IMG/VR virus record: IMGVR_UViG_3300046517_000572
Origin: an uncultured virus (IMG/VR IMGVR_UViG_3300046517_000572)
Taxonomy: Duplodnaviria > Heunggongvirae > Uroviricota > Caudoviricetes
DNA length: 64,000 nucleotides
Reading direction: 5' to 3' (one strand)
Every line of letters begins with the position of its first letter. The first letter of the stretch is position 1. This document shows, in pieces, positions 1 to 64,000 of this stretch. The notes beneath the pieces are model-generated. The model saw only the letters and a list, made by a program, of their open reading frames with translations, was not told the DNA's origin and did not search any database. The position numbers and the translations under genes were made by a program.

Positions 1-55
1 TGGTGCGTATCCAGGCGACGCTGACGGGGTTGCTGAACGAACTGCGCGAGCGGGA

Positions 56-259
56 TTAGCTGTCGCGCATCCGGCGACGCTTCGCCACTTCCCACTCCAT
101 TTTGGCAAACTCGGCGCCGATGAACATCGCGTCGTCGTCGGTCATGTCATCGAGCGTGATGTGACGCCCTTCGCTGGTGACGACGTGGTCGGTTCCCGGC
201 AGGATGTGCTTGCGAAAATGCGCGATGTATTCGCGCGCGGCGGCAGCTTCTTCGTCCAT
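56..259 (-). CDS. Hypothetical protein
   Basis: 67-aa ORF in the co-oriented minus-strand run, 4 nt after the upstream stop. Confidence 0.55.
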   Translation of the reverse strand: MDEEAAAAREYIAHFRKHILPGTDHVVTSEGRHITLDDMTDDDAMFIGAEFAKMEWEVAKRRRMRDS

Positions 260-263
260 CAGT

Positions 264-770
264 TCAGCCTGATCGCTTGCGCCGCGTGCGCGGCTTGAAC
301 TGCGCCGTCAGGCTGATCTCGCGCAGCATCTTGAGGTAGGCGTCGCGCGAGGCGATCTCGCGCTTATAGACCGCGATATGGGTGCCGTATTGCCCGGTGG
401 CGCCGCCGCTCTCGATTACTGCAAGGTCGTCCTTGGCGCGGCAGTAGGCGACCTCCAGTCCGTCGAGGTAGGGGTCTTCGACGTGCAGCGTCTTGCGCCA
501 GTGCGCGATATCGGCGTCGGCCTCGGCGCGGTCTTGCGCTGCCATCTGCTTGACCTCGGCGGCGACCGATCCCAGCGCACGGTGGGCGCGCAGCATGGCC
601 ACCGTGGTGCCCGCGAACTCGGCCGCCATCGCGTCGGCCCTGGCATACAGCGCGCGGCGCTTGCGTCCGTCCGGTTCGTGCTTGATCTGGCGCACCAAGC
701 GGCTGAACTCGACACGCTTGCGGCGCCGGTCTTCCGGCTCGTCGAATTGCTGCGGCGCCGGGCGCGTCAT
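264..770 (-). CDS. Hypothetical helical protein
   Basis: 168-aa ORF with protein-like composition, tightly packed in the operon. Confidence 0.6.
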   Translation of the reverse strand: MTRPAPQQFDEPEDRRRKRVEFSRLVRQIKHEPDGRKRRALYARADAMAAEFAGTTVAMLRAHRALGSVAAEVKQMAAQDRAEADADIAHWRKTLHVEDPYLDGLEVAYCRAKDDLAVIESGGATGQYGTHIAVYKREIASRDAYLKMLREISLTAQFKPRTRRKRSG

Positions 771-777
771 CCGATCA

Positions 778-1020
778 TCAGTAGCCTGCCGCTTGCGCTG
801 CCTTTTCGTTGCGATCCTCCGCGTCCCAGCACAGCTTGGCGCAACGCTCGCACAGTAGCGCGTTCATGTTGGGATGATGAAAATTGCCGGGCAACACCAT
901 CGCGGTGTGAAAGGCTTCCAGCGGCTTGTGACAGTGCCCGCAGTCAAAGATGTCTTGCGGCAGGAATCGCGTGCGGCTGGCATCATATTCAGTCGGTTCG
1001 ATGTTCAGATCGGTGGTCAT
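778..1020 (-). CDS. Small Zn-finger protein
   Basis: CGHC...CERC; ATGA overlap with the upstream gene; GGAG RBS. Confidence 0.65.
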   Translation of the reverse strand: MTTDLNIEPTEYDASRTRFLPQDIFDCGHCHKPLEAFHTAMVLPGNFHHPNMNALLCERCAKLCWDAEDRNEKAAQAAGY

Positions 1021-1637
1021 GGCAGGCGTCTCCCTCGGGCCAGATCGTCCTCGATCTCAGCGTCATAGTATTCCGACAGCCGGTCAAGGATCGTCATCAG
1101 GCGGCGCTTTTCGTGCTTGCTGGTGGCCAGCCCGCCACCGCCCTGCACCCACTGACGCAAGGTGACATTGCGCAGCACAATGGCATCGAGCATGCGCAAC
1201 TGTATGGCGTCGAACAGCAGCACCACGCGGCGCACCGAGCGCAGCGCGCGCATCTGCTTGGCGTCGCTGGCGCTCAGACCCCAGCGCGGCTGGGTGGACT
1301 GGGTGACGAAGATCAGCGGGCGCACGCCGGAATAGCCCAGCGTGATGATGTCCACCTGTTCGCGCAGCATATCGGCGGCGTGGATGTGCTGGGCGCCGAT
1401 GCCCGAGTTCGGGTGGCCCGCCATCTTGCGCAGCGGACAGTATGTTCGCCACCCGGCGATCGTGCGCGGCGTGCGGCGCGCGCCGGGCGTGATGTCGTCG
1501 GGATCGCGCCATTCGGTCGGCATCAGCGCGGCCCGCGTGCCGGGGCGCTGCACGAGGCGCGAGGCGGGAGGCGCGTCGAGGTTGGCAACAGCGGCGCCAG
1601 CGGCAGCCACGAGGCGGAGGCGCCGCTTGGGCGGCAC
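1017..1637 (-). CDS. DUF6456-like / Q-like late transcription regulator
   Basis: HIHAADMLREQ motif and C-terminal helical HTH-like end (ILDRLSEYY); sits at the end of the early arm, where alphaproteobacterial phages carry such genes. Confidence 0.55.
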   Translation of the reverse strand: MPPKRRLRLVAAAGAAVANLDAPPASRLVQRPGTRAALMPTEWRDPDDITPGARRTPRTIAGWRTYCPLRKMAGHPNSGIGAQHIHAADMLREQVDIITLGYSGVRPLIFVTQSTQPRWGLSASDAKQMRALRSVRRVVLLFDAIQLRMLDAIVLRNVTLRQWVQGGGGLATSKHEKRRLMTILDRLSEYYDAEIEDDLARGRRLP

Positions 1638-1856
1638 AGTCAGGCGTCCCTAGGCGTGGGCGCCGTGCAGCGGGCTGTGGCGGGCAGGGCGGAGGCGTCC
1701 AGGGCGCGTCCTCCGAAGGGGTTGGCGGCGGGGTGATTGGACCCCGCCGCCTGCACACAAAACCAGCGCGCAGTCGGGAAACCGCTTGACGCGGAAACGA
1801 CCGCGACTGGAGTTGTGCCGCCAACATAGGGCGCGCGGCGCGCCGGGGCAATGATT

Positions 1857-2069
1857 TCAGTTGGCGCGGCGCGGCTCGCCGTAGACCGCGCCGCGCCGGG
1901 CGCGGTCCTCGCAGTCGTGGCATAGCTCCTGTCCCCGGTTGTCGGTGGCATACCAGAACTCGCAGTGCGGGCATTGCTTCTTCACCATGCCGGGCAGCGG
2001 CTCCCACGGTTCGGCGTTGACCGCGCGGGCGCGGTTGATCTTGGGGTTGCCGCCGCCGCGCCGGGTCAT
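1857..2069 (-). CDS. Zn-ribbon protein
   Basis: CPHC...CHDC; ATG at 2069 overlaps the upstream stop (ATGA). Confidence 0.6.
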   Translation of the reverse strand: MTRRGGGNPKINRARAVNAEPWEPLPGMVKKQCPHCEFWYATDNRGQELCHDCEDRARRGAVYGEPRRAN

Positions 2070-2689
2070 TGCGTCAGCCTGATCAGCGTCATACTGCGTC
2101 GCGTGCCGTCCGTCGCCCATTCGGACGGGTGGGCGCCGTCAGCCTCGATCTCGGCATCCACCGCTGCGATGCGGCGCTGCTTTTCCTCGCGTGTGACCGG
2201 GGCACCGTCCGCGTCCAGGCAGATCGAATGGAGGTGGACCGGCCTGCCCTCGGCGTCGAAGCTGGCCGTGAGCAGTGCGTTCATCACCCCCTTGACCATC
2301 CCGGTTCCACCGATTCTAATCGGCTGGTCAATCTCGCTGTCGGGGATCGATCTCACCCGGCCATAGACCAGACGCAGCGTGCCATCCTCATTGTCGAACG
2401 CCGTGACCACCTGGGCGGCGATATGATCGACCGCGATCGACAGGATGCCAGCCTCGCGGACCACCGTGCGCAGTTCGCTCGCGGTCTGTTTGGTCACCAG
2501 TCCCAGCGCGGTAAAATACTTCTCGCCGCCCGCCTCGGACAGATCGTTGTCATCCACCGGGAACAGCAGAAAGCGGGTGCCGTCAGCAGTATTCCAACGA
2601 CGCGGTTTGCTCGCCAGAACCACGATCCTACCGCCGCGCAGCGCGCCACCGGCTTTCCAAATCTGACTGACTAGATCAACGATCTTCAT
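2066..2689 (-). CDS. Hypothetical protein, paralogue B of a tandem pair
   Basis: 207 aa; aligns by eye with 2686-3324 (GGALRGGRI / GGELRGGEI; VHLHSIC / VHVHFIC; EKQRRIAA / EKARRIAA). Confidence 0.75.
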   Translation of the reverse strand: MKIVDLVSQIWKAGGALRGGRIVVLASKPRRWNTADGTRFLLFPVDDNDLSEAGGEKYFTALGLVTKQTASELRTVVREAGILSIAVDHIAAQVVTAFDNEDGTLRLVYGRVRSIPDSEIDQPIRIGGTGMVKGVMNALLTASFDAEGRPVHLHSICLDADGAPVTREEKQRRIAAVDAEIEADGAHPSEWATDGTRRSMTLIRLTQ

Positions 2690-3324
2690 GGCAGCCGCGT
2701 CAGGCTGAACATCCGTTGGTTGCCGTCGCGCGCGCTGATCGCTGCCGGGTCAGTCGGCTGCGCCATCAGGGCAGCGATCCGGCGCGCCTTCTCGGTGGCG
2801 GTCGTGAACGTCTCGTCTTCATTTCGACAAATGAAGTGAACATGGACAACATTTCCAGCGGCGTCGTAACTGTAGTTCGCCCAGGCATTGGTGGGCGCAG
2901 CGATCCACTTAACGCGCCGCTCATGCTCCTTGATGCGCTCCTCCGCGTCGTCACCATCCACCGCGCGCAGTGTCAGGGTGCCGAACACCGGGCACACGAA
3001 CAGGGTGCCGCTTTTGTCCATCAGCAGATCGACCGGTTTGCCGATCCGCTCCACCGCCACCGATATCAGAGCGTTCTCGTCGCCCACGGGGTGAGGAAAA
3101 TTGAAGATCGGTTTTAGTTCCCGCATGCGCTGATGCGTGGCCACCGCCAGCATGGTGCGATCCTCGGGGGCATCGTAATTGTCGCTGATCGTGAAGAACA
3201 CATACCGCCGTCCGTCAGGATACCGTGCGTGACGGTGAACGTCGCCCAGGAAATTGATCTCGCCGCCGCGCAGTTCACCGCCGAGACGCGCCACCTCAGT
3301 GCCCAGGTCGATGAACCTCCTCAT
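2686..3324 (-). CDS. Hypothetical protein, paralogue A of a tandem pair
   Basis: Start reassigned to ATG 3324 (ATGA overlap, GAGG RBS); MRRFIDLG... Confidence 0.75.
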   Translation of the reverse strand: MRRFIDLGTEVARLGGELRGGEINFLGDVHRHARYPDGRRYVFFTISDNYDAPEDRTMLAVATHQRMRELKPIFNFPHPVGDENALISVAVERIGKPVDLLMDKSGTLFVCPVFGTLTLRAVDGDDAEERIKEHERRVKWIAAPTNAWANYSYDAAGNVVHVHFICRNEDETFTTATEKARRIAALMAQPTDPAAISARDGNQRMFSLTRLP

Positions 3325-3515
3325 CTCAGCACCTCGATCCGGCGCCTGATCTCGTCGTCGCCCAGCGCCAGCCATGCCTTGTCGTGGAACGCGTGCATGG
3401 CGAATGCCGCGCGGGCGTGGTCGAGGTCGTCCGTCTGATCGCGGCAGCTTGGCCACAGGACGGCGAGGTCGATCGCCCGCTGGCGGGCGTGCCACCAGTT
3501 CATCAGCCAGCGCAT
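3321..3515 (-). CDS. Hypothetical phage protein
   Basis: MRWLMNWW...; TGATG coupling to the upstream ORF. Confidence 0.6.
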   Translation of the reverse strand: MRWLMNWWHARQRAIDLAVLWPSCRDQTDDLDHARAAFAMHAFHDKAWLALGDDEIRRRIEVLR

Positions 3516-3733
3516 CAGTCTAATATCCGTTCGGCGGCAGTAAGAATGATGCAGGCCGTTTCGAGGTATTCTTTGGCGATCTCCGGATGATGCTGCGTGA
3601 TCGCGTGCCACGACCAGTCGCGCTTATCAGGATGCTCGCAGTTGCAACGCAAGTTCCACAGTTGCTCTGCTGCTCCCGCCGCGCGCGGAAAAGGACTGCC
3701 GCGCCTGCGCCCGGTGGTCTGGTTATCGCTCAT
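3515..3733 (-). CDS. Hypothetical protein
   Basis: 72 aa, coupled at both ends, GGAG RBS. Confidence 0.55.
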   Translation of the reverse strand: MSDNQTTGRRRGSPFPRAAGAAEQLWNLRCNCEHPDKRDWSWHAITQHHPEIAKEYLETACIILTAAERILD

Positions 3734-4011
3734 GTCTCCCCCGCCAGATGCGACAGGATGCGCTCGCGCGCCAGCTTACACTCCAGCGCGATGGCGCGGT
3801 ATTTCGGAATGCGGACGCCGTTCGCGCGCAGCGGACCTTCCAGCACCGCGAGGCGGCGAATCAACTCGAAATGCTCCGCCAGCATGGTCAGCAATTCGGT
3901 GTCGGTCAGATCACCCCAACGGATCGGACAGTGCAGTTCGGTCGGCGCGGGCTGGCGTTGCAGGTCGTCCAGCATCTTGCCCACCGGGCCGGGCGGGCTA
4001 TCGCCACTCAT
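3730..4011 (-). CDS. Hypothetical protein
   Basis: ATG 4011 with GGAGG RBS and ATGA overlap. Confidence 0.55.
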   Translation of the reverse strand: MSGDSPPGPVGKMLDDLQRQPAPTELHCPIRWGDLTDTELLTMLAEHFELIRRLAVLEGPLRANGVRIPKYRAIALECKLARERILSHLAGET

Positions 4012-4190
4012 GCTGGCCTCCACTGCTTCAGCGCCTCCACCAGCACATCGCGCTCCGCCACCGTCAGCGCGTGCCACGGCGGCGTCACGAGGCGTTCGTG
4101 ACCGGTCTCCCAGACGGCGAGATCGGACAGGTCAGCGATCAGCTTCCGGCGCAGAATGTCGAACACGACGGCGGGCAGATTATCGCTCAT
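4008..4190 (-). CDS. Hypothetical protein
   Basis: 60 aa, ATGA-coupled. Confidence 0.5.
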   Translation of the reverse strand: MSDNLPAVVFDILRRKLIADLSDLAVWETGHERLVTPPWHALTVAERDVLVEALKQWRPA

Positions 4191-4271
4191 GTCAGCGCGC
4201 CCATTGCCCAGGACGCCACCGCGAGCGTGGCCCAGAACGCCGCGATGGCAAACCAGATCAGCGCGGTGCGG

Positions 4272-4451
4272 TTAATCACCGGCCCGCGCCATGCCGGGTG
4301 GGATGGGCACGAAGCACATGGCGACCGTGCTTTCTTCCTCGCGCCACACTTCGGTGCGATACAGCCAACCACCGGGAACGCGGATGCGATCCAGGCGGTC
4401 GATCGCATCATGCACCACACAGACCGGCTCCCAGGCTGGTTGATCGCTCAT
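4272..4451 (-). CDS. Small phage protein (RxxVPGGWLY family)
   Basis: TAATG coupling to the helicase stop; RIRVPGGWLYR...MCFVP motif common in small phage proteins. Confidence 0.6.
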   Translation of the reverse strand: MSDQPAWEPVCVVHDAIDRLDRIRVPGGWLYRTEVWREEESTVAMCFVPIPPGMARAGD

Positions 4452-5830
4452 TAGGCCGCGTCCTCCATCGCCGCACCATGCCCGAAGCGGATCGCCTGAT
4501 CCTGCATGAAGTGCCACGCCCAGCCGGGTTTATACCCGTGCGCCTTACCATACGCGCGGACCTGGGCTTCCGAGCGGCGGACCTTCTTGAACGCGCCATA
4601 GCCCATCCGCGCCCAGCGTGCCTGTTCGGCTGCCACCTTCTCGCGCAGCGCCAATTCGCCCGCGATGTATTCGATCTCGCGCGGCGTGCCCATGCCGATG
4701 GTCGCGGGGTTGGGCAGCGCCTTGGGCTTCGGGTGACGGATCGCGCCGTCCAGCGTCCACTCGATCACCTCGTCAATGTCGCCGTGGCGATCGACGTTCC
4801 CGGTATGGTCCAGCACGATCAGCGCGGACCCGTCAGCCTTGGGGCGCATGCCCCGGCCGATCTGCTGACGCGCCATACCCAGGCTTGCGGTGGGGCGTAG
4901 CAGGATCGCGCAGCCGATCGAGGGGATGTCTAGCCCCTCGCTGATCAGGTCGCAGGCGGTCACCACGTCGATCCCATCGGTGCCCAGCTTCGCCAGCGTC
5001 GCGTCGCGCTCGATCTTGGGCGTGCCGCCGTGGACGCACTGGCTGCGGAACCCGGCGTCGCGGAATGCCTGGGCCACCGCCTCGGCATGCTCGATGGTGA
5101 CGCAGAACGCCACGGCTGGCTTGCCCAGCGCCCGCTTGCGATACTCCGCCACCGCGTCGCCGGTCACCACCAGCGCCCGCTTGGCCAGTTCGTCACCGCC
5201 TGCCCAGTCGCCCGCCACCTTCTTCAGGCCCGTGGTGTCGATCTTGCTGCCGTCATACACCAGGACCGGCGCGAGGTAGCCCAGCGTGGTTAGCTCCGTC
5301 ACGCTGGGGCCGCACACGATGGCGTCGAAGAACCCGCCGCAGTGACTGCCCAGGCCCTTGCCGTCCAGCCTGACCGGTGTCGCGGAGACGCCCAGTATCT
5401 TGGCCTTGGGCTGGCTGTGCAGGAATTTGGCCCAGGTCGCCGCCACCGCATGATGGCATTCGTCCAGCACGATCAGGTCGAACTGTGGCAGGGTGTCCAG
5501 CCGGTTGATGATGCTCTGGATGGAACAAACCTGGACCGGCGCCGCATGGTCGCGGTCGAGGCCCGCCGCCTGAATCCCGTGCGTCACGTCACACCACGTC
5601 AGTTTATGGCTTGCCTGGGTGATCAATTCACGCCGATGGCAGACCACCGCGACCTTGCGCCCCTTGGCAACAGCGGACGATATCACCTTGGAAAACACCA
5701 CTGTTTTCCCGCCACCCGTTGCGAGTTGGTATATAATTGCCCGTTTGCCCGTTGCGTATTCGCCACGAAGACGCTCGATGTCGGTGACTTGGTAGGGCCG
5801 AAGTGTCAGGCTATTCAATTCAGTAGACAT
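4451..5830 (-). CDS. Superfamily 2 DEAD/DEAH-box helicase
   Basis: LRPYQ, ATGGGKT, DECHH, SATP, SEGLDIP, QQIGRGMR; C-terminal GYKPGWAWH; GGAG RBS before ATG 5830. Confidence 0.95.
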   Translation of the reverse strand: MSTELNSLTLRPYQVTDIERLRGEYATGKRAIIYQLATGGGKTVVFSKVISSAVAKGRKVAVVCHRRELITQASHKLTWCDVTHGIQAAGLDRDHAAPVQVCSIQSIINRLDTLPQFDLIVLDECHHAVAATWAKFLHSQPKAKILGVSATPVRLDGKGLGSHCGGFFDAIVCGPSVTELTTLGYLAPVLVYDGSKIDTTGLKKVAGDWAGGDELAKRALVVTGDAVAEYRKRALGKPAVAFCVTIEHAEAVAQAFRDAGFRSQCVHGGTPKIERDATLAKLGTDGIDVVTACDLISEGLDIPSIGCAILLRPTASLGMARQQIGRGMRPKADGSALIVLDHTGNVDRHGDIDEVIEWTLDGAIRHPKPKALPNPATIGMGTPREIEYIAGELALREKVAAEQARWARMGYGAFKKVRRSEAQVRAYGKAHGYKPGWAWHFMQDQAIRFGHGAAMEDAA

Positions 5831-5863
5831 GGTAAACTCCAAGGTTTTGTGTGCAGTTCGGTT

Positions 5864-5891
5864 AGTATCACACTCTCCTGGATATTGTCAA
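5864..5891 (-). promoter_or_regulatory. Sigma70-type promoter for the helicase operon
   Basis: TTGACA-N16-GATACT with a TG extension, in an AT-rich tract. Confidence 0.65.
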
Positions 5892-5922
5892 AATTTACCA
5901 TCGACCTTAGCAAAAATAATTA

Positions 5923-6150
5923 TCACCCCCGAAATAGCGTAACGTCCACCAGATCGAAATGATCCCGCGATAGTTTATTTTCCCCGGATTGCTTAAAACT
6001 GGCTGCGCACTTTTGCGCAGCGCGCATCTCCCGCTGTCGCGCCGCGTGGCAGATCAGGCAGCGGGTCCAGGTCTTGCCTGTCCTGCTGTGGCGCACCAGC
6101 GTCGCGTTGCGGGCGTGCAGCCGGTGGCCAGCGCGACAGACCGGCGTCAC
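5923..6150 (-). CDS. Zn-binding protein (CxxGH...CxxC, HNH-associated type)
   Basis: VCRAGHRL...TRCLICH; GTGA overlap with the upstream stop. Confidence 0.55.
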   Translation of the reverse strand: MTPVCRAGHRLHARNATLVRHSRTGKTWTRCLICHAARQREMRAAQKCAASFKQSGENKLSRDHFDLVDVTLFRG

Positions 6151-6371
6151 ACCAGCGTGCCCTGGCCCAGCACCGGCTGGCGCCGCGCGGACACCCCCTT
6201 GGGGCGCCGGGGGAGCGGGCTGTAGAGGCTGGGCACCCACTCGGCGTCCAGCTTTGCCCGGTGATACCGGCAGGCCCACACGGTCTTCCGGGGCGGCAGG
6301 CCGAAGCCAAAGCTGGCGCGGGCGCCGCAGAGCATGCAGCGGTTGTCGAGGTTGGCGATCACGCGGGCCAT
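6147..6371 (-). CDS. Small Zn-finger protein
   Basis: CMLCGARASFG...WACRYH. Confidence 0.6.
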   Translation of the reverse strand: MARVIANLDNRCMLCGARASFGFGLPPRKTVWACRYHRAKLDAEWVPSLYSPLPRRPKGVSARRQPVLGQGTLV

Positions 6372-6390
6372 CAGGCCACAACCCCCGGTT

Positions 6391-6517
6391 GGTAGGTGGG
6401 CAAGGTGGGCGAAGTGGGCACTTTCCCCCAGGCTACCTGAATTACATCTGTTCGATATAGCATCGACCAATTCTCCCGCGTCGGAGGAGAGTGCCCACCT
6501 TGCCCACCTGCCCACCT
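6391..6517. repeat. Inverted iteron array, putative replication origin
   Basis: GTGGGC at 6396, 6405, 6414 facing GCCCAC at 6493, 6502, 6510; lies directly downstream of the primase-helicase; AT-rich flank. Confidence 0.7.
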
Positions 6518-6539
6518 CGCTTGCATTTTGATAGTTACA

Positions 6540-9113
6540 TCAGACAATTAGTGATATTTTCCAACGTATTGTCCCACCTGTATGACCGTCTTCCTTAACA
6601 AATCGCATACCATCGATGATCCTGCCGCCGAATTTTCGCAGCCAGTTGCCCATTTTCGTGGTGTCCACCTCGATCCCGCCCCGCGCCGGGAAATGCTCCT
6701 TCATGGTGTCGCGAAACTCTGGCTGGGCGTCGCGCACCGCATCCGCGAGCGTTTTGGGCTGGAGCGTGAAGCTGAAATACCAGCCCGAGATGATGGCTCT
6801 TAAACGTATGGTTGCAGGATCATCGTGTTCGGTCTCCTCCATCGTCTCCGCCGGATCGGCCTCGCCAAGCCACACCAGCGGCTCGCGAACGAAGTGCGAC
6901 CACGCGCCATACGATCCCAACGGGAACAAATCAGGCTTGTCGCCGCCGGTATGATACGCACGGGCGATAGTAAGCACGTCAGCGATATACTCACCGCGCT
7001 TGTCTCGCGCGGTGTAGATCGGATCGCCGTCGAAGTGCCGTCGTTCGGGACGCTCCACGCCAGCGTCCAGTTCGCAGCGCAGCGTGCGGCGTCCCTGTTC
7101 ATCGACCACGGCGAGGTTGTTGCCGGTCATGTAGACCACCACCGAGTTCTCCACCTCGACCTTCTCCAGGGCGCCGAACACCCGGATCGAGATCATTGGG
7201 CGCTCAGTCGCCTGATTGAGCGTGTCGAGGTCGAGGTCGCGATGGACGTTGTCGATCGAGAAGCCCGGCACGCCTGCCAGCAACATCGTGTTGATGCGTT
7301 TCTCGGCCTCCTCGTCGTTCTTGCCGGTGCCCATGATCGGGCACAGCCGCCCGATCGCCACCATGCTGCACAGATCGACCAGATGGCTCTTGCCGGTGCC
7401 CGGCGCCCTGGCAGACACCGCCAGCATCGGTGACACCGGCATGGCGCAGCGCAGCACCTGGGTCATCAGCATGGCCAGCCCGACGCTGCGGGACGCCTTG
7501 CTGTTGAACGGGTAGCTTGAGATCAGGTCTTTCAATCGACCGAGTGCCGCAGCCGCGTCGGCCTTGGTCGGCGCGGACGCGATATCGGGCACCGTCAGCC
7601 CGTCAGGGAACATCAGGTAATAGCGGCTGATCGGATCATAGCCGGGGTCACGCAGGATCGAGCCGTCCGGTCGCAGTGTCGGGCATGTCAGCACGCCGCG
7701 CACCACCGGGAATGGCCAACCGCTGCGGTTGTGCAGCACGATCTGCACCAGCCGGTCAGGCGGATCGATCGCCCGCCAGCCACCGGCCCCGCCGTTGACG
7801 CGCATGTCCCATTTCTCGAATCGCGCCGCTTCGGTGAACAGCTTGATCAGTGCGGGCGCGGAGAGCGGCACCAGTGCCGCGCTATGCGTCATGCTGCCAT
7901 CGGCCGCCGTGTATTGTTGCTCGATCGGCTGCACCAGCATGCCGCGCTGGTAGATCGCCACACCACTGCCGACCAAGGCTTCCTGCACCTCGCGGATCAT
8001 CCTGGGCAGTTCGCCTGCCCGGCACTCGATGGTTGGCAACGGTGGCGCGTCACCCGGCCCGTCCGCGTCACCGACCGGCGGCACGTCGGGTGGATCAGGG
8101 GGTTCGGGTGGCTCTGGCAGGCCAACCGGTGGCGGTATCGGATCACCGACCGGCGGCACGTCGGGCGCGTAGGCGCCATTGCTCTTGCCGCGCGCCTTGA
8201 ACTCGGGGCGGTCAGCCAGATCGAGCGGCTTCGCCGCACCCGCCTCGACCGCCGCCGTCGCGGTCTTGCGCGCGGCTTCCCAGTCCTCGGCACCGGGCAA
8301 CGCCGCCACGCACGCCTCGACCGCCTGCTGCACGCTCCAGGTCGTCAGGTGCAGATAGCCGCCGATGGTGAACGCGGTGTCGCGCAAGGTGAAATACTTG
8401 GTGCCGTCAACCGCGTTGCGGATGTTGTTGAGGAGCGACTGGATCAGCCCGTTGATCCGCTTGTCGGTGATCTCGGCGGGCGGCGTCGCCGGGCCGTGGT
8501 GCGCGCCATTGGGTTTGGGCTTCTCGGGCTTGCGGATGGCGAACATATCGAGTTCGCTGATCAGATCGATCGGCGTGCCCTCGATCGATTCCGCCCGATG
8601 CGAGGGGTTCTGGTTGACGCTGCCGTAATAGTAGCTCTGGCTGCGGGTCCAGCTTTCGTTGGCGAAGATACCGCCGAACAGCCCGTTGAGCCGGGCTAAA
8701 AACCGATCCCGCTCGTCGGGGGTGTATTCCTGCGACAGCGGGCACAGCACCCGCCAACGCGGCGCGTCCTCGCTGTGCGACGGACTGGTGTAGACGATAC
8801 CGAGAACGCCAGCCGCCCCCAGCCGCGTCACCGCCTCATCGACGCTCATCATCTCGTCGTCGTAATCCGCCTCGATGCCCGAGATCGACAGCATGTTGCC
8901 GTCGTGCCGCAGGCTGCCCTTGGTCGTTCTGATCTCCCCGAAGCGGGCCATCTTGAGCCACGGCAACACCCCCTTGGCGCTGCCGGTCGTGATCCTGATG
9001 CGGCGCACCAGATCATCCAGATCGACCAGTATCTCGGTCTTGGCGGCGGCGGCGTAGTCAGTGAAGAACGTCACCAGCCACGGCGCGCTGTCAGCCGGGT
9101 GTGCCCCGATCAT
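6540..9113 (-). CDS. AEP-type primase fused to a P-loop helicase/ATPase (replication initiator)
   Basis: N-terminal IEADYD, YTSPSH, PRWRVLCPL (AEP-like); Pro-rich linker; Walker A APGTGKS; IDNV; TGNN. Confidence 0.88.
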   Translation of the reverse strand: MIGAHPADSAPWLVTFFTDYAAAAKTEILVDLDDLVRRIRITTGSAKGVLPWLKMARFGEIRTTKGSLRHDGNMLSISGIEADYDDEMMSVDEAVTRLGAAGVLGIVYTSPSHSEDAPRWRVLCPLSQEYTPDERDRFLARLNGLFGGIFANESWTRSQSYYYGSVNQNPSHRAESIEGTPIDLISELDMFAIRKPEKPKPNGAHHGPATPPAEITDKRINGLIQSLLNNIRNAVDGTKYFTLRDTAFTIGGYLHLTTWSVQQAVEACVAALPGAEDWEAARKTATAAVEAGAAKPLDLADRPEFKARGKSNGAYAPDVPPVGDPIPPPVGLPEPPEPPDPPDVPPVGDADGPGDAPPLPTIECRAGELPRMIREVQEALVGSGVAIYQRGMLVQPIEQQYTAADGSMTHSAALVPLSAPALIKLFTEAARFEKWDMRVNGGAGGWRAIDPPDRLVQIVLHNRSGWPFPVVRGVLTCPTLRPDGSILRDPGYDPISRYYLMFPDGLTVPDIASAPTKADAAAALGRLKDLISSYPFNSKASRSVGLAMLMTQVLRCAMPVSPMLAVSARAPGTGKSHLVDLCSMVAIGRLCPIMGTGKNDEEAEKRINTMLLAGVPGFSIDNVHRDLDLDTLNQATERPMISIRVFGALEKVEVENSVVVYMTGNNLAVVDEQGRRTLRCELDAGVERPERRHFDGDPIYTARDKRGEYIADVLTIARAYHTGGDKPDLFPLGSYGAWSHFVREPLVWLGEADPAETMEETEHDDPATIRLRAIISGWYFSFTLQPKTLADAVRDAQPEFRDTMKEHFPARGGIEVDTTKMGNWLRKFGGRIIDGMRFVKEDGHTGGTIRWKISLIV

Positions 9114-9886
9114 CGTCCGCGCTCCGCTGCCATGTTGCAGCCCTTACAGACCAGTTCCCGCACGCGAGCGTGGGCGTCGTGGAATGCGGCGAAGCACGCA
9201 GCGTCGGCCGGATCAGCGAACTCCCAGCCGTGGGTGGGCAAATCCACCATCGCGTGGTCTGGCGGCAATCCGTAGTGCGCGACGAACAGTGTCACGATGT
9301 CGCGGAATTTGGGATCGACGTGGTCGATCTGGCTGTTCTCCAACGTCAGGGTGCCGTGGCAGTGTGCCAGCACACCACGCCCACGCGGGCATGGTGTCCC
9401 AGGCTGGAAATGCCGCGCCTTGAACGCTTTCTGACTGGCCATGACGGCAGCCCGGCCAGCTTCAGCCAGCCGTCGCAACGGGTCTTTCTGCGAGGCATCC
9501 GGTCCCCGTAAGCAATTACGGTAGCCAAACGCCACGAGATCGGGCGGCGGTCGCTCAGTGACGATATGGAAGCCGCGATCGTCAGGCTTGATGAACGGCC
9601 AGTTGGGCTGGATGATGAAACCCCGGCAACCGTGTTGCAGTTTCTCCGCGCTGGCATAATGCCGCCCGATCGCGGCCCGCAGCACCACGTCGTAATCCGG
9701 TGGCAGAATGGTCTGGTAGTCGGCCCCCGACGTGTGCAGCATCAGTTGCAACAACCGCTCCGCCGCCGCCTTGGTCGGTAGCGTGAGCGGGCCAAGTGGC
9801 ACCGCGAACCGGTGATGGTGCCGCTTGTTGTGCGCGGGTTCCGCCAACACCTCCGCGACGATCGCCGCGAGCGGACGCGCGCCCAT
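9110..9886 (-). CDS. DCL/DUF3223-like domain plus HNH-like domain protein
   Basis: RHYASAEKLQHGC...RGFHIV...FGYRNCL resembles DUF3223; IDHVDP...F...H...CKGCN resembles an HNH/beta-beta-alpha metal finger; ATGA-coupled to the primase. Confidence 0.65.
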   Translation of the reverse strand: MGARPLAAIVAEVLAEPAHNKRHHHRFAVPLGPLTLPTKAAAERLLQLMLHTSGADYQTILPPDYDVVLRAAIGRHYASAEKLQHGCRGFIIQPNWPFIKPDDRGFHIVTERPPPDLVAFGYRNCLRGPDASQKDPLRRLAEAGRAAVMASQKAFKARHFQPGTPCPRGRGVLAHCHGTLTLENSQIDHVDPKFRDIVTLFVAHYGLPPDHAMVDLPTHGWEFADPADAACFAAFHDAHARVRELVCKGCNMAAERGR

Positions 9887-9960
9887 CAGCGCAACCTCCG
9901 GTCATCACCTCCAGGTCGTCGATCGGGCGTCGCTATGAAACCAGGGCCGTCAATCGATTG

Positions 9961-9969
9961 TGTGGATAA
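9961..9969 (-). promoter_or_regulatory. Perfect DnaA box
   Basis: TTATCCACA on the minus strand in the leader of the DCL-primase operon. Confidence 0.5.
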
Positions 9970-9994
9970 ATTCACGCGCGGACTCCTTGTTCTG

Positions 9995-10113
9995 GGCCGC
10001 TTCGTGGGATATATCGATCCTGCTACGGATGGATCGGTCTCCTCCCACAGAGCGGCCGGTTAGTTTGTTGTGTGACACGCACGCCTCTCGGTTCCCGCCG
10101 GGAGGCGTTGTCA
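9995..10113 (-). other. Two long hairpins in the replication-operon leader
   Basis: TGACA-ACGCCTC...GAGGCGT-TGTCA (10073-10113) and GGCCGCT-GTGGGA-CGATCC...GGATCG-TCCCAC-AGCGGCC (9995-10057). Confidence 0.6.
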
Positions 10114-10225
10114 TTTTCGGAAGGCTGGGAACCCTAAACCGAAGCCCCAAGCCTAGGCCCGTGATCGCCTCCCTGCCAAGGCTTTGTGCGGTATCGCACG
10201 CTTCATGAATTATCCCCCGATCCGC

Positions 10226-11218
10226 TCACAGGCCGACATGGCGGTGTTGCGTCAGTGGCGCGGCGCCCTGCCCGCGCGCGTGCGGTGCCCACCAGTAGAC
10301 CCCCGACGCTCTGATCTTGAAATGTCCCCTGACCAGATGCAGCCGATGCGGCTGATAGGCATCGCTGGCATGGCCCGCGCGGGCCGCCAGAGCGCGCGTC
10401 AGGCGGATGGCAACGTGGGTGTAGTCTTGCAGCGGCAGCTTGCCGCGCGCCTTCCTGGCCTTGTTCAGCTTGGCGGCAATGGGCCGTGGATGATTGACCG
10501 CGAGGTTGCGGCTGTTCATCAGCATGATGGCGGCGCGCAGCAACGGCGGCTCGCCCTCGATATCCAGCATCGCGGCTTGCATCAGCTTGCCGAAGCTGGG
10601 CGACTCCGTGACGATCTCGATGAACTTGCGCAGCATCGGATTGAACACCACGCCGAAGCGTTGGTTCTCCGCGATCAGATCGGCGCGGCTCGATTGCCGC
10701 ACGCGTGGGAAGGTCTTGGCGAGGTTGGTCCAGTCGTCGTCGTTGGCGCGCATGTGCCAGGACGCCGCGTCGGTCATGTCGGGCACCGGCTCCGCCGCGT
10801 CCACGCGCCAGTCAAAGGTCACCATCAGCGGGCACAGGTTGATGCCGCCGTCCTCGCCATCGGTCGGGTGATTCCAGACGTATGAGATGCTGCCGCGTTG
10901 CAGGCTGTCGTCGGTGATCACCAGCGCGCCCATGCGTTTTGGCACCGGGGCGGCGAGTTCGCGTTTCTTGGCCTCGCGGCCAGAAAAGGTTCCCGGCCAT
11001 TCAAACCAGCATTGCTGGAACGGCAACCGGCACAGCGGCAGCGCCCTGAGTTGCGGCCCGATCGCTGAGTCCGAGATGGTCAGCGCCGAGCGCATCACCT
11101 CGGGCGCGAGGTCGAACCGCTGTGCCTTGGCAATCTGGCGGGACAGCGCGCCGAACGCACCCTGATACAGCCCATCGGTGACGCCGCCCACGCTGGCGGC
11201 AATGTCGTCAGCCAGCAT
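10226..11218 (-). CDS. Conserved phage protein with C-terminal HxVRGH motif (possibly AcrVA2/FinQ-like)
   Basis: 330 aa; RLPFQQCWFEW near the N-terminus; PHRLHLVRGHFKIR...WWAPH at the C-terminus. Confidence 0.75.
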   Translation of the reverse strand: MLADDIAASVGGVTDGLYQGAFGALSRQIAKAQRFDLAPEVMRSALTISDSAIGPQLRALPLCRLPFQQCWFEWPGTFSGREAKKRELAAPVPKRMGALVITDDSLQRGSISYVWNHPTDGEDGGINLCPLMVTFDWRVDAAEPVPDMTDAASWHMRANDDDWTNLAKTFPRVRQSSRADLIAENQRFGVVFNPMLRKFIEIVTESPSFGKLMQAAMLDIEGEPPLLRAAIMLMNSRNLAVNHPRPIAAKLNKARKARGKLPLQDYTHVAIRLTRALAARAGHASDAYQPHRLHLVRGHFKIRASGVYWWAPHARGQGAAPLTQHRHVGL

Positions 11219-11408
11219 GGTCGAGCAGCGCCCATTCCGCCGCCTCCCTGGCTTCCTTGAGGCTGGTCGCCTCGTGCGCGATGAGTTGCAGCGTCTTCAG
11301 CCAGCGGGCCAGAGTGGCGCGCTCCTGCGCCTCGCGTTCGGCCAGCCGGGCGCGGTGGCGCGCCATGCGGATGGCGCCCTTGGGGTCTTTCGGCATCGGT
11401 TTACGCAT
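11208..11408 (-). CDS. Small basic helical protein
   Basis: AIRMARHRARL; overlaps both neighbours. Confidence 0.55.
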   Translation of the reverse strand: MRKPMPKDPKGAIRMARHRARLAEREAQERATLARWLKTLQLIAHEATSLKEAREAAEWALLDHAG

Positions 11409-11577
11409 AGGGGTTCACCCGGCTGGTCGGCACGTTGAACCGGGCGCAGCGCGCCTCAAACGCCCTGGCATCCGCCTCGTGGGCGAACGGCTGGTCGCGC
11501 CAGTCGCCGTTATCCTCCTGCAACCAGACCCAGACATGTTGGTCGATCCAGGCTTGGGTTTTTACGTCATCGATCAT
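11401..11577 (-). CDS. Hypothetical protein
   Basis: ATG 11577 with GAGG RBS. Confidence 0.55.
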   Translation of the reverse strand: MIDDVKTQAWIDQHVWVWLQEDNGDWRDQPFAHEADARAFEARCARFNVPTSRVNPYA

Positions 11578-11578
11578 C

Positions 11579-11788
11579 TCAGTTCCTCTCGGGGATGGTG
11601 AAATCAACCACCATGCCGGTGGCGGCCAGCGCGCGGAGGTAGTCCATCGTGGTATGCTCCGCGCTCATGAAAAACCCGCCGCGCTGGGTGGCGCCGACGC
11701 TGTCGGTCGCCTTGTGGATGCAGCGCATGTAGTTGGTGTGAACCACCAGGGCGTCGCCCTGCCGCACCACCCAGGCCCGATCGGTCAT
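11579..11788 (-). CDS. Hypothetical protein
   Basis: MTDRAWVV..., ATGA-coupled. Confidence 0.5.
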   Translation of the reverse strand: MTDRAWVVRQGDALVVHTNYMRCIHKATDSVGATQRGGFFMSAEHTTMDYLRALAATGMVVDFTIPERN

Positions 11789-11985
11789 GCCGACACCGTG
11801 GCGGCGACACCGTAGAGGGTGCGCTTTTCCCAGCTTGCGTAGACGTGGTTGTAGCGGCGCATCGCGTCGCACTTGCGGCGGAAACACTCGATCCGCTTGC
11901 CGGTCGGGATGTAGATGATGGCAAACCAGCCATCCTCGATCGCATCGACGCGGTAGTGGGTGGGCTGGTAGCTGGTCTTGATCAT
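11785..11985 (-). CDS. Hypothetical protein
   Basis: MIKTSYQP...; TGATG-coupled to the upstream peptide. Confidence 0.55.
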   Translation of the reverse strand: MIKTSYQPTHYRVDAIEDGWFAIIYIPTGKRIECFRRKCDAMRRYNHVYASWEKRTLYGVAATVSA

Positions 11986-12074
11986 CACAGCCCCACCACG
12001 ATCTGCGCCATGTAGAAGGCGGTCACGAGCAGCATGCCGGTCAGGAAAGCGTAGGTCAGGAGGGTCTTGGTCAT
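11985..12074 (-). CDS. 29-aa single-TM peptide
   Basis: MTKTLLTYAFLTGMLLVTAFYMAQIVVGL; AAGGA RBS; first ORF after the promoter at 12100-12128. Confidence 0.5.
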   Translation of the reverse strand: MTKTLLTYAFLTGMLLVTAFYMAQIVVGL

Positions 12075-12099
12075 CGGGGTCTTCCTTGTCTCTGGAAGC

Positions 12100-12146
12100 A
12101 CCCTAGGCCGTTACGTGACGCCCGTCAACAGAAAACGAACGTGACG
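12100..12146 (-). promoter_or_regulatory. Sigma70-type promoter with two ACGTGACG operator-like repeats
   Basis: TTGACG-N17-TAGGGT (12128-12100); ACGTGACG at 12113-12120 and 12139-12146. Confidence 0.6.
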
Positions 12147-12157
12147 GCGATTTATTT

Positions 12158-12382
12158 TCAGTGCCGCGTGTGATGCTCGTCGCCGTCCGCGTCTTCGTCG
12201 TCGCTCGCCCGGTTGTTTGCCGCCTGCTCGCAGGCCAGATGGAAAGCGTTGGCGATCCGCAGACCATAAGCAGCGAGGCAGGACGGGCAATGCTCCAGAT
12301 GCGGGTCACGGGTCTGGAGCCGCACGGAGAAATGCCCCTCGTCTTCCTCCACGATCGCGCATTTCAGGATGGTGCGGGCCAT
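12158..12382 (-). CDS. Hypothetical protein (CxxC)
   Basis: MARTILKC...HCPSC; AGGAG RBS. Confidence 0.55.
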   Translation of the reverse strand: MARTILKCAIVEEDEGHFSVRLQTRDPHLEHCPSCLAAYGLRIANAFHLACEQAANNRASDDEDADGDEHHTRH

Positions 12383-12582
12383 CAGGCGTTCTCCTGCCGC
12401 TCCAGCGCGGCCAGCCGCCAACCCTTGCGGGTGCAGTAGCTCTCGACGCCCGCCAGCGGCTTGCCGACCATCCAGCGGAGGATCGGTGCGGCGTCAGCCA
12501 CCCGCCCGTCAGGCGCCACGCCAAGCCCGGCGCAGAAGTGCGGCGCGGTCACCTGATACCATGTCAGCGGTTCAGGCGGCAT
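12382..12582 (-). CDS. Hypothetical phage protein
   Basis: APHFCAGL...AAPILRWMVGK...KGW, a recurrent small phage protein pattern. Confidence 0.65.
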   Translation of the reverse strand: MPPEPLTWYQVTAPHFCAGLGVAPDGRVADAAPILRWMVGKPLAGVESYCTRKGWRLAALERQENA

Positions 12583-12820
12583 CGTCAGGCAGCTTGATCC
12601 GCTGCGGCCGGAACACCGCGCGGTTCAGCGCCATCCAGGCTTGGTCGAACTGCGTCCGCGCGATCGCCAGCCATCGCTGGTCATACTGGGCGCCAGCGTT
12701 CACCATCTCATCGAGCGTGCGGAGGAGGCGCTCCTCGATCTCCTTGTTGCGGTTCACCAGATCGATCGCCTGCTGTGGCTGCGGCTGGTAGCCATGCACC
12801 GGCAAACCTTGCTGCATCAC
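12572..12820 (-). CDS. acb2: Acb2-like anti-CBASS cyclic-oligonucleotide sponge
   Basis: GYQP...IDLVNRNK...RWLAIARTQFDQAWMALNRAVFRP matches the Acb2 pattern GYR...IDxxNxxK...RWLAIxxTxxQxxxMAxxRAxxxP. Confidence 0.8.
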   Translation of the reverse strand: MMQQGLPVHGYQPQPQQAIDLVNRNKEIEERLLRTLDEMVNAGAQYDQRWLAIARTQFDQAWMALNRAVFRPQRIKLPDDAA

Positions 12821-13020
12821 GCCCCCCGCTGCCAGCGAAAGAACGCCATCAGGTCGGTATCATCCGCCACCGGCATGCCATCCGACATCGCATCCATGAA
12901 CGCCTCAAACGACTCTTTCTCGATGATCCGCCTGCCGTCCGACAGCACATGGCATTTGAGGTCGATGCCCCACAGATGGAACGTGCCCGACCAGACGGCG
13001 GTGGGTAGCGCCTCGCTCAT
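12817..13020 (-). CDS. Small protein resembling the N-terminus of P63C-type phage proteins
   Basis: GTFHLWGIDLKCHVLSDGRRII; AGGAG RBS. Confidence 0.6.
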   Translation of the reverse strand: MSEALPTAVWSGTFHLWGIDLKCHVLSDGRRIIEKESFEAFMDAMSDGMPVADDTDLMAFFRWQRGA

Positions 13021-13037
13021 GGCGTCTCCTGATAAAC

Positions 13038-13068
13038 CAAAGGCGGTCCTGTGACGGAACCGCCTTTG
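13038..13068 (-). terminator. Intrinsic terminator/attenuator hairpin
   Basis: CAAAGGCGGT...ACCGCCTTTG stem followed by GTTT on the minus strand. Confidence 0.5.
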
Positions 13069-13283
13069 CTCGCCTGTCTACCCGATCGCTCCCGAGAAGC
13101 GGGCCGACGTTCGGAGCGTAGCACCTGATCGTCGGCAGCGGCAACCAGACCGATGCAGACGAGACAGCGGTTGAGATCGAGCATCACCACCACGCAGCAT
13201 GCGGGCGCACCACAGACGCATCTACGCGCTGTGAACGCGGCGGCGAGGTCGGCATGGTCGATCTGTTTGATCGGTTGTCCTTT

Positions 13284-13604
13284 TCAGATGAAACATTCCA
13301 GAGAAGTATGCTCGCAATAGCCGCACAAGAGTGCCCGCGTGGGCTTGTCGTCGGGGTCACGGTCACCAAAGCGATCGTTTAGTTCGGTATCTGACAATGC
13401 TCCCAGCACACTGTCCAGCCTTCGTAACTGCTCCGCCGCTGTCGGCATCAACCACCATTGGCTGTGCGTACGGTAGCAGTATTTGCAATAACCGCGCACC
13501 CCTTTTGCGCGCCCCACCGGCCTTACCTCAGAAACATAAGTCCCTTCATGCGGAACTATGAGCGTTGCTCGATGAGTCGGTGCGGTCTTCGCTCGCAGGC
13601 TCAT
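13284..13604 (-). CDS. Zn-finger protein
   Basis: CKYC...CGYC. Confidence 0.65.
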   Translation of the reverse strand: MSLRAKTAPTHRATLIVPHEGTYVSEVRPVGRAKGVRGYCKYCYRTHSQWWLMPTAAEQLRRLDSVLGALSDTELNDRFGDRDPDDKPTRALLCGYCEHTSLECFI

Positions 13605-14329
13605 ACCGGTTCCGCCGCCGCCTTGGGTGGCGGCAGCTTGGGCAACGCCCGGCGCAGACCGGACCCAATCGTCTTGGCAGTATCACGGGCGGTCGCTGCC
13701 GACGTTGTGTTCGGGCGGGCATAAGCCAGTCGGTTGGCGATATGGGTGTTGGCGCCTTCGGTCACCCGCACACCGCGCTCCAGCCACTTCTGCAACAGGG
13801 CTGGGTTCTCGCCGTCCTTGCGGCGGGCGCCATAGTTGGGAGGGAAGATGATGATACCGGCGATCGGCCCGCTGTCGATCACCGCGTCGTTGGCGATCTC
13901 CTCGCCGGTCTCCAGATCACGCCCCCGCGCATTGCTGGTTCGCTTGGGTAGCGAATGCTGCATGTCAAAATTCGTCATGGCGTCAATCGCGTTGGTGCCG
14001 CTGTGATAGACACTGGTGAAAAAATACTTGGTCACCGGCACAACGGGGTTCTCGGAGTCCTTCTCGTAGTGTTTGTAACCAGCCTGGAACAGCGACGAGT
14101 TGATGATGCGGTTTTCAAACTTTTCGCGCACCGCCTCCCGGATGCCGTTCTCCAGCTTATGCCGCAACCCCTCGTCATCGGTTTCAACGATAATCAGTAG
14201 CTGGTCCACCACCTGTTCGCGAGTGAACGCCAGCGGTAGTTCGGTCCTGCCGACCAGTTCGGTGATCGCCTGGGCGATATCGTGGGCAAGCAGGCCGCGC
14301 GTGGCGAGCCGTGAATATCTTTGCATCAT
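13601..14329 (-). CDS. Hypothetical protein co-transcribed with the ParB-like gene
   Basis: 242-aa ORF starting 2 nt after the ParB stop. Confidence 0.75.
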   Translation of the reverse strand: MMQRYSRLATRGLLAHDIAQAITELVGRTELPLAFTREQVVDQLLIIVETDDEGLRHKLENGIREAVREKFENRIINSSLFQAGYKHYEKDSENPVVPVTKYFFTSVYHSGTNAIDAMTNFDMQHSLPKRTSNARGRDLETGEEIANDAVIDSGPIAGIIIFPPNYGARRKDGENPALLQKWLERGVRVTEGANTHIANRLAYARPNTTSAATARDTAKTIGSGLRRALPKLPPPKAAAEPV

Positions 14330-14331
14330 GC

Positions 14332-15363
14332 TTACACTCCCAACGCGGCCTCAAGACGGTCGGCATACTTGGTGGCACGCGCAGCCAGTGCGCGCAGCGA
14401 CTTGATCAGTGGTTGCGCGTCACGATACTCGATGTGCTGCGCGTTCTTGATGATCGCTTCCAGACGCTCCTGCCATTTGTCGGATGGGAACAACGGACCA
14501 AGCTTGGGCGCGATGTCAGCGATATAATCCTCGATCGGCGGCAGCTTCACGAGTTTGGTCGAGGGCACTGGTTTGCGCTTGTGCGGCGGCACCAGTTCGT
14601 CTGTCTTCTGTCGGATATTATGGATGGTCACCGGGTTGGCGTTCTTGCCACGCGGGTCATGCAGCGAGCGGCCCGCAGCAACACGCATCCCCTCGGCCAG
14701 TTTCTCACCCACATTGCGGGCAAGCTCCTTGTCGCCGGTCTCCTGCTCGACACGCCTTGTCTGTGTCGCAACCGCCTGTGCCTGCTTGGTACTGAGGGCT
14801 GCTGTGGCAGTTTCACGCAGCGTCTCCCTTTCGGTGGCGGCTAGGGTATCGAGTGTCGCCTCGACCCGCCAATCCTTCCAACCAAGGAACTTACCAAGTG
14901 TCTTGGCGGTGTAGAGGTGGTGGTTTCCGCTCGTGGGGAAACCACTGGTTACGAAGTGGGGAGCGTAACGCAGCGGACCACCGTGCGTGTCAGTCGGCTT
15001 TGGTAGTTTAATTCGACCGTCCGCATAGCCCTTGACGATGGCGCGCACCGTCTCCAGTTCCACGTCAGCGGAGGCGCCCCACTCCTCCATGTTCTCGTGC
15101 GCCATGATCTGCGCCATCTTGGTGTCGTCGAGATCGCGCACCGGCACGTCGATGTAATCAATGCGCTCCTTCTTCAAAGCCTCCAGCCGGTGATGCCCGT
15201 AGGCAATCTCGTAGACCCCGTTGACCTTGCGCACGAGCAGGTTGTCCCAGAAGGACGTGTCCTTGATCGAGCGCCGCAGCGCCTCGATCTTTTCCGGTTT
15301 TTGGGGGAACCGCTTGGCATCGCGGAACGGATTAGATCGCAGATCAGCGACGGCAATACGCAT
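14332..15363 (-). CDS. ParB/Srx N-terminal domain protein
   Basis: LRSNPFR...IEALRRSI...YEIAYGHHRLEALK...HEN; GAGGAG RBS. Confidence 0.85.
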   Translation of the reverse strand: MRIAVADLRSNPFRDAKRFPQKPEKIEALRRSIKDTSFWDNLLVRKVNGVYEIAYGHHRLEALKKERIDYIDVPVRDLDDTKMAQIMAHENMEEWGASADVELETVRAIVKGYADGRIKLPKPTDTHGGPLRYAPHFVTSGFPTSGNHHLYTAKTLGKFLGWKDWRVEATLDTLAATERETLRETATAALSTKQAQAVATQTRRVEQETGDKELARNVGEKLAEGMRVAAGRSLHDPRGKNANPVTIHNIRQKTDELVPPHKRKPVPSTKLVKLPPIEDYIADIAPKLGPLFPSDKWQERLEAIIKNAQHIEYRDAQPLIKSLRALAARATKYADRLEAALGV

Positions 15364-15442
15364 TGTAGTCTCTCCTCGTTTCGGCCTAAGCCATGACAGC
15401 CACCCCGGTCATTGCGACAGGGCAACTGGAATAATTAAGCGA

Positions 15443-15910
15443 TTATTCGGCGGGCATGTCAACCGCCACCCACATATCAAGCTGGCGCGGATCGATGATG
15501 CGGCGCGGGCGTGGGCGAGGTATCCGCACGGGGCCGATGTAGATTAGCGAGTGCCACACCCGCATCGGTCTGCGGTGATTGCCGCGCTGCGATGATTCAA
15601 CCCAATCCTCGGTCGGCTCACAGACGCCCTGCTTCTGCAATTCCCGCATCAGCGGACCCAGCGCACGGTTTTCATGAGTGCGTGGCCCTTGGCGGTGCTG
15701 CCGGATACGCTCCATGTCGTCGGTATTAAAGCGCGGCTTGCGGCGCGCGACCTCGATACCGGCTGCCAGCATGAACGCCCACCATGCCGGATCGGCGTGC
15801 CGTTCGGCACGATCCATGCCGTCGCGCTTACCCGCAGCACCACCAATCGGATCAAAGCCACTCACGCTGGCAGCTTCATCATCATGCGGCGCCGACGTGG
15901 TATCTTCCAT
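15443..15910 (-). CDS. Hypothetical phage protein
   Basis: 155 aa; HENRALGPLM...VWHSLI. Confidence 0.65.
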   Translation of the reverse strand: MEDTTSAPHDDEAASVSGFDPIGGAAGKRDGMDRAERHADPAWWAFMLAAGIEVARRKPRFNTDDMERIRQHRQGPRTHENRALGPLMRELQKQGVCEPTEDWVESSQRGNHRRPMRVWHSLIYIGPVRIPRPRPRRIIDPRQLDMWVAVDMPAE

Positions 15911-16320
15911 TCATCGATCGCCAGCATCAGGTCGTCCTCGTTGTCCACGATCGCCACGTTGCAGCCGTTTAAGAACGCGTGCGCTAAAACCTCTTTTTGC
16001 GCGTCGGACAACACCCCGGTGACCGGCTTCTTGATTTCCACGAGATGGCCACGCCCGCGATAAAAAATGAACGTATCCGGCAGCCCATCAATCAGGCCAC
16101 GACCGACGCGGGCGCCGGGTGCCGACGAGGCGGAGTTGGCGATATCGACCGAGAACCACAGCACGCCCTGCTTGTTCAGCCGTCCCGGCGGGCCGAACTC
16201 TAATCGCAGACAGTCCGCGAACAGCTTCTGCAACTCCCACTCTGACGCCACCGGCATGGTCAGGCTGAATTGTGCGCCGCGTGCCATCGTCCACCTCATA
16301 ATTTGCTGGTGGGCGATCAT
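15862..16320 (-). CDS. VRR-NUC (PD-(D/E)xK) nuclease / resolvase
   Basis: SEWELQ...GLPD...LVEIK...LSDAQ. Confidence 0.85.
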   Translation of the reverse strand: MIAHQQIMRWTMARGAQFSLTMPVASEWELQKLFADCLRLEFGPPGRLNKQGVLWFSVDIANSASSAPGARVGRGLIDGLPDTFIFYRGRGHLVEIKKPVTGVLSDAQKEVLAHAFLNGCNVAIVDNEDDLMLAIDEWKIPRRRRMMMKLPA

Positions 16321-16511
16321 GCCGCTTTCCGCTCTACCTCCGCCAGATAGTGGCGGATCGCCTCCTCGACGATCTGCGAGCGGGTGCGCTGTTCCCGTAC
16401 CGACTGCGCAGCCAGCCGGTCGATCAGGTCGCGCGGGATCGTGGCGCCTAGCTGGAGCCGCTTGCGACCCTTGGGAGGTCGGTATGCTTTGAGCATGGGT
16501 AGCCTTTTCAT
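16317..16511 (-). CDS. Ribbon-helix-helix (CopG/Arc-like) repressor
   Basis: LGATIPRDLIDRLAAQS...TRSQIVEEAIRHYL. Confidence 0.85.
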   Translation of the reverse strand: MKRLPMLKAYRPPKGRKRLQLGATIPRDLIDRLAAQSVREQRTRSQIVEEAIRHYLAEVERKAA

Positions 16512-16563
16512 CTGTCAGATTTCACTCTTGCATATGTCGGACAGGTATGGCAAGTGTCATACA
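16512..16563. promoter_or_regulatory. Divergent promoter/operator region
   Basis: Transcription switches strand here; imperfect inverted repeat CTTGCATA...TATGGCAAG; TGTCnnA repeats at 16513, 16535, 16555. Confidence 0.55.
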
Positions 16564-17105
16564 TGAGCACCACATCACCCCCCAGGGTTCCCTCCGCCTA
16601 CCAACTGGAACAGGCCGTCTCGCTGTGGATGCAGCTACGGCAGGTTCCGGACGATGATTTCGAGGTGGACGAAAACGAGATCGAGCGGCTGATCCGCGAG
16701 GCCGGTCACCGCACGCCTGCCGAGATGCTGGCCACGCTGATCGACGCCGCCGTTATGCTGGATCAGAAGGCCGAGTTCTTCGACAGTCTCCGCAAACGCT
16801 ACGCCGAGAAAAAGGCGCGGTATGCGGAACGCCTGGAGCGCACCCGCGCCACCATCGTGCAGTTGATGGAGGTGCTGGAAACGCCAGCGGCTGAAGGCAG
16901 CCTGGGCAGCGCCGGTTTCGTCAAGCCGTCCAAGCACGTCGTCATCCTGGACCTCGCCAAGGTGCCCGAGAAATTCGTCACCCGCCCCGATCCGGTGCCG
17001 AAAAAGAATGACATCCGCGAAGCGATCAAAGCGGGCGAAGCCGTGCCCGGCGCGGAATACTCGGCGGGCAACGAGGCGCCGCAGATTCGCATCACCCCCT
17101 ATTAG
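16563..17105 (+). CDS. Siphovirus Gp157-like protein
   Basis: Coiled coil followed by VPEKF...PKKNDIREAIKAGEAVPGAE; precedes ERF. Confidence 0.8.
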   Translation: MSTTSPPRVPSAYQLEQAVSLWMQLRQVPDDDFEVDENEIERLIREAGHRTPAEMLATLIDAAVMLDQKAEFFDSLRKRYAEKKARYAERLERTRATIVQLMEVLETPAAEGSLGSAGFVKPSKHVVILDLAKVPEKFVTRPDPVPKKNDIREAIKAGEAVPGAEYSAGNEAPQIRITPY

Positions 17106-17115
17106 GAGCCGCTCC

Positions 17116-17286
17116 ATGACCGCTGCCCAACTGATCAAAGTGTTGGCCCAGCATATCACCGAGCATGGCAACGTGCCGGTGATGTTGCCACTCCACTACC
17201 CGCCCTCGACACACAAGGGCCAAGCCGCAGTGGTGCGCTGTTGGTGGGATGACGACGCCAAGCGCGTCATCATCGAAGCACTATAG
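17116..17286 (+). CDS. Hypothetical protein
   Basis: MTAAQLIKVL...HGNVPV; AGGAG RBS. Confidence 0.6.
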   Translation: MTAAQLIKVLAQHITEHGNVPVMLPLHYPPSTHKGQAAVVRCWWDDDAKRVIIEAL

Positions 17287-17314
17287 ACGAAACGTATATA
17301 CAGGAGCCGCTCCC

Positions 17315-18484
17315 ATGTCCGACAACGTCCGCAACCTGCCTGCCACCACCGCGAAGAACGCCACAGCTTTGGTATCATCCTCGACCGCGCTGGTCGCGCT
17401 GCATCAGGTGATGGACCGTGTTCTGTCCGATCCGGCTTTCCCGATCGAGACCGTCGAACGAATGGTCAACCTCGGCATGATGATGCTGAAAGAGGAACAG
17501 CGCATCGGCTACTTCGACGCGATGGCGGAACTGCAATCCGAGATCGAGCCGGTGTTTCGCCGCAAGCCGAACGCGGGTGCCGGTGGCAGACCCTATGCGC
17601 CCCGTGAAGACATCATGGCGATGCTGCAACCGAAACTCAGCAAGCATCGCTTCGCGGTCAATATTGGCGAGATCGAAGGCGCGCCCGAAGGCAAGGTGCG
17701 GATGGAAATCACGGTCAGCCGGGGCGGTCATACCGAGCGGCGCTACCGGGATTTTCCCACGGTGTTCAAAGGCGCTTTCGGCAAGGCAATCGCGATGACC
17801 GAACAGCAAATGGTCGTGGCGGTCGATACCTACGCGATGCGCGCCTTGATCACGACGTTTTTCCACATCACCACCGACGAAGACGACGACGGTGAAGCGA
17901 CACGCGAGACCAACTACGGCGGCAACGACAAGCCCCATGACAAGCCCCAAGACGACGCCACAGCCGCCCAGCGCGGCTGGCGCGGCAAGAATGTCGCCCA
18001 GTGGGCCGACACGCTGGTGGCCCGTCTGGCGGCTGCGCAGAGCCTGGAGGGGATCGACGATCTGCTGAACACCCCGCCGGTCTCCGAGTGGCTGGCAGAT
18101 CAGGCCGGTGGCCCGACCAAGGAGGAGCGCACTAAGATCAGCGTTGCCCGCATGGATGCCACCAAGCGCGTGGTCGGCGCCACGCCCAGCACCGCAGCAC
18201 CGGACCCCGCTGTGGTGGGCAGGACGATGGACAACTACGACCGGGGCGAGGCGCGGCGCAAAGCTGATCAGGCGACAGAGACCGGCGAATCGGCCAAGCC
18301 CATCGACCACGCGGCAGAACTGATCGCGCACATCGCCTCGCGCTCGACCTCGGCCGCGCTCAAGAGCCTGGAGATGGAGCCGGAATTTCTCAAGGCGCTG
18401 GCTGATCTGTTCCCGGTCGATGGCGAGCGGGTGCAATCATTCTTGGTGGCCAAGCGCACCGAACTGGAGGCCAAAGGGGTATGA
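17315..18484 (+). CDS. erf: ERF-family single-strand annealing protein
   Basis: AMAELQSEI...YAPREDI...TYAMRAL...DEDDDG; AGGAG RBS. Confidence 0.82.
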   Translation: MSDNVRNLPATTAKNATALVSSSTALVALHQVMDRVLSDPAFPIETVERMVNLGMMMLKEEQRIGYFDAMAELQSEIEPVFRRKPNAGAGGRPYAPREDIMAMLQPKLSKHRFAVNIGEIEGAPEGKVRMEITVSRGGHTERRYRDFPTVFKGAFGKAIAMTEQQMVVAVDTYAMRALITTFFHITTDEDDDGEATRETNYGGNDKPHDKPQDDATAAQRGWRGKNVAQWADTLVARLAAAQSLEGIDDLLNTPPVSEWLADQAGGPTKEERTKISVARMDATKRVVGATPSTAAPDPAVVGRTMDNYDRGEARRKADQATETGESAKPIDHAAELIAHIASRSTSAALKSLEMEPEFLKALADLFPVDGERVQSFLVAKRTELEAKGV

Positions 18485-18783
18485 CCGACGAAGAACGCCC
18501 GATCCCACATCTCGCACCGCCGACCAACGTCGCCAGCCTGCGTCTGCCGGGGGCGCCACCCCCGGAGGCGCACGCGGTCGCGCTGGAGCGATTGCTGGAG
18601 GCGATGTGCCTCGCCGCCACGATCAACCGCGAGGCCGCCGCTGCCTTCGCAATGGTGTTCAAAACCTGCGCTGTGAGCGCGCCCTACGGCGCGGAGGGTG
18701 TCGCGGTGGCAAAGATACTGGCGCAACTCGCCAAGCGCCTGGAGACGCATCTGGCGGGCCACCCGCCGCCTTCTGTTGCGTGA
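18481..18783 (+). CDS. Hypothetical protein
   Basis: ATGA-coupled to ERF. Confidence 0.55.
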   Translation: MTDEERPIPHLAPPTNVASLRLPGAPPPEAHAVALERLLEAMCLAATINREAAAAFAMVFKTCAVSAPYGAEGVAVAKILAQLAKRLETHLAGHPPPSVA

Positions 18784-18861
18784 TCGCGCCTTGGCGGGAC
18801 TCGGGTGGGTGTGGTTGGTGGCCGTGACGCCGACGACCAACCACTGACAGGGGAAACCATC

Positions 18862-20043
18862 ATGGCTGTGCTGACCGTCGCTGCGGGCGGCTCGATCCAG
18901 GCTGCGATCGACGCCGCCGCACCGGGCGACACCGTCGATGTCGCCGCCGGTAGCTACAAAAACCAGTTCCTGACCATCACCAAATCGCTGACTGTGGAGG
19001 CGGTCGGCGGTGCCGCCGTCATCGCCGCCACGGTGAACGCGCCGAACGGCAAAGCGATCATCACCGAAGGCGGCGGCGGGATCACCGTCACCCTCGCGGG
19101 GTTGGATGTCTCGGGCGCCATCGTGGGCGACAACAACGGCGCAGCGATCCGCTATGAAGGCGGCACGCTGCATCTGAGCAATGTTGATCTGCACAACAAC
19201 CAGGAGGGATTGCTTGGTGCGGCAGACGGCAGCGGTGTGATCACGATCGACCATTCCGAGATCGACCACAACGGTGAGGGCAGTGGATCAACCCATAATC
19301 TGTATATTGGCGCTATTGCTAGTTTCACTCTCACTAATAGCTATATCCATGATGCGGTTGTGGGACATGAAGTCAAATCACGAGCAGCGAATAATACTCT
19401 CACTGGTAACCGTATCTTTGATAATAGCGGCTCTGCTTCTTATAGCATTGACCTACCTAATGGTGGCAACGCCCGTATCGGCGGCAACGTGATCGAGCAG
19501 GGGCCGAACACCCAGAACCCGTTCATCGTCGCTTACGGCGAGGAAGGCACCACCGGCAGCGGGGCGTCGGTGGCGATCAGTGGCAACACCATCGTCAACG
19601 ATGACCCATCCGGACGCGGCATCCTCAACACCTCGGGCACGCCGATCGCGCTGTCGGGCAATCGCGTCTACGGCCTGCCCGCGTCCAGCTTCGGCGGTGA
19701 CACCGTGCTGTTGGCCTCGCGGCCGACGCTCGACACCAGCGCGATGCAGTTCATCTATCCGGGTGCTGCACCGCCGCCGCCAGTAACAGAGCCGCCACCA
19801 CCACCGCCACCAGTAGCAGACCCACCACCGCCCCCAGCACCACCGCCACCAGTGCCCCCAACACCGCCGCCTCCGCTGACCCTGTCTCAGTATCACACGC
19901 TGATCCTTGCCGACTTCAACACCTACGCCAAAGCCCACCCGGAGGTCTGGCAAAGCCCGGTCTCGGTGCATGCGCTGATGAGCGAGATCAGCAGCACGAC
20001 CGTCCTGACGCACGTCACAGGCGACCTATGGAGCGGACTATGA
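18862..20043 (+). CDS. Right-handed parallel beta-helix (pectin lyase-like) protein with Pro-rich linker
   Basis: SIQAAIDAAAPGDTVDVAAGSY; repeated I/LxGN, HNN rungs; HNLYIG, GHEVKSRA; poly-Pro linker. Confidence 0.88.
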   Translation: MAVLTVAAGGSIQAAIDAAAPGDTVDVAAGSYKNQFLTITKSLTVEAVGGAAVIAATVNAPNGKAIITEGGGGITVTLAGLDVSGAIVGDNNGAAIRYEGGTLHLSNVDLHNNQEGLLGAADGSGVITIDHSEIDHNGEGSGSTHNLYIGAIASFTLTNSYIHDAVVGHEVKSRAANNTLTGNRIFDNSGSASYSIDLPNGGNARIGGNVIEQGPNTQNPFIVAYGEEGTTGSGASVAISGNTIVNDDPSGRGILNTSGTPIALSGNRVYGLPASSFGGDTVLLASRPTLDTSAMQFIYPGAAPPPPVTEPPPPPPPVADPPPPPAPPPPVPPTPPPPLTLSQYHTLILADFNTYAKAHPEVWQSPVSVHALMSEISSTTVLTHVTGDLWSGL

Positions 20044-20122
20044 GGTATCGGCTACTGATGCTGGCTACCCTGATCGCAGCGGTGCCGTTCCTGGCACTGG
20101 GCGTGATGACAAGGAGACAACC

Positions 20123-20350
20123 ATGAGCGACCTGACCGACGAGGTGCTGACCGTCCGTAACCTCCGCGAACTGTTGCAGGAGACGCGGCAGCGCAATATC
20201 GAACTGGCGCGGATCAATGCCGATCTGGAGCGGCACAACCGCGAACTGCGCCAAGCGGTGGACGCGCTGTTGCAGCCTGCGGCGTCCGAGTTGCTGGCGA
20301 AGAATCTGACGCACCCGTCGCTCGACAAGGCGGAGCATGACGGGACGTGA
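20123..20350 (+). CDS. Coiled-coil protein
   Basis: AAGGAG RBS; heptad pattern LRELLQETRQRNIELARINADLERHNRELRQAV. Confidence 0.65.
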   Translation: MSDLTDEVLTVRNLRELLQETRQRNIELARINADLERHNRELRQAVDALLQPAASELLAKNLTHPSLDKAEHDGT

Positions 20351-20601
20351 CTGAGGCGATGTTGCGCTTTCTATGCGAGCAACTCCGCGAATGGGGCGGT
20401 CTGCCGGAAGCCGAAATCCGGCGTATCTACGACGCGGAACGAAAAGGGCTGTCGGCAAATCTTACAAACCCGGAGCCAGCGCCGACTTCCGACTGCTAAC
20501 CCATTGTTGTCAAAAGACGACGAAAAGAAACCGACTATCTATCCGCGCGTGATCTAATCCCCTCGTCCCAATCCGGGGCATCCTTCGCGAAGGGAAACGA
20601 C

Positions 20602-21255
20602 ATGCGAAACCTCTTGCTTGCAGCCACGGCGGTCACCGCCCTGGCCTTTGCCGTGCCTGCCCACGCCACGCTGGTCCTGACGTTTGGGCAGAATGGCAGC
20701 AGCAACACGATCACCGGCACCGCCTCGGGCGGCACGTCTACCACCATCAGCGCCACCGACGTGAGCGTGGACGTGACGCAAATTCTGGGCGGTTCTCCCA
20801 GTAGCCCCGACTTCCTGACGCTTAATGCCGTGTCTGACGGCGCGGCCTTCGCGGTCGGCTCTGGCGTGGCGCAACACTTCGACGGCACCTTCTCGATCCG
20901 CACCGCAGCCGGTGGCGGCGGCACCAACCTGCTTTCAGGTGCCTTCACCGATCTGCTGTTGGGCACCGGTCCTGCCGCCACCATCACCGTTGGCGCGCCG
21001 CCTGACCTCGCGGCGTTCACCTCCGACGTGATCGCTCTTGGTCAGCTTGGCCCGCCGGTCGCAGTGGCGTTTTCGTTCGCCAACGTGACCCCGCCGGTCG
21101 GCCTCGACGGCTCGACGCTGGCGTCGTTCACCTCGTCCGTGTCGGGCACGTTCAGCGCGGAGCCGATCCCGACGCCCGAGCCTGCATCGCTCGCGCTGTT
21201 CGGCGTCGGCCTGCTTGGCCTTGGCATGGTCACCGCCAAGCGCCGCACGAAGTAA
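20602..21255 (+). CDS. PEP-CTERM surface protein 1
   Basis: Sec signal MRNLLLAATAVTALAFAVPAHA; Ser/Thr/Gly-rich body; TPEPASLALFGVGLLGLGMVTAKRRTK. Confidence 0.92.
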   Translation: MRNLLLAATAVTALAFAVPAHATLVLTFGQNGSSNTITGTASGGTSTTISATDVSVDVTQILGGSPSSPDFLTLNAVSDGAAFAVGSGVAQHFDGTFSIRTAAGGGGTNLLSGAFTDLLLGTGPAATITVGAPPDLAAFTSDVIALGQLGPPVAVAFSFANVTPPVGLDGSTLASFTSSVSGTFSAEPIPTPEPASLALFGVGLLGLGMVTAKRRTK

Positions 21256-21291
21256 CCGGGGGCAAAACAACCCGCGTCTGGGAAAAACTGA

Positions 21292-21339
21292 CCGGAGCGG
21301 CGACGTGTAACCCCTTGCAAGGCGCCGCTCCGGATTTTT
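21292..21339 (+). terminator. Intrinsic terminator
   Basis: CCGGAGCGGCG...CGCCGCTCCGG followed by ATTTTT. Confidence 0.65.
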
Positions 21340-21359
21340 CAACTTAGGGAAAGTCACAC

Positions 21360-22082
21360 ATGAAACGCTTACTGACCACCGCCACCATCGTCGCGGGAGC
21401 GATGTTCTTCCATCAGCCCGCCTTTGCCCACATCGACTTCTTGCTTGGCAATCACCCGCAACAGCCCAGTGAGGAAAACATCCTGTTCACAGGCGGCGAA
21501 AGCGGCCTGCTCCTGACGGACGGACAGGTTGATCACACCGGGGCTGGTGTCTTTTTCACCACTCTTGGCAACCCCTTACAGGTGCTTGGACAGCAGTCTG
21601 GTGGGCAGGCTAAGATCACCTGTATATCGGGCTGCATCGACAATTCCGGTGTTCCTGGCGCAACGAATGAGGAAGATTCTCAGCTAGGTTCGATCTCGAT
21701 GCGCGCCGGAACGTTGAACGGTCAGCCGACAGCGTGGGGTGATGCAATCATCGATCTGACGAATGGCATCGGCACGGCGCTGATCACCGTGACCGACAAT
21801 TTCGGCGCACCGTTCACCTACACATTAGGTCATGGTAGTAACTTCCTGACGATGGTCGCCTCGGGCGGCGAGTTCATCACCCGCATCGATGTGACCAACG
21901 ATAACCCCGGCCAGCCGTTCGGCTTCAACGAGTTCGATCAGCCGCGCGTCTCCGGTCTCTGCACGATCGACGCAACCGGCTGTCAGACGGTGCCGATTCC
22001 GACACCGGAGCCATACTCGATCGCCCTGCTTGCCGCTGGCTTGCTGGGCACCGCCGCCTTCCGGCGCCGCCAGCGCCGCTAG
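21360..22082 (+). CDS. PEP-CTERM surface protein 2
   Basis: Sec signal ending PAFA; TPEPYSIALLAAGLLGTAAFRRRQRR; two Cys pairs. Confidence 0.92.
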   Translation: MKRLLTTATIVAGAMFFHQPAFAHIDFLLGNHPQQPSEENILFTGGESGLLLTDGQVDHTGAGVFFTTLGNPLQVLGQQSGGQAKITCISGCIDNSGVPGATNEEDSQLGSISMRAGTLNGQPTAWGDAIIDLTNGIGTALITVTDNFGAPFTYTLGHGSNFLTMVASGGEFITRIDVTNDNPGQPFGFNEFDQPRVSGLCTIDATGCQTVPIPTPEPYSIALLAAGLLGTAAFRRRQRR

Positions 22083-22108
22083 GCTTTTCTCGTCGGCGTC
22101 TCGACGGG

Positions 22109-22142
22109 ACCGGTGCAGTGTGCAAGCTGCACCGGTTTTTTT
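22109..22142 (+). terminator. Intrinsic terminator
   Basis: ACCGGTGCAG...CTGCACCGGT followed by a T run. Confidence 0.8.
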
Positions 22143-22155
22143 ATGGGAGGGACCG

Positions 22156-22932
22156 ATGGCCATCGCGTTTATTATCGCCGCCACCGACGCGGGTCCGATG
22201 ATCATCAACCGGTTCGATGTCTACGCCACCGAAGCCGGATACTTTGGCGTCGGCGCCTCGTTGCTGGCCACCGGCAAGTTCGATCAGTCCGACATCGATG
22301 GTCTCTGTGGTCTCTTGCATCTGCGCCGCAAACATCACGGCGACGGCGTGGTCGCATTGGACATCGGCGCCAATATCGGCACGCATACTTTGGCGTGGGC
22401 GAAGCTGATGCGCGGCTGGGGCGAGGTGATCGCGGTCGAGGCGCAGGAGCGGGTGTTCTACGCGCTGGCTGGCAACATCGCGATCAACAACCTGTTCAAC
22501 GCGTGGGCTGTCTGTGCGGTGATCAGCGATACGATCGGCAAGGTGGACATCCCCGAACTCGACCACGAGAAACCGGCGTCGTTCGGCTCGCTGGAACTAG
22601 AGCCATGCACCGACGAGGTGATCGGTCAGATACCGACGCGTCGGCAAGCTGCGGCGAAGCTGACGATCGATAGTATCGTGCGCAACAAACGGGTGGACCT
22701 GATCAAACTCGATATCGAGGGGATGGAGGTCGGCGCGCTGGACGGCGCGACAGAGACCATCAGGCGTTGGCATCCCGCGCTGTTCATCGAGTGGGTGAAA
22801 TGCGGCGAAGCGCCGCTGCGATCATGGCTCGCCGGGAGCGGCTATGTGATCCATCAGATGGGCGCGAACATGCTGTGCCTGCACATCGCGGACCCGATCC
22901 AGGCTGATGTCCAGATGCAGCGCGCGGAATAA
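22156..22932 (+). CDS. FkbM-family SAM methyltransferase
   Basis: LDIGANIGTH, AVEAQ, IKLDIEGME; GGAGG RBS. Confidence 0.92.
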   Translation: MAIAFIIAATDAGPMIINRFDVYATEAGYFGVGASLLATGKFDQSDIDGLCGLLHLRRKHHGDGVVALDIGANIGTHTLAWAKLMRGWGEVIAVEAQERVFYALAGNIAINNLFNAWAVCAVISDTIGKVDIPELDHEKPASFGSLELEPCTDEVIGQIPTRRQAAAKLTIDSIVRNKRVDLIKLDIEGMEVGALDGATETIRRWHPALFIEWVKCGEAPLRSWLAGSGYVIHQMGANMLCLHIADPIQADVQMQRAE

Positions 22933-22963
22933 AAAAAGCCCCGGCGCGTTGGGGCGCCGGGGC
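22931..22963 (-). terminator. Intrinsic terminator of the virion operon, at the convergence point
   Basis: GCCCCGGCGC...GCGCCGGGGC followed by T7 on the minus strand. Confidence 0.8.
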
Positions 22964-22990
22964 AAAGTCACTTTCTCGGAGGTGGCGAGT

Positions 22991-23248
22991 TTAGTTCGCC
23001 GCCTCCTCGGTGGCTAGATGCAATTTCGGTGGCGCCCGTTCCGGTGTCTGCGCCGTCTGGTATTGCGCGTCATACGCCTGCCGCGCCGCCTGCACTTGCG
23101 GGATCACCTCGCTGCGCAGCCCCATGATGACATCACAGATTTCATCGAACGGGCGCTTGGCCAGAATCTCCTGCACCGAGTGGAACACGTCGAGCGACAT
23201 CGTCAACGTGACCACGGGGTTGAACGGCGGCTGCGGCTGGGCTGGCAT
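22991..23248 (-). CDS. Small phage protein (post-tail-fibre type)
   Basis: ILAKRPFDEICDVIMGLRSE; AAGGA RBS. Confidence 0.65.
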   Translation of the reverse strand: MPAQPQPPFNPVVTLTMSLDVFHSVQEILAKRPFDEICDVIMGLRSEVIPQVQAARQAYDAQYQTAQTPERAPPKLHLATEEAAN

Positions 23249-23251
23249 GGA

Positions 23252-23788
23252 TTATCCTTTCGGGGTTGGTTCCGTCTCGGACGGCGGCATCGGGTAGCCG
23301 ACCTCCAGGGACGGGTCTACACAAACGTATCGCCACCCCAGGCCGGGTATTCCGCAAACGATCCAAAACTTTTGGGACGGCAGCGTATTGTCGATCTGCC
23401 CGCCGCTGCCTCCTGGCAGGGTGTTGTCAGGCCGCTCGCCACCCGGCACCGGCTGACCGCTGGGATGCCCTGGACGACCGGGCATCGGCCCGCCGCCTGG
23501 ATGCGGCCCACCGCCGGGACGACCGTAGCCGGGATCGACCGGGCGTCCCGGTGACGGCCAGATTGTTCCGGGTGCGACTGGCAGGGTGTTGTCTGGCCCG
23601 ATCGGCACGATCGGTCTGCCATGCGACGGAGGTGGCCAGATTCCGGGAGGTGGTTGCGGCAGCGAATTGTCGATGCCTGCGCCCAGGTCGATCCCGTAGC
23701 CGGGATCGGTCGGGCCTTCCATCCCAGGCAGTTCGTTGTCGGGGTGTCCTTCTCCCCGGCGGAGTATCTTGATGTATGCGAGAGGCAT
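23252..23788 (-). CDS. Pro/Gly-rich repeat protein
   Basis: ATG 23788 with GAGGAG RBS; five [PI]DNxLP repeats, two DPGYG. Confidence 0.75.
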   Translation of the reverse strand: MPLAYIKILRRGEGHPDNELPGMEGPTDPGYGIDLGAGIDNSLPQPPPGIWPPPSHGRPIVPIGPDNTLPVAPGTIWPSPGRPVDPGYGRPGGGPHPGGGPMPGRPGHPSGQPVPGGERPDNTLPGGSGGQIDNTLPSQKFWIVCGIPGLGWRYVCVDPSLEVGYPMPPSETEPTPKG

Positions 23789-23864
23789 CGGGTGTCTCCT
23801 CTGGTTTGGTCGTGCGCTCCCATAGCCTGCCTGGGCGGTCGTGTCGCGTGACAGGCTGGTCACA

Positions 23865-25286
23865 TCACGCGGTTGTCGTGTCGATGCCGATACCAGCGGC
23901 GACCAATGCGGCAATAACGCTGGCCAATGCGGTGTTGCCGCCCTTGGCGCCCGTGAAGCTGGGTTGGGTGGCGGGCGGCGTGTGGCCCCAGATGCCCAGG
24001 CCCGCCGCCAGCGTGGTGGCGCCGGTCGCGCGGGTGATCCGCAGCGCCACCGGCAGCGGGTTGCCGCTGTCGTCGGACGGCTGCACGCCGAAATCGGACC
24101 CGGCATTGGCGCCGCCCTCGTTGGTCGCGTCGCCCAGGTAGGCGGTCCATCGGTTCAGCCCGAGAACCTGCCCGTTGATGAGCGAGCCGGTGCCTGCGTT
24201 CCTGGCGCGCCCGATGTTGAGCATCGGCCAGTTGGCATTGCCCACGACGGTGTTGGTGATCGACAGGACGGCGCGGTCGGTGGTGGTCTCCGCCGTGATC
24301 GCCAGCGCTCCGGTCGTGTTTGAATGCAGCGTCATGGCGTAGCCGGAATCGTTCACGGTGTTCGCCACGAGGCGGCTGTTGACCAGGGTCAGCCATGCCG
24401 CCGACGTGGTGGCACCGGAACTGGTGCCTGACCACTGGTGCTGCGTCGAATGGTCGCCGGTTGACCAGCTATTGAGCGTTTTGATCTGGTAGCTCGCCTG
24501 CGGCGTCGTGGTGTAGGCGCCGCCGTCATGACCGAACGCATTCAGCGCGGCGATTACCGTATTGCCAGCCAGCCCGGTGGGGCTGGACGGCGTGCCGCTG
24601 GCACGGCGACCATTGAGGCCGGTGGGCGCCGCCCAGGCGTCCAGGAAGACGTTAGACGCCGTAGCGGGGTCAGCCGCGATGCGTAGCCCGTAGGTGTAGC
24701 CGACCGGCAGGCCGGGGATCGTGTTGTAGATACTCTGCGAGGCGATGATCACACTGCTGAACGAACCTGGGGTTGTGGCGCCACCCTGGCCGATCGGGGT
24801 TCCCAGGATGCCGCCGGTAAACGTGGCAGCGCCGCCGCTGGTGATGGTGGTATCAACCGCCAGCGCGCCATGAACCGTCAGCCTGCCGGTGATCGCGGAA
24901 TCGCCCGTGACTGTCGCCCCCTGACCAACCACCAGTGAGCCAGGGATGGTCAGATTACCCGCGACTGATGCGGCAAGCTGCGTCGGTGCCGGTTGCCACG
25001 CGTTGTTCTGGCGACAATAGGGCGTGCCGTCCGATGGCGCGTCCGGGATCGAGGAGCCGGATATCTTGCCATCGACATAGGATTTTGAGGCGGCATGAAC
25101 GTCCTGGCTGGGCGCCTCGGTCAGCGACAGATAGCCGAACACGGTGGGGTTGGTCAGGTAGCCGTTATTGGCATCGACCTTGCCCGCGAATAAGAAATTC
25201 CATTGATCGGCGGTCGGCACCTGACCGGGATAGATGTTGGCGTCGGTGTTGATGCCGTCGCCGCTGGTCAGCAGCAGATCGCTCAT
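23865..25286 (-). CDS. Secondary tail fibre/spike with internal foldon-like motif
   Basis: AASKSYVD; IPDAPSDGTPYCRQNNAW; xLxVxG beta-spiral repeats. Confidence 0.75.
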   Translation of the reverse strand: MSDLLLTSGDGINTDANIYPGQVPTADQWNFLFAGKVDANNGYLTNPTVFGYLSLTEAPSQDVHAASKSYVDGKISGSSIPDAPSDGTPYCRQNNAWQPAPTQLAASVAGNLTIPGSLVVGQGATVTGDSAITGRLTVHGALAVDTTITSGGAATFTGGILGTPIGQGGATTPGSFSSVIIASQSIYNTIPGLPVGYTYGLRIAADPATASNVFLDAWAAPTGLNGRRASGTPSSPTGLAGNTVIAALNAFGHDGGAYTTTPQASYQIKTLNSWSTGDHSTQHQWSGTSSGATTSAAWLTLVNSRLVANTVNDSGYAMTLHSNTTGALAITAETTTDRAVLSITNTVVGNANWPMLNIGRARNAGTGSLINGQVLGLNRWTAYLGDATNEGGANAGSDFGVQPSDDSGNPLPVALRITRATGATTLAAGLGIWGHTPPATQPSFTGAKGGNTALASVIAALVAAGIGIDTTTA

Positions 25287-25696
25287 GTCGGCACCTTCCC
25301 TAGACCGACACCGGTCTGTTGGATCGCGAACGGCCCGGTTCCGGCGACCGGTCCCAGCACCGCGAAATCACCGACCTCGGATTTGCACTGCACTTGGCCC
25401 GTCACCACGCGATCCTCGGTCACCTCGATGAACGCCTGCGCGTAGGTCACCAGCGGCACCGTCATCGCGGCGTTGACCAGTTCCGCCTTGACGATCGGCA
25501 GCGGTGGCGCGTGGCCCAGGATGTCCTCGAAATAGCGCACGCCGCGCGTGGTGTTGTAATAGCACTCGCCATTGAACAGCCGGATCGCGGAGGCGACATC
25601 CTGCGCCAGTGAATACGGCTCCGACGCCACGGCGATATTGCCGAACGCGTCCAAGCATAAGTCCCAGCGCATGGTGTCCAACAGCAGGGTCTGCAT
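25283..25696 (-). CDS. Baseplate wedge / sheath initiator (gp25/gp46-like)
   Basis: TLLLD...WDLCLDAFGNIAVA...AQDVASAIRLFNGECYY. Confidence 0.8.
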   Translation of the reverse strand: MQTLLLDTMRWDLCLDAFGNIAVASEPYSLAQDVASAIRLFNGECYYNTTRGVRYFEDILGHAPPLPIVKAELVNAAMTVPLVTYAQAFIEVTEDRVVTGQVQCKSEVGDFAVLGPVAGTGPFAIQQTGVGLGKVPT

Positions 25697-26220
25697 CAGA
25701 TACTCAGCGTGTTGGACGGCAGGATGTCGGAGAAGCCATCGACCACCTGTTGCAGTTCGTAGGTGTAATCCGCCAGCGCCTTGGCGAGCAATTTGAACTC
25801 CGCTTCCGGCCAGTCGCGCTGGGTGTTGTCGATATCCGGCCAGTTGAACGTGGCGCCGCCGCCCGGCAGGCCCAGCCCGGCATTGATCTGGCTGACCACC
25901 GTCGTCGCGCGACCGCGCACATCGGTGTTGTTGACGTAGGTGGCGGTCACGCCCACCGCCGTGGTGCAGTCCACCTCGACCGGCGCCGCCATCATCGCCG
26001 CCGCCTGCTGTGCCAGCGTTTGTTCCGGCGGTATCGGATCGATCGCCATCGCGCCGCCCGTGTCGGGATCGGTGACGATCTGCTGCCCGGCCGACTGGGC
26101 GTCCAGCAGGGCGGCATAATCCTCCGGACTGACCTCGACCGCATCGGTGGGGAGGTCCGCCTCGGGATAGTAATCCGTGTGATAGAAACCCGATGTCGTG
26201 GCTGACCAGTAAACCGTCAT
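25696..26220 (-). CDS. Tail fibre assembly chaperone
   Basis: YWSATTSGFY...PTDAVEVSPEDYAALLDAQSAGQQI, typical fibre-chaperone N-terminus. Confidence 0.8.
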   Translation of the reverse strand: MTVYWSATTSGFYHTDYYPEADLPTDAVEVSPEDYAALLDAQSAGQQIVTDPDTGGAMAIDPIPPEQTLAQQAAAMMAAPVEVDCTTAVGVTATYVNNTDVRGRATTVVSQINAGLGLPGGGATFNWPDIDNTQRDWPEAEFKLLAKALADYTYELQQVVDGFSDILPSNTLSI

Positions 26221-26224
26221 GGCA

Positions 26225-28582
26225 TTACCATCCGATTCCGATTACCTGCACGTTGAATGTTTCATTTCCGATATTCACCCCCGACACGCGGTTGATGCGG
26301 AACGCGCCGCCCGTTTGGTTGAAGCCGATCATACCGATGCACATCTCGCTGCCTTCCTGGAAGGGGGCGATATCATTGCCGACACCCCAGGCACTGACGC
26401 ACTGGTTAACGAACGTCGTTGGCCAGTTGAAGTTGTAAGTCTTCGAGACGCCGACTTGGCCACTGCCTGCGATATCACCGATGGAACACGCCACGCTGAC
26501 ACCGCACATCAGGAACCGTGGCCATTGAATGATGAAGGCGCCGAAGCTGCCAGCAAAACCGAAATCGCCCAGGATGGGTGCGGCATTAGAATCGTTGCTG
26601 TGGCCGTAGGTCGCACGCAACCTGCCTTGACCGGCGGTGATATTGCCGTTGCTGGCGATGGTGCCGCTGGTGGCGAGATTACCCACGCCGTCGAGTGTCA
26701 TGTAATTGCCGCCGGGGCAATTCCAGCTACGCGTGCCGTTCACGCCGTTCCACACGTTATTCCAGCCACCGGCACGGAAGGTCTGAATTTTGTGGCCACT
26801 GTTGTTGACATCGACGGTGAACGACCACTCGCGGGTATTGTAGGCGTGCGGGCTGAAATAATTGCCAGCGTAGAGACCGGTGGTGGCGATGATCTGACCG
26901 CCGACATAAAGATTGCTTAAGCCGTCAAGCGACATCATTGTGGGGACGCCGGGACCGCTCCAATAGCGCGCGCCGGTCGTGGCGTTCCATGAATTGGACC
27001 AGCCCGAGCGGAAGGTTTCAAATTTGTTGCCGCTGGCATCGACCCCGAATGACCACTCGCGGTTGTTGAATGCGTTCGGGCTGAAGAAAGTCCCCGCATA
27101 GAGACCGGTGCCAGCGACGATCTGGCCGTTGACGTTGGCGTTGCTGTCGATCTGAAGATTGCCGTGGCCGGTGATCGAGGTGCCGCTGATGCCGCCCATC
27201 ACGTTGAAATTGCCCGAGCCGTCCAGGGTCATAACCCCGCCAGTGGGCGACGCCCAGGTGCGCGTGCCGGTCTGACCGTTCCAGGCATTATACCAGCCAC
27301 CGGCACGAAATATCTGATACTTGGTGCCAGCCAGATTGGGATCGACTTGAAACGACCATTCATTGGTGCCGTAAAAATTCGGGCTGAACACCGTGCCGAC
27401 ATAAAGCCCGTTCTGCGCCGTCACATTGCCGGTCACCGTAAGGGCGCCGCCCACCGTCGCGGCGCCGGTCACGCCGAGTGTGCCGCCGACCGTGGCGTTG
27501 CTGCGCAGCGATGCGGTGTTGGTCACGGTCAATGTGCCGTTGACCGTCGTGTTGCCCACGGTCGCATTGCCTGCCGTCGAGAACGACCCGCCAGAGATCA
27601 GGCCGTTGACGGTCAGCGAGGTGGGGATCAGCACGTTGGTCGCGGTCAGCGACATCCCTACCGCGCCAGCGGATACGAGGTTCATGGTGCCGTTGGTGAC
27701 GCTGAAGCCATAGCTCGCGGCATACAACGCGATGTGCTTGGACAGATCGAGCGGCCCGCCGGGTGCGACGGTCGCGCCGAACGATACCCCGGCGAGCGTG
27801 GTGAAGCCACCGACTGACGCGTTGCCGGTGATCGCCAGCGAGGCGCCCTGAATACGGCCCGACGATGTGATGTCACCGGACGCGGTGATCGCGCCGGTCG
27901 TCGTGGTGCCTGACACTGACAGGTTGAGCGTCGAGGTGTTGCCAGCGGCGGTGAGGTTGCGCAGATTACTAAGATCACCCGCATCGGTCAGCGTAAATAT
28001 CTCGTTGAGATTGGCGTTGTTCATCACCGATAAATTGCCGTTCCACACCCGCAGCCACTTCCGGGGCGTGACGGCGCCGTTGCCGACGAACGCCAGATTG
28101 GCACCCACCGTCGAGGCGCCCGTGACGGTCAGGCCGGGATTCATTTTGGTGGCGTTGCTGACATCCGGGAACACCGGGGTCTGCCAGTTCACCGCCGTGC
28201 CGGTATCGGGATTGGTTGTGTTGTTGTCGGCGGTCGATTGCCAGACCAGGAATGTCGTGGTGTTGGAACCAACGCGTGCCTCGGCCGGATAGCCGCCGAT
28301 CGCGCTCTGGAAAATAGCATCGTAACGGATCGGCCCGCCTGCCTGTGCCCACTGGTCCCACTGGGTCATCTGGTTCAGCACGCCGTTCATATCGGCGCCG
28401 TAAGGCGGCACGCCGCCCGCCGAGACCGGCGTGAAGGTCAGCGGCGGGAAGCCATCGGTGTAAGACGCCGCGCCATCGATCTTGCCGATCTGTGACGGGT
28501 TGCCGATGGTTCGGATGAACCCCGGCTTGGCGCCGCTGGCCCATGTCGTCGGCATCTTGATAGGAACATTCACCCGCAGCAT
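26225..28582 (-). CDS. Main tail fibre
   Basis: N-terminal GAASYTDGFPPLTFTPVSAGGVPP baseplate anchor; three internal ~75-100 aa repeats; C-terminal IIQW...FPTT-like gp53-type domain. Confidence 0.9.
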   Translation of the reverse strand: MLRVNVPIKMPTTWASGAKPGFIRTIGNPSQIGKIDGAASYTDGFPPLTFTPVSAGGVPPYGADMNGVLNQMTQWDQWAQAGGPIRYDAIFQSAIGGYPAEARVGSNTTTFLVWQSTADNNTTNPDTGTAVNWQTPVFPDVSNATKMNPGLTVTGASTVGANLAFVGNGAVTPRKWLRVWNGNLSVMNNANLNEIFTLTDAGDLSNLRNLTAAGNTSTLNLSVSGTTTTGAITASGDITSSGRIQGASLAITGNASVGGFTTLAGVSFGATVAPGGPLDLSKHIALYAASYGFSVTNGTMNLVSAGAVGMSLTATNVLIPTSLTVNGLISGGSFSTAGNATVGNTTVNGTLTVTNTASLRSNATVGGTLGVTGAATVGGALTVTGNVTAQNGLYVGTVFSPNFYGTNEWSFQVDPNLAGTKYQIFRAGGWYNAWNGQTGTRTWASPTGGVMTLDGSGNFNVMGGISGTSITGHGNLQIDSNANVNGQIVAGTGLYAGTFFSPNAFNNREWSFGVDASGNKFETFRSGWSNSWNATTGARYWSGPGVPTMMSLDGLSNLYVGGQIIATTGLYAGNYFSPHAYNTREWSFTVDVNNSGHKIQTFRAGGWNNVWNGVNGTRSWNCPGGNYMTLDGVGNLATSGTIASNGNITAGQGRLRATYGHSNDSNAAPILGDFGFAGSFGAFIIQWPRFLMCGVSVACSIGDIAGSGQVGVSKTYNFNWPTTFVNQCVSAWGVGNDIAPFQEGSEMCIGMIGFNQTGGAFRINRVSGVNIGNETFNVQVIGIGW

Positions 28583-28594
28583 GCGATCACCTCT

Positions 28595-29218
28595 TTACGT
28601 TGCGGTGGCGCGCACTCTGCCAGACCCGCCGACGATCGAGACCGGCACTGGCTTGAACAGGTATCCGACCGATACCCCGGTCGGACGCGGCAGCACACCT
28701 GACGCCACGATGATCGCGGCTTCAATGTTGGTCGGCTGGAACTCAAACACATAGAGCATTGACATATCTTGGTTATCGACCACGTAACAATGACCGCGAC
28801 CAGGAAACAGATTGATCAGCAGTTGATTGATTGCCGGGATGCTGCCGTTGATGATGTTGAACAGCGCCTTGGCCATGATCAGCACGCGAAAGCCTTCGTC
28901 GCTCAGTTCCATCTGCGTCAGCAGCGCCTCGTTGTTATAGAATATCCCCTGGTTCCACGGCCATGCGCTGATGTTGGTCGCCTCGTCAAACCCGAAGAAC
29001 GGCGTCTGCGGCTGCACGTTCAGCACCCGATCGACCGCGACGATGCGACCCCAGACATCGAGGCCGTAACCGTGCGCGGTATCGACGTTCCACATGAAGT
29101 TATAAAAATCATCGAGGTTCTTGGTCGGGTCGAGCCATTGGTTGATCGCATACAGCAGTGTCTGCATGGTAGGCGACTGGTTGTATTGCGAGATAACCGT
29201 GCCCTGCCAGTTGATCAC
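28595..29218 (-). CDS. DUF2612 baseplate wedge protein
   Basis: ISQYNQSP...TAHGYGLDVWGRIV...FFGF...LPRPTGV. Confidence 0.88.
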   Translation of the reverse strand: MINWQGTVISQYNQSPTMQTLLYAINQWLDPTKNLDDFYNFMWNVDTAHGYGLDVWGRIVAVDRVLNVQPQTPFFGFDEATNISAWPWNQGIFYNNEALLTQMELSDEGFRVLIMAKALFNIINGSIPAINQLLINLFPGRGHCYVVDNQDMSMLYVFEFQPTNIEAAIIVASGVLPRPTGVSVGYLFKPVPVSIVGGSGRVRATAT

Positions 29219-30669
29219 GGCGCGGACGCCAGGGTAACCGTGACATTGGCGGCTGACAGCACGGGAATATGCGCGATGCCGACCGCGATATCATCGAGAT
29301 TGGCGGCGATTGAGGTCATCGCGGTGCCGACCGGCACCGCCGCGCTGACGGCGGCGCTGAGGTTGTAGGTGCCGATGCCGCCGGTTCCGGTGCCGAGTGA
29401 GGCGATCCTGGTGCCGTCCTTGATGCCGGGACCAACGATGGTCTGTCCCACCGCGATCCCCGGCACGGTGGCGACCGCCACTGTCAGGACGTTGCTGGCG
29501 TTGGGGATCGAGCCGGTAAACTGCGCAATCGGCGCGCCGGTCGAGCCGAGCTTGATCGACACCAGTTGCACCCAGGTTCCCAGCGTCGCCACCGCCGCAT
29601 AGTAGCGCGACGCGAACACCGTCGAGCCGATGCGCGCCCGTGAGCCGCCGTCATCGCCTGCCCACGCCGCCAGGATCGCGTTCTTGATCAGCGTCGGCGC
29701 GGTGGATGGCACATGGGTGGAATTGACGATGGTGACGTTCATGATGAACGTCTGTGGGTTGGCGATCTGATAGGTGATGGCGTAACTCGGATACGGCGGC
29801 GAATAGCCTACATTGCTGTCGTAGACGATCACCGTGCTGTTGCCCGACATGGCGCAGCCCGGTGCCTTGCGGGTGAAGATCGCCTGGGCCACAGCGTTGG
29901 CGTCGCCGCCCGCGACGCAGACATAGAGCGAGTGCGCTTTCAGCGTGACGCCGTCCACCAGCATATCGGCAGGGCTGAAATTTTCCGTGGTGTAGGCGTC
30001 AAGCACATCAGGGATGACCAGCACCGCGCCTTGCACCGATGCCAGCATGCCCGCCGAATTGCCCGCCACCGAATTGAACCGGCGCAGTTCAAATGCGGCG
30101 CGGCTCTCGACATCCTGGCCGATCACGCCGTCTTGCAGGTTGGTGATCGAGTCCCAGCCGGGGATCACCTGATACACCTGATTGAGTGCGCCGGTCGGGC
30201 ACGCGATCGGCCCGCTGGTGTTGCACTGGAACGGGATCACCACGGTGCCGCTGGCATCGATCGTGCCCGCGCCGGTCGCGGTGTAGTAGTTGCCATCGAT
30301 CGCTTTGGCCAGCACGCCAGCCGGGATGTGAACGCCTTGCAGTCCGGTGCAGGTTGCCTGCACCGTGGTGGGCCGTGCCGGGTAACGCTGCATGAAGTAA
30401 ATGCGCCCGATGCCGTCCTGCATGCGGCCCGACGCATAGGCCGGATCGACATTCTGGGTGAGCAGGGAGAACGCCATCTGGGTGTCCCAGATGATCGCGG
30501 TCTCGGTGGAGGCGATCTGGCCTTGCGGTGTTTCTAATGCCGGATTGAGGTTGCCGCCGAAGGCGGCTTGCAGGTCGGCCAGCACGCCTGAGAGAATTTT
30601 CGTCTGGGGCTGCGCCTGGAACCCCCTGTCGGTGAACACCGGGCGCGGAACGCTGGTTGTGCCACTCAC
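29215..30669 (-). CDS. Baseplate J/gp47-like protein
   Basis: TPQGQIA...ASGRMQDGIGRIYF...ESRAAFELRR. Confidence 0.92.
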   Translation of the reverse strand: MSGTTSVPRPVFTDRGFQAQPQTKILSGVLADLQAAFGGNLNPALETPQGQIASTETAIIWDTQMAFSLLTQNVDPAYASGRMQDGIGRIYFMQRYPARPTTVQATCTGLQGVHIPAGVLAKAIDGNYYTATGAGTIDASGTVVIPFQCNTSGPIACPTGALNQVYQVIPGWDSITNLQDGVIGQDVESRAAFELRRFNSVAGNSAGMLASVQGAVLVIPDVLDAYTTENFSPADMLVDGVTLKAHSLYVCVAGGDANAVAQAIFTRKAPGCAMSGNSTVIVYDSNVGYSPPYPSYAITYQIANPQTFIMNVTIVNSTHVPSTAPTLIKNAILAAWAGDDGGSRARIGSTVFASRYYAAVATLGTWVQLVSIKLGSTGAPIAQFTGSIPNASNVLTVAVATVPGIAVGQTIVGPGIKDGTRIASLGTGTGGIGTYNLSAAVSAAVPVGTAMTSIAANLDDIAVGIAHIPVLSAANVTVTLASAP

Positions 30670-30696
30670 ATGACCTCCTTGCCGCCATGCGGGCGC

Positions 30697-31131
30697 TTAT
30701 GTTGGGTAGAAATAGCCGAGATAATATCGCTGGTTCAGCCCGGTCCAGTCGGGGTCTTGGGTGCCCTGTGAATCCCAGAACGCAAGATCACCGGTAAATC
30801 CCAAATAGGGGTCACGCACGATCTTGCAGCGGTCATGCGCGATCACACCGCCGATGATCAGCTTGCCGTTGATGCCGAGATCGATGAACAAGCCACCGAT
30901 GCCCTGATAGACATTGATGTTGCAGTTCTGTTGGTTGAGTTGCACGGTCAATAGCTGCGACGCCACGGTCAGCAACGGGATGACCGACCGCATCGTGGTG
31001 TAGGTGTTGCCGTGCGCGTCGGTGGGCGGTCCTGCCGGTGGCGTAAAGATCGGCGCGATCCCGCTGATCGATGCGTTGACCGCCAGACTGCCCACGCCGG
31101 GAGGCGCGGCATTGCCGGGGATAAGCGCCAT
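30697..31131 (-). CDS. Baseplate plug-like protein
   Basis: IPL...SQLLTVQLNQQNC...YLGFTGDLAFWDSQGTQDP; start reassigned to ATG 31131. Confidence 0.78.
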   Translation of the reverse strand: MALIPGNAAPPGVGSLAVNASISGIAPIFTPPAGPPTDAHGNTYTTMRSVIPLLTVASQLLTVQLNQQNCNINVYQGIGGLFIDLGINGKLIIGGVIAHDRCKIVRDPYLGFTGDLAFWDSQGTQDPDWTGLNQRYYLGYFYPT

Positions 31132-31132
31132 T

Positions 31133-32314
31133 TTAATACATCGCCGTGGGGTCGGGGGTGCTGAACTGCGGATCGGCGGCGGGCATCGGCGTGGCGTTCT
31201 GCGGCAGTGCGGGCGCGCTCTTTTCCGGCATGGCGGGCGGCGGTCCCGGCGGCTCGCCCGTGCTGCCCAGCGACGGCATCGGCTGCGACCCTCCGATATC
31301 GCTGCCCTCGGCGGGCAGGAACAGGCTGTTGGGATCATTCGCGACACCGCTTGCCGACGTGTCGGTGGGGACATCGAACGGCGCGTCGGTCGCCTGCACG
31401 CCGCCACTGTTGGTGGGGGTCTCGGCGGGCGCGGTGGCGGGATTCTGGATGCCCTCGGTCTTGGTGAACGCGGGGCCGGAAGCGGGCCGCACCTCCTGCA
31501 CCCAGACCTCGACCACCAGCAGGTTCACGCCGCGTTTTGACTCGCGCGAGTATTCCAGATGCACCAAGTTGGCCTTGGTGTAGACCGCCTCTGGGGTCAG
31601 CACGCTGTAGAAGTCCAGCGACTGCACGGCGAGTTCCAGCTTCGCCAGCAAATCCGATCGCTTGGCAGGACTGCCACCGCTGCCGACCGCAAAGCTGATC
31701 CGCACATCGTAGGGGATTTGCACCTTGTTGTAAGACGCGAAATTACCTTTCTCGATCGGGAAGTCTGCGATTTTCATATCGTGGCGGTAATCCACCTTGA
31801 TCACCGAATCCCATGCCGCGACCGGCTGGCTGTTGCTGTCGAAAATCCCCCACTTTGCCCCGGCGAACAGACCGCCGGGCTTGTCCCGTGTCAGCAGGGG
31901 CGGCAGCGACGAGCGCAGCGCGAGGCCGTAGGGACTGAAGCCGATGGGTTGGCCCAGCGCGTTCATGCCCGCCCCGAGACTAAGCGAACCGCCGATCCCG
32001 GCAGCGCCCAGGTTGAGCGTGCCGGATGCGAACCCCAGGTTGACGCTGAGATTGCCCGACACGCCAGCAAAGCCCGCCTGGGCGGCGGCTGTGAGGCCGA
32101 CCGATACACCGCCACCGGCTAACCCGATCGAGGCGCCAAAGCCGCCCGTGAGCATCGGCACGCCGGGGAATTGCAGCACGGCGGGCGGCGGCGCGGCGGC
32201 GTAGCCACCGCTCGCGCCGAACCCGAAAACCGGCGTCAGGCCGAACCCGGCATGCGCGGCCAGACTGAAACTGCCAGCGCCGACCGAAACGCTGCCTGAG
32301 ATGCTGCCCGACAT
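31133..32314 (-). CDS. Distal tail / tube-initiator (Dit-like) protein with low-complexity termini
   Basis: WGIFD...FPIEKGNFASYNKV...YSVLTPEAVY core; Gly/Ala/Ser N-terminus and Pro-rich C-terminus. Confidence 0.8.
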   Translation of the reverse strand: MSGSISGSVSVGAGSFSLAAHAGFGLTPVFGFGASGGYAAAPPPAVLQFPGVPMLTGGFGASIGLAGGGVSVGLTAAAQAGFAGVSGNLSVNLGFASGTLNLGAAGIGGSLSLGAGMNALGQPIGFSPYGLALRSSLPPLLTRDKPGGLFAGAKWGIFDSNSQPVAAWDSVIKVDYRHDMKIADFPIEKGNFASYNKVQIPYDVRISFAVGSGGSPAKRSDLLAKLELAVQSLDFYSVLTPEAVYTKANLVHLEYSRESKRGVNLLVVEVWVQEVRPASGPAFTKTEGIQNPATAPAETPTNSGGVQATDAPFDVPTDTSASGVANDPNSLFLPAEGSDIGGSQPMPSLGSTGEPPGPPPAMPEKSAPALPQNATPMPAADPQFSTPDPTAMY

Positions 32315-35178
32315 CAGGCGAGGCCCGTGTCAGCGTGCTGCGCGTAGTCGAAGCGGCGGATTTCGCGGTGGATGTCGGTGGCGATGCTGGCAGCATCCTG
32401 CGCGGAGGAATGCACATGCAGCGCGCCGATATGGGTGGTGTTGGATTGATCAGTGCTGGAACTGGAATTGTCGTTGCTGCTCATCTGGAACCCCTGCGCT
32501 GCGGTGGAGGCCCCGACCGGTTCCGGCATCTTGGTTGCCCAGTCGTCGCGACGTGCCGCGTTGCTGCCCGCCAGCGTGGTCGTGGGCGCCGCCTGACCGC
32601 CGGGCGGGGTGAGTGTGGCCACCGCCGCTGGCGACGCCACCAGGGGCGCCTTGAGGGCGGCTGGCAGGGCTGATGGCGCGTAATCCCACCGGTCACCATC
32701 GGGCGTCATGGTAGGCGTCGGTCTCGGCGGTATCGGCTGTGGCGCCGTGGTTGGCGGCGGCGGATCGTTGGACGCCATCTGGGTGGTCGGCGCGCTATGC
32801 CGCAGCCGTGTCATCTCTTTCGCGATCATGTCGCGGTAGGATGCGCCGCTGGTCTTGAACGCATCGACGCCCGCGCTGCCGCCGTGTAGCTGCGCCAGGG
32901 CGCCGCCGACGCCCTTGAGATGTGCGGTGGCCAACTGGGCAAGCTGGTCCTCGGGCGACATCTTGGCGTAGATCGGGTCTTTCATGAGCCGCTTGTGGTG
33001 ATCGAGCGTGTAGTTGGCGAAATACCGCTCCTGCATCTCTGGGCTGTGCAGGAACGCTTCGGTGGATGGCGGTTCTTCGCCCAGCCGCTTGGCGGTCTCG
33101 TTGATCTCGCCGCGCCCCATCTGATACTTGCCAGCGAACCGACCGCTTGATCCGCCCATGATGCCGTAGCGTCCACCGGACTCGCGTAGCCCCAGCACGC
33201 CCCGGAAGGCGTTGGTCTGTTCCTGCGTGGCGCCGACGCCGCCGCTGAGATCGGTGGAGGTCGTGCCTGCGTCGGCATCCGCCGGGCGACGTGGTGTGGA
33301 AGCGCCGCCGCCCGCACCGCTACTGGTCGCCGCGCCGCCGCCAGCGATGCCGCCAGAGCCGACGCCACTGCTGCCGCCCCCACCGTAGCCGCCACCGCCG
33401 CCGCCGCCAGCGCCCACCCCAGCGCCCGTGCCGGTGCCGCTGGTTGCCGCTTTCGTCTGCGCGTCAGCAGCCGCCTGGAGTTTCGCAGCGGCTTCTGCTT
33501 GTTCCTTGGCTGCCTTGGTCGCCTCCGCCGCTGCCTCCAGTTGCGCAAGATGGGCTGCGATTTCCTTCTGAACTTCAAACACCGAATAGGTCTTGCCGCC
33601 CTTGGTGTATTCGGTGGCCGCTGTTCCGGTAAGCGGGTCCATTTGTGAAACTTGGAAACCAAGTTCGCCAGCGTTGGCAATTTCCGAGCCGCTCTTGAAC
33701 GCCGCATACGCTGCCGCCGCTGTCGCTGCCGCCGCTAGGATGATCGGCGTGACACTGATGGTCGCGGCGCCGCCCGCTGCGCCAGCCACAGCGGCCCCAG
33801 CCGCCGCTTCAGCACCAGCCAATCCGAGCGCACGCGCCAACAGACCGGTCAACGGCACCAGGGCAAGGTTCTTGGCCAAGCCCAGCACCGTGGTCATGTT
33901 GGCGATCATCTGGACGATCTTGCCGACCGTCCATAGCTCAAGCAGCAACTTGAACGATGCGCCCCAGCCGCCGAAGAACTGGGCGGTTGCGTCGGCGGCT
34001 TTGCCTAACTCGATGACCTTGCCGATGAACCCGCCGACGTGCCCGCCTTCCATCAGCGTGCGGAAGTCCTGGGAAAGACTCATGATCGCCGTGCCGAGCT
34101 TGCGGCCCCACTCGATCGCCTTCTCAGTCAGCCAGTCCTTGTTTTTGTCGATCCACTGGCTGATGCTTTTGACGACATCGTTGATCGCCGGTCCCAGGCC
34201 GCGCCAGAACTCGCGCGCGAGGCCCATCGCCTTCTGGGTCAGTTCGTCGAGGTCGTTGGAGAGTTCCTTGGCCGCTTTGGCGTCGGCGGCGGTGGTGAAG
34301 TTGCCCGATTCCTTGCGCAGCCGCTTGGCGCGTTCGTAGTCCTCGTCGCTCGCCTGCACCAGCGGCGCCAGCCCGCCGACACCAGCCCGCTGGGTGGCAT
34401 ACTCGATGTCGGTGGCAGACATGCCCTTGCGTTTGGCACCGCGCCGTAGCGCCTCGACCAGTTCATCGCCTTGCAGCAATTTATGATCCGGCCCGCGCAC
34501 TTCCTCACCGAACAGGTCGCGCACCGCAGGCACCAACTCGGAGGTGCCCTCGTATTTGATCTTGGCTTGCTGTTGCGAGACGTAGGCGAACGCGCTGGCG
34601 ACGCCCTGCGATGTGCCGCCGAGCCGACCGGCGATGTTCTCCCACATCGTCAACTGCTCGACATTCATGCCGATGTTGCGCGCGAGATAACCGGCTTCCA
34701 GATTGGCTTTGTTGATCCCGGAGAACAGCCGCTCGACCGCGTTGAGCGTCAGCGAGATGCCGAGCATCGCCAGCATCTCGGTGCCGACGCGACGGATCGC
34801 GTTCGCCGTCTTGTGGTAGGCTTCCGATGCCTGATCGGCGGCTTGCTTCTGCGCCTGCCCGGCGCGCTTGGAAGCGTCCTCCTGGTCCTTGGCGGCTTTC
34901 TTCGCCGCGTCCTCTTGTGCCTTGGCGGCTTTGTTCGCCGCGCTTTCCTGGGCTGACGCCGTCTTGTCTGCCGCTTCCTGGGCTTGCTCCGCAGCGGTCT
35001 TCTGGATGCGGGTGGTGTTGGCGGCGGTCTGCGCGGTGCGCTGCTCGATCTGTTGCAATGACGCCAGTATCTTTTGCAACAAATCGCTGGCGGCGGTATC
35101 GGCGCGCTTTGCCCCTTCCTCAAATCCCTTGGGGTCGAACCCCAGCGTCATCGTCAGTTCTTCGATGATGGTCGGCAT
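32314..35178 (-). CDS. Tape measure protein with lysozyme-like domain
   Basis: MPTIIEELTMTLGFD; Ala/Gln helical body; RESGGRY...AGKYQM lysozyme-like motif. Confidence 0.9.
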   Translation of the reverse strand: MPTIIEELTMTLGFDPKGFEEGAKRADTAASDLLQKILASLQQIEQRTAQTAANTTRIQKTAAEQAQEAADKTASAQESAANKAAKAQEDAAKKAAKDQEDASKRAGQAQKQAADQASEAYHKTANAIRRVGTEMLAMLGISLTLNAVERLFSGINKANLEAGYLARNIGMNVEQLTMWENIAGRLGGTSQGVASAFAYVSQQQAKIKYEGTSELVPAVRDLFGEEVRGPDHKLLQGDELVEALRRGAKRKGMSATDIEYATQRAGVGGLAPLVQASDEDYERAKRLRKESGNFTTAADAKAAKELSNDLDELTQKAMGLAREFWRGLGPAINDVVKSISQWIDKNKDWLTEKAIEWGRKLGTAIMSLSQDFRTLMEGGHVGGFIGKVIELGKAADATAQFFGGWGASFKLLLELWTVGKIVQMIANMTTVLGLAKNLALVPLTGLLARALGLAGAEAAAGAAVAGAAGGAATISVTPIILAAAATAAAAYAAFKSGSEIANAGELGFQVSQMDPLTGTAATEYTKGGKTYSVFEVQKEIAAHLAQLEAAAEATKAAKEQAEAAAKLQAAADAQTKAATSGTGTGAGVGAGGGGGGGYGGGGSSGVGSGGIAGGGAATSSGAGGGASTPRRPADADAGTTSTDLSGGVGATQEQTNAFRGVLGLRESGGRYGIMGGSSGRFAGKYQMGRGEINETAKRLGEEPPSTEAFLHSPEMQERYFANYTLDHHKRLMKDPIYAKMSPEDQLAQLATAHLKGVGGALAQLHGGSAGVDAFKTSGASYRDMIAKEMTRLRHSAPTTQMASNDPPPPTTAPQPIPPRPTPTMTPDGDRWDYAPSALPAALKAPLVASPAAVATLTPPGGQAAPTTTLAGSNAARRDDWATKMPEPVGASTAAQGFQMSSNDNSSSSTDQSNTTHIGALHVHSSAQDAASIATDIHREIRRFDYAQHADTGLA

Positions 35179-35208
35179 GCGGCCCCCTACCTCAGACCGC
35201 GTCGGTCA

Positions 35209-36201
35209 TTAGCCAAACATCGGCGCATTCGATGCCTGAAAGGTCACGAACCAGGGACCGTTCGCCGCCTCGCTCTCCAGTGTATACGTGTAGGTAAACG
35301 GGAAATAATTATAGGTTCTGGGCGTTTGTGCCTTGTCTTTCGGGTCGGCAAAAATGCTGCTTTTGATGGCGACCTGTTGCATCAGCTTGACCGGGCGGAA
35401 CAGCGACGTGACGATGACGCCCTGTTCGTTGAACGTGGGATAATCCTTCATCCCGGACTCGGGTGAGAACAGCGGGATGGTGCCGGTGTCGCGCCCCTGA
35501 CCGCGCGGCCAGATCGCCAGCGTGCCGTTCTCGATATCGCTCCAGCCGATCCCGGAATGCTCGACAATCCGCCGCGCCTGTTGATAGGCGGTGCCGGGAT
35601 AGTAGACATCACGCAGCTTGGCATCGACACCGTGATTTTCAAAGTTTACGCCCATCTGTGCGGCGAGACCCTTCATCACCGTCGCCACATCGACCGATCC
35701 GGCGATGCTGATAGGCGGCGCGGGTTTCAGAGCCACATAATCCGTGCTGTTTGCCTGAATTTGGAACGCGACATCAGGTTGTGAATTACCGTCGAAATAC
35801 GCATTCGTCATAACGCCGCCAAAAACCACCGTCATACCGGAGACGGCGTCGCCAGCTTCGATCAGCACCTGATTCTTGCGTTGCGCGTAGTGCGTCACGC
35901 CGTAGGCAGACAATTGCAGCATCTGGGAAAAATTCATACCCCAGATACGCACCGACGCGGTTTCCGGTGATGCCACGGCGGCTTTGGATACCGTGACGTA
36001 GCAGCGATGGCCACGCAGCGTGACGACGTTCGATCCGTCCTCGCCAAACTGTCCGGTGCCGAGTGAAAGCGTCACATCGATCTTGCGCTGGATATAGGGA
36101 ACCGGGCCACCGTCGCGCGCGGCGTCGGTTGCCAAGGGGTCTTTGCGAGCGGGATCGAGCGGCTCCGGGGCGGCGACCGCCGGGGTGATGATGGCTGCCA
36201 T
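35209..36201 (-). CDS. Baseplate hub protein
   Basis: IWGM...IEAGD...VFGG...FENHGVD...GMKDYP. Confidence 0.82.
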   Translation of the reverse strand: MAAIITPAVAAPEPLDPARKDPLATDAARDGGPVPYIQRKIDVTLSLGTGQFGEDGSNVVTLRGHRCYVTVSKAAVASPETASVRIWGMNFSQMLQLSAYGVTHYAQRKNQVLIEAGDAVSGMTVVFGGVMTNAYFDGNSQPDVAFQIQANSTDYVALKPAPPISIAGSVDVATVMKGLAAQMGVNFENHGVDAKLRDVYYPGTAYQQARRIVEHSGIGWSDIENGTLAIWPRGQGRDTGTIPLFSPESGMKDYPTFNEQGVIVTSLFRPVKLMQQVAIKSSIFADPKDKAQTPRTYNYFPFTYTYTLESEAANGPWFVTFQASNAPMFG

Positions 36202-36210
36202 TATGGCGGT

Positions 36211-36915
36211 CTAGTTCGCTGGCGGAGTGGTGAGACTGCCACCAGACTGCACGCCGCCATGAATATGGGTATTGTCAATGTGCGCGCCATTTGATGTGAT
36301 CGTGCCGGTCTGCGCGATGTCCATATTGATCGTCATGGTGCCGCGCCCGCCGCCCTCATTGCCCACCCATCGCACGTCGCCCTCAAACACGATCGACGGC
36401 GCGCGAATGGTGATGGTGCCGGGAGAAACCAGCGTCATTCCGTCGTCGGTGAACTGCACATACTGTTGCGGCGCGTCCTTGGCGATCACCGTGCCGACAT
36501 AGAGCGCATCCGCGAGGTCGTGGCGGCGGAACGAACCCGGCGCCGACGCGTCACCCTTGTTCGCCTTGACCGAACTGATGTCGCGCGAGGCACAGACGAT
36601 CACGCCGATGTCGCCTGCCTTGGGGTCCATGATGATGCCGTTGGTGCCGTTTTGCGGCCGGTGATACGGCACGTTGAAGATCGTGCCGTGCGGATAGGTG
36701 TTGCCCATGCCGTCGATTTGATGCACCACCGGCACCACGTCGATCGTGCCGGGCGGCGCCACCTCGCCGTTGCTGCGCACGCCAGCGACCTTGACCACCA
36801 TCGAGGTCGCCACCTCGGACAGCACGCTCTGCACCACGAAACGTAGCGCGCCGATCTCGGAGCCATCGGCGGCATTGCCGCGAAAGCCGACATAGCCATC
36901 CGGTTTAGCTGCCAT
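36211..36915 (-). CDS. Baseplate central spike (Gp138-like)
   Basis: DPKAGDIG...RDISSVK...RRHDLADA; C-terminal HIHGGVQSG apex motif. Confidence 0.88.
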   Translation of the reverse strand: MAAKPDGYVGFRGNAADGSEIGALRFVVQSVLSEVATSMVVKVAGVRSNGEVAPPGTIDVVPVVHQIDGMGNTYPHGTIFNVPYHRPQNGTNGIIMDPKAGDIGVIVCASRDISSVKANKGDASAPGSFRRHDLADALYVGTVIAKDAPQQYVQFTDDGMTLVSPGTITIRAPSIVFEGDVRWVGNEGGGRGTMTINMDIAQTGTITSNGAHIDNTHIHGGVQSGGSLTTPPAN

Positions 36916-37169
36916 CAGCCCCCGTCCTTACGTGTTGCCCATCGCTGCGCCAGCTTCTGATTGAAGATGTCCACCCGGATCACTTCGGCCAACCGGTAAA
37001 GGTCAGCCACGCCATAGACGGTGTCGAGTTCATGCAGGGTCGCGTGCTTGGCTGAGATTATCGCCCCGATCGCGCCCGATCCAAGGTTGCGATATTCTGC
37101 CCACTGGGGCTGTTCGTCTCCGACGTATCCGTCGTCGAGGTCCAGTATCTGGCGCGAACGGAAAAACCC
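36915..37169 (-). CDS. -1 frameshift extension of the tail chaperone (GT)
   Basis: Slippery G-GGT-TTT at 37169-37163 leads into the -1 frame ...ATLHELDTVYGVADLYRLAE. Confidence 0.75.
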   Translation of the reverse strand, partial: GFFRSRQILDLDDGYVGDEQPQWAEYRNLGSGAIGAIISAKHATLHELDTVYGVADLYRLAEVIRVDIFNQKLAQRWATRKDGG

Positions 37170-37546
37170 AGATGGGTGTCGAACCATGCCTCCCGCAGAG
37201 TGAGCCGCGTCACGATCTCCTCGATGTCGTCCTCCAGGAGTTCGCGGGTGACGCTGCGCGAGGCGTCGGGCTGAATGGTGACGCACGCCATCATCTCCTG
37301 CAACAGCGGATAGGCCACCGTCCAGTCGATGCCGCCGATGCCATGCACCGCCACCCAGGCGGCACAGCCTTCAAAGCCAAGTTGAAAGAATCCAGGCGGC
37401 ACATCGGCATTGCCCGCTGCCAGCATGGTCAGCAGACGACCGGCCCAGTGTTCGCCAGCGGACGCGGACATCTCGGTGATCCAGAATATCTTGCCGTGGT
37501 CACGGCCTTCGCGTTCGATCACCACCTTGTCGCGACGGCGCGGCAT
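37058..37546 (-). CDS. Tail assembly chaperone (G)
   Basis: GRDHGKIFWITEM...DDIEEIVTRLTLR...HLGF; follows the tube gene. Confidence 0.82.
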   Translation of the reverse strand: MPRRRDKVVIEREGRDHGKIFWITEMSASAGEHWAGRLLTMLAAGNADVPPGFFQLGFEGCAAWVAVHGIGGIDWTVAYPLLQEMMACVTIQPDASRSVTRELLEDDIEEIVTRLTLREAWFDTHLGFSVRARYWTSTTDTSETNSPSGQNIATLDRARSGR

Positions 37547-37977
37547 TACACAGGCGCCGCGTTGATGGCTTCCCAGGTGATGGTGAAGCGCCGTGGTTGC
37601 AGGATTTTTCTGGCATCCGCCATCGGCGGGTAGTTGGTCAGGAAGCCTTTAACACAATAGAACGATCTCTGGATCGAGGCGAGCGCGATATGGGCTTGCG
37701 CGATATACACCTCGCGCGCCTGTTCCTGTGCCGCATACCAAGTGTCGAAAATGTAGGTGGACGGGCTGTCCGCTTGCAGCGCGATCGTCTGCACCTTGGG
37801 CTGCGGCGTCCAGCCACCGGAGAGGAACCCGTCCACCCCCATCAGCGTCTCGACCGGCGCCACCAGGGCGTGGCTGAACACGTCGTCGGCGGCGAACCCC
37901 TGCAACTGCTGCGGCGATGGGAACAGGCTTTCGACACTGAGCATAAAAACCGCATTCGCGGCAGTGATAGTTGCCAC
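37546..37977 (-). CDS. Tail tube protein
   Basis: TITAANA...LQGFAADD...MGVDG...LQADSPS...LQPRRFTITW. Confidence 0.88.
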   Translation of the reverse strand: MATITAANAVFMLSVESLFPSPQQLQGFAADDVFSHALVAPVETLMGVDGFLSGGWTPQPKVQTIALQADSPSTYIFDTWYAAQEQAREVYIAQAHIALASIQRSFYCVKGFLTNYPPMADARKILQPRRFTITWEAINAAPV

Positions 37978-38008
37978 TGTAACCTCCTATCGATTTCGCG
38001 AAACGGTG

Positions 38009-39856
38009 TTATTGAACCATCACTGACGCCAGGGTAAGGCGCTGGATCGAGCCGCCGTCCATATACCAAAAAGTGCATGGCGGCGTGCCGCGTGCGGCGC
38101 GCACCTGGGGGTTGGCGTCCAGCACCTGGAGGTGATAGCCGATCGAATTGAGAACGCCGTCGATCCTGACGCCCGCCATGTTGTTGACTTCGATCTTTTG
38201 CGCTTCCGACAACGTCACGCCGGGGCGGATCGCACCGAAATTGACCGCCATGTTGATCACGTCCTGGCACGCTGCCTTGATCATCGTGTAGCCGGTCTGG
38301 TTGTAAGGGATCGAACCGCTCTGGGTGAGCAGTTCCATCAGCGCCAACTGGAACGCGTTGTTCATCCAGATTTGGTTGATGTAACTGTCTATCCACTTGT
38401 ATGGACCCGACACGATGCCGGGATACATGAAGCGGAATTGGTCGTTGGCGGTCGTCCAGATGCCGTAGTAATTATAGAAGTTCGCTTCCAGGTTGGACGC
38501 GACGAGGCCGCTGATGACATCGGGCGTGATGCCGGTCTGGCCCCGGAACGCGATGGTCTTGCGGCCATTGAGCCGGTTGAAATCAATCGACGCGACGGTG
38601 CCCATCATGAACATCGCAAGGTTGCGGCCATTGGTGACGTTGGGCGAGTAGATCGGCGCCGTGCCCGACGACAGCGACGTGTTGAGAATGCGCCCCAGGC
38701 TGTCTGGATCGCTGGCCGAGGCTGTCGGGCCGACATCGGTATCCCAGCAAACATACATATAATTGTTCTGGGTGGAATTGACCCAGGCAGCAAACTGTTG
38801 CCGCCCGGTGTTGACCGTGGTGGTGTTGTCGGCTTCATAGGTGTGCGTGAACGTCGCCCAGTTTTGCGTCACCTTGAGGATGCTTGCCATCTGGCCAGCC
38901 ACGCCATCGGCGGGGTTGTGGCCACCAGGAGAATAACCGGTGCCAGCCGCATTGAGCCGTGCGCCATACGCCTGTCCCAGACCAAGCACGGGTGCCAGAT
39001 TACCTGACCAGCCGGTGAGATGGCTCATCGTCACTAGGTAACCGTCAGGGTCGCCCGCGTTGGCCCGCATCCAGCCTTGCGCGGTCTGGATTTTGAACTG
39101 GTAGGTCTGCGCGTCGTAGGAGCAGGGATTGCGCGCGACTTGAATGCCCGCCTGTGATGCGTGCGTGAACGAATTATTGACTTTCCAGGTGCTGGCCCCA
39201 GGTGTAACGCCACTGACAAATTGCGTGACATAAGTGCCCGGCGGAATGCCGGGACCGAACAGGCAGTCACCAACCACGATGTTATAGAGTCCAGTGGCGT
39301 TAAAGGGCGGATACGGCGCGTTCGCCGTCACCGTCATGGTCCCGGCAGCAAATGACGCGGTCAGAAGATTGTAAACGTAGCCATCCTGCATCTTGGTCGC
39401 CGCACCGATCATCTGTGCCGCCATCGAGAACGAAGTTGCGGTGGACAGTGAGATCGGCGTCGTGGTGCGGGATACGCCATTCACGCTGAACGTGAACGTG
39501 CTGTTCGGTGAGGTCGCCTGTAGCTGATCCAGGGTCAGCGTCGGCTTCTGTGCCGACATCAGCCACGCTGGCACCCACTGGTTGTAGTAAGTGCATGCGA
39601 TCAGTAGCTGTCCCGGCCGCTTGGTCGCGTTGATATCAGCCAGAAAATACGTGCCCGCCAGCATCGAGATGTAGCTGGTCGGCCCAAAGAACGACTGCAC
39701 CGATGTCAGGTCAGGAAACGAATAGACCTCCCCCAATGGAATGTGCTGATCCGTCGTGAGCAACAGTCCGTTGAGATCGAGGCCAACGCCGCCCGCATTC
39801 AGAACACTCGGAACGACGGATACGATTTGTGCTGCGGGGATCGCTGAACCGCTCAT
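38009..39856 (-). CDS. Tail sheath protein (DUF3383)
   Basis: IPAAQIVSVVPSV...QNWATF...WIDSYINQIW...WYMDGGSIQ. Confidence 0.92.
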   Translation of the reverse strand: MSGSAIPAAQIVSVVPSVLNAGGVGLDLNGLLLTTDQHIPLGEVYSFPDLTSVQSFFGPTSYISMLAGTYFLADINATKRPGQLLIACTYYNQWVPAWLMSAQKPTLTLDQLQATSPNSTFTFSVNGVSRTTTPISLSTATSFSMAAQMIGAATKMQDGYVYNLLTASFAAGTMTVTANAPYPPFNATGLYNIVVGDCLFGPGIPPGTYVTQFVSGVTPGASTWKVNNSFTHASQAGIQVARNPCSYDAQTYQFKIQTAQGWMRANAGDPDGYLVTMSHLTGWSGNLAPVLGLGQAYGARLNAAGTGYSPGGHNPADGVAGQMASILKVTQNWATFTHTYEADNTTTVNTGRQQFAAWVNSTQNNYMYVCWDTDVGPTASASDPDSLGRILNTSLSSGTAPIYSPNVTNGRNLAMFMMGTVASIDFNRLNGRKTIAFRGQTGITPDVISGLVASNLEANFYNYYGIWTTANDQFRFMYPGIVSGPYKWIDSYINQIWMNNAFQLALMELLTQSGSIPYNQTGYTMIKAACQDVINMAVNFGAIRPGVTLSEAQKIEVNNMAGVRIDGVLNSIGYHLQVLDANPQVRAARGTPPCTFWYMDGGSIQRLTLASVMVQ

Positions 39857-39915
39857 AGCAGTCTCCTATTGTGGAAGTCCGGAATGCGTGCGCGGTTCGC
39901 GCGGACGCGGGGTCG

Positions 39916-40644
39916 TCAGGGCACGATGAAAAGATCGACCGGGAACATGCGGATCAGCACCTCGTCGGCAAACTCCTGGCCGACCGTGACCACGACGTTG
40001 GCCTGGAGGTGCAGATCAACGACCCAGCGATCCTCCCACTGGGACTCGGCGTTCTGGAATGCCGCCATATGTGGATCGTCGGCGTAGAGCGGCTGCATCT
40101 CCAGCGCGCCCGACGCGTCGAGGAACCGCTGGCAGCCATACTCGTCGCGCCACGTGGTCGCGATCGCCATCACATTGGCGCTGGAGTTCGGGCCATGCAC
40201 GTCGCACTGATAGACACAATCAGCCGGGTGCAGCATGGCATGCCGCCCAGCGTAGATTTTGCTGCCCGCCGGGACGCTCTGGGCGGGCGCCACGGTGTAG
40301 CTGCCGCGTGGGCCAGCGGTCGGCAGCGCCGCCGTCACGACCGTGCCAGGGACCACGGCGAGGCCGTAGAGCGGGTAGCCTGCCTGCACCGGGCCACCGG
40401 TCTCCACGGTCAGCCTATCGCCCGCGATGCCACCGGTCAGCTTGATGTCGATGTTGCTGTCCCGGTTGGTGGCGAGCCGCTCGCGGCGTAGTGGCGATAG
40501 CACACAGAAATCCGGCGTCAGTGGTTCCGGCACGCGGTTGCCATAAGCCCTGATCACGTCAACGCCTGCGGGTAGCCACTCCAGCAAGACCGCGCGCATC
40601 ACGGAGAGAATCTCGGTGTCGCCAAAATTGATCAGGGACGGCAT
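39916..40644 (-). CDS. Tail terminator / neck protein
   Basis: NRVPEP...QCDVHGP...PLYADDP...EDRW. Confidence 0.8.
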   Translation of the reverse strand: MPSLINFGDTEILSVMRAVLLEWLPAGVDVIRAYGNRVPEPLTPDFCVLSPLRRERLATNRDSNIDIKLTGGIAGDRLTVETGGPVQAGYPLYGLAVVPGTVVTAALPTAGPRGSYTVAPAQSVPAGSKIYAGRHAMLHPADCVYQCDVHGPNSSANVMAIATTWRDEYGCQRFLDASGALEMQPLYADDPHMAAFQNAESQWEDRWVVDLHLQANVVVTVGQEFADEVLIRMFPVDLFIVP

Positions 40645-40898
40645 CAGTCGTCGTCATCGACCTGGGTGGCAAAGCCGGGAACCGCTGCGTTCGGTGTGGT
40701 CACCAGTGCCGGTTGCTGGTCTTTGGCACCATAGTAGATGTCGCGCCCGCGCTTGGCGCCGTAGAGCGGCTTGGCATCGCTGGCGCGTTTCTCGCGCATC
40801 GCCGCCGCAACCGCCTGTTCCTGTGGATGCCCGGCATGAACCATCTCGGAGATGTTGGAGGAGACGGTTTCCTGGCTGGTGCCGCTCTTGAGTGGCAT
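40644..40898 (-). CDS. Small head-associated protein (MPLKxG...NIxE family)
   Basis: MPLKSGTSQETVSSNISEMVHAGHPQEQAVAAA. Confidence 0.7.
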   Translation of the reverse strand: MPLKSGTSQETVSSNISEMVHAGHPQEQAVAAAMREKRASDAKPLYGAKRGRDIYYGAKDQQPALVTTPNAAVPGFATQVDDDD

Positions 40899-40901
40899 TG
40901 T

Positions 40902-41345
40902 CTACTCCCGCACCTTGATCATCCGGCGCAGCCCGTCGTCGCGGTGGCCGATCTGGCGCGGGCGCGGGAAATGCAGAGGGTTGACCACCACATCAGGCGG
41001 CAGGCCGGGATCAACCGGTGGCGGTTGTTCCACGATCTGCGCGCGCCATTCCGGTCCATACATCAGCCACTGATAGATCAGCCGCTGCTCGATATCGTCG
41101 GGAACGTAGGTGTCATCGCCGCTTGGCCCCAGATCAGGCGCCCCGCCCGCATCCGCCGTTTCAGTTGGAACCACGACAGGCAGGAACTCGATCGCCGTCT
41201 CGGTCGCGACTTCGACCGCAGCTATGGTCTCGACAACCGGTTCAGTTGCGACATCGGTGAAATCGATCTGCAACTCAGGGAAGCGTTCCGCCTCCCGAAG
41301 CTGCACCACCGACGCTGGCTTACCCTCGTCTTCGTCGGGCGACAT
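40902..41345 (-). CDS. Acidic hypothetical protein
   Basis: 147 aa, TGATG-coupled. Confidence 0.6.
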   Translation of the reverse strand: MSPDEDEGKPASVVQLREAERFPELQIDFTDVATEPVVETIAAVEVATETAIEFLPVVVPTETADAGGAPDLGPSGDDTYVPDDIEQRLIYQWLMYGPEWRAQIVEQPPPVDPGLPPDVVVNPLHFPRPRQIGHRDDGLRRMIKVRE

Positions 41346-41653
41346 CAGCCAAGCGAAATCCAGGTGCCGTCGCCGTTCGACAAATACAGGATAGTGCCCT
41401 GTGGCCCTTGGCTGTCCACATATTGCGAGCCTTGCTGGTCGAACCCCGGCGTGGCACCGCCGGGCGCGCCGACGCCCACTGAGATGACCATCGATGCCGG
41501 TGGCGTGCCGATCGTCATCACACCGGTTGCCAGACCGCCGATTGCCTCCTGCAAGGCGCCGATTTCGCCCGCCGCTGCGGCGAAATTATCCCGCACATCC
41601 TGGGTGTAAGCTTCACCGGTTTGCGGCTTGGTCACGTCGATTGCTGATGTCAT
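41345..41653 (-). CDS. Short fibre/whisker-like virion protein
   Basis: IDVTKPQTG...VRDNFAAAAGEIGALQ anchor-like helix; GAGAG RBS. Confidence 0.6.
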   Translation of the reverse strand: MTSAIDVTKPQTGEAYTQDVRDNFAAAAGEIGALQEAIGGLATGVMTIGTPPASMVISVGVGAPGGATPGFDQQGSQYVDSQGPQGTILYLSNGDGTWISLG

Positions 41654-41664
41654 TGCTGCTCTCC

Positions 41665-41859
41665 TCAATTCACCCAGATGGTTGCGCCTTCGTCCCAGCG
41701 CGTGCTGCCGCCGTCCCAGCCTGTCGCTGGAACGATCGCGCCGTGATAAGGACCGAACTGCCGCCAGTAGTCCTGTAGCTGCTTTTGTATATCCGGCGGC
41801 ACCGTGGTGTTTTCGACACCCACGCTGTCGAGTGCAGGCGCTGCGCTATCGCTCATCAT
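41665..41859 (-). CDS. Small protein with a WD-rich tail
   Basis: AGGAG RBS; ends GWDGGSTRWDEGATIWVN. Confidence 0.55.
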   Translation of the reverse strand: MMSDSAAPALDSVGVENTTVPPDIQKQLQDYWRQFGPYHGAIVPATGWDGGSTRWDEGATIWVN

Positions 41860-42284
41860 TGACTCCTGTGCAGAGAAACTGCGGGTGGCGGCGTGGTGAA
41901 CGGCGACGCGGGCTTGTTCGCCTGCATGGTGACGACGACCTTGCTCCAGTCTGGCCACTGCTCTGAGACCATTGTCACCAGCCAGTCGTAACCGCTGAAA
42001 CGAAACACATCGCCACCTTGCTGTTCGGCGCGAATGATCCCGGCCCAGCCGCCGTTCAGGTAGATCGATTTATGAATGCCCTGGATGTTGAACCCGGCAT
42101 CCGCCAGCAACCGCAGATCGTCGGTGGTCAAATCCTGCACCTGGGCAGGACCACTGAGCGTGACATAGGTCGGCGTGCGCGAGCCGTCCGTGTTGGTCGT
42201 GTAACCGGTGGATCGCATGATCTCGACCGTCATGAACGGATTGACCATGCCGATCGCGCCCGAGACGATCTGATGTAAATTCAT
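41856..42284 (-). CDS. Head closure / head-tail connector
   Basis: MNLHQIVSGAIGMVNP...AQVQ...GGD...WLV...EQWPDW. Confidence 0.82.
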   Translation of the reverse strand: MNLHQIVSGAIGMVNPFMTVEIMRSTGYTTNTDGSRTPTYVTLSGPAQVQDLTTDDLRLLADAGFNIQGIHKSIYLNGGWAGIIRAEQQGGDVFRFSGYDWLVTMVSEQWPDWSKVVVTMQANKPASPFTTPPPAVSLHRSQ

Positions 42285-42724
42285 TCTTTCACCACAACGT
42301 AGCTGACGCTGTTGACCATCAACGCGGTCTCGATCAGCGGCTTGGAGAAGCCCTTGCGGGCGATCGTGATATCCGCCAGTTTTGGCGTCATCAGCTTGTT
42401 GATGCTCTCCTTGATGCGCCCCTGGATTTCCTGCCCGAGAATATCCAGCGTCAGGTCGATATCACCGTCGTTCTGCTTCAACAGCACCGCCGCCATCTTC
42501 GGCCATTTGTTGGATTGCTCCGCGATCATGATGCGGAAGAACGGGCGCGGCGGCTGGTTATGCACCGGCACGCCGAACTCGTTCCAGAACGCCACCTGGG
42601 GAATCGTCGGTCCGTCGTCGGGATACCGCCCGCCGAGAAATCCCACCTTCAGCGTGCGTGGACCCGCCGCCTTGCGCGCCAGTTCGTTGAGCGCGCCGGG
42701 ATGGCTCCTCAATACGGTCGCCAT
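42281..42724 (-). CDS. Neck / tail-completion protein
   Basis: LKVGF...VAFWNEFG...PPRPFFR...TIARKGFSKPLIET; start reassigned to ATG 42724. Confidence 0.82.
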   Translation of the reverse strand: MATVLRSHPGALNELARKAAGPRTLKVGFLGGRYPDDGPTIPQVAFWNEFGVPVHNQPPRPFFRIMIAEQSNKWPKMAAVLLKQNDGDIDLTLDILGQEIQGRIKESINKLMTPKLADITIARKGFSKPLIETALMVNSVSYVVVKE

Positions 42725-43230
42725 CCCGGCATCGCCCCTCCATACGGGATATAGACCTCGGGGAACGGCTGTGGTCCCAGGAAGTATTTCCAGGTGCGGT
42801 ATTGCGCGGTCGCGGTCCAGAAGGCGGCGCCGTAGGGCGTCTGATAATACCACGCGGCATTGGGACCATCGCCCGCGCCCAGGTCACTCACACTGACCGA
42901 AACCGAGCCTTCGGAGGCGCTGGTGATGCGTCCCACCAGCCCCGCCCCGCTACCAGCGGGCAGTGTGCCGCACGCCGTCAGGCCCCCGTTCAGCGCCGCG
43001 ATATGGCACGTCATGAGATCGAGGTAGAGGTCGCGCGGTCCCGGTGGCGTCATCGTCACATCGTAGGGCACGGGCGAGCAGGCGGTGTTGTCACACAGCA
43101 GGGTCGCCTGATCGAAGAACCACTGCGCGCGCGGCTGGGTGACGGCGGCAAATTCCGGATGCCGCGCCATCCAGGTGGCGTAGTCGAACACCACCACATG
43201 AGGATCAGGCGCGGGCGCCGTGCCGCTCAT
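42709..43230 (-). CDS. Head-tail adaptor (DUF4054)
   Basis: FDYATWMARHPEF...VGRITSASEGSVSVS...WYYQTPYGAAFW. Confidence 0.88.
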   Translation of the reverse strand: MSGTAPAPDPHVVVFDYATWMARHPEFAAVTQPRAQWFFDQATLLCDNTACSPVPYDVTMTPPGPRDLYLDLMTCHIAALNGGLTACGTLPAGSGAGLVGRITSASEGSVSVSVSDLGAGDGPNAAWYYQTPYGAAFWTATAQYRTWKYFLGPQPFPEVYIPYGGAMPGWRPY

Positions 43231-43829
43231 GCCTCACGCTGCGGCTGCGCCTGCGCGGGCTGCTCGTCGGCGCGGCGTTCCGGCGGCGGTGGCGGCTGGC
43301 GGATAGCCTCCTGCGCCTCGGCCGCCGCTGCGGCGGCGTCGCGCGCCGATGCCTCCGCGATGTCGCGTTCCGCTTTGGCGGTCTCGACGACCGTCTCGGC
43401 GGCGACGCGCGCCGCTTCAGCTTGGCGCAAGCTGACCTCCGCCATGCGATGACGGAGCGAAGCGGTGCGTGCCTTCTCCGCTTCGCCACTGACATCGATC
43501 GGCCCCAGCCGGGCGCCTTCGGCTGCCAGTGTGCCGCCGCTCTCGACCTCCAGACCGAGTTCGTAGCCGTATTTGTTGTTCACATCGCTCCAGCTATCGA
43601 TCTCGGCTTGCGTGACGATCTTGACGTTCGGCGCCAGATCGACGTTCAGCGCGATCCATTCGTTGAATGCCACGTCATCGACATCGTAAGTCAAACCGAC
43701 GCCGTGAACCGCAGCGGGATCACGCTCACCCACCAGATCGACCGAATAGGTCGCATCAAAACCGGGTTCCGGTGTGTTGGTGCATTGCACCGACATCGGC
43801 AAGGATGACGCAACGATCACGAGAGCCAT
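43227..43829 (-). CDS. Post-capsid protein paralogue 3 with coiled-coil tail
   Basis: VIVASSLP...GLTYDVD...YGYELG shared with both upstream genes. Confidence 0.75.
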   Translation of the reverse strand: MALVIVASSLPMSVQCTNTPEPGFDATYSVDLVGERDPAAVHGVGLTYDVDDVAFNEWIALNVDLAPNVKIVTQAEIDSWSDVNNKYGYELGLEVESGGTLAAEGARLGPIDVSGEAEKARTASLRHRMAEVSLRQAEAARVAAETVVETAKAERDIAEASARDAAAAAAEAQEAIRQPPPPPERRADEQPAQAQPQREA

Positions 43830-43841
43830 TGGGGGTTCCTT

Positions 43842-44897
43842 TCAAGATTGAGTGCCGGAAGCGTCGATGCCCTGCACGGTGATCGCGCCGACCGACTGGC
43901 GCAGCCGCATGGTCAGGGACACGTCCTGTGTCGGTCTTCCGGCGCGCGGATCACCAGTGCGCAGACCGACGCTGCCCATCAGCCCGGCGACCGAGCCACG
44001 CGACGCCAACATGGTGGGCGCCGACGCGTAGCCGATCGTCGAGGTGACGCCGGTCGTGTTGGAGTGAATGATAAACTGCCACGGCGCATAGGCCGACAGC
44101 GAGGCGGTCAGCCAAGTGCCCAGCACGCCATTGATACCGGCGCAGATCGCCGCCGCGTCAGCTACCGTGCCGAAGCTGTGCGACAGCTTTAGATTGAGAC
44201 CGTCCACCACGATATCGAAGCCGAGCGCAAAGCCCGTGTTGTTGTTGAAATAGCTGACCACGCTGGCGAGTTCGGTGTCGGTGAAATCGGCGCCGATCAA
44301 TTCGGCGGAGGTCGCCGCGATCGGCGCGGTGTAGGCCACGCTGTTGGATGGCGGCGCCTCGGTCGATCCGGCCGAGTTGGTCGCGGTGACGACGCAAGTG
44401 ATGCTGTGCCCGTCGTTGGCGGCCAGCATCGGCAGCGTGTCGTTGTTGGCACCGATCGGCAGCGTGTCGTCCTGCATCCACTGGTAATCATACTGGGTCG
44501 GGACATTGTCCCAGTTGCCCATCGTGCAGCGCATGCGCTGCTCCTCCTGCCAGATGAACGGCACATCGACGTTGACCGGCGGCAGGATCGCGATCGGAGG
44601 CGGTATCTCCTCGTAGCCCAGTTCATAGCCGTAGGTGTTTGCCGGATCAGCCGCCGCGTCGATCTGGTCCTGCGTGGCAATCGCGATGAACTCACCCAAA
44701 TGCGGATTGGCGGCCATGAAATCATCGAACGCCGCCTGCTCCACATCGGGCGTCAGGCCCCAGCCGCTGATCGGGAGGCTGTTCGGATCGCGCTGGCCGA
44801 CGATGGTATAGACGAACTCGGGGTCAACCCCCGGTTCCGGCGTGCTGAACATCAGGATGTTCATGTCCAGCCGCGAGGCGACGGTGACGGTGGCCAT
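43842..44897 (-). CDS. Post-capsid protein paralogue 2 with Ig-like domain
   Basis: Shared N-terminal domain, then PPVNVDVP...YDYQW...ITCVVTATNSAGS (Ig-like). Confidence 0.8.
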   Translation of the reverse strand: MATVTVASRLDMNILMFSTPEPGVDPEFVYTIVGQRDPNSLPISGWGLTPDVEQAAFDDFMAANPHLGEFIAIATQDQIDAAADPANTYGYELGYEEIPPPIAILPPVNVDVPFIWQEEQRMRCTMGNWDNVPTQYDYQWMQDDTLPIGANNDTLPMLAANDGHSITCVVTATNSAGSTEAPPSNSVAYTAPIAATSAELIGADFTDTELASVVSYFNNNTGFALGFDIVVDGLNLKLSHSFGTVADAAAICAGINGVLGTWLTASLSAYAPWQFIIHSNTTGVTSTIGYASAPTMLASRGSVAGLMGSVGLRTGDPRAGRPTQDVSLTMRLRQSVGAITVQGIDASGTQS

Positions 44898-44906
44898 AGC
44901 TTCTCC

Positions 44907-45335
44907 TCACGCCGTAACGGCGGTCTCGACCTTGCGTTTGAACTCAGCCGGGAGGTTGGCCGGATCGACCGCCTCCAGGCCGGTGAGTTCCTTGCGGTGA
45001 TCGTGCGCCTGTTGGATCACGTCGTTGGCTTTGGCTTGGCCGAACACCAGACCGAGCCGCACCATTTCGGTGTCCTTGTTCTGCGCCAGCCAGAGCGCGA
45101 ACTGATCGGCATCGACGCCATGCGTCAGACCGGCACCGTGGATGATCTGATGCGCAACGTCCTGACCGATCTTCCGGGCCGGGCCGTTCAGCTTGTGCGA
45201 CCATGCGGTTGGGCGCCATCGCGTCACGTCTTTGACGCCGCCCGCCATCACCGGCACCGACACCGTCTCGGGCGCGAACACCCGCAGCATCAGCCCGTTG
45301 GGTATCTTGCAGGCGACTGAGACGGTTCCTGGCAT
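44907..45335 (-). CDS. Conserved post-capsid protein (paralogue 1)
   Basis: TVSVACKIPNGL...GLTHGVDADQFALWL...TGLE; start reassigned to ATG 45335. Confidence 0.8.
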   Translation of the reverse strand: MPGTVSVACKIPNGLMLRVFAPETVSVPVMAGGVKDVTRWRPTAWSHKLNGPARKIGQDVAHQIIHGAGLTHGVDADQFALWLAQNKDTEMVRLGLVFGQAKANDVIQQAHDHRKELTGLEAVDPANLPAEFKRKVETAVTA

Positions 45336-45339
45336 CGCC

Positions 45340-46386
45340 TCAGACCCCCAGCATCTGCGCGAACGCCATCGGGTAACGGATGATCGCACCCCAGGTTCCG
45401 CCGGTCTTCTTCTGCGCGTAGCTCGACAGGCTGCGCACCACATTGTGGTCGCGGCTCTTTTCGTTAAAGCCGCAATAGCCGGTCTTCTTGCCGTCGAACT
45501 CGGCCGCGATCAGTTGGATGACGTTGCCCGCCACCGTCGCATAGCGCGGATCGGAGACGTATTCGATGTTGGGGAAACTCTCCTTGATGAATGCCTTGAT
45601 GGTGATGCCGAACGAATTGATCGCGGTCAGCGCGCCTGCGACCGTGTTCGGATAGATCAGCTTCATCGAGGACTCGGCGGTGATGTAGCCCTGGCTGACC
45701 GACGCGAGTTGATTGAACATCGACTGGAAGTCTTCGTAGATTTCCTCCGCCGTCGCGTTCACCACGCCAGCCGCCACCCACTTCACGCCACCCGCCGTCT
45801 TGGTGCCGGGCGTCAGCGCCGCTGGCAGCGACGGATCGTTGAGGATGCCGTAATTGAGCAATCCCGAGATGCCGTTGTGGTAGGTGAGGTCGAGGAACTT
45901 ATCCAGCGTCTTGGCGGCGGACTGCTGCTTCTCGCTGACCAGTTCTAACTTGGCGGCCCCGGCACGCTCCACCTCCAGATCGCCGTATTCGATGATGGTC
46001 TGGAACAGGTAAGCCTGCCGTTGCTCCCACTGCTCGTTCACATCGGAACGACCGTTGGTATTGTAATCACCATACGAGGAGACCTCGCCGGTGTTTTCCA
46101 CGACCGGAATGAAGATGGTCTGATCGACCCAGGTGCCCTTTTTCTGCTCGCCCAGAATCTCCGCGCCCTTGTTCGGGGCTTGCAGAATGCGGACCACCTC
46201 GGGATCGACCAACTGGGTGAAGAACCCAGGGATCGAGGCGTTCGGTGTGGTGACCAACTGCGGTTGCGCGTCGAACGCAAACGAGCGCAGATCGGCTGGC
46301 ATGTAGTCCATCGCGTATGGAAACACGATGCCCCAATCCCGCTCCAGACGGGACAGATCACTGACGAAAGCGGGACTGCGGTGCAT
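45340..46386 (-). CDS. Major capsid protein (DUF2184 type)
   Basis: AFDAQPQLVTTPNASIP...SSYGD...YGILNDP...GTWGAIIRYP; AGGAGG RBS. Confidence 0.93.
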   Translation of the reverse strand: MHRSPAFVSDLSRLERDWGIVFPYAMDYMPADLRSFAFDAQPQLVTTPNASIPGFFTQLVDPEVVRILQAPNKGAEILGEQKKGTWVDQTIFIPVVENTGEVSSYGDYNTNGRSDVNEQWEQRQAYLFQTIIEYGDLEVERAGAAKLELVSEKQQSAAKTLDKFLDLTYHNGISGLLNYGILNDPSLPAALTPGTKTAGGVKWVAAGVVNATAEEIYEDFQSMFNQLASVSQGYITAESSMKLIYPNTVAGALTAINSFGITIKAFIKESFPNIEYVSDPRYATVAGNVIQLIAAEFDGKKTGYCGFNEKSRDHNVVRSLSSYAQKKTGGTWGAIIRYPMAFAQMLGV

Positions 46387-46426
46387 GATAAATCCTCCTA
46401 CTCGGGGACCACTGTTTGGTTCGCTC

Positions 46427-46939
46427 TCAGCCGAGCGGGGTGTTGCTCATCTTGATCAATTCGCCCGTGGCACCAGCGGTTCCGGCGAACCACTTGGTCT
46501 CGGTGTAACCCGCGACGGTGGCGCCAGCGGCAGCGAACTGCACCTGACCGGTGGTGTTCGACGCGAACGCTTTCATACCGACCGCGACGCTGCCCGCGCC
46601 GGTATTGCGCACCCAGAAATCACCGCCATTGAACAACTCACCCACCGGAAAACCGGCGGGAATGACGAACGATGTCGCGGAGCCTGGGGTGGCGAAATAA
46701 CTGGTGTTCAGGCCATTCATGTTGCGATGCAGGAACCCGGTCGGCGCGCCCGAGCCGGAATTGAGCAACAGCGTGTTGGTCGCGACATCGGCCCAGGCGA
46801 ACCGCGCGATCAGCACGCCGCCCGCACCTGCCTTAAAGCCGCCCTCGTTACTCAGCACCGAGTGACGCGGGTTAGCACTCGCGAAATCACCCTCGACGGC
46901 TGGCGCCTGAGTGATGTTGATGCTTTGCTGAAACGCCAT
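46427..46939 (-). CDS. Capsid decoration / cement protein
   Basis: MAFQQSIN...AVEGDFASANP...GDFW...ETKW; lies between scaffold and capsid genes. Confidence 0.85.
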   Translation of the reverse strand: MAFQQSINITQAPAVEGDFASANPRHSVLSNEGGFKAGAGGVLIARFAWADVATNTLLLNSGSGAPTGFLHRNMNGLNTSYFATPGSATSFVIPAGFPVGELFNGGDFWVRNTGAGSVAVGMKAFASNTTGQVQFAAAGATVAGYTETKWFAGTAGATGELIKMSNTPLG

Positions 46940-46953
46940 GTGCGTCGCCCTCC

Positions 46954-48504
46954 TTAGTGCTTCACGAGGCGGTTGGCATTGGGGAACCGCTCCATGAATT
47001 GCTTGTTGCTGTCATTATCCATCGCGACGATCTGGCGCGGCGCCTGCTGTTCGTTGGGCTTCGGTATCTTCGCCAGCAACGCCTTGTAGGCAGACGGATG
47101 GATGTCGGTGACATCCTCGCCCATCTGTTCCAGCGCGAACTTGTAGACCTCACGCGCGCTGTCCATCGCCACCGCGAGATCACCCACCCACGGACGCACG
47201 AACCGCGTCGCCTGCTCGCGCGCGTCCATTTGCTTGCGAGTTTTTTCGGTGGCTTCCTTGACCGCCTTCGCGATCGCCGCGTCCATCGCGACCTTGGTGA
47301 CCGGCTTTGCATCCATAGCTGCGGTGTCCTTCATAGCGAGACCTGGGAGTTTTGCGGCAACGTCGTCCTCGTCCTCGGCGCAGTCGTCGTCGTCCTCGTC
47401 ACCGACGACACCGTTGTCGTCGTCCTTCTTGGGCGGCGCGGCGGCGGGATCGGCTTCCTTATTGCCGTTGGCGGGCGGCGCTGCGGGATCGGGTTGCTCC
47501 ACCGATTTCAGCGCATGCAGGATGATGGCGAGATCGTTGTCGTCGATCTGGCCTTGCAGGAGTTGCTGCACCTTGGCGGCGAGGTCGTCGTCGCGGGTGA
47601 CCGGGGTCTCGGCAACGCCCGCGTCGGTCGGCGCCTGCGGATCGCCCGTGCCTGCTTCGCCGGGGGCTGCCAGCGCGCCGACATCGTCCGGTGCGCCCGC
47701 GCCCGCGCCGTCGAGATGCTCGTGGATATGCACCTCGGCGTCGTTCGCCATCTTGCCCTTGGTGGCGCGTAGAATCGCCGCCTCGACCGTGGGGCGCTTC
47801 TCTTTCCAGTTCTTCGCGGTGACACCAGCGAACAGCTTGCTGACATCAGGAACCTTCTGGTCCTTCGCCATATAGGGACCGAGATACGCCGCCGTAGAGC
47901 CAGCCAGAAAGGCTGCACGCGGCGACAGAAGCATCTTCATCGCTGTCTCCTTGGGTTTACTGTCCATCACCACGACATCGGAACCGGCCCGCCCGGCCTC
48001 GACCAAAGCCACATGGTTGGCGCGGATGTTGGTCATCACGCCGTCGTATTGCTGACCCTGGTAGTTGCCGGGGGTCATCACCGGGTCGTAGCGATAGGCG
48101 GAACTCAGTTCGCGCATCTCGCCCGACTCGATCATCGCGATCGCGGGGTCGCTCCAGAACACCAGCGAGTTGTCGATGTAGGGCGCGTTCCAGATCGCGT
48201 GCGTGCCGGTGGAGCCGATCACCCGGCCGCGCTGATCGTCAGCGGCGGTGACCGGGATGTGCTGATCGAGGATTTGAATGTTGTTCCAGGTGGACACCGC
48301 TTTTTGCAGTTCCGCCGGATGCCGCAGTAACTGATAGACCCGATAGGGATCGAGGCCGAGTTGCTGATAGCCGGGGATTTCGTTGCCGTTGTAACCATTG
48401 ACGCAGGCTTTGGTCAGATGGCTGACCTGAACGTGCAGGCGGCCTTCCTCGTCGTAGCGCCGCATCGAGCGATCGAATGCCATTGTGATAGAGTCGAATG
48501 GCAT
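46954..48504 (-). CDS. Prohead protease-scaffold (DUF2213)
   Basis: ELSSAY...NHVALVEAGRAGSDV; acidic scaffold C-terminus with AMD repeats. Confidence 0.92.
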   Translation of the reverse strand: MPFDSITMAFDRSMRRYDEEGRLHVQVSHLTKACVNGYNGNEIPGYQQLGLDPYRVYQLLRHPAELQKAVSTWNNIQILDQHIPVTAADDQRGRVIGSTGTHAIWNAPYIDNSLVFWSDPAIAMIESGEMRELSSAYRYDPVMTPGNYQGQQYDGVMTNIRANHVALVEAGRAGSDVVVMDSKPKETAMKMLLSPRAAFLAGSTAAYLGPYMAKDQKVPDVSKLFAGVTAKNWKEKRPTVEAAILRATKGKMANDAEVHIHEHLDGAGAGAPDDVGALAAPGEAGTGDPQAPTDAGVAETPVTRDDDLAAKVQQLLQGQIDDNDLAIILHALKSVEQPDPAAPPANGNKEADPAAAPPKKDDDNGVVGDEDDDDCAEDEDDVAAKLPGLAMKDTAAMDAKPVTKVAMDAAIAKAVKEATEKTRKQMDAREQATRFVRPWVGDLAVAMDSAREVYKFALEQMGEDVTDIHPSAYKALLAKIPKPNEQQAPRQIVAMDNDSNKQFMERFPNANRLVKH

Positions 48505-48521
48505 GGCAGACCTCGCGGGAG

Positions 48522-48722
48522 ATGACAGTGATCACGGACATTGACGGCAAGCCGCTCTCGGCTGACTGGATCAAGGACAGCACGCACTGGCGCGGGCGCG
48601 TATTGACCGGGCGCTATCGCCACTGGTGTATCGAGTGGGACTTCCTGCCGGTCGATGAAACCTCGCGGGAATGGCCGTGCCGTTGCGCGCCCCGCCTCAT
48701 GAAGCCGACGCAACCAGGATGA
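48522..48722 (+). CDS. Small Cys/His protein, antisense to the late operon
   Basis: HWCIEWDFLPVDET...CRC; fills the gap between two minus-strand genes. Confidence 0.55.
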   Translation: MTVITDIDGKPLSADWIKDSTHWRGRVLTGRYRHWCIEWDFLPVDETSREWPCRCAPRLMKPTQPG

Positions 48723-48761
48723 TCAGGAACGCCAGCGCGAACTCGATAAAAAGCTGTTCCC

Positions 48762-49139
48762 TCATCCTAGGACCGGCGTGATCGTCATCGTCAGGTCGCG
48801 GATATAGAGCCGTCCTTGCAGCGTTTCGTTGACCGTGAAGGTCAGCCAATACGGCACCCCGGCCGACGCTGGCGGCGCGTAGAACCCGACCGTGACGCGT
48901 AAGCCCCGGTCGTCCAGTGTGTTCGGCCACGAGGCGCCCGCGAGGCGCAGATCGTTGCCGGTGATCGCCGTGCCGTCCGCGCGGTAGATGCCGATCGCCA
49001 CCGTCGCGATCGAGGTGATCTTGTCACCGACGATGCCGAGATCGGTGGAGGCATCGATATAGCGCCCATCGACCTCGCCCGCGCGCAGCGGCGGCATGCA
49101 CACGGGACCGGGGGTTGGGGCGCAGTCGCAGCCGTTCAC
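48762..49139 (-). CDS. Fibre adaptor-like protein
   Basis: GTGA-coupled to the giant gene; D.R.ID...GD.I...Y.LTFTV...GRLYIR pattern. Confidence 0.65.
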   Translation of the reverse strand: MNGCDCAPTPGPVCMPPLRAGEVDGRYIDASTDLGIVGDKITSIATVAIGIYRADGTAITGNDLRLAGASWPNTLDDRGLRVTVGFYAPPASAGVPYWLTFTVNETLQGRLYIRDLTMTITPVLG

Positions 49140-52100
49140 AGCACGGACACTCCGACCAGTTGCGGTGGCAGGTAGACGCCCTGCGAGGCGATCTGTTCGC
49201 GCGGCTTGCTGGCATCGGTCTCGATCTGGCCGACACCTCTGATCCGCGCGCTGGTGTGCTGGTGCGATTTCTGTTCGCCGTCGAACCCGACGTGTCCCTG
49301 CCCGGCGATGGCAACGTGCGCCATGACCCGATCATGGCTGCGTTCGATCACATGGCCACGCGCGGTGATCCTGACATGCGCTTCGGCGTGCAGCGTGGCG
49401 CGGACATGCGACACCGTGGCGTGACCGGCGATCCTGACATGGGTCGAGACCAGCACATGAGCGGTTGCTCTGACGCTGCCCGCGCCGCCAAGCTTGGCAT
49501 GCACCGGGAAGGGTGCCTTGCGGTGGCCCGCGACGAACGCACCCAGTCCGTGGATCATGGCCAGCGCGGGCGCCCAAACGCTGCCACGCGCCGTGACGCT
49601 GCCAGCCCCTGTGATGCTCGCCCTGGCGTGCTGCGACCGCGCAGCGTGCGCCGTAGCCCCGCCAGCGCCGTGGATCGCGGCTGCCGCGTGGACCTGGGTG
49701 ACGGTGACGCTGTCCACCCGCAGCCAGCTTGAGCCGTCGATCTGCGCCTCTGCCGAGACCTGACCGATCTGTGACCCGTTCGCCCTGGCCGTGCCGGTGC
49801 CGTGGATCGTGGCGCTTGCTGCCACCAGCACCCGCGTGACGCTCGCCCTGACCGTGCCGACGCCCGCGATGGTCTTGTCCACGTTGACCACGGCAGCGCG
49901 CAGGCCGATCGCCACTATGGCGCCCAGGCCCGCGATCAACGCCTCCGCCGCCACGGTGGCAGCGCGGAACGCATCGGCGCGGACCCTGCCGACACCCGCG
50001 ATCAGCGCCGCCGCGCCGAGCGTCTGGCGGATCGGCGTGCCGTCAGCGGCGACCTGTCCAACCCCACCGATGCCAGCACTGGCCACCGGACGATGGTTGA
50101 GCAGGCCCCTGACCTCACCCTCGCCGTCGAGCAGCGCCTCGGCGTGCCGCCATGCCGTGCCGTGCGCGTCAACCGTGCCCGCACCAGCCACCAGGGCTTG
50201 CCCTGCGGCCCGCACGGTGGCGGTCGCGTAGACGTTGCCCTCTGCCTCGATCAGCCCGTCACAGGGCGGCGCGCGCCTGCCCTGGACATGCACGGCGGCA
50301 GTCCCGGTGATCGTCGCCGCCGCTGTCTGCAAGACCGCGATGATCGTGTCGCGCACCCGCAAGAGACCAGCGCCCGCGATGGTGACGTTGCCGGATTTGG
50401 CCGGGAACGCGGTGGCATACAGCCTGCTGTTTCCGGCGATCGTCGCGGCGCCGTAGCGCACCCGCTGCGACACCGCAGCGATCTGCCCGACGCCCCGGAT
50501 GCGCGCGATAGTCGGATGCGCGACAGCGGCGGTTGCCTGCACGCCGCCGACGCCAAGCAGGCGCGCCTTGACGGCTTCCTTGGCGGCGAAACCGACAATG
50601 ACCGAACCAGTGCCGTGGATCACGGCATGCGCCGCGTGGAACTGATGCAGCCCCACGATGATGATGTTGCCGACGCCCGCCAGCGTCGCGTTGGCGCGTG
50701 CCTGTCCGACGAACGAACTGTCGGCGCTGATCAGCCCCTGGCCGTTGATCCGCGCCGCCGCCTGCACGACCTGGGTGGGCTTTGCCTCGACGCCACGCAG
50801 CGCCCGTTGCGGGGCGCCGATCGGCGGCAGCATCAGCGACGTGACGTTGAGTATCTCAAGTTGCGGTGCGCCGATCCGCAGCGTGATGTCGATCGCGAGT
50901 TCCGAGAGGAACCGCATCAGCATCACCGGACGGGTGTAGTAGACGTTGGCTTCTGAGAATGGGAACGTCGTGACGGTGGAGCAGCGCGCCTGATCGAGCG
51001 GCGTGACGGCATCTGACGGCGTTACGATCGTATAATTATCGGTGATGTAGGTGCCGTCAGCCCTGAACGCCTGGGCATTCAGGTTGAAGGTGATGGGACT
51101 CCTGTCACCGTCGATGACCTTGAGGAACGCCGACAACGCGACGGTGTCATACTGATTGGCGCGGATTTCCTGATTACCGGCGAAGATGACATCAACCACG
51201 AGATCGTTCGTGGTGCCGATCCAATGCACATCGATGTAAGGGATGCCGTTCTCGATGCCGGTGCCCAGGATAGTCTGCGTCAAGCCTGCGGTGCGCAGAC
51301 CCTGCTGCCACCCGACAGGCCACGTCCCAGGCGTGCCAGGAACCGCGCCTTCGGCGCGCGGGTTGGTGATGAAGTTGGTCTTGCCGCCCTGGCCGGGAAT
51401 CGCCAGCACCGGCAATGCCAGCTTGGCGAGTGTCGCGCCGACGCCGCCAGCGCCCGCGATCGTCGCGACACCGGGACGCACCGCGCTGGTGGTCGCGCTG
51501 ACACTGCCGACGCCATCGATCTCCGCCTGCGCCAGCCCTGGCACGCGCGGCATCGCCAGCAAGCCGCGTGACGTAGTGCCTGGAACACCGACCGGCGGCA
51601 GAATTAGCGGCGTGCGAACTGAGCCACGCTCAAGCTGACAGGCGGCGATCCTGATGGTGAAATCAACCGCCCCGGAAGCAGGATAGTTCCACGCTAAAAA
51701 GCCACCACTGACCATCGTCGCGCCAGTGGGCGCTGCTGCGGTGCTGCCGTAAGCCGTCAGTGTCGCGTTAAGCAGTGTGCCGATGACAACGGGATTATTG
51801 CCGACATCGAAATTCGAGACGTAGTAGAACGTCCCAGGCGGGATATTGGCGAGACTGCCGCCCACCAGAGCGAGCCATGCCGTGGTGGTAAACGTGTCGC
51901 CAGCGGCAACGATTGGCCAGTAAGTCGGCTCGACGTGGAGGAACGCATTGCCCGCCACCGCTGTGCCGGAAACCCGCACATCGACATAGGCAAAGCCGGT
52001 TCTCGCATCGACGCCGGTCGCGACGATCTGTCTGGTTACTCCAGGCTGCGCCGGGTTGTCTGATGGAAACCAATAGGTCGGATAAGCACCGCCCGAGCCG

Positions 52101-55100
52101 ATCACGCCAAGCACCGCGCCCTCGGCGCGCGGGTTGCGCACGTAGTTGGTCTGCCCGCCACGACCATCGATCTGCGCGCCGGTCGGTGCGTAGTTTCGGG
52201 CATCGACCGAGAGCGAACCAACAGCAGTGATCCGCGCGCCAGCCGCCGCCAGCGTGTAGGCACTCGCTGTGACGCTGCCCGCGCCGCCGATGGTGACGTT
52301 GCCAAGGATGGTCGGCGCGGCGACGACGGTGTCGGGGATCGCCTGCCACAGCGAGGTGTAGATCGGCGTCGCGGTAGCGTCGGTAATGCGACAGACCACC
52401 GGGAAATCGGCGTTCGGTGCCCCTGGAGGTCTAAACGTGACCCGCTGCCACTGATTGGTCAGGCTGAGATTAGCGCCAAAACCCGGCGGTCCAGGGTAAC
52501 CGCCGCCCTCAGCGTTGATTTGAATGGCCGTCCCGGCCCATCCGGCTGGTATCCATACCATCACGCTGACCGTCAGCGGGATGTAGGGTAACCCAACAGT
52601 TCCGATAGCGCCCGCTTGGTTGGTTCCGACCCCAGATGCGATGTGCTTGAACACCAGCGCGCCGACAGAAGGTGGCACAATGTCGGTCGAGATGACGCAC
52701 GTATTCGTGCCGCCAGCAACAGGGATCGCCTGGGCTGATATCTTGTTACCGTTGCCACCCGCGATCACCGCCCCGGTCGGCACCGCCACAGGCGCGATGG
52801 ACGCTGCTACACTGCCCGTGCCGTTGATCGTGGCGCCGGTCGGGGTGAACGATCCGGGCGCCGCCAGCAAGGCACGCGTGGTCAGCGCCCAGGTTCCAAC
52901 CGGAGGCAGGATCAGCGGCGTGCGAACCGAACCACGCTCTAACTGTGCGCCCGATATGCGCAGGGTGAAGTCAACCGCGCCTGCGGCGTAGACGATCTGG
53001 ATGTAGCCGCCCTGAACTGAGCGGGTGCCACTAGGCGCGACTCCGGTCGTGCCCCATGCCGATGGTATCGCCGTGACCGAAGGTATCGGAATACTGACGA
53101 TAATCTGACCAGTCGGCTGAAACGCCGAGACGAAATAGAGGTTGGTGATGTTGGCTAAGGTTCCGCCCGATACCGACAGCCAGACCGTGTTGATGAACTG
53201 ACTGCCGCCGCCGAATGGAAACGTGCCGTTCTCGACATACAGATAGAACTGGCCGGTTCCTATCGTCGTGCCGGAATAGCGAACATCGATGTAGTTACAG
53301 CCGGTATATGCGTCCAGCCCTACGCCGACGACCTGTTGCGTTAATTGGGCTGGGAGTGAAGCGACATTCCAGGCTGACGGCAGCGTTCCCGGCGTGCCGG
53401 GCGCCGCGTTAATAGCGCGCGGATTGCGGATGTAGTTCGTGGCGCCGCCGGTCCCGTCGATCTGCGCGCTGGCGTTGATCGCGATACCGGGGGCTGCAAG
53501 CAAGGCACGCGTCGAGACCTGGGGCGAGCCTGCCGGTGGCCAGATCGGACTGCTGACCGGCCCGCGCTCCAACTGCGGCGACGCGATACGCAATGTGAAA
53601 TCGATCGCCTGCAATACGTCGTAGTAGACCCAGATGCCCGACTGCACCTGGGTCATCGTCGGGTAAGGACCGATGCCGGTGCCGACCAACTGCTGGTCAA
53701 TCAACGGAGCATTGGTGGGCACAAAGGTTTGCGGCGTCGTCCAACCATAGCTGAGAACGCCATTTGCTGCGTCCAACGCATACGTCATCAAATGGACGCC
53801 GACGTTACCCGCCGAATAGGTCGGGAACGCCCCGGCTTGCAATTTTATATAGACCGAATTGGTCCAGGTCTCGCCGGATATTCCTCGCGTTGTATAGCTG
53901 ACAGTGACCGGATTATATGAAAACGCCAGATTAAAGGCCAGGGAGTTGGTCGGCCCTGTGGTCGTGCCGTATATACGAAGGTCTATATACGATAATCCGC
54001 CCTCGGTGCCGGTCCCAGTGATCTGCCACGCCAGACCCGCGCCCATACTGAGACCGAGCCAGCCAATGGGCAGCGTCCCAGGCGTGCCTGGAACCGCGCC
54101 TTCCAGTCGGGGGTTGTATATCCAATTCGTGGTGCCGCCCTGCCCAGCGATCAGCGCATTCGCAACGGCTGGCGTGGTGACCAGATCGAGGTCGAGGCCG
54201 TAGAACTGATAATCCTGGGCCGAAATTGTCGGACTGGCAGACGGTGGATTAGCAAACGCCGACCACACCGAGCCACCGACGACGCCTCGCAGCGCCGTCA
54301 GGCTTTGGTCAGCCCACATCTGCCCGTCACCGGCTGCGGCAAGGGTCGCGAGGAAATAAGTGTTGCCAACCGTCAGCGTGGTCTGTGGCAGCGCCGTGTA
54401 GTAGAAGATACCGGGTATCGCGCCAGTCAGATCGATGGTGACGGTCTGCACCGTGGTGCCGCCGGTAACATCGTATATTCTGAGCGTGTGGATGCCCGTG
54501 CCACCGATCGGGCAACGAATGCCGATACGATTGAACGTCAGCGCAACAGCGGCTGTAAACCGCACACCGAGATCGCCGCCAAAATCCTGTCGGTTTGCTG
54601 TGCTGGCCGCAACGCCAAAACTTACCGCGAACCGGTTTGGCGTAACATCGCGACCACCGCTGGCGTTGGCGAAGATGCCGCGTTCTTGTGTTATATACCG
54701 CGAAACCGCTGGCAGGATCGGCGCAGTCGGCACCGTGCCGATCTCAAGTTGCTGCGGGCCAAACCGCAACGTGATGTCGATCGGCAGACCGGCTGTTACA
54801 TCGATACGAAAATCGGCAATCACATTAACGAGGAAATCTGGCGGGACATACGCGACAGAATAACGCGTCAGTGTCGCGGTCGGAGTGAACGGCCCAAACG
54901 CCGCACCGAAGCTGCCCGCAATACCAAGACCGCCACGAATGTCCAAGTTTGTAGCGCCAATATTGGCCAGACTGCCGCCGACCATCGCGACGTAGCAAGA
55001 AAAGACCAGGGGCGTGTTGCCGCCGAACGCAGGCATGACCGCCTGATTGTTAAACCCGAGAATGACGCCCGTGCCGGTCGGCGTGCCATAATGGCGCAGA

Positions 55101-56803
55101 TCGACATAGGGCGTGCCATCCGCGAGCGTGCCGAAGCCAGTCACAGACACTGTGACGCCGTTGCTGGCGTAGTAGGCCCAGTAAGGCGGCTGCGAGCCGC
55201 CTGCCCCGAGAACCCCGACTGTTGCGCCCCATCCGCGCGGGTTGGGGATGTAGTTGACCGGCGCGCCGCCTGTGCCCGCGATCAGCGCGGAGGCGGCGAC
55301 AGGCCCCCTGACGGCATTGGGCGCGACACCGCCCGCACCAGCGATCCGCGCCTGGGCGTTATAGATCAGCGTAGCATTCGCCAGCACGCTGCCAGCGCCA
55401 TTGATCCGCGCCGATGTTTGGAACGCCTGCGGACCGGCCAGACGAATCGTTGCATCGGCACGAACTGCGCCAGCGCCACCGAACACCGCGCCTTGCATGA
55501 TCGCTGGATTGAACGTCCAATGATTACCACTGTAAGGTCGGGAAGTTCCTAGCGTCGGTGCATCGTTATACGACGCGCCAGTGTTTGTCAGCCACGCGCC
55601 GTTGTGTGTGATGTTGGACGCGGCACCAGAGCCGGTTGTGCCTGATCGGGTAAGCGGCGGGGTTTCCCATCCGTTTACCGTGTCCAGTGTGAACGTGTCG
55701 CCGATCGGACCATTGACGGTCAGAATATTGAGAATGCCCTGTCCTGCATTCAGAGGCTGGGGTCCGGTGCCGACACTTGGATTGCCAGAGGCAGCGTTAT
55801 AGGCAAATCCAGATGGATTTCTGCTGGGAGCATAGCCACTGACAAAGACCGCCGACGACACCTCGGTGAGAGATGACGTGGTGATGTTGATATTCTGCCC
55901 GAATGGCAGACCTTTGGAATTGCCGCACCAATAAGCCTGATACGAGATACCCTGCGTGTTGGCGAGACCACCGAGACTGACATAGGTGTTGCCCGCGTTA
56001 TCACTGACAGATACGACCGGCATCGTCGTGCTGAGTGCCGATACCTGAAAAAAGATGCCAGCACCAACTGGAACGCCACCGGTCGGAGCTGGAATGATCT
56101 GAGCAGTCCCCGGCTTAGCATTAACGCTGCCGATATCGTAGAACGAGACACCGATGCTTGCCGGTCTGACCGCAAAGATGATGCAATTCCAATTGCGGGC
56201 AGCGAATGACGCGTTATAGTTTATCTGTGTTGAGGCGACGATCTGACCACCGGCAACCGTAAGGTCCGTGCCGCCTGTCGTGCCAACGCGCGTTGGTGGC
56301 GGATCGGACCAGCCGCTTGATTGCGTGAAACTGTCAGTGACAGGTCCGTCAGTGCCCACCGCAGCAAGGATCAGCGAGTTGGACAACATCGGCACCACTG
56401 CCAGTGGCAGGCTACCCGTTGACGCGCTGGACTGGGCGCTGCCGGTGTTTACTGTCGCCGTATCGATCGGACGATAAGGGTCCGCTCCGGTGACGTAGAA
56501 AGCCGACAGGACGTAGGTCTGGGCAGAAGCCCCTGCACTGGACCTGATGGCAGTGCCAGCCGCCAGACCGGTTGGCGTAACATAATAATCCACCGACAGG
56601 CCGTAATTCGACGTGCTGTTGCCTCGGTAGACAACAAGCACCGTAGGTGACCCGGCGACGGTGACGGTGTGTCCGACCGAATTATTGGCAAACGTATATA
56701 CGATGACGACCGCGCCAGCCGGTATGTCTACCGCCGTCGTGACCGTCGCGGAGGTCACACCTTTGACGGCAACGGTTCCCAGATCAACGGTCGTGAAGGC
56801 CAT
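49136..56803 (-). CDS. Giant (2555 aa) modular virion fibre/adhesin
   Basis: Two N-terminal duplicated beta domains, five NPR...PQLE CBM-like domains, one DUF4082-like domain, about 35-40 AxIxGxGxVxA repeats. Confidence 0.9.
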   Translation of the reverse strand: MAFTTVDLGTVAVKGVTSATVTTAVDIPAGAVVIVYTFANNSVGHTVTVAGSPTVLVVYRGNSTSNYGLSVDYYVTPTGLAAGTAIRSSAGASAQTYVLSAFYVTGADPYRPIDTATVNTGSAQSSASTGSLPLAVVPMLSNSLILAAVGTDGPVTDSFTQSSGWSDPPPTRVGTTGGTDLTVAGGQIVASTQINYNASFAARNWNCIIFAVRPASIGVSFYDIGSVNAKPGTAQIIPAPTGGVPVGAGIFFQVSALSTTMPVVSVSDNAGNTYVSLGGLANTQGISYQAYWCGNSKGLPFGQNINITTSSLTEVSSAVFVSGYAPSRNPSGFAYNAASGNPSVGTGPQPLNAGQGILNILTVNGPIGDTFTLDTVNGWETPPLTRSGTTGSGAASNITHNGAWLTNTGASYNDAPTLGTSRPYSGNHWTFNPAIMQGAVFGGAGAVRADATIRLAGPQAFQTSARINGAGSVLANATLIYNAQARIAGAGGVAPNAVRGPVAASALIAGTGGAPVNYIPNPRGWGATVGVLGAGGSQPPYWAYYASNGVTVSVTGFGTLADGTPYVDLRHYGTPTGTGVILGFNNQAVMPAFGGNTPLVFSCYVAMVGGSLANIGATNLDIRGGLGIAGSFGAAFGPFTPTATLTRYSVAYVPPDFLVNVIADFRIDVTAGLPIDITLRFGPQQLEIGTVPTAPILPAVSRYITQERGIFANASGGRDVTPNRFAVSFGVAASTANRQDFGGDLGVRFTAAVALTFNRIGIRCPIGGTGIHTLRIYDVTGGTTVQTVTIDLTGAIPGIFYYTALPQTTLTVGNTYFLATLAAAGDGQMWADQSLTALRGVVGGSVWSAFANPPSASPTISAQDYQFYGLDLDLVTTPAVANALIAGQGGTTNWIYNPRLEGAVPGTPGTLPIGWLGLSMGAGLAWQITGTGTEGGLSYIDLRIYGTTTGPTNSLAFNLAFSYNPVTVSYTTRGISGETWTNSVYIKLQAGAFPTYSAGNVGVHLMTYALDAANGVLSYGWTTPQTFVPTNAPLIDQQLVGTGIGPYPTMTQVQSGIWVYYDVLQAIDFTLRIASPQLERGPVSSPIWPPAGSPQVSTRALLAAPGIAINASAQIDGTGGATNYIRNPRAINAAPGTPGTLPSAWNVASLPAQLTQQVVGVGLDAYTGCNYIDVRYSGTTIGTGQFYLYVENGTFPFGGGSQFINTVWLSVSGGTLANITNLYFVSAFQPTGQIIVSIPIPSVTAIPSAWGTTGVAPSGTRSVQGGYIQIVYAAGAVDFTLRISGAQLERGSVRTPLILPPVGTWALTTRALLAAPGSFTPTGATINGTGSVAASIAPVAVPTGAVIAGGNGNKISAQAIPVAGGTNTCVISTDIVPPSVGALVFKHIASGVGTNQAGAIGTVGLPYIPLTVSVMVWIPAGWAGTAIQINAEGGGYPGPPGFGANLSLTNQWQRVTFRPPGAPNADFPVVCRITDATATPIYTSLWQAIPDTVVAAPTILGNVTIGGAGSVTASAYTLAAAGARITAVGSLSVDARNYAPTGAQIDGRGGQTNYVRNPRAEGAVLGVIGSGGAYPTYWFPSDNPAQPGVTRQIVATGVDARTGFAYVDVRVSGTAVAGNAFLHVEPTYWPIVAAGDTFTTTAWLALVGGSLANIPPGTFYYVSNFDVGNNPVVIGTLLNATLTAYGSTAAAPTGATMVSGGFLAWNYPASGAVDFTIRIAACQLERGSVRTPLILPPVGVPGTTSRGLLAMPRVPGLAQAEIDGVGSVSATTSAVRPGVATIAGAGGVGATLAKLALPVLAIPGQGGKTNFITNPRAEGAVPGTPGTWPVGWQQGLRTAGLTQTILGTGIENGIPYIDVHWIGTTNDLVVDVIFAGNQEIRANQYDTVALSAFLKVIDGDRSPITFNLNAQAFRADGTYITDNYTIVTPSDAVTPLDQARCSTVTTFPFSEANVYYTRPVMLMRFLSELAIDITLRIGAPQLEILNVTSLMLPPIGAPQRALRGVEAKPTQVVQAAARINGQGLISADSSFVGQARANATLAGVGNIIIVGLHQFHAAHAVIHGTGSVIVGFAAKEAVKARLLGVGGVQATAAVAHPTIARIRGVGQIAAVSQRVRYGAATIAGNSRLYATAFPAKSGNVTIAGAGLLRVRDTIIAVLQTAAATITGTAAVHVQGRRAPPCDGLIEAEGNVYATATVRAAGQALVAGAGTVDAHGTAWRHAEALLDGEGEVRGLLNHRPVASAGIGGVGQVAADGTPIRQTLGAAALIAGVGRVRADAFRAATVAAEALIAGLGAIVAIGLRAAVVNVDKTIAGVGTVRASVTRVLVAASATIHGTGTARANGSQIGQVSAEAQIDGSSWLRVDSVTVTQVHAAAAIHGAGGATAHAARSQHARASITGAGSVTARGSVWAPALAMIHGLGAFVAGHRKAPFPVHAKLGGAGSVRATAHVLVSTHVRIAGHATVSHVRATLHAEAHVRITARGHVIERSHDRVMAHVAIAGQGHVGFDGEQKSHQHTSARIRGVGQIETDASKPREQIASQGVYLPPQLVGVSVL

Positions 56804-56834
56804 GACGGCGCTGCGTCCCGCCGCCCTGGTGCGA

Positions 56835-57230
56835 TTAAGCCAAGGTAATGATCAAAGCGCCTGCTGCAAATACGAGGCTATCCCCCGCGTTCAGCGCCCT
56901 GGCAGTTGTGAGCGTGCCATACCACAACATATTGCCACCCGCCGCCGCAGCGGTGTCCCACACTTGCAGCCCCGAGATCGTTGCAGCGGAAAGGATCGGC
57001 CCGAACGTCATCGCGCCGGTATTGGACGCACTGCCAGCGGGCGATGCAGCCGCTGCCATCAGCAGCGTCTGGCGCGTCATGCCCGAGCCGGTGGCGATCT
57101 CAGACCCCGACACCGACGACGGGACACCGAGCGACAGACCCACACTCCAGGTCGTCGGGCGCGTCACCGCCGCGTTGTTCAGGGAAAAATCCAACATTGC
57201 CTTTTCCAGGTATGCCGCTATGCCAGCCAT
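56835..57230 (-). CDS. Small fibre-associated structural protein
   Basis: AYLEKAMLD...GSEI...RQT...VWDTAAAAGGNML...GDSLVFAAGALIITL; GAGGAG RBS. Confidence 0.82.
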   Translation of the reverse strand: MAGIAAYLEKAMLDFSLNNAAVTRPTTWSVGLSLGVPSSVSGSEIATGSGMTRQTLLMAAAASPAGSASNTGAMTFGPILSAATISGLQVWDTAAAAGGNMLWYGTLTTARALNAGDSLVFAAGALIITLA

Positions 57231-58263
57231 GACTCTCTCCTCTCAAAGCGGCCTTGGCCGCGACAAAGACTTCCTCGTGTGAGATATCCGCGATGCACGC
57301 CGCCGCTTCGGCGTTCTCGGCTTTACGGCACGTCTCGATGGTGTCGTGCAGCTTGTGGCACGGCCAGCAATCGACGCGTTTCTGATCCGCGAACAGCGGC
57401 AGCGTGGCGGCCCAGTGCTTGGTGATGTTAACGGGCGACGCGTGGCTCAGAAGCATGATCTTCGGCACCGCTTCCATCGCGACGCCCCAGGCCAGCCCGG
57501 TGTCGGGCGAGATCACCAGATCGCACTGCTGCAAGGTCGTCAGCGAGCGGCGGATCGGCCAGGACGGCTTATCCTTGTCGGGCGAAATCGCCGCGTGCAT
57601 ACCGCTGTAGCCACTGTTGTATTCGCCCACAAAGTCCTGGATGTGCTTGGCGATCTTGGTCTCGGCCTCGGAGCCGAACAGCAGCACGGCGACGTTCAGT
57701 TCGCGCACCAGCTTGGCGACCAGCAAGGGCAGGTAGGGCCAGGATTTGTCGAGGCGCGAACCGGACAGGACGATACCGACAACATGACGATAGCCGCCAG
57801 CGCCGCGCACCGCGTCCAGCGTCCTGCGCGCGTGGTCGGTCTCCTCGATCGTCGGATAGAAGCGCGGGTTAAATTCATGCCGCACCCCCACGATGTCGTG
57901 GACGTATTCCAGGTAATTCACGCCGCAGTATTTGCGGCGCCACGCGGCGGGCCAGTGAAACTGGGTCTGCCCCGGCAGCAGCGCCAGCACGCCTTCGCAG
58001 GAGTGCGACAGGTTGAACCAGCGATCGTATTCGCGCCCGCGATGGGCGAACCATTGCTGCCAATGATTGCCATCGGCCGGGAGGTCGCCGGACTTGCGCA
58101 CCGTCAGCTTGGCGATGTGCGGGTTGTTTTCAAAGACGACGTGCTGCGGTTCCTGGGCCATGACCTCGACGTTGTGCGTCTCGGCAAGCAGCGGCAGCAC
58201 AGAGGACGCGATCAGGTTGTCGCCAATCCCTCCGAGACGGGCGAGCAGACACCACGGCTTCAT
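57100..58263 (-). CDS. Glycosyltransferase family 9 (ADP-heptosyltransferase-like)
   Basis: RLGGIGDNL, NNPHI, KSWP, ISPDTG, CWPC...C...C. Confidence 0.88.
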   Translation of the reverse strand: MKPWCLLARLGGIGDNLIASSVLPLLAETHNVEVMAQEPQHVVFENNPHIAKLTVRKSGDLPADGNHWQQWFAHRGREYDRWFNLSHSCEGVLALLPGQTQFHWPAAWRRKYCGVNYLEYVHDIVGVRHEFNPRFYPTIEETDHARRTLDAVRGAGGYRHVVGIVLSGSRLDKSWPYLPLLVAKLVRELNVAVLLFGSEAETKIAKHIQDFVGEYNSGYSGMHAAISPDKDKPSWPIRRSLTTLQQCDLVISPDTGLAWGVAMEAVPKIMLLSHASPVNITKHWAATLPLFADQKRVDCWPCHKLHDTIETCRKAENAEAAACIADISHEEVFVAAKAALRGESHGWHSGIPGKGNVGFFPEQRGGDAPDDLECGSVARCPVVGVGV

Positions 58264-58266
58264 GCG

Positions 58267-58437
58267 TTACAGGCGGCCGAGCAGAAACAACACCAGCAAC
58301 ACCACGAGGAGCAGGCCGACGAGGCCGATGCCGCCGCCGTAGTAGGGGCTGCCGTAATAGCCTCGGTGATAGCCGTAGCCCCCGCCGAACAGCAGGATGA
58401 TCACCAGCACGATCAAAATGAGCAGGATCGGTGACAT
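58267..58437 (-). CDS. DUF3309-like small two-TM protein
   Basis: MSPILLILIVLVIILLFGGGYGY...GGGIGLVGLLLVVLLVLFLLGRL; GGAG RBS; not in the ORF track (<60 aa). Confidence 0.75.
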   Translation of the reverse strand: MSPILLILIVLVIILLFGGGYGYHRGYYGSPYYGGGIGLVGLLLVVLLVLFLLGRL

Positions 58438-58481
58438 GACGCGGTCTCCATTCAGTAAACGGCGCCAGTCATCGAGGGTGG

Positions 58482-58682
58482 TCAGGCTGGCTTATGCACG
58501 ACTTCGCGCATCTCGCCGGATGGCAGCTTCACCGAGAACGGCGGCGGCCCCATCTCGGCCAGCAACATGGGCGTCTTGGGTAATGGGTGCCAGACGCCGT
58601 CATCAGTGATGTGCCCCCAGGGTTTGCCGTCGTCGAATGCTTCCAGCTTTTTCGCGAACTCGGTGACTTCCTCGCTGGGCAT
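58482..58682 (-). CDS. Hypothetical protein
   Basis: MPSEEVTE...; AGGAG RBS. Confidence 0.6.
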   Translation of the reverse strand: MPSEEVTEFAKKLEAFDDGKPWGHITDDGVWHPLPKTPMLLAEMGPPPFSVKLPSGEMREVVHKPA

Positions 58683-58690
58683 GGTCGCTC

Positions 58691-59311
58691 CTAATGGGTG
58701 GCCAATCGCTTGGCGATTTCTCTTGCGGCGCCCACCGCGACGTTTTCGTTGCTGGCATCGGTCGGGGTGGACCACGCCAGATATATCACGCCGACGAACG
58801 ATTCGGGATTGGGCGGGATCGGAATGCCGCACCCACGCTTCATGCCACGTTCAGCGAGACGCCGCGCAACCGGTGTGCCGGTCACCTCCAGGTCAACGCA
58901 GACCGGATGCCCCTCCAGCACATCGACCAGCTTTCGGATATCGGACGCATGATCGATGATCGGCAAGCGACGCGGCGAGGGAATCACCGCGCGCTCGCCG
59001 TCATGCCGCCGCGCGCCCAGGAACCACTGCGAATTGGATGACAGATCGACCGCCCAGATTTGGATCAGATCGGCATTGGTCTCGCTGGCGAGTTTGCCCA
59101 GCGCCTCGGGCACGTCGGCGGTCTTCAGTTCCGGGGTGTCCGGTGTCAGCCACGCCTCAAACAGATCGGCGCGCCGCTCGTAAATCACCCAGCCGAAAAA
59201 CAACAGCATGGCCAGCCCGGCGATGGCGAACGCCTTCCACGGCTTGTCGATAAACTTGAGGACGCGATCGAGGAGACCGGAAACGCCTGACGGGGTGCCC
59301 TGATCGCTCAT
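58691..59311 (-). CDS. T4 gpT-like (class III) holin with GAF-like periplasmic domain
   Basis: N-terminal amphipathic GLLDRVLK, single TM, then ETNADLIQIW...CGIPI...VGVIYLAW, paralleling T4 T. Confidence 0.6.
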   Translation of the reverse strand: MSDQGTPSGVSGLLDRVLKFIDKPWKAFAIAGLAMLLFFGWVIYERRADLFEAWLTPDTPELKTADVPEALGKLASETNADLIQIWAVDLSSNSQWFLGARRHDGERAVIPSPRRLPIIDHASDIRKLVDVLEGHPVCVDLEVTGTPVARRLAERGMKRGCGIPIPPNPESFVGVIYLAWSTPTDASNENVAVGAAREIAKRLATH

Positions 59312-59324
59312 CGTGGCACCTCAT

Positions 59325-59350
59325 GGAACCAGACCCCGCTGCCGCGCGTT
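59325..59350 (+). promoter_or_regulatory. EcfG/sigmaT general-stress-response promoter
   Basis: GGAAC-N17-CGTT, 40 nt upstream of ATG 59391. Confidence 0.7.
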
Positions 59351-59390
59351 AGGCCTCCTGGCCCGCTCCGGGCCAGGAGGAGATCATCCC

Positions 59391-59612
59391 ATGTCGTTGC
59401 AGGATACCGCCAATCAGATCAATGCCGCGCTCGACCGCATCACCCAGGCCGGTGGCAACCAACAGCAGGTTCAGCAGGCGGTGCAGGAGGCCAAGCAGCG
59501 GGTGCAGCAACTGATCCAGGAAGCGCAGCAGAACAACGGCCAGCAGGGCCAGCAGCATATCCCCGGCCAGCACGGCCAGCAGCACGGCCAGGGCGACCAG
59601 CCGCGCCGCTAA
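59391..59612 (+). CDS. Gln-rich small protein (moron, antisense to the late operon)
   Basis: AGGAGGAG RBS; MSLQDTANQINAALDRI...GQQHGQ repeats. Confidence 0.78.
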   Translation: MSLQDTANQINAALDRITQAGGNQQQVQQAVQEAKQRVQQLIQEAQQNNGQQGQQHIPGQHGQQHGQGDQPRR

Positions 59613-59616
59613 ACGC

Positions 59617-60063
59617 CTAGCCGGAACGACCGCTGATCGTCACCTCGCCTGCCTCGACGACATGGATGCGCCCGTGAGCGGCTGACGCGGCTGGCGTGTT
59701 CGGAACCGGCGGCATGTCGGCAGGCGGCGGTGGCGGCGGCGGCGGTGGTGGTGGCGGATCGACCGGCGGGATCGGGTTGTCGGGGATCGGGTTCGGGTTG
59801 TCGGACATCGTGGCTCTCTCCTCTGAGGGTAGCGGCGGCAGCGTGTGCGCGCCGGGCGGCAGTGGTCTGGCTGGCGCCGGTTTCGGTTCAGCCTGCTTTG
59901 GTTGCTTCGGGTCAGGCCGCAGCGGCAGCCCCAGCACGCGGACCTGTCGCTGCACCGCTGGCATGGTGCAGCGAAGGTCGCGGGATATCTCACGGAGTGA
60001 GTCGCCGCGATTCCAGGTCTCGGTCAGGCGCGCGTTCTTGGCCGCGCTCCAGACGATCGACAT
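59617..60063 (-). CDS. GcrA-like HTH protein with Pro-rich tail
   Basis: WSAAKNARLTETWNRGDSLREISRDL...AV...VRVLGL resembles the GcrA N-terminal domain; internal GAGGAG RBS and ATG at 59808. Confidence 0.6.
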   Translation of the reverse strand: MSIVWSAAKNARLTETWNRGDSLREISRDLRCTMPAVQRQVRVLGLPLRPDPKQPKQAEPKPAPARPLPPGAHTLPPLPSEERATMSDNPNPIPDNPIPPVDPPPPPPPPPPPPADMPPVPNTPAASAAHGRIHVVEAGEVTISGRSG

Positions 60064-60321
60064 TTACCAGAAGCCGGGCCGGTAGCGATCGCCCACCGCC
60101 TCCCAGAATGCGCGCGATGCCTCAGAGAGCGACATCCCTTCAGGGATCGTCACCTCGCCGGTCTCCAGGTTGATCTTGATGCCGCATAAAAACGTCATGA
60201 TCTGCGACGGCTTGATCTGTTGGATCGTCACGCCGGTCATCGGCTGGAAATAGTTGAGATTGTCGCTGATGCCGCCAGTGACGTGCATCATGCCTTCGGT
60301 GTCGATCTTGTCAGCCATCAT
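60064..60321 (-). CDS. Hypothetical protein
   Basis: TGEVTIPEGMSLSEASRAFWEAV; ATGA-coupled. Confidence 0.6.
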   Translation of the reverse strand: MMADKIDTEGMMHVTGGISDNLNYFQPMTGVTIQQIKPSQIMTFLCGIKINLETGEVTIPEGMSLSEASRAFWEAVGDRYRPGFW

Positions 60322-61118
60322 TCAAACCCCTCGATCACGGGCCGCGATGAACAGCGGCAGTTGATCTCAAAGCCGGGCCATGTCCAGCGGTTCTCCAGAT
60401 AGGCGCCCTTCTCGACTTCGTAGATCGGCCCCTTGGCGCCGGGCGTATGGTAACCGCGCGAGAACGATAAATGCTCCGGTCGGAAGTGTCCCGGCGCAGT
60501 AATGTTGGAGTGCATCCACACCGCCCGCTTGATGCCCGCTTGCGCCTGTCGTGTCTTGGTCACGACCGAATTGAGTTTGAATGTCTGATCGCGCGCGATC
60601 AGCGCGGCGCGTTTCTTCGGCAGATCGAACTGTTGCTGCAATTCCTTCTGCACCGTGTTGAGGTCATTGCCCTTCTGCACGCCGCGCATCACGATGCCCT
60701 CGACGCGCTGGAGATGCTGCGACGCGATCGACTTGATCAGCCCGACGTTCTCGGTCACCGCGCTGTTCATCACCGCCTGTATCTCGGGCGAGACCTTGAA
60801 CTGCACGGTCCAGCCCGCCTGATCGAGTAGCTGCTCGATCCGCTGCGTCGAGTGCGCCGCCGACCGGGCGCCCCACTGGCCCGCGACATCGGGGGCGATC
60901 TCATCGAAATTCGACTGCCAGCGGTTGCCGAGTTCTTTCATCGTATCGATGATACGATTAGCCGCGCGGGGGTCTTCGCGCCAGCGAGCCGACAGCCAGT
61001 AGTCCAGCGAATTGTTCATCCGGTCGATCGCGCGCCAGAGCCGCGAGCGGTAGACCGCGACCACGCCCGCATTGGGATGCACAGGCGGCAGCACGTTAGG
61101 TCTGGGCGGCTGCGCCAT
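60318..61118 (-). CDS. MuF / SPP1 gp7-like minor head protein
   Basis: ENVGLIKSI...RAALIARDQT...WMHS...RPEH...PGFEINCRC. Confidence 0.92.
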   Translation of the reverse strand: MAQPPRPNVLPPVHPNAGVVAVYRSRLWRAIDRMNNSLDYWLSARWREDPRAANRIIDTMKELGNRWQSNFDEIAPDVAGQWGARSAAHSTQRIEQLLDQAGWTVQFKVSPEIQAVMNSAVTENVGLIKSIASQHLQRVEGIVMRGVQKGNDLNTVQKELQQQFDLPKKRAALIARDQTFKLNSVVTKTRQAQAGIKRAVWMHSNITAPGHFRPEHLSFSRGYHTPGAKGPIYEVEKGAYLENRWTWPGFEINCRCSSRPVIEGFE

Positions 61119-61142
61119 CGGTCAGGCCCTCGTGGTCGGGGT

Positions 61143-61736
61143 TTACGCCTTGCGCGACCGCGCACCGCCAGCAAGGAAGTCTCTTGTGCTGGTGCTGCCC
61201 GACAAATGACTTTCGAGTTCAGCCGCCGTATGTCCTTGCGCGCTAACGCTACCGTCCGTCACATGGGTCCAGACGTTATTGCCGAGATCGTGGCGCGGGT
61301 AAACGTGAATGCGGTCACTCGTTCCCTTCTCCCGGCTTTTATACATCTTATGCACAAGGTGGTCTCTCACCGGATCGTCCGATCCTGCTGTGCCCAATTC
61401 GACATAGCCGTGCTTGGCGATCGGCGCCTGCATGGCGCGGTGGTAGTCCTGCATGTCCTTGGGCAGCGATGACAGGTGTTTCGCGTTGTGCGCGCCATCC
61501 TCGCCGCCCACGCCACCGCCGCCGCTGGTCCACTCGCCAGAGGCGGCGCGTGGCTGATCGGCGTCCTGCGCCCCGGCTTCATCTTCAGAAAAATCTGGCA
61601 GTGAGTCGATATCCACGATCTCGTCGGGGCTTTCGATCGGCTTGGTGCCGAGTGCTTCCGCCGTGAAATCGTGGATCACCTTGCCGCCGACTGAGGCGAC
61701 CCCCATCAGGGGCTTTTCGGTGTTGTCCGACATCAC
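61143..61736 (-). CDS. Putative head-cargo protein
   Basis: GAQDADQPRAASGEWTSGGGG motif; lies between the ART and MuF genes. Confidence 0.7.
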   Translation of the reverse strand: MMSDNTEKPLMGVASVGGKVIHDFTAEALGTKPIESPDEIVDIDSLPDFSEDEAGAQDADQPRAASGEWTSGGGGVGGEDGAHNAKHLSSLPKDMQDYHRAMQAPIAKHGYVELGTAGSDDPVRDHLVHKMYKSREKGTSDRIHVYPRHDLGNNVWTHVTDGSVSAQGHTAAELESHLSGSTSTRDFLAGGARSRKA

Positions 61737-64000
61737 TCGCCCTCTACATGCTTGCCCGAGATCATCCGGATCGTGGTCTGCGCCCCCGGCACGATCTCGT
61801 AGACCTCGAATTGCTGGCCGTGCATCAGTAGTAGTTCATTCTCGTTCAGACCGGAAACCGTGTCGGCCCCCAGCGCGCGGGTGCCCTTGCGACAGGTCAT
61901 CTCCAGGATCACCGGCTTGCCGCTGAACGCGGCCTTGTCAGCCATGCTCGTGGAGACAAATCCCTCGGTGTTGTAATAGCACGGCAGCCCGGCCTTGAGA
62001 CCAGCCAGCCAGCCGGGGATCAGCTTGCCGATCGTGGTCGATCCCACACCGCGCCGCAGCACCACGTCCTCGGTCAGCTTGGTTTCCTCTCGCTTGTAGA
62101 GTGAATGAACCGCCTTGACCGGGGCGACCGCGTGCGAGGTATCGGCATCGATCTGACCGCGCAGCACGCCGTTCATCGAACCCGAGCCGCTGCCGCAGTA
62201 GGACTCGGTGGCTGACTTGGCTTTATGATCCACGCTGTCCCAGAACTTCTGCTCCAGTGACGGCGCGATCTTGCGCGCCTTCGCGGATTTGGTGCTGGAT
62301 AGCTGGGTGGCGCCATTATAGGTTTTATTCGCCCAGGCGAGAACCTCCGCGTCAGCGTGCTTGGTGCTGTTGGGCTTCGATGGTGACGGCGGCGCCTTGG
62401 GTGCCGCTGGTGCCGCTTTCGGCGCGGCTGGCGTCGGCACGCTAGGTGTCGCGGCATCGGCAAACCCGACACCGGGGATCGGTTCGCCGCCCAGCGACTT
62501 GATCCAGCTATTGGCGAACTTGGCACTGTAGCCGTCTGGATAGTTCACCACGGTCGGATAGGTCTTGAGTTGCTCGACCTTCTCCTCGTTGGTGCCTGTG
62601 CCTGACGCGATGTCGTAGAGGTTCTGCTGATGCTGCGACTTGGCGTTCGGCGCCGGTCCCTGCGGTGGCATCGGTGGCTTTGACCAGCTTGCGGCGACCT
62701 CGTTCTTCAGCTTGTTGACCTGAATCTCGGCGTAGTCCTTATGCCCCGGCGGCGCAAACGTGTTTTCAATGATCGTGTAATTGATGGCGTCGATCTTCTG
62801 CTGCGCCGTCAGCCCAGGATCGGCCACGATGTCATCGACCTTGCCTTTCATGCCGATATTCTTGGGCGTTGGCGGGGTGGCGCCGTTCTCTTGCGCGACC
62901 TTGGCCATGATCACGGCCTTGGCGTAGCCGTGTTCGGCGCTGCCTTCCTTGATCACCCCGCTGGCGAGGCCCTTGTTCATGTAATCCAACAGCCCGGTCG
63001 ATTTGGTGAATCCCTTGTCTGCCATCGAGTGGATGTTCACGATGGTGCCGTTGCCTTTGAACATGGCGGGCAGCGGCGGAATGATCCCCTGTTCGATGCC
63101 CGCGATGGACTGCGCCGCCGTGCCCGGTTCCGCTGTCGGTGGCTCGCCCTTGATCGCCGCGATCAGCTTCTTGGCGTAGTCCCGCGTCGGCCCCGAACCG
63201 CCCTTGGCGTCGCTCTCAAGCTGCTTGATCTTGTTGTCGGTCTTCCAGTGACCGTGCGCGGCGACTTCCCACATCTCTTGCTGCACCGCCGTGCCGTCAT
63301 GCGGTGGCAGGCTTTCGCCCATTTCCTGTTCAAGCTGGTTAAGCCCCGCCGTCGCCTCGCTGATGTCGTGACCCTGGAGTTCGGCAGCTTTCTTCAGGTC
63401 TTTCAGCGTATCGATCTTCTGCTGCAAATGCCCTGGCCCGGTCAGGATCGCATGCACCGCCGCGATCGGCACCTTGCCGCCTTGTGGCGTCGGTGGCGGC
63501 GCGGCTGGATTTAGCTGGAAGTTCTCCAGCGGATCAGCCGCCGCCATCTTCTCCATCTCGGCTTCGGACGGCGCGCCTTGCGAGGGTGGCCCCTCGACGC
63601 CGCCCTTCATCTTCACCGCCTTGCCCAGCGCGCCCTTCGGCATGCTGTGGTGATCGGCCAGATGGTCGATCAACTGGTTCATGAAGCCAGCGACGTTGCT
63701 GGATTTCATCTTGCCAGCTTCGGTCTTCATCAGCGTGGCGAGTTCGTGCGGATTATCATTGCCGGAAGCGATATGCTCCTCCAGCGCCTTTTTCATCTTG
63801 GCGCCAGCCGGTCCCGCATACTTGGTTAATTCCGGCACCGGCTTGGACGGTTTCGGAGCCGAGCCACCGCCGCCGCTCGCGCTGGTGGCGAACTTGCCGC
63901 CCTCGTCGCGTTTGACCGCTGACTCGTCCCACTCACCGATCATCGCATCGGCGGCGCCCGCGAAACTCTCGATCGCCTCGTCAGACGCGGGCAGCGCATC
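61733..64000 (-). CDS. R-S-E ADP-ribosyltransferase (VIP2/Alt-like) virion cargo protein, 5'-truncated by the window
   Basis: VLRRG, FVSTS, ENELLL; frame is open from 64000 (DALPASDEAIESFAGAADAMIGEWDES...). Confidence 0.85.
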   Translation of the reverse strand, partial: DALPASDEAIESFAGAADAMIGEWDESAVKRDEGGKFATSASGGGGSAPKPSKPVPELTKYAGPAGAKMKKALEEHIASGNDNPHELATLMKTEAGKMKSSNVAGFMNQLIDHLADHHSMPKGALGKAVKMKGGVEGPPSQGAPSEAEMEKMAAADPLENFQLNPAAPPPTPQGGKVPIAAVHAILTGPGHLQQKIDTLKDLKKAAELQGHDISEATAGLNQLEQEMGESLPPHDGTAVQQEMWEVAAHGHWKTDNKIKQLESDAKGGSGPTRDYAKKLIAAIKGEPPTAEPGTAAQSIAGIEQGIIPPLPAMFKGNGTIVNIHSMADKGFTKSTGLLDYMNKGLASGVIKEGSAEHGYAKAVIMAKVAQENGATPPTPKNIGMKGKVDDIVADPGLTAQQKIDAINYTIIENTFAPPGHKDYAEIQVNKLKNEVAASWSKPPMPPQGPAPNAKSQHQQNLYDIASGTGTNEEKVEQLKTYPTVVNYPDGYSAKFANSWIKSLGGEPIPGVGFADAATPSVPTPAAPKAAPAAPKAPPSPSKPNSTKHADAEVLAWANKTYNGATQLSSTKSAKARKIAPSLEQKFWDSVDHKAKSATESYCGSGSGSMNGVLRGQIDADTSHAVAPVKAVHSLYKREETKLTEDVVLRRGVGSTTIGKLIPGWLAGLKAGLPCYYNTEGFVSTSMADKAAFSGKPVILEMTCRKGTRALGADTVSGLNENELLLMHGQQFEVYEIVPGAQTTIRMISGKHVEGE

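Follow-up and report, generated by a model that had tools for sequence, protein, structure and literature searches.

The window analyzed here, a stretch of 64,000 nucleotides from an uncultured member of the Caudoviricetes (IMG/VR IMGVR_UViG_3300046517_000572), encodes a giant repeat protein and thereby raises the question of whether such repeats fold by themselves into a fibre or serve as docking sites for another protein. A preliminary description had taken the product for a head- or neck-attached filament in which a self-standing repeat backbone displays glycan-binding domains. The repeat, the in-register insertion of domains, the insert fold, the gene neighbourhood and the conservation were all obtained by direct analysis, and we consider that this 2555-aa protein probably serves as the rope in a chain-like (beads-on-a-string) myophage fibre, of the kind found in phages GP4, Bas63 and A1002, that is studded with lectin-type domains.

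A repeat array with domains set into its turn

The rope gene is a single ATG-initiated open reading frame on the minus strand (Table 1), and an IMG/VR fragment of 20.5 kb carries a 100% identical protein. Its unit, AxAxIxGxGxVxA, spans 20–23 residues and occurs in a total of ~36–38 copies, in keeping with the 35–40 copies of a ~21-aa unit estimated earlier. A profile built from the rope's own units returns 36 matches, two of them partial, a count that is circular and that misses two half units (AVIAGG, residues 1344–1349, and LAIPGQGG, residues 1800–1807). In a profile-independent control, the motif [IVLFM]xGx[GS] was counted; the rope contains 46 of them, and 25 of the spacings fall at 19–23 residues, whereas 1000 shuffles of the rope average 16.5 motifs and 0.43 in-phase spacings, with maxima of 30 and 4. 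The I, G and G of the unit are invariant over 13 homologues, and their spacing fits the tandem sites of ~20–25 residues that are expected of a GP4-type rope. The uninterrupted C-terminal array is the best conserved part of the protein, far above the insert-bearing half, and the final repeats are, as previously noticed, rich in His (8.9% in residues 2331–2555 versus 0.4–0.7% before residue 2010). Neither the whole protein, its C-terminal 555 residues nor the unit profile has detectable sequence similarity to the solved chains.

Table 1. Features of the rope and of the genes flanking it (window positions; residues are those of the rope protein)
Feature	Residues	Position	Strand	Basis
387-aa distant GT9-like (heptosyltransferase-like) protein, first cassette gene		57100..58263	-	sub-threshold matches, synteny
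131-aa bead, GP4 gp80/whisker family		56835..57230	-	PF23140 Gp80, directly upstream of rope
Rope protein, 2555 aa	1-2555	49136..56803	-	ORF, repeat profile, homologue alignment, complex model
Two duplicated N-terminal domains, proposed distal fibre end	1-215, 216-435	55499..56803	-	BLASTP
First unit run, last = half unit ALIAGTGG	442-513	55265..55480	-	unit profile
CBM-like domain 1, in unit turn	515-708	54680..55261	-	mutual alignment
Weakly DUF4082/GH115_C-like domain, linker between units	725-878	54170..54631	-	E 0.033 / 0.012, both below cut-off
CBM-like domain 2, in unit turn	892-1099	53507..54130	-	mutual alignment
CBM-like domain 3, in unit turn	1122-1310	52874..53440	-	mutual alignment
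Sixth insert, between AVIAGG and VVAAP	1351-1492	52328..52753	-	conserved in 9/20 proteins incl. P0001
CBM-like domain 4, in unit turn; copy folded	1552-1746	51566..52150	-	AF2, Foldseek
CBM-like domain 5, in unit turn	1809-2003	50795..51379	-	mutual alignment
Uninterrupted C-terminal array, ~25 units	2004-2537	49193..50794	-	unit profile, conservation, complex model
C-terminal tail with motif GVxLPP, proposed anchor		49139..49192	-	conserved in 5/6 rope lineages
p125, 125 aa, GTG start overlapping rope stop codon, candidate fibre-to-neck adaptor (collar)		48762..49139	-	synteny, family matches

Six rope units are split at the GxG turn, five by diverged CBM-like domains that align with each other and one by another domain. 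The five NPR...QLE domains start at 55261, 54130, 53440, 52150 and 51379, the same positions at which they had been placed by the preliminary description, which had also named boundaries away from the repeat turn as grounds for abandoning its reading. Across 24 domains of this type in six ropes, an IxGxG half unit precedes the domain in 20, a conserved R ends it in 22, and x[VIL]x[A-type] follows that terminal R in 21 (background 0.14). The next IxGxG comes exactly 16 residues past the R in 14 of the 24, which is the most frequent distance within arrays between the second G and the I that follows (81/158); for the remaining ten the distance is 13, 14, 20 (twice), 36 or 38, with none found in four. 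Four rope-less proteins with a CBM-like domain show neither the half unit (0/4) nor the post-R pattern (0/4), so the half unit and the RxVxA belong to the rope and not to the domain. Residues R1310, A1314, A1750, R2003 and A2007 vary hardly or not at all in the homologue alignment, and the number of plugged-in domains ranges from 0 to 8 between relatives. The sixth insert, for which no Pfam family was matched, is followed by an array that resumes 14 residues before the next I, not 16.

The fold of one insert copy, CBM-like domain 4, was predicted with AF2 (pLDDT 82.5, pTM 0.80) and compared by Foldseek, as had been proposed at the outset, and it proved to be a sandwich of the CBM4/16/22/70 type: there are 74 PDB matches at E≤1e-3, with CBMs leading (top match 4d0q, E 5.7e-6; CBM4-2 at a target-normalised TM of 0.67–0.68), and 394 matches at E≤1e-3 in BFVD, many of them named tail fibre or CBM. 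The β-sandwich fold is shared with CBM4, CBM16, CBM22 and CenC-type modules and with ConA-like domains of phage tail fibres, but sequence identity to the structural matches is 8–22% and none of the five copies matches a Pfam family at E≤10, so that they fall outside the curated CBMs. Together, the in-register resumption and the sandwich fold bear out the earlier view in which one and the same turn of the repeat receives the lectin-type domains. On either side of the folded insert the rope sequence has pLDDT <50 (model residues 1–9 and 214–232), a disorder that is expected in a monomer model if the flanks need a partner, and short strands occur at both ends of the insert (model residues 13–15 and 206–208).

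Outside the split units, the two N-terminal domains are indeed duplicates (30% identity, E 1e-9 by BLASTP); they are present in P0001 and P0002 alone among the homologues, and in the Atlas they lie next to unnamed viral proteins that are ~190–230 aa long. The DUF4082-like domain fared less well: a domain exists at this place, but in a linker rather than a turn, and its likeness to DUF4082 (PF13313, E 0.033) reaches 14.6 bits against a gathering cut-off of 28.4, which leaves it outside that family.

The bead gene and the surrounding cassette

The rope gene lies in the head module, as originally described, with a Mu-F-like gene on one side and protease, cement and major capsid genes on the other. 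Another gene of this module carries an ADP-ribosyltransferase domain. The 131-aa protein encoded upstream of the rope belongs to PF23140 (Gp80; E 1.9e-25, 90.1 bits, cut-off 27), also matches the GP4 bead of known structure (E 8.6e-6 to chain a of PDB 8JOU), and has seven relatives of 52–87% identity. All six rope lineages examined (window/L003, L006, L007, L008-10, L011 and L012-13) have a bead gene 0–1.7 kb upstream of the rope, with two bead paralogues at locus L011, and none was present in the flanks examined of four loci whose CBM-like domain comes without the repeats. Our survey of viral contigs yielded 54 bead loci, 43 of them with at least 3 kb of downstream DNA. In 34 of the 43 (not de-duplicated), a same-strand ORF within 4 kb has at least four in-phase IxGxG spacings (arrays of 4–57 spacings in ORFs of 219–2946 aa); the nine loci with no strict array within 4 kb include seven whose beads are among the most distant.

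Two bead copies were modelled together with rope residues 2252–2296, a single uninterrupted unit. The resulting ipSAE values of 0.88, 0.85 and 0.88 pass a mark that 116 of 157 complexes of known structure and 2 of 215 mismatched pairs attain, against 0.01 for the best of three controls; at least 95% of contacts agree between runs, and partner pLDDT is 68–69. In the model, a single repeat hairpin sits between the C-terminal strands of the bead dimer: residues 125–129 of one copy pair with rope residues 2264–2269 (AAALIA), residue 128 of the other pairs with 2273–2275, and rope residues 2257–2283 touch both copies. The rope unit is thus predicted, in silico and for one unit, to dock as a hairpin on the bead dimer in an augmented sheet, although the pass may reflect likeness to the solved GP4 and Bas63 complexes rather than this pair's own binding. 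Because there is a bead gene at every rope locus examined and the modelled hairpin lies between two beads, we read the repeats as the docking sites of a rope. With a gp80-family bead encoded upstream and the hairpin placed between bead monomers, the self-standing backbone of the preliminary description is not supported in its original form; its filament gene and its lectin-type domains in the turn are retained, and its neck location is plausible by way of relatives of the downstream gene product, p125.

This small protein follows the rope in five of the six lineages. It matches no Pfam family itself, and its fold prediction is not usable (pLDDT 41.7). Within its family, however, 6 of 28 members match PF23148 (Gp77) at E≤1, p125 not being among them, and one, P0062, exceeds the cut-off (29.0 bits versus 27); two p125 profiles searched against the PDB find neither 8JOU nor anything else. 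Through these relatives' match to the family of the GP4 fibre-tail adaptor gp77, attachment of the fibre to the neck is plausible.

The cassette of GT9-like, bead, rope and adaptor-like genes recurs in six lineages, in each of which the GT9-like gene is kept beside the bead gene. In the window, the stretch encoding the last ~40 residues of its product runs into the bead gene, and these residues lack conservation. The protein matches Pfam Glyco_transf_9 at E 8.3e-4 (19.2 bits, short of the cut-off of 22), five of the six members of its family match NCBIfam heptosyltransferase I (best E 3.2e-4; 20 bits versus a cut-off of 185), and its nearest Atlas clusters are viral (score 0.98), with PF01075 in 14–26% of their members; a PDB search gave no match. 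Because these values lie below curated thresholds, membership in glycosyltransferase family 9 is a lead only. Bacterial heptosyltransferases decorate repeat adhesins, a possible parallel for the putative enzyme of the cassette.

A proposed threaded fibre and its alternatives

In the fibre that we propose, each unit of 20–23 residues would form a β-hairpin (strand AxAxIxG, turn xG, strand xVxA) that completes the sheets of two gp80-family bead copies between their C-terminal strands, and the rope would thread up to ~36 bead dimers, over a length of ~100 nm if the spacing of A1002 (11 dimers in ~300 Å) applies. The conserved, uninterrupted C-terminal array with its GVxLPP tail would be the proximal stalk, which the 125-aa protein, translationally coupled to the rope and a candidate gp77-like adaptor, probably fastens to the neck. 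The variable N-terminal half would be distal, with the five CBM-like sandwiches and the sixth insert projecting from the chain. Judged by their fold, these inserts probably bind glycans of the host surface, weakly and multivalently, for a first reversible contact. A CBM fold on a neck fibre is not proof of receptor binding, since the neck-fibre CBM of cyanophage A-1(L) failed to bind its host (PMC10966104).

More tentatively, and with some doubt, we suggest that the turn is a permissive plug-in site: each split unit would still thread a bead dimer while its domain projects from the two-fold axis, giving a ~100-nm 'charm bracelet' adhesin whose length is set by unit count and whose specificity is set by its domains, with the GT9-like enzyme modifying the fibre and long ropes (20–57 units) common in environmental phages. 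A ~190-residue domain in the turn could sterically hinder the bead dimer, and the complex model covers an uninterrupted unit alone. Dimers might then be confined to the ~25-unit C-terminal array, which is so much better conserved than the rest, leaving the six split units bare, with their half strands paired as a stem (the short strands at the ends of the folded insert could make one), and the N-terminal half as a flexible lectin-like string. We think this unlikely: split units keep the docking motif and register just as strictly (20/24 and 21/24, with the 16-residue phase in 14/24), and the invariance of I1545, G1547, G1549, A1750, G1804 and G1806 in the homologue alignment is hard to explain by a simple stem. 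Moreover, the A1002 rope also bears a globular domain, Ig-like and formed by residues 108–242, between fibre-dock segments (PMC13730344).

Gly/Ala-rich strand-turn-strand repeats can give solenoids, and the backbone originally envisaged could have been a β-solenoid or an oligomeric fibre next to an unrelated head or tail component encoded upstream. This is very improbable given that the bead gene is tied to the array in all six rope lineages and in most surveyed loci, that the complex model scores 0.88 against 0.01 for controls, that the monomer model leaves the unit flanks disordered, and that the published complexes have a bead-on-rope architecture. The position among head morphogenesis genes, between the Mu-F-like and protease/scaffold genes, and the ADP-ribosyltransferase domain elsewhere in the module would suit a giant internal head or ejection protein instead of an external fibre. 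We give that idea almost no credence: CBM-like domains are typical of tail fibres, as in the BFVD matches, the flanking bead and adaptor families are those of external fibres, and family searches of the rope found no transmembrane, enzymatic or DNA-binding families.

Relation to known beaded fibres

The structure of the GP4 Fiber I complex was reportedly presented by Zheng et al. in the Journal of Molecular Biology in 2023. Cryo-EM views of beads-on-a-rope fibres date from 2023 onward only, and in the literature consulted the solved examples hold 2, 5 or 11 bead dimers (PMC13730344, PMC12609058). The Fiber I complex of GP4, a Ralstonia podophage, consists of the fibre-tail adaptor gp77, a separate rope and gp80 dimers (PDB 8JOU; PMC13730344, PMC12609058, PMC11445570), five dimers being strung on a rope that is interlocked with an Ig-like collar (PMC12609058). 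The window shares with GP4 a bead of the same Pfam family, a separately encoded rope and an adjoining small protein whose family touches PF23148, and its predicted docking of a hairpin between dimers matches the published 'augmented β-sheet'. However, the ropes have no detectable sequence similarity, the five dimers of GP4 compare with ~36 units in the window, no insertion of domains is reported for the GP4 docking sites, and the GP4 fibre sits on the tail adaptor of a podophage, whereas the window belongs to a myophage with the cassette in its head module.

Other phages fill in this picture. In the Escherichia myophage Bas63 (Felixounavirus), whisker dimers wrap collar rope domains as beads on a string (PMC12609058), which the window, also from a myophage, would resemble in having bead dimers on a neck-mounted rope. 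The Bas63 rope is an N-terminal extension of an Ig-like collar protein with only 2 dimers (PMC12609058), whereas that of the window is encoded separately, is conserved at its C-terminal end and bears lectin-like inserts. In the Pseudomonas podophage A1002, the rope is the nozzle-rope protein gp39, which shares an augmented sheet with each of 11 gp40/gp41 dimers; it has a fibre-dock of ~300 Å with ~24 residues per site, its C-terminal part anchored and its N-terminus distal (PMC13730344). A long rope, similar residues per site and, at L011, two bead paralogues are common to both systems, but in A1002 nozzle domains are fused to the rope, which winds around the tail tube (PMC13730344), and the window rope lacks a nozzle part, has three times as many sites, and carries CBM-like inserts repeatedly in the hairpin turn. 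The neck fibre of the Anabaena myophage A-1(L) (gp82-gp81-gp80), also beaded, ~100 nm long and tipped by a carbohydrate-binding module, is similar in form only, since it is built from head-to-tail trimers and has neither a rope nor PF23140 dimers (PMC10966104).

Most likely, then, the window rope is a much longer and more elaborate form of a fibre solved so far in few phages. Its ~36 units, and the up to 57 in-phase spacings of a relative, suggest that the bead-rope principle operates at a much larger scale, with the rope acting as a ruler and also as a scaffold that holds whole binding domains at one defined point of the hairpin. The length and valency of accessory adhesins would then vary between phages by a concrete rule that can be tested, and nature would offer a design for self-assembling filaments with multivalent display. 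In viromes, many giant 'hypothetical' repeat proteins could be annotated by a simple signature, an IxGxG array with a period of 20–23 residues that comes after a PF23140 gene. The arrangement is found in myophages as well as podophages: in the cultured Methylophilales podophage MEP401, the gene right after the bead gene encodes a 'tail protein' of 272 aa, which consists of xLxGxGTLSA units, ten exact copies of 20 residues.

The giant open reading frame and its repeats

The giant ORF is a single ATG-started reading frame for a protein of 2555 aa (here termed the rope), and it recurs letter-identical in a 20.5-kb IMG/VR fragment. The window is a segment of a myophage genome, encoding a tail sheath, baseplate, tape measure, and a tail fibre with its chaperone, and its major capsid protein is ~44% identical to that of Aeromonas phage 56-like phages and ~40% identical to that of Bcep1-like phages. 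The ORF is part of the head module, in agreement with the preliminary description, and stands between a Mu-F-like gene and the genes for protease/scaffold, cement and capsid: the minus-strand order runs from a 736-aa protein carrying an ADP-ribosyltransferase domain at its C-terminus through the Mu-F-like gene, two small ORFs, and a 387-aa gene to a 131-aa gene, the giant ORF, a 125-aa gene, a DUF2213 protease/scaffold gene, the cement gene and the major capsid gene. At full length, the rope matched no Pfam or PHROG family and a PDB sequence search was empty; its C-terminal 555 aa returned from PDB just a chance match to an FGF2 tag (E 2.3). A tape-measure role was dropped because the tape measure is encoded elsewhere.

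Coordinates of the features discussed (window unless a comparison locus is named)
Feature	Location	Strand	Remarks
Tape measure	32314-35178		
Tail sheath	38009-39856		
Giant ORF (rope)	49136-56803	-	2555 aa
His-rich last ten or so units	49193-49810	-	rope residues 2331-2537
CBM-like domains, starts	51379, 52150, 53440, 54130, 55261		five copies
Sixth insert			rope residues 1351-1492
Bead gene	56835-57230	-	131 aa
GT9-like gene	57100-58263	-	387 aa
ADP-ribosyltransferase-domain gene	61733-63943	-	736 aa; possibly open to 64000
Azospirillum phage Cd gp49	L001:5239-7986		CBM-like domain
Bead paralogues	L011:3583-3978, L011:4533-4928		PF23140 (E 2.7e-16, 1e-23)
Extra ORFs	L012:6064-7985		three to four, 136-156 aa
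MEP401 gp59	L015:3671-4486		272 aa
CRP-5 gp55	L016:2112-2936		

The rope contains a repeat array of the A-x-I-x-G-x-G-x-V-x-A type originally claimed for it. A profile matched 36 stretches, a count that is circular in that the profile was built from the rope's own units; because these matches include two partial ones and miss two half units, a figure of ~36-38 units is fair. As an independent control, the motif [IVLFM]xGx[GS] occurs 46 times in the rope with 25 spacings of 19-23 residues, compared to means of 16.5 occurrences and 0.43 spacings (maxima, 30 and 4) in 1000 shuffles of the same protein. The consensus unit reads AxAxIxGxGxVxA and then ~8 variable residues, with the I, G and G invariant in nearly every unit in an alignment of 13 homologues. 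Searched against PDB, the unit profile found only RagA and pectinase (E 0.67-1.3), which we took as chance matches.

The reported enrichment of His in the last repeats was also recovered (8.9%, or 20 His, in the final 225 residues vs 0.4-0.7% before residue 2010), as was the duplication of the N-terminal domains (30% identity, E 1e-9), whose neighbours in the Atlas were all unnamed viral proteins. The His positions are largely kept in the alignment consensus of close homologues, and a metal- or pH-dependent role of these units near the putative anchor is possible.

Domains inserted at the turn of the unit

Five ~190-residue copies of one domain (TN[YWF]IxNPR ... LRIxxPQLE ... ILPPxGxPxxxxR) interrupt the rope, starting at the positions that had been read from the sequence. 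None of the five matched a Pfam family at E<=10. One copy, folded with 24 aligned copies drawn from six ropes as input, gave a confidently modelled beta-sandwich (pLDDT 82.5, pTM 0.80). Foldseek matched this model to 74 PDB chains at E<=1e-3, with a hyaluronan-binding module and CBM4, CBM16, and CBM22 modules on top (target-normalised TM up to 0.68 for CBM modules) and with phage tailspike, baseplate, and fibre proteins also present, and to 394 entries of a viral structure library at E<=1e-3, many of them named tail fibre, CenC-type CBM, or ConA-like lectin. Because the sandwich matches CBM modules but no Pfam family, "CBM-like" refers here to the predicted fold, and not to a family or ligand. 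The sixth insert, lying between AVIAGG and VVAAP, is unrelated to these copies. Of the DUF4082-like domain that had also been described, a faint likeness persists (E 0.033) that falls below the Pfam threshold, and the domain occupies the linker that joins two units instead of a turn.

Alignment of the 24 CBM-like copies, with the next unit located by the strict IxGxG motif, bears out the claim that insert boundaries fall on the repeat turn. An IxGxG half unit precedes the domain in 20 copies, in 17 of them exactly three residues before the invariant N, and a conserved R closes the domain in 22 of 24. Counting from this terminal R, 21 of 24 copies have [VIL] in position +2 and an A-type residue in position +4 (background, 0.14), and the next strict IxGxG starts exactly 16 residues past the R in 14. 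The other ten distances are 13, 14, 20 (twice), 36 and 38, with no motif found in four; several of these cases come from the rope at locus L011, whose units are degenerate (e.g., ALILAGA and ALITGSVG beside inserts) but still in phase by eye. In uninterrupted arrays, 16 residues likewise most often separate the second G from the I of the next unit (81/158); the terminal R thus occupies the position of the second G, after which the unit continues in register. The half unit and the post-R pattern were both absent from all four proteins that carry the domain outside ropes (Azospirillum phage Cd gp49 and those of L004, L005, and L014). The flanks of the insert are part of the rope, then, rather than of the domain.

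Cd gp49, which has the CBM-like domain without repeats, was the sole match in the phage collection, and a scan of species genomes yielded two MAG loci with the domain alone and no repeats. Outside ropes, the TN start is directly preceded by a GLLAEP, NLVEAA, or LLLEPG strand, whereas the similar strand seen in ropes, RxLLAxP, comes after the domain.

A gp80-family gene beside the rope

Between the end of the 131-aa gene and the giant ORF downstream of it lie 31 bases. The product of the 131-aa gene (the bead) clearly falls into PF23140, "Podophage GP4 fiber I protein gp80" (90.1 bits against a cut-off of 27, E 1.9e-25), and it matches the solved GP4 chain in 8JOU (E 8.6e-6). Beads on a rope are a known kind of structure, represented by GP4 (2023), Bas63 (2025), and A1002 (2026). 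According to the A1002 report, gp80-type proteins form dimers strung along a "rope", each dimer and its docking site making up an augmented beta-sheet; GP4 has five dimers on a separately encoded rope, and A1002 has eleven on the ~300-Å fibre-dock of a nozzle-rope protein with an Ig-like domain between dock segments (PMC13730344). The report on myophage Bas63 describes whisker dimers, two per collar and located at the neck, that wrap the N-terminal rope of an Ig-like collar "such as beads on a string", and its authors consider the whisker-collar complex homologous to the GP4 adaptor/Fiber-1 complex (PMC12609058).

A bead gene lies closely upstream in every rope locus fetched, across six lineages (the window, L006, L007, L008-10, L011, and L012-13), and none was found in the flanks of the four domain-only loci. 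Conversely, a survey that took the bead as its starting point recovered 54 viral loci, 43 with at least 3 kb downstream; 34 of these 43 (not de-duplicated) have a same-strand ORF starting within 4 kb, with 4-57 in-phase IxGxG spacings and a length of 219-2946 aa, some being cut by the locus end. The CBM-like domain is present in 11 of the 34. Nine of the 43 lack a downstream in-phase array, and in seven of these nine the bead ranks with the most distant ones (33-40% identity). In the cultured Methylophilales podophage MEP401, the post-bead gene (gp59) encodes a "tail protein" made up of ten exactly phased 20-residue xLxGxGTLSA units; its score with the window-derived unit profile is weak (10.5 bits vs a maximum of 8.3 in 200 shuffles, of which 153 scored), so the case for a rope rests instead on the exact 20-residue phase. 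Gp55 of Roseobacter phage CRP-5, which follows a bead homologue, has degenerate units only, plus RITExGDxR repeats. Judged by sequence, these "tail protein" and "hypothetical" genes of two cultured Zobellviridae podophages look like short ropes.

L011 has two bead paralogues; if both were strung on the same rope, this would resemble the gp40/gp41 pair of A1002. In L012, the extra ORFs, which matched no Pfam family, lie between the bead gene and a 3127-aa rope.

We modelled two bead copies together with rope residues 2252-2296, one uninterrupted unit region, and obtained ipSAE values of 0.88, 0.85, and 0.88 (best of three controls, 0.01); among solved complexes, 116 of 157 attain this ipSAE mark, and among mismatched pairs, 2 of 215 do. 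Between runs, at least 95% of contacts are shared, and partner pLDDT is 68-69. In the model, one unit (rope 2257-2283) contacts both bead copies symmetrically: the C-terminal strand of copy 1 (residues 125-129) pairs with AAALIA (2264-2269), the first strand of the unit, and that of copy 2 pairs with the second strand, from 2273, thus placing the modelled GxG turn on the dimer axis. Because like complexes have already been solved, this result shows likeness to solved complexes and is not proof of binding. The rope flanks of the folded insert were disordered in the monomer model.

In the reading that we favour, the rope is threaded through bead dimers that would assemble on its successive hairpins, such that unit count would set fibre length; at ~27 Å per dimer (from the 11 dimers on ~300 Å in A1002), 36 units would yield a fibre of ~100 nm. 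At six units, a whole domain would protrude from the hairpin turn and hence stand off the chain. The split units retain motif, register, and conservation, which argues that they may also carry beads. Two other readings are poorly supported. The preliminary description had taken the repeats as a self-standing backbone with binding domains inserted into it, and the protein might otherwise be an internal component of the head, but the linkage of bead genes to ropes and the family evidence disfavour both. In the favoured reading, the CBM-type sandwiches would, on the basis of their fold, probably bind host surface polysaccharide weakly, multivalently, and reversibly before the baseplate fibres engage. 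A similar role, in LPS binding, is speculated for GP4 Fiber-1 and the Bas63 whiskers in the Bas63 report (PMC12609058). Caution is called for, since in cyanophage A-1(L) the neck-fibre CBM did not bind the host (PMC10966104).

Proposed anchoring and neighbouring genes

The 125-aa gene starts on the rope stop codon (GTGA overlap) and comes after the rope in five of the six lineages. The protein itself (p125) had no family match, and a profile search gathered 66 relatives. PF23148, "GP4 fiber-tail adaptor protein gp77", was matched at E<=1 by 6 of 28 aligned family members, and one match in the family, that of P0062, is above threshold (29.0 bits vs 27). Profiles of p125 found nothing in PDB or PHROGs, and structure prediction from a five-row alignment gave no confident fold (pLDDT 41.7). 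A GVxLPP motif at the extreme C-terminus of the rope is kept in five of six lineages, the L012 rope ending without this tail, and rope N-termini are variable, with shorter ropes beginning directly with a half unit and CBM-like domain. The ropes of Bas63 and A1002 are also anchored via their C-terminal side (PMC12609058, PMC13730344). Based on the gp77 family matches, the conserved GVxLPP, the variable N-termini, and the anchoring in Bas63 and A1002, we infer that the C-terminal array would form a stalk on the proximal side, which a gp77-like collar would hold at the neck, and that the N-terminal, insert-bearing half would be the distal, binding end.

Four features set this rope apart from the known ones: it is more than three times as long as any solved example; it is encoded as a separate protein in a myophage, in a cassette that sits among the head genes; it has domains placed at one fixed point of its docking hairpin, numbering 0-8 per rope among relatives; and it has a conserved GT9-like neighbour. 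A literature search, with most subscription journals outside its reach, found no description of a rope whose docking sites exceed 11 or whose docking units contain inserted domains.

The GT9-like neighbour is the 387-aa protein encoded upstream of the bead, conserved in all six lineages. Its matches to GT9 heptosyltransferases are consistent but sub-threshold, PDB gave no match, and its Atlas neighbours are viral clusters with PF01075 on 14-26% of members; it may modify the fibre. The protein has an invariant N-terminal GGIGDNL (window, L006, L007, L008, L011, and L012) and a CxPCHxLHD...TC...C cysteine/histidine cluster. The N-terminal GGIGD was considered as a rope unit and dropped, being what we take to be the usual GT9 motif. 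In the window, L007, and L008, the last ~40 residues of the protein, which are not conserved, are encoded in a 131-nt out-of-frame overlap with the bead gene; L006, L011, and L012 have no such overlap.

The 736-aa protein opens the head module, two genes upstream of the Mu-F-like gene. No family matched its first ~550 residues, and its ADP-ribosyltransferase exoenzyme domain (PF03496, E 6.4e-11) occupies residues 559-722; it may be a virion-packaged effector.
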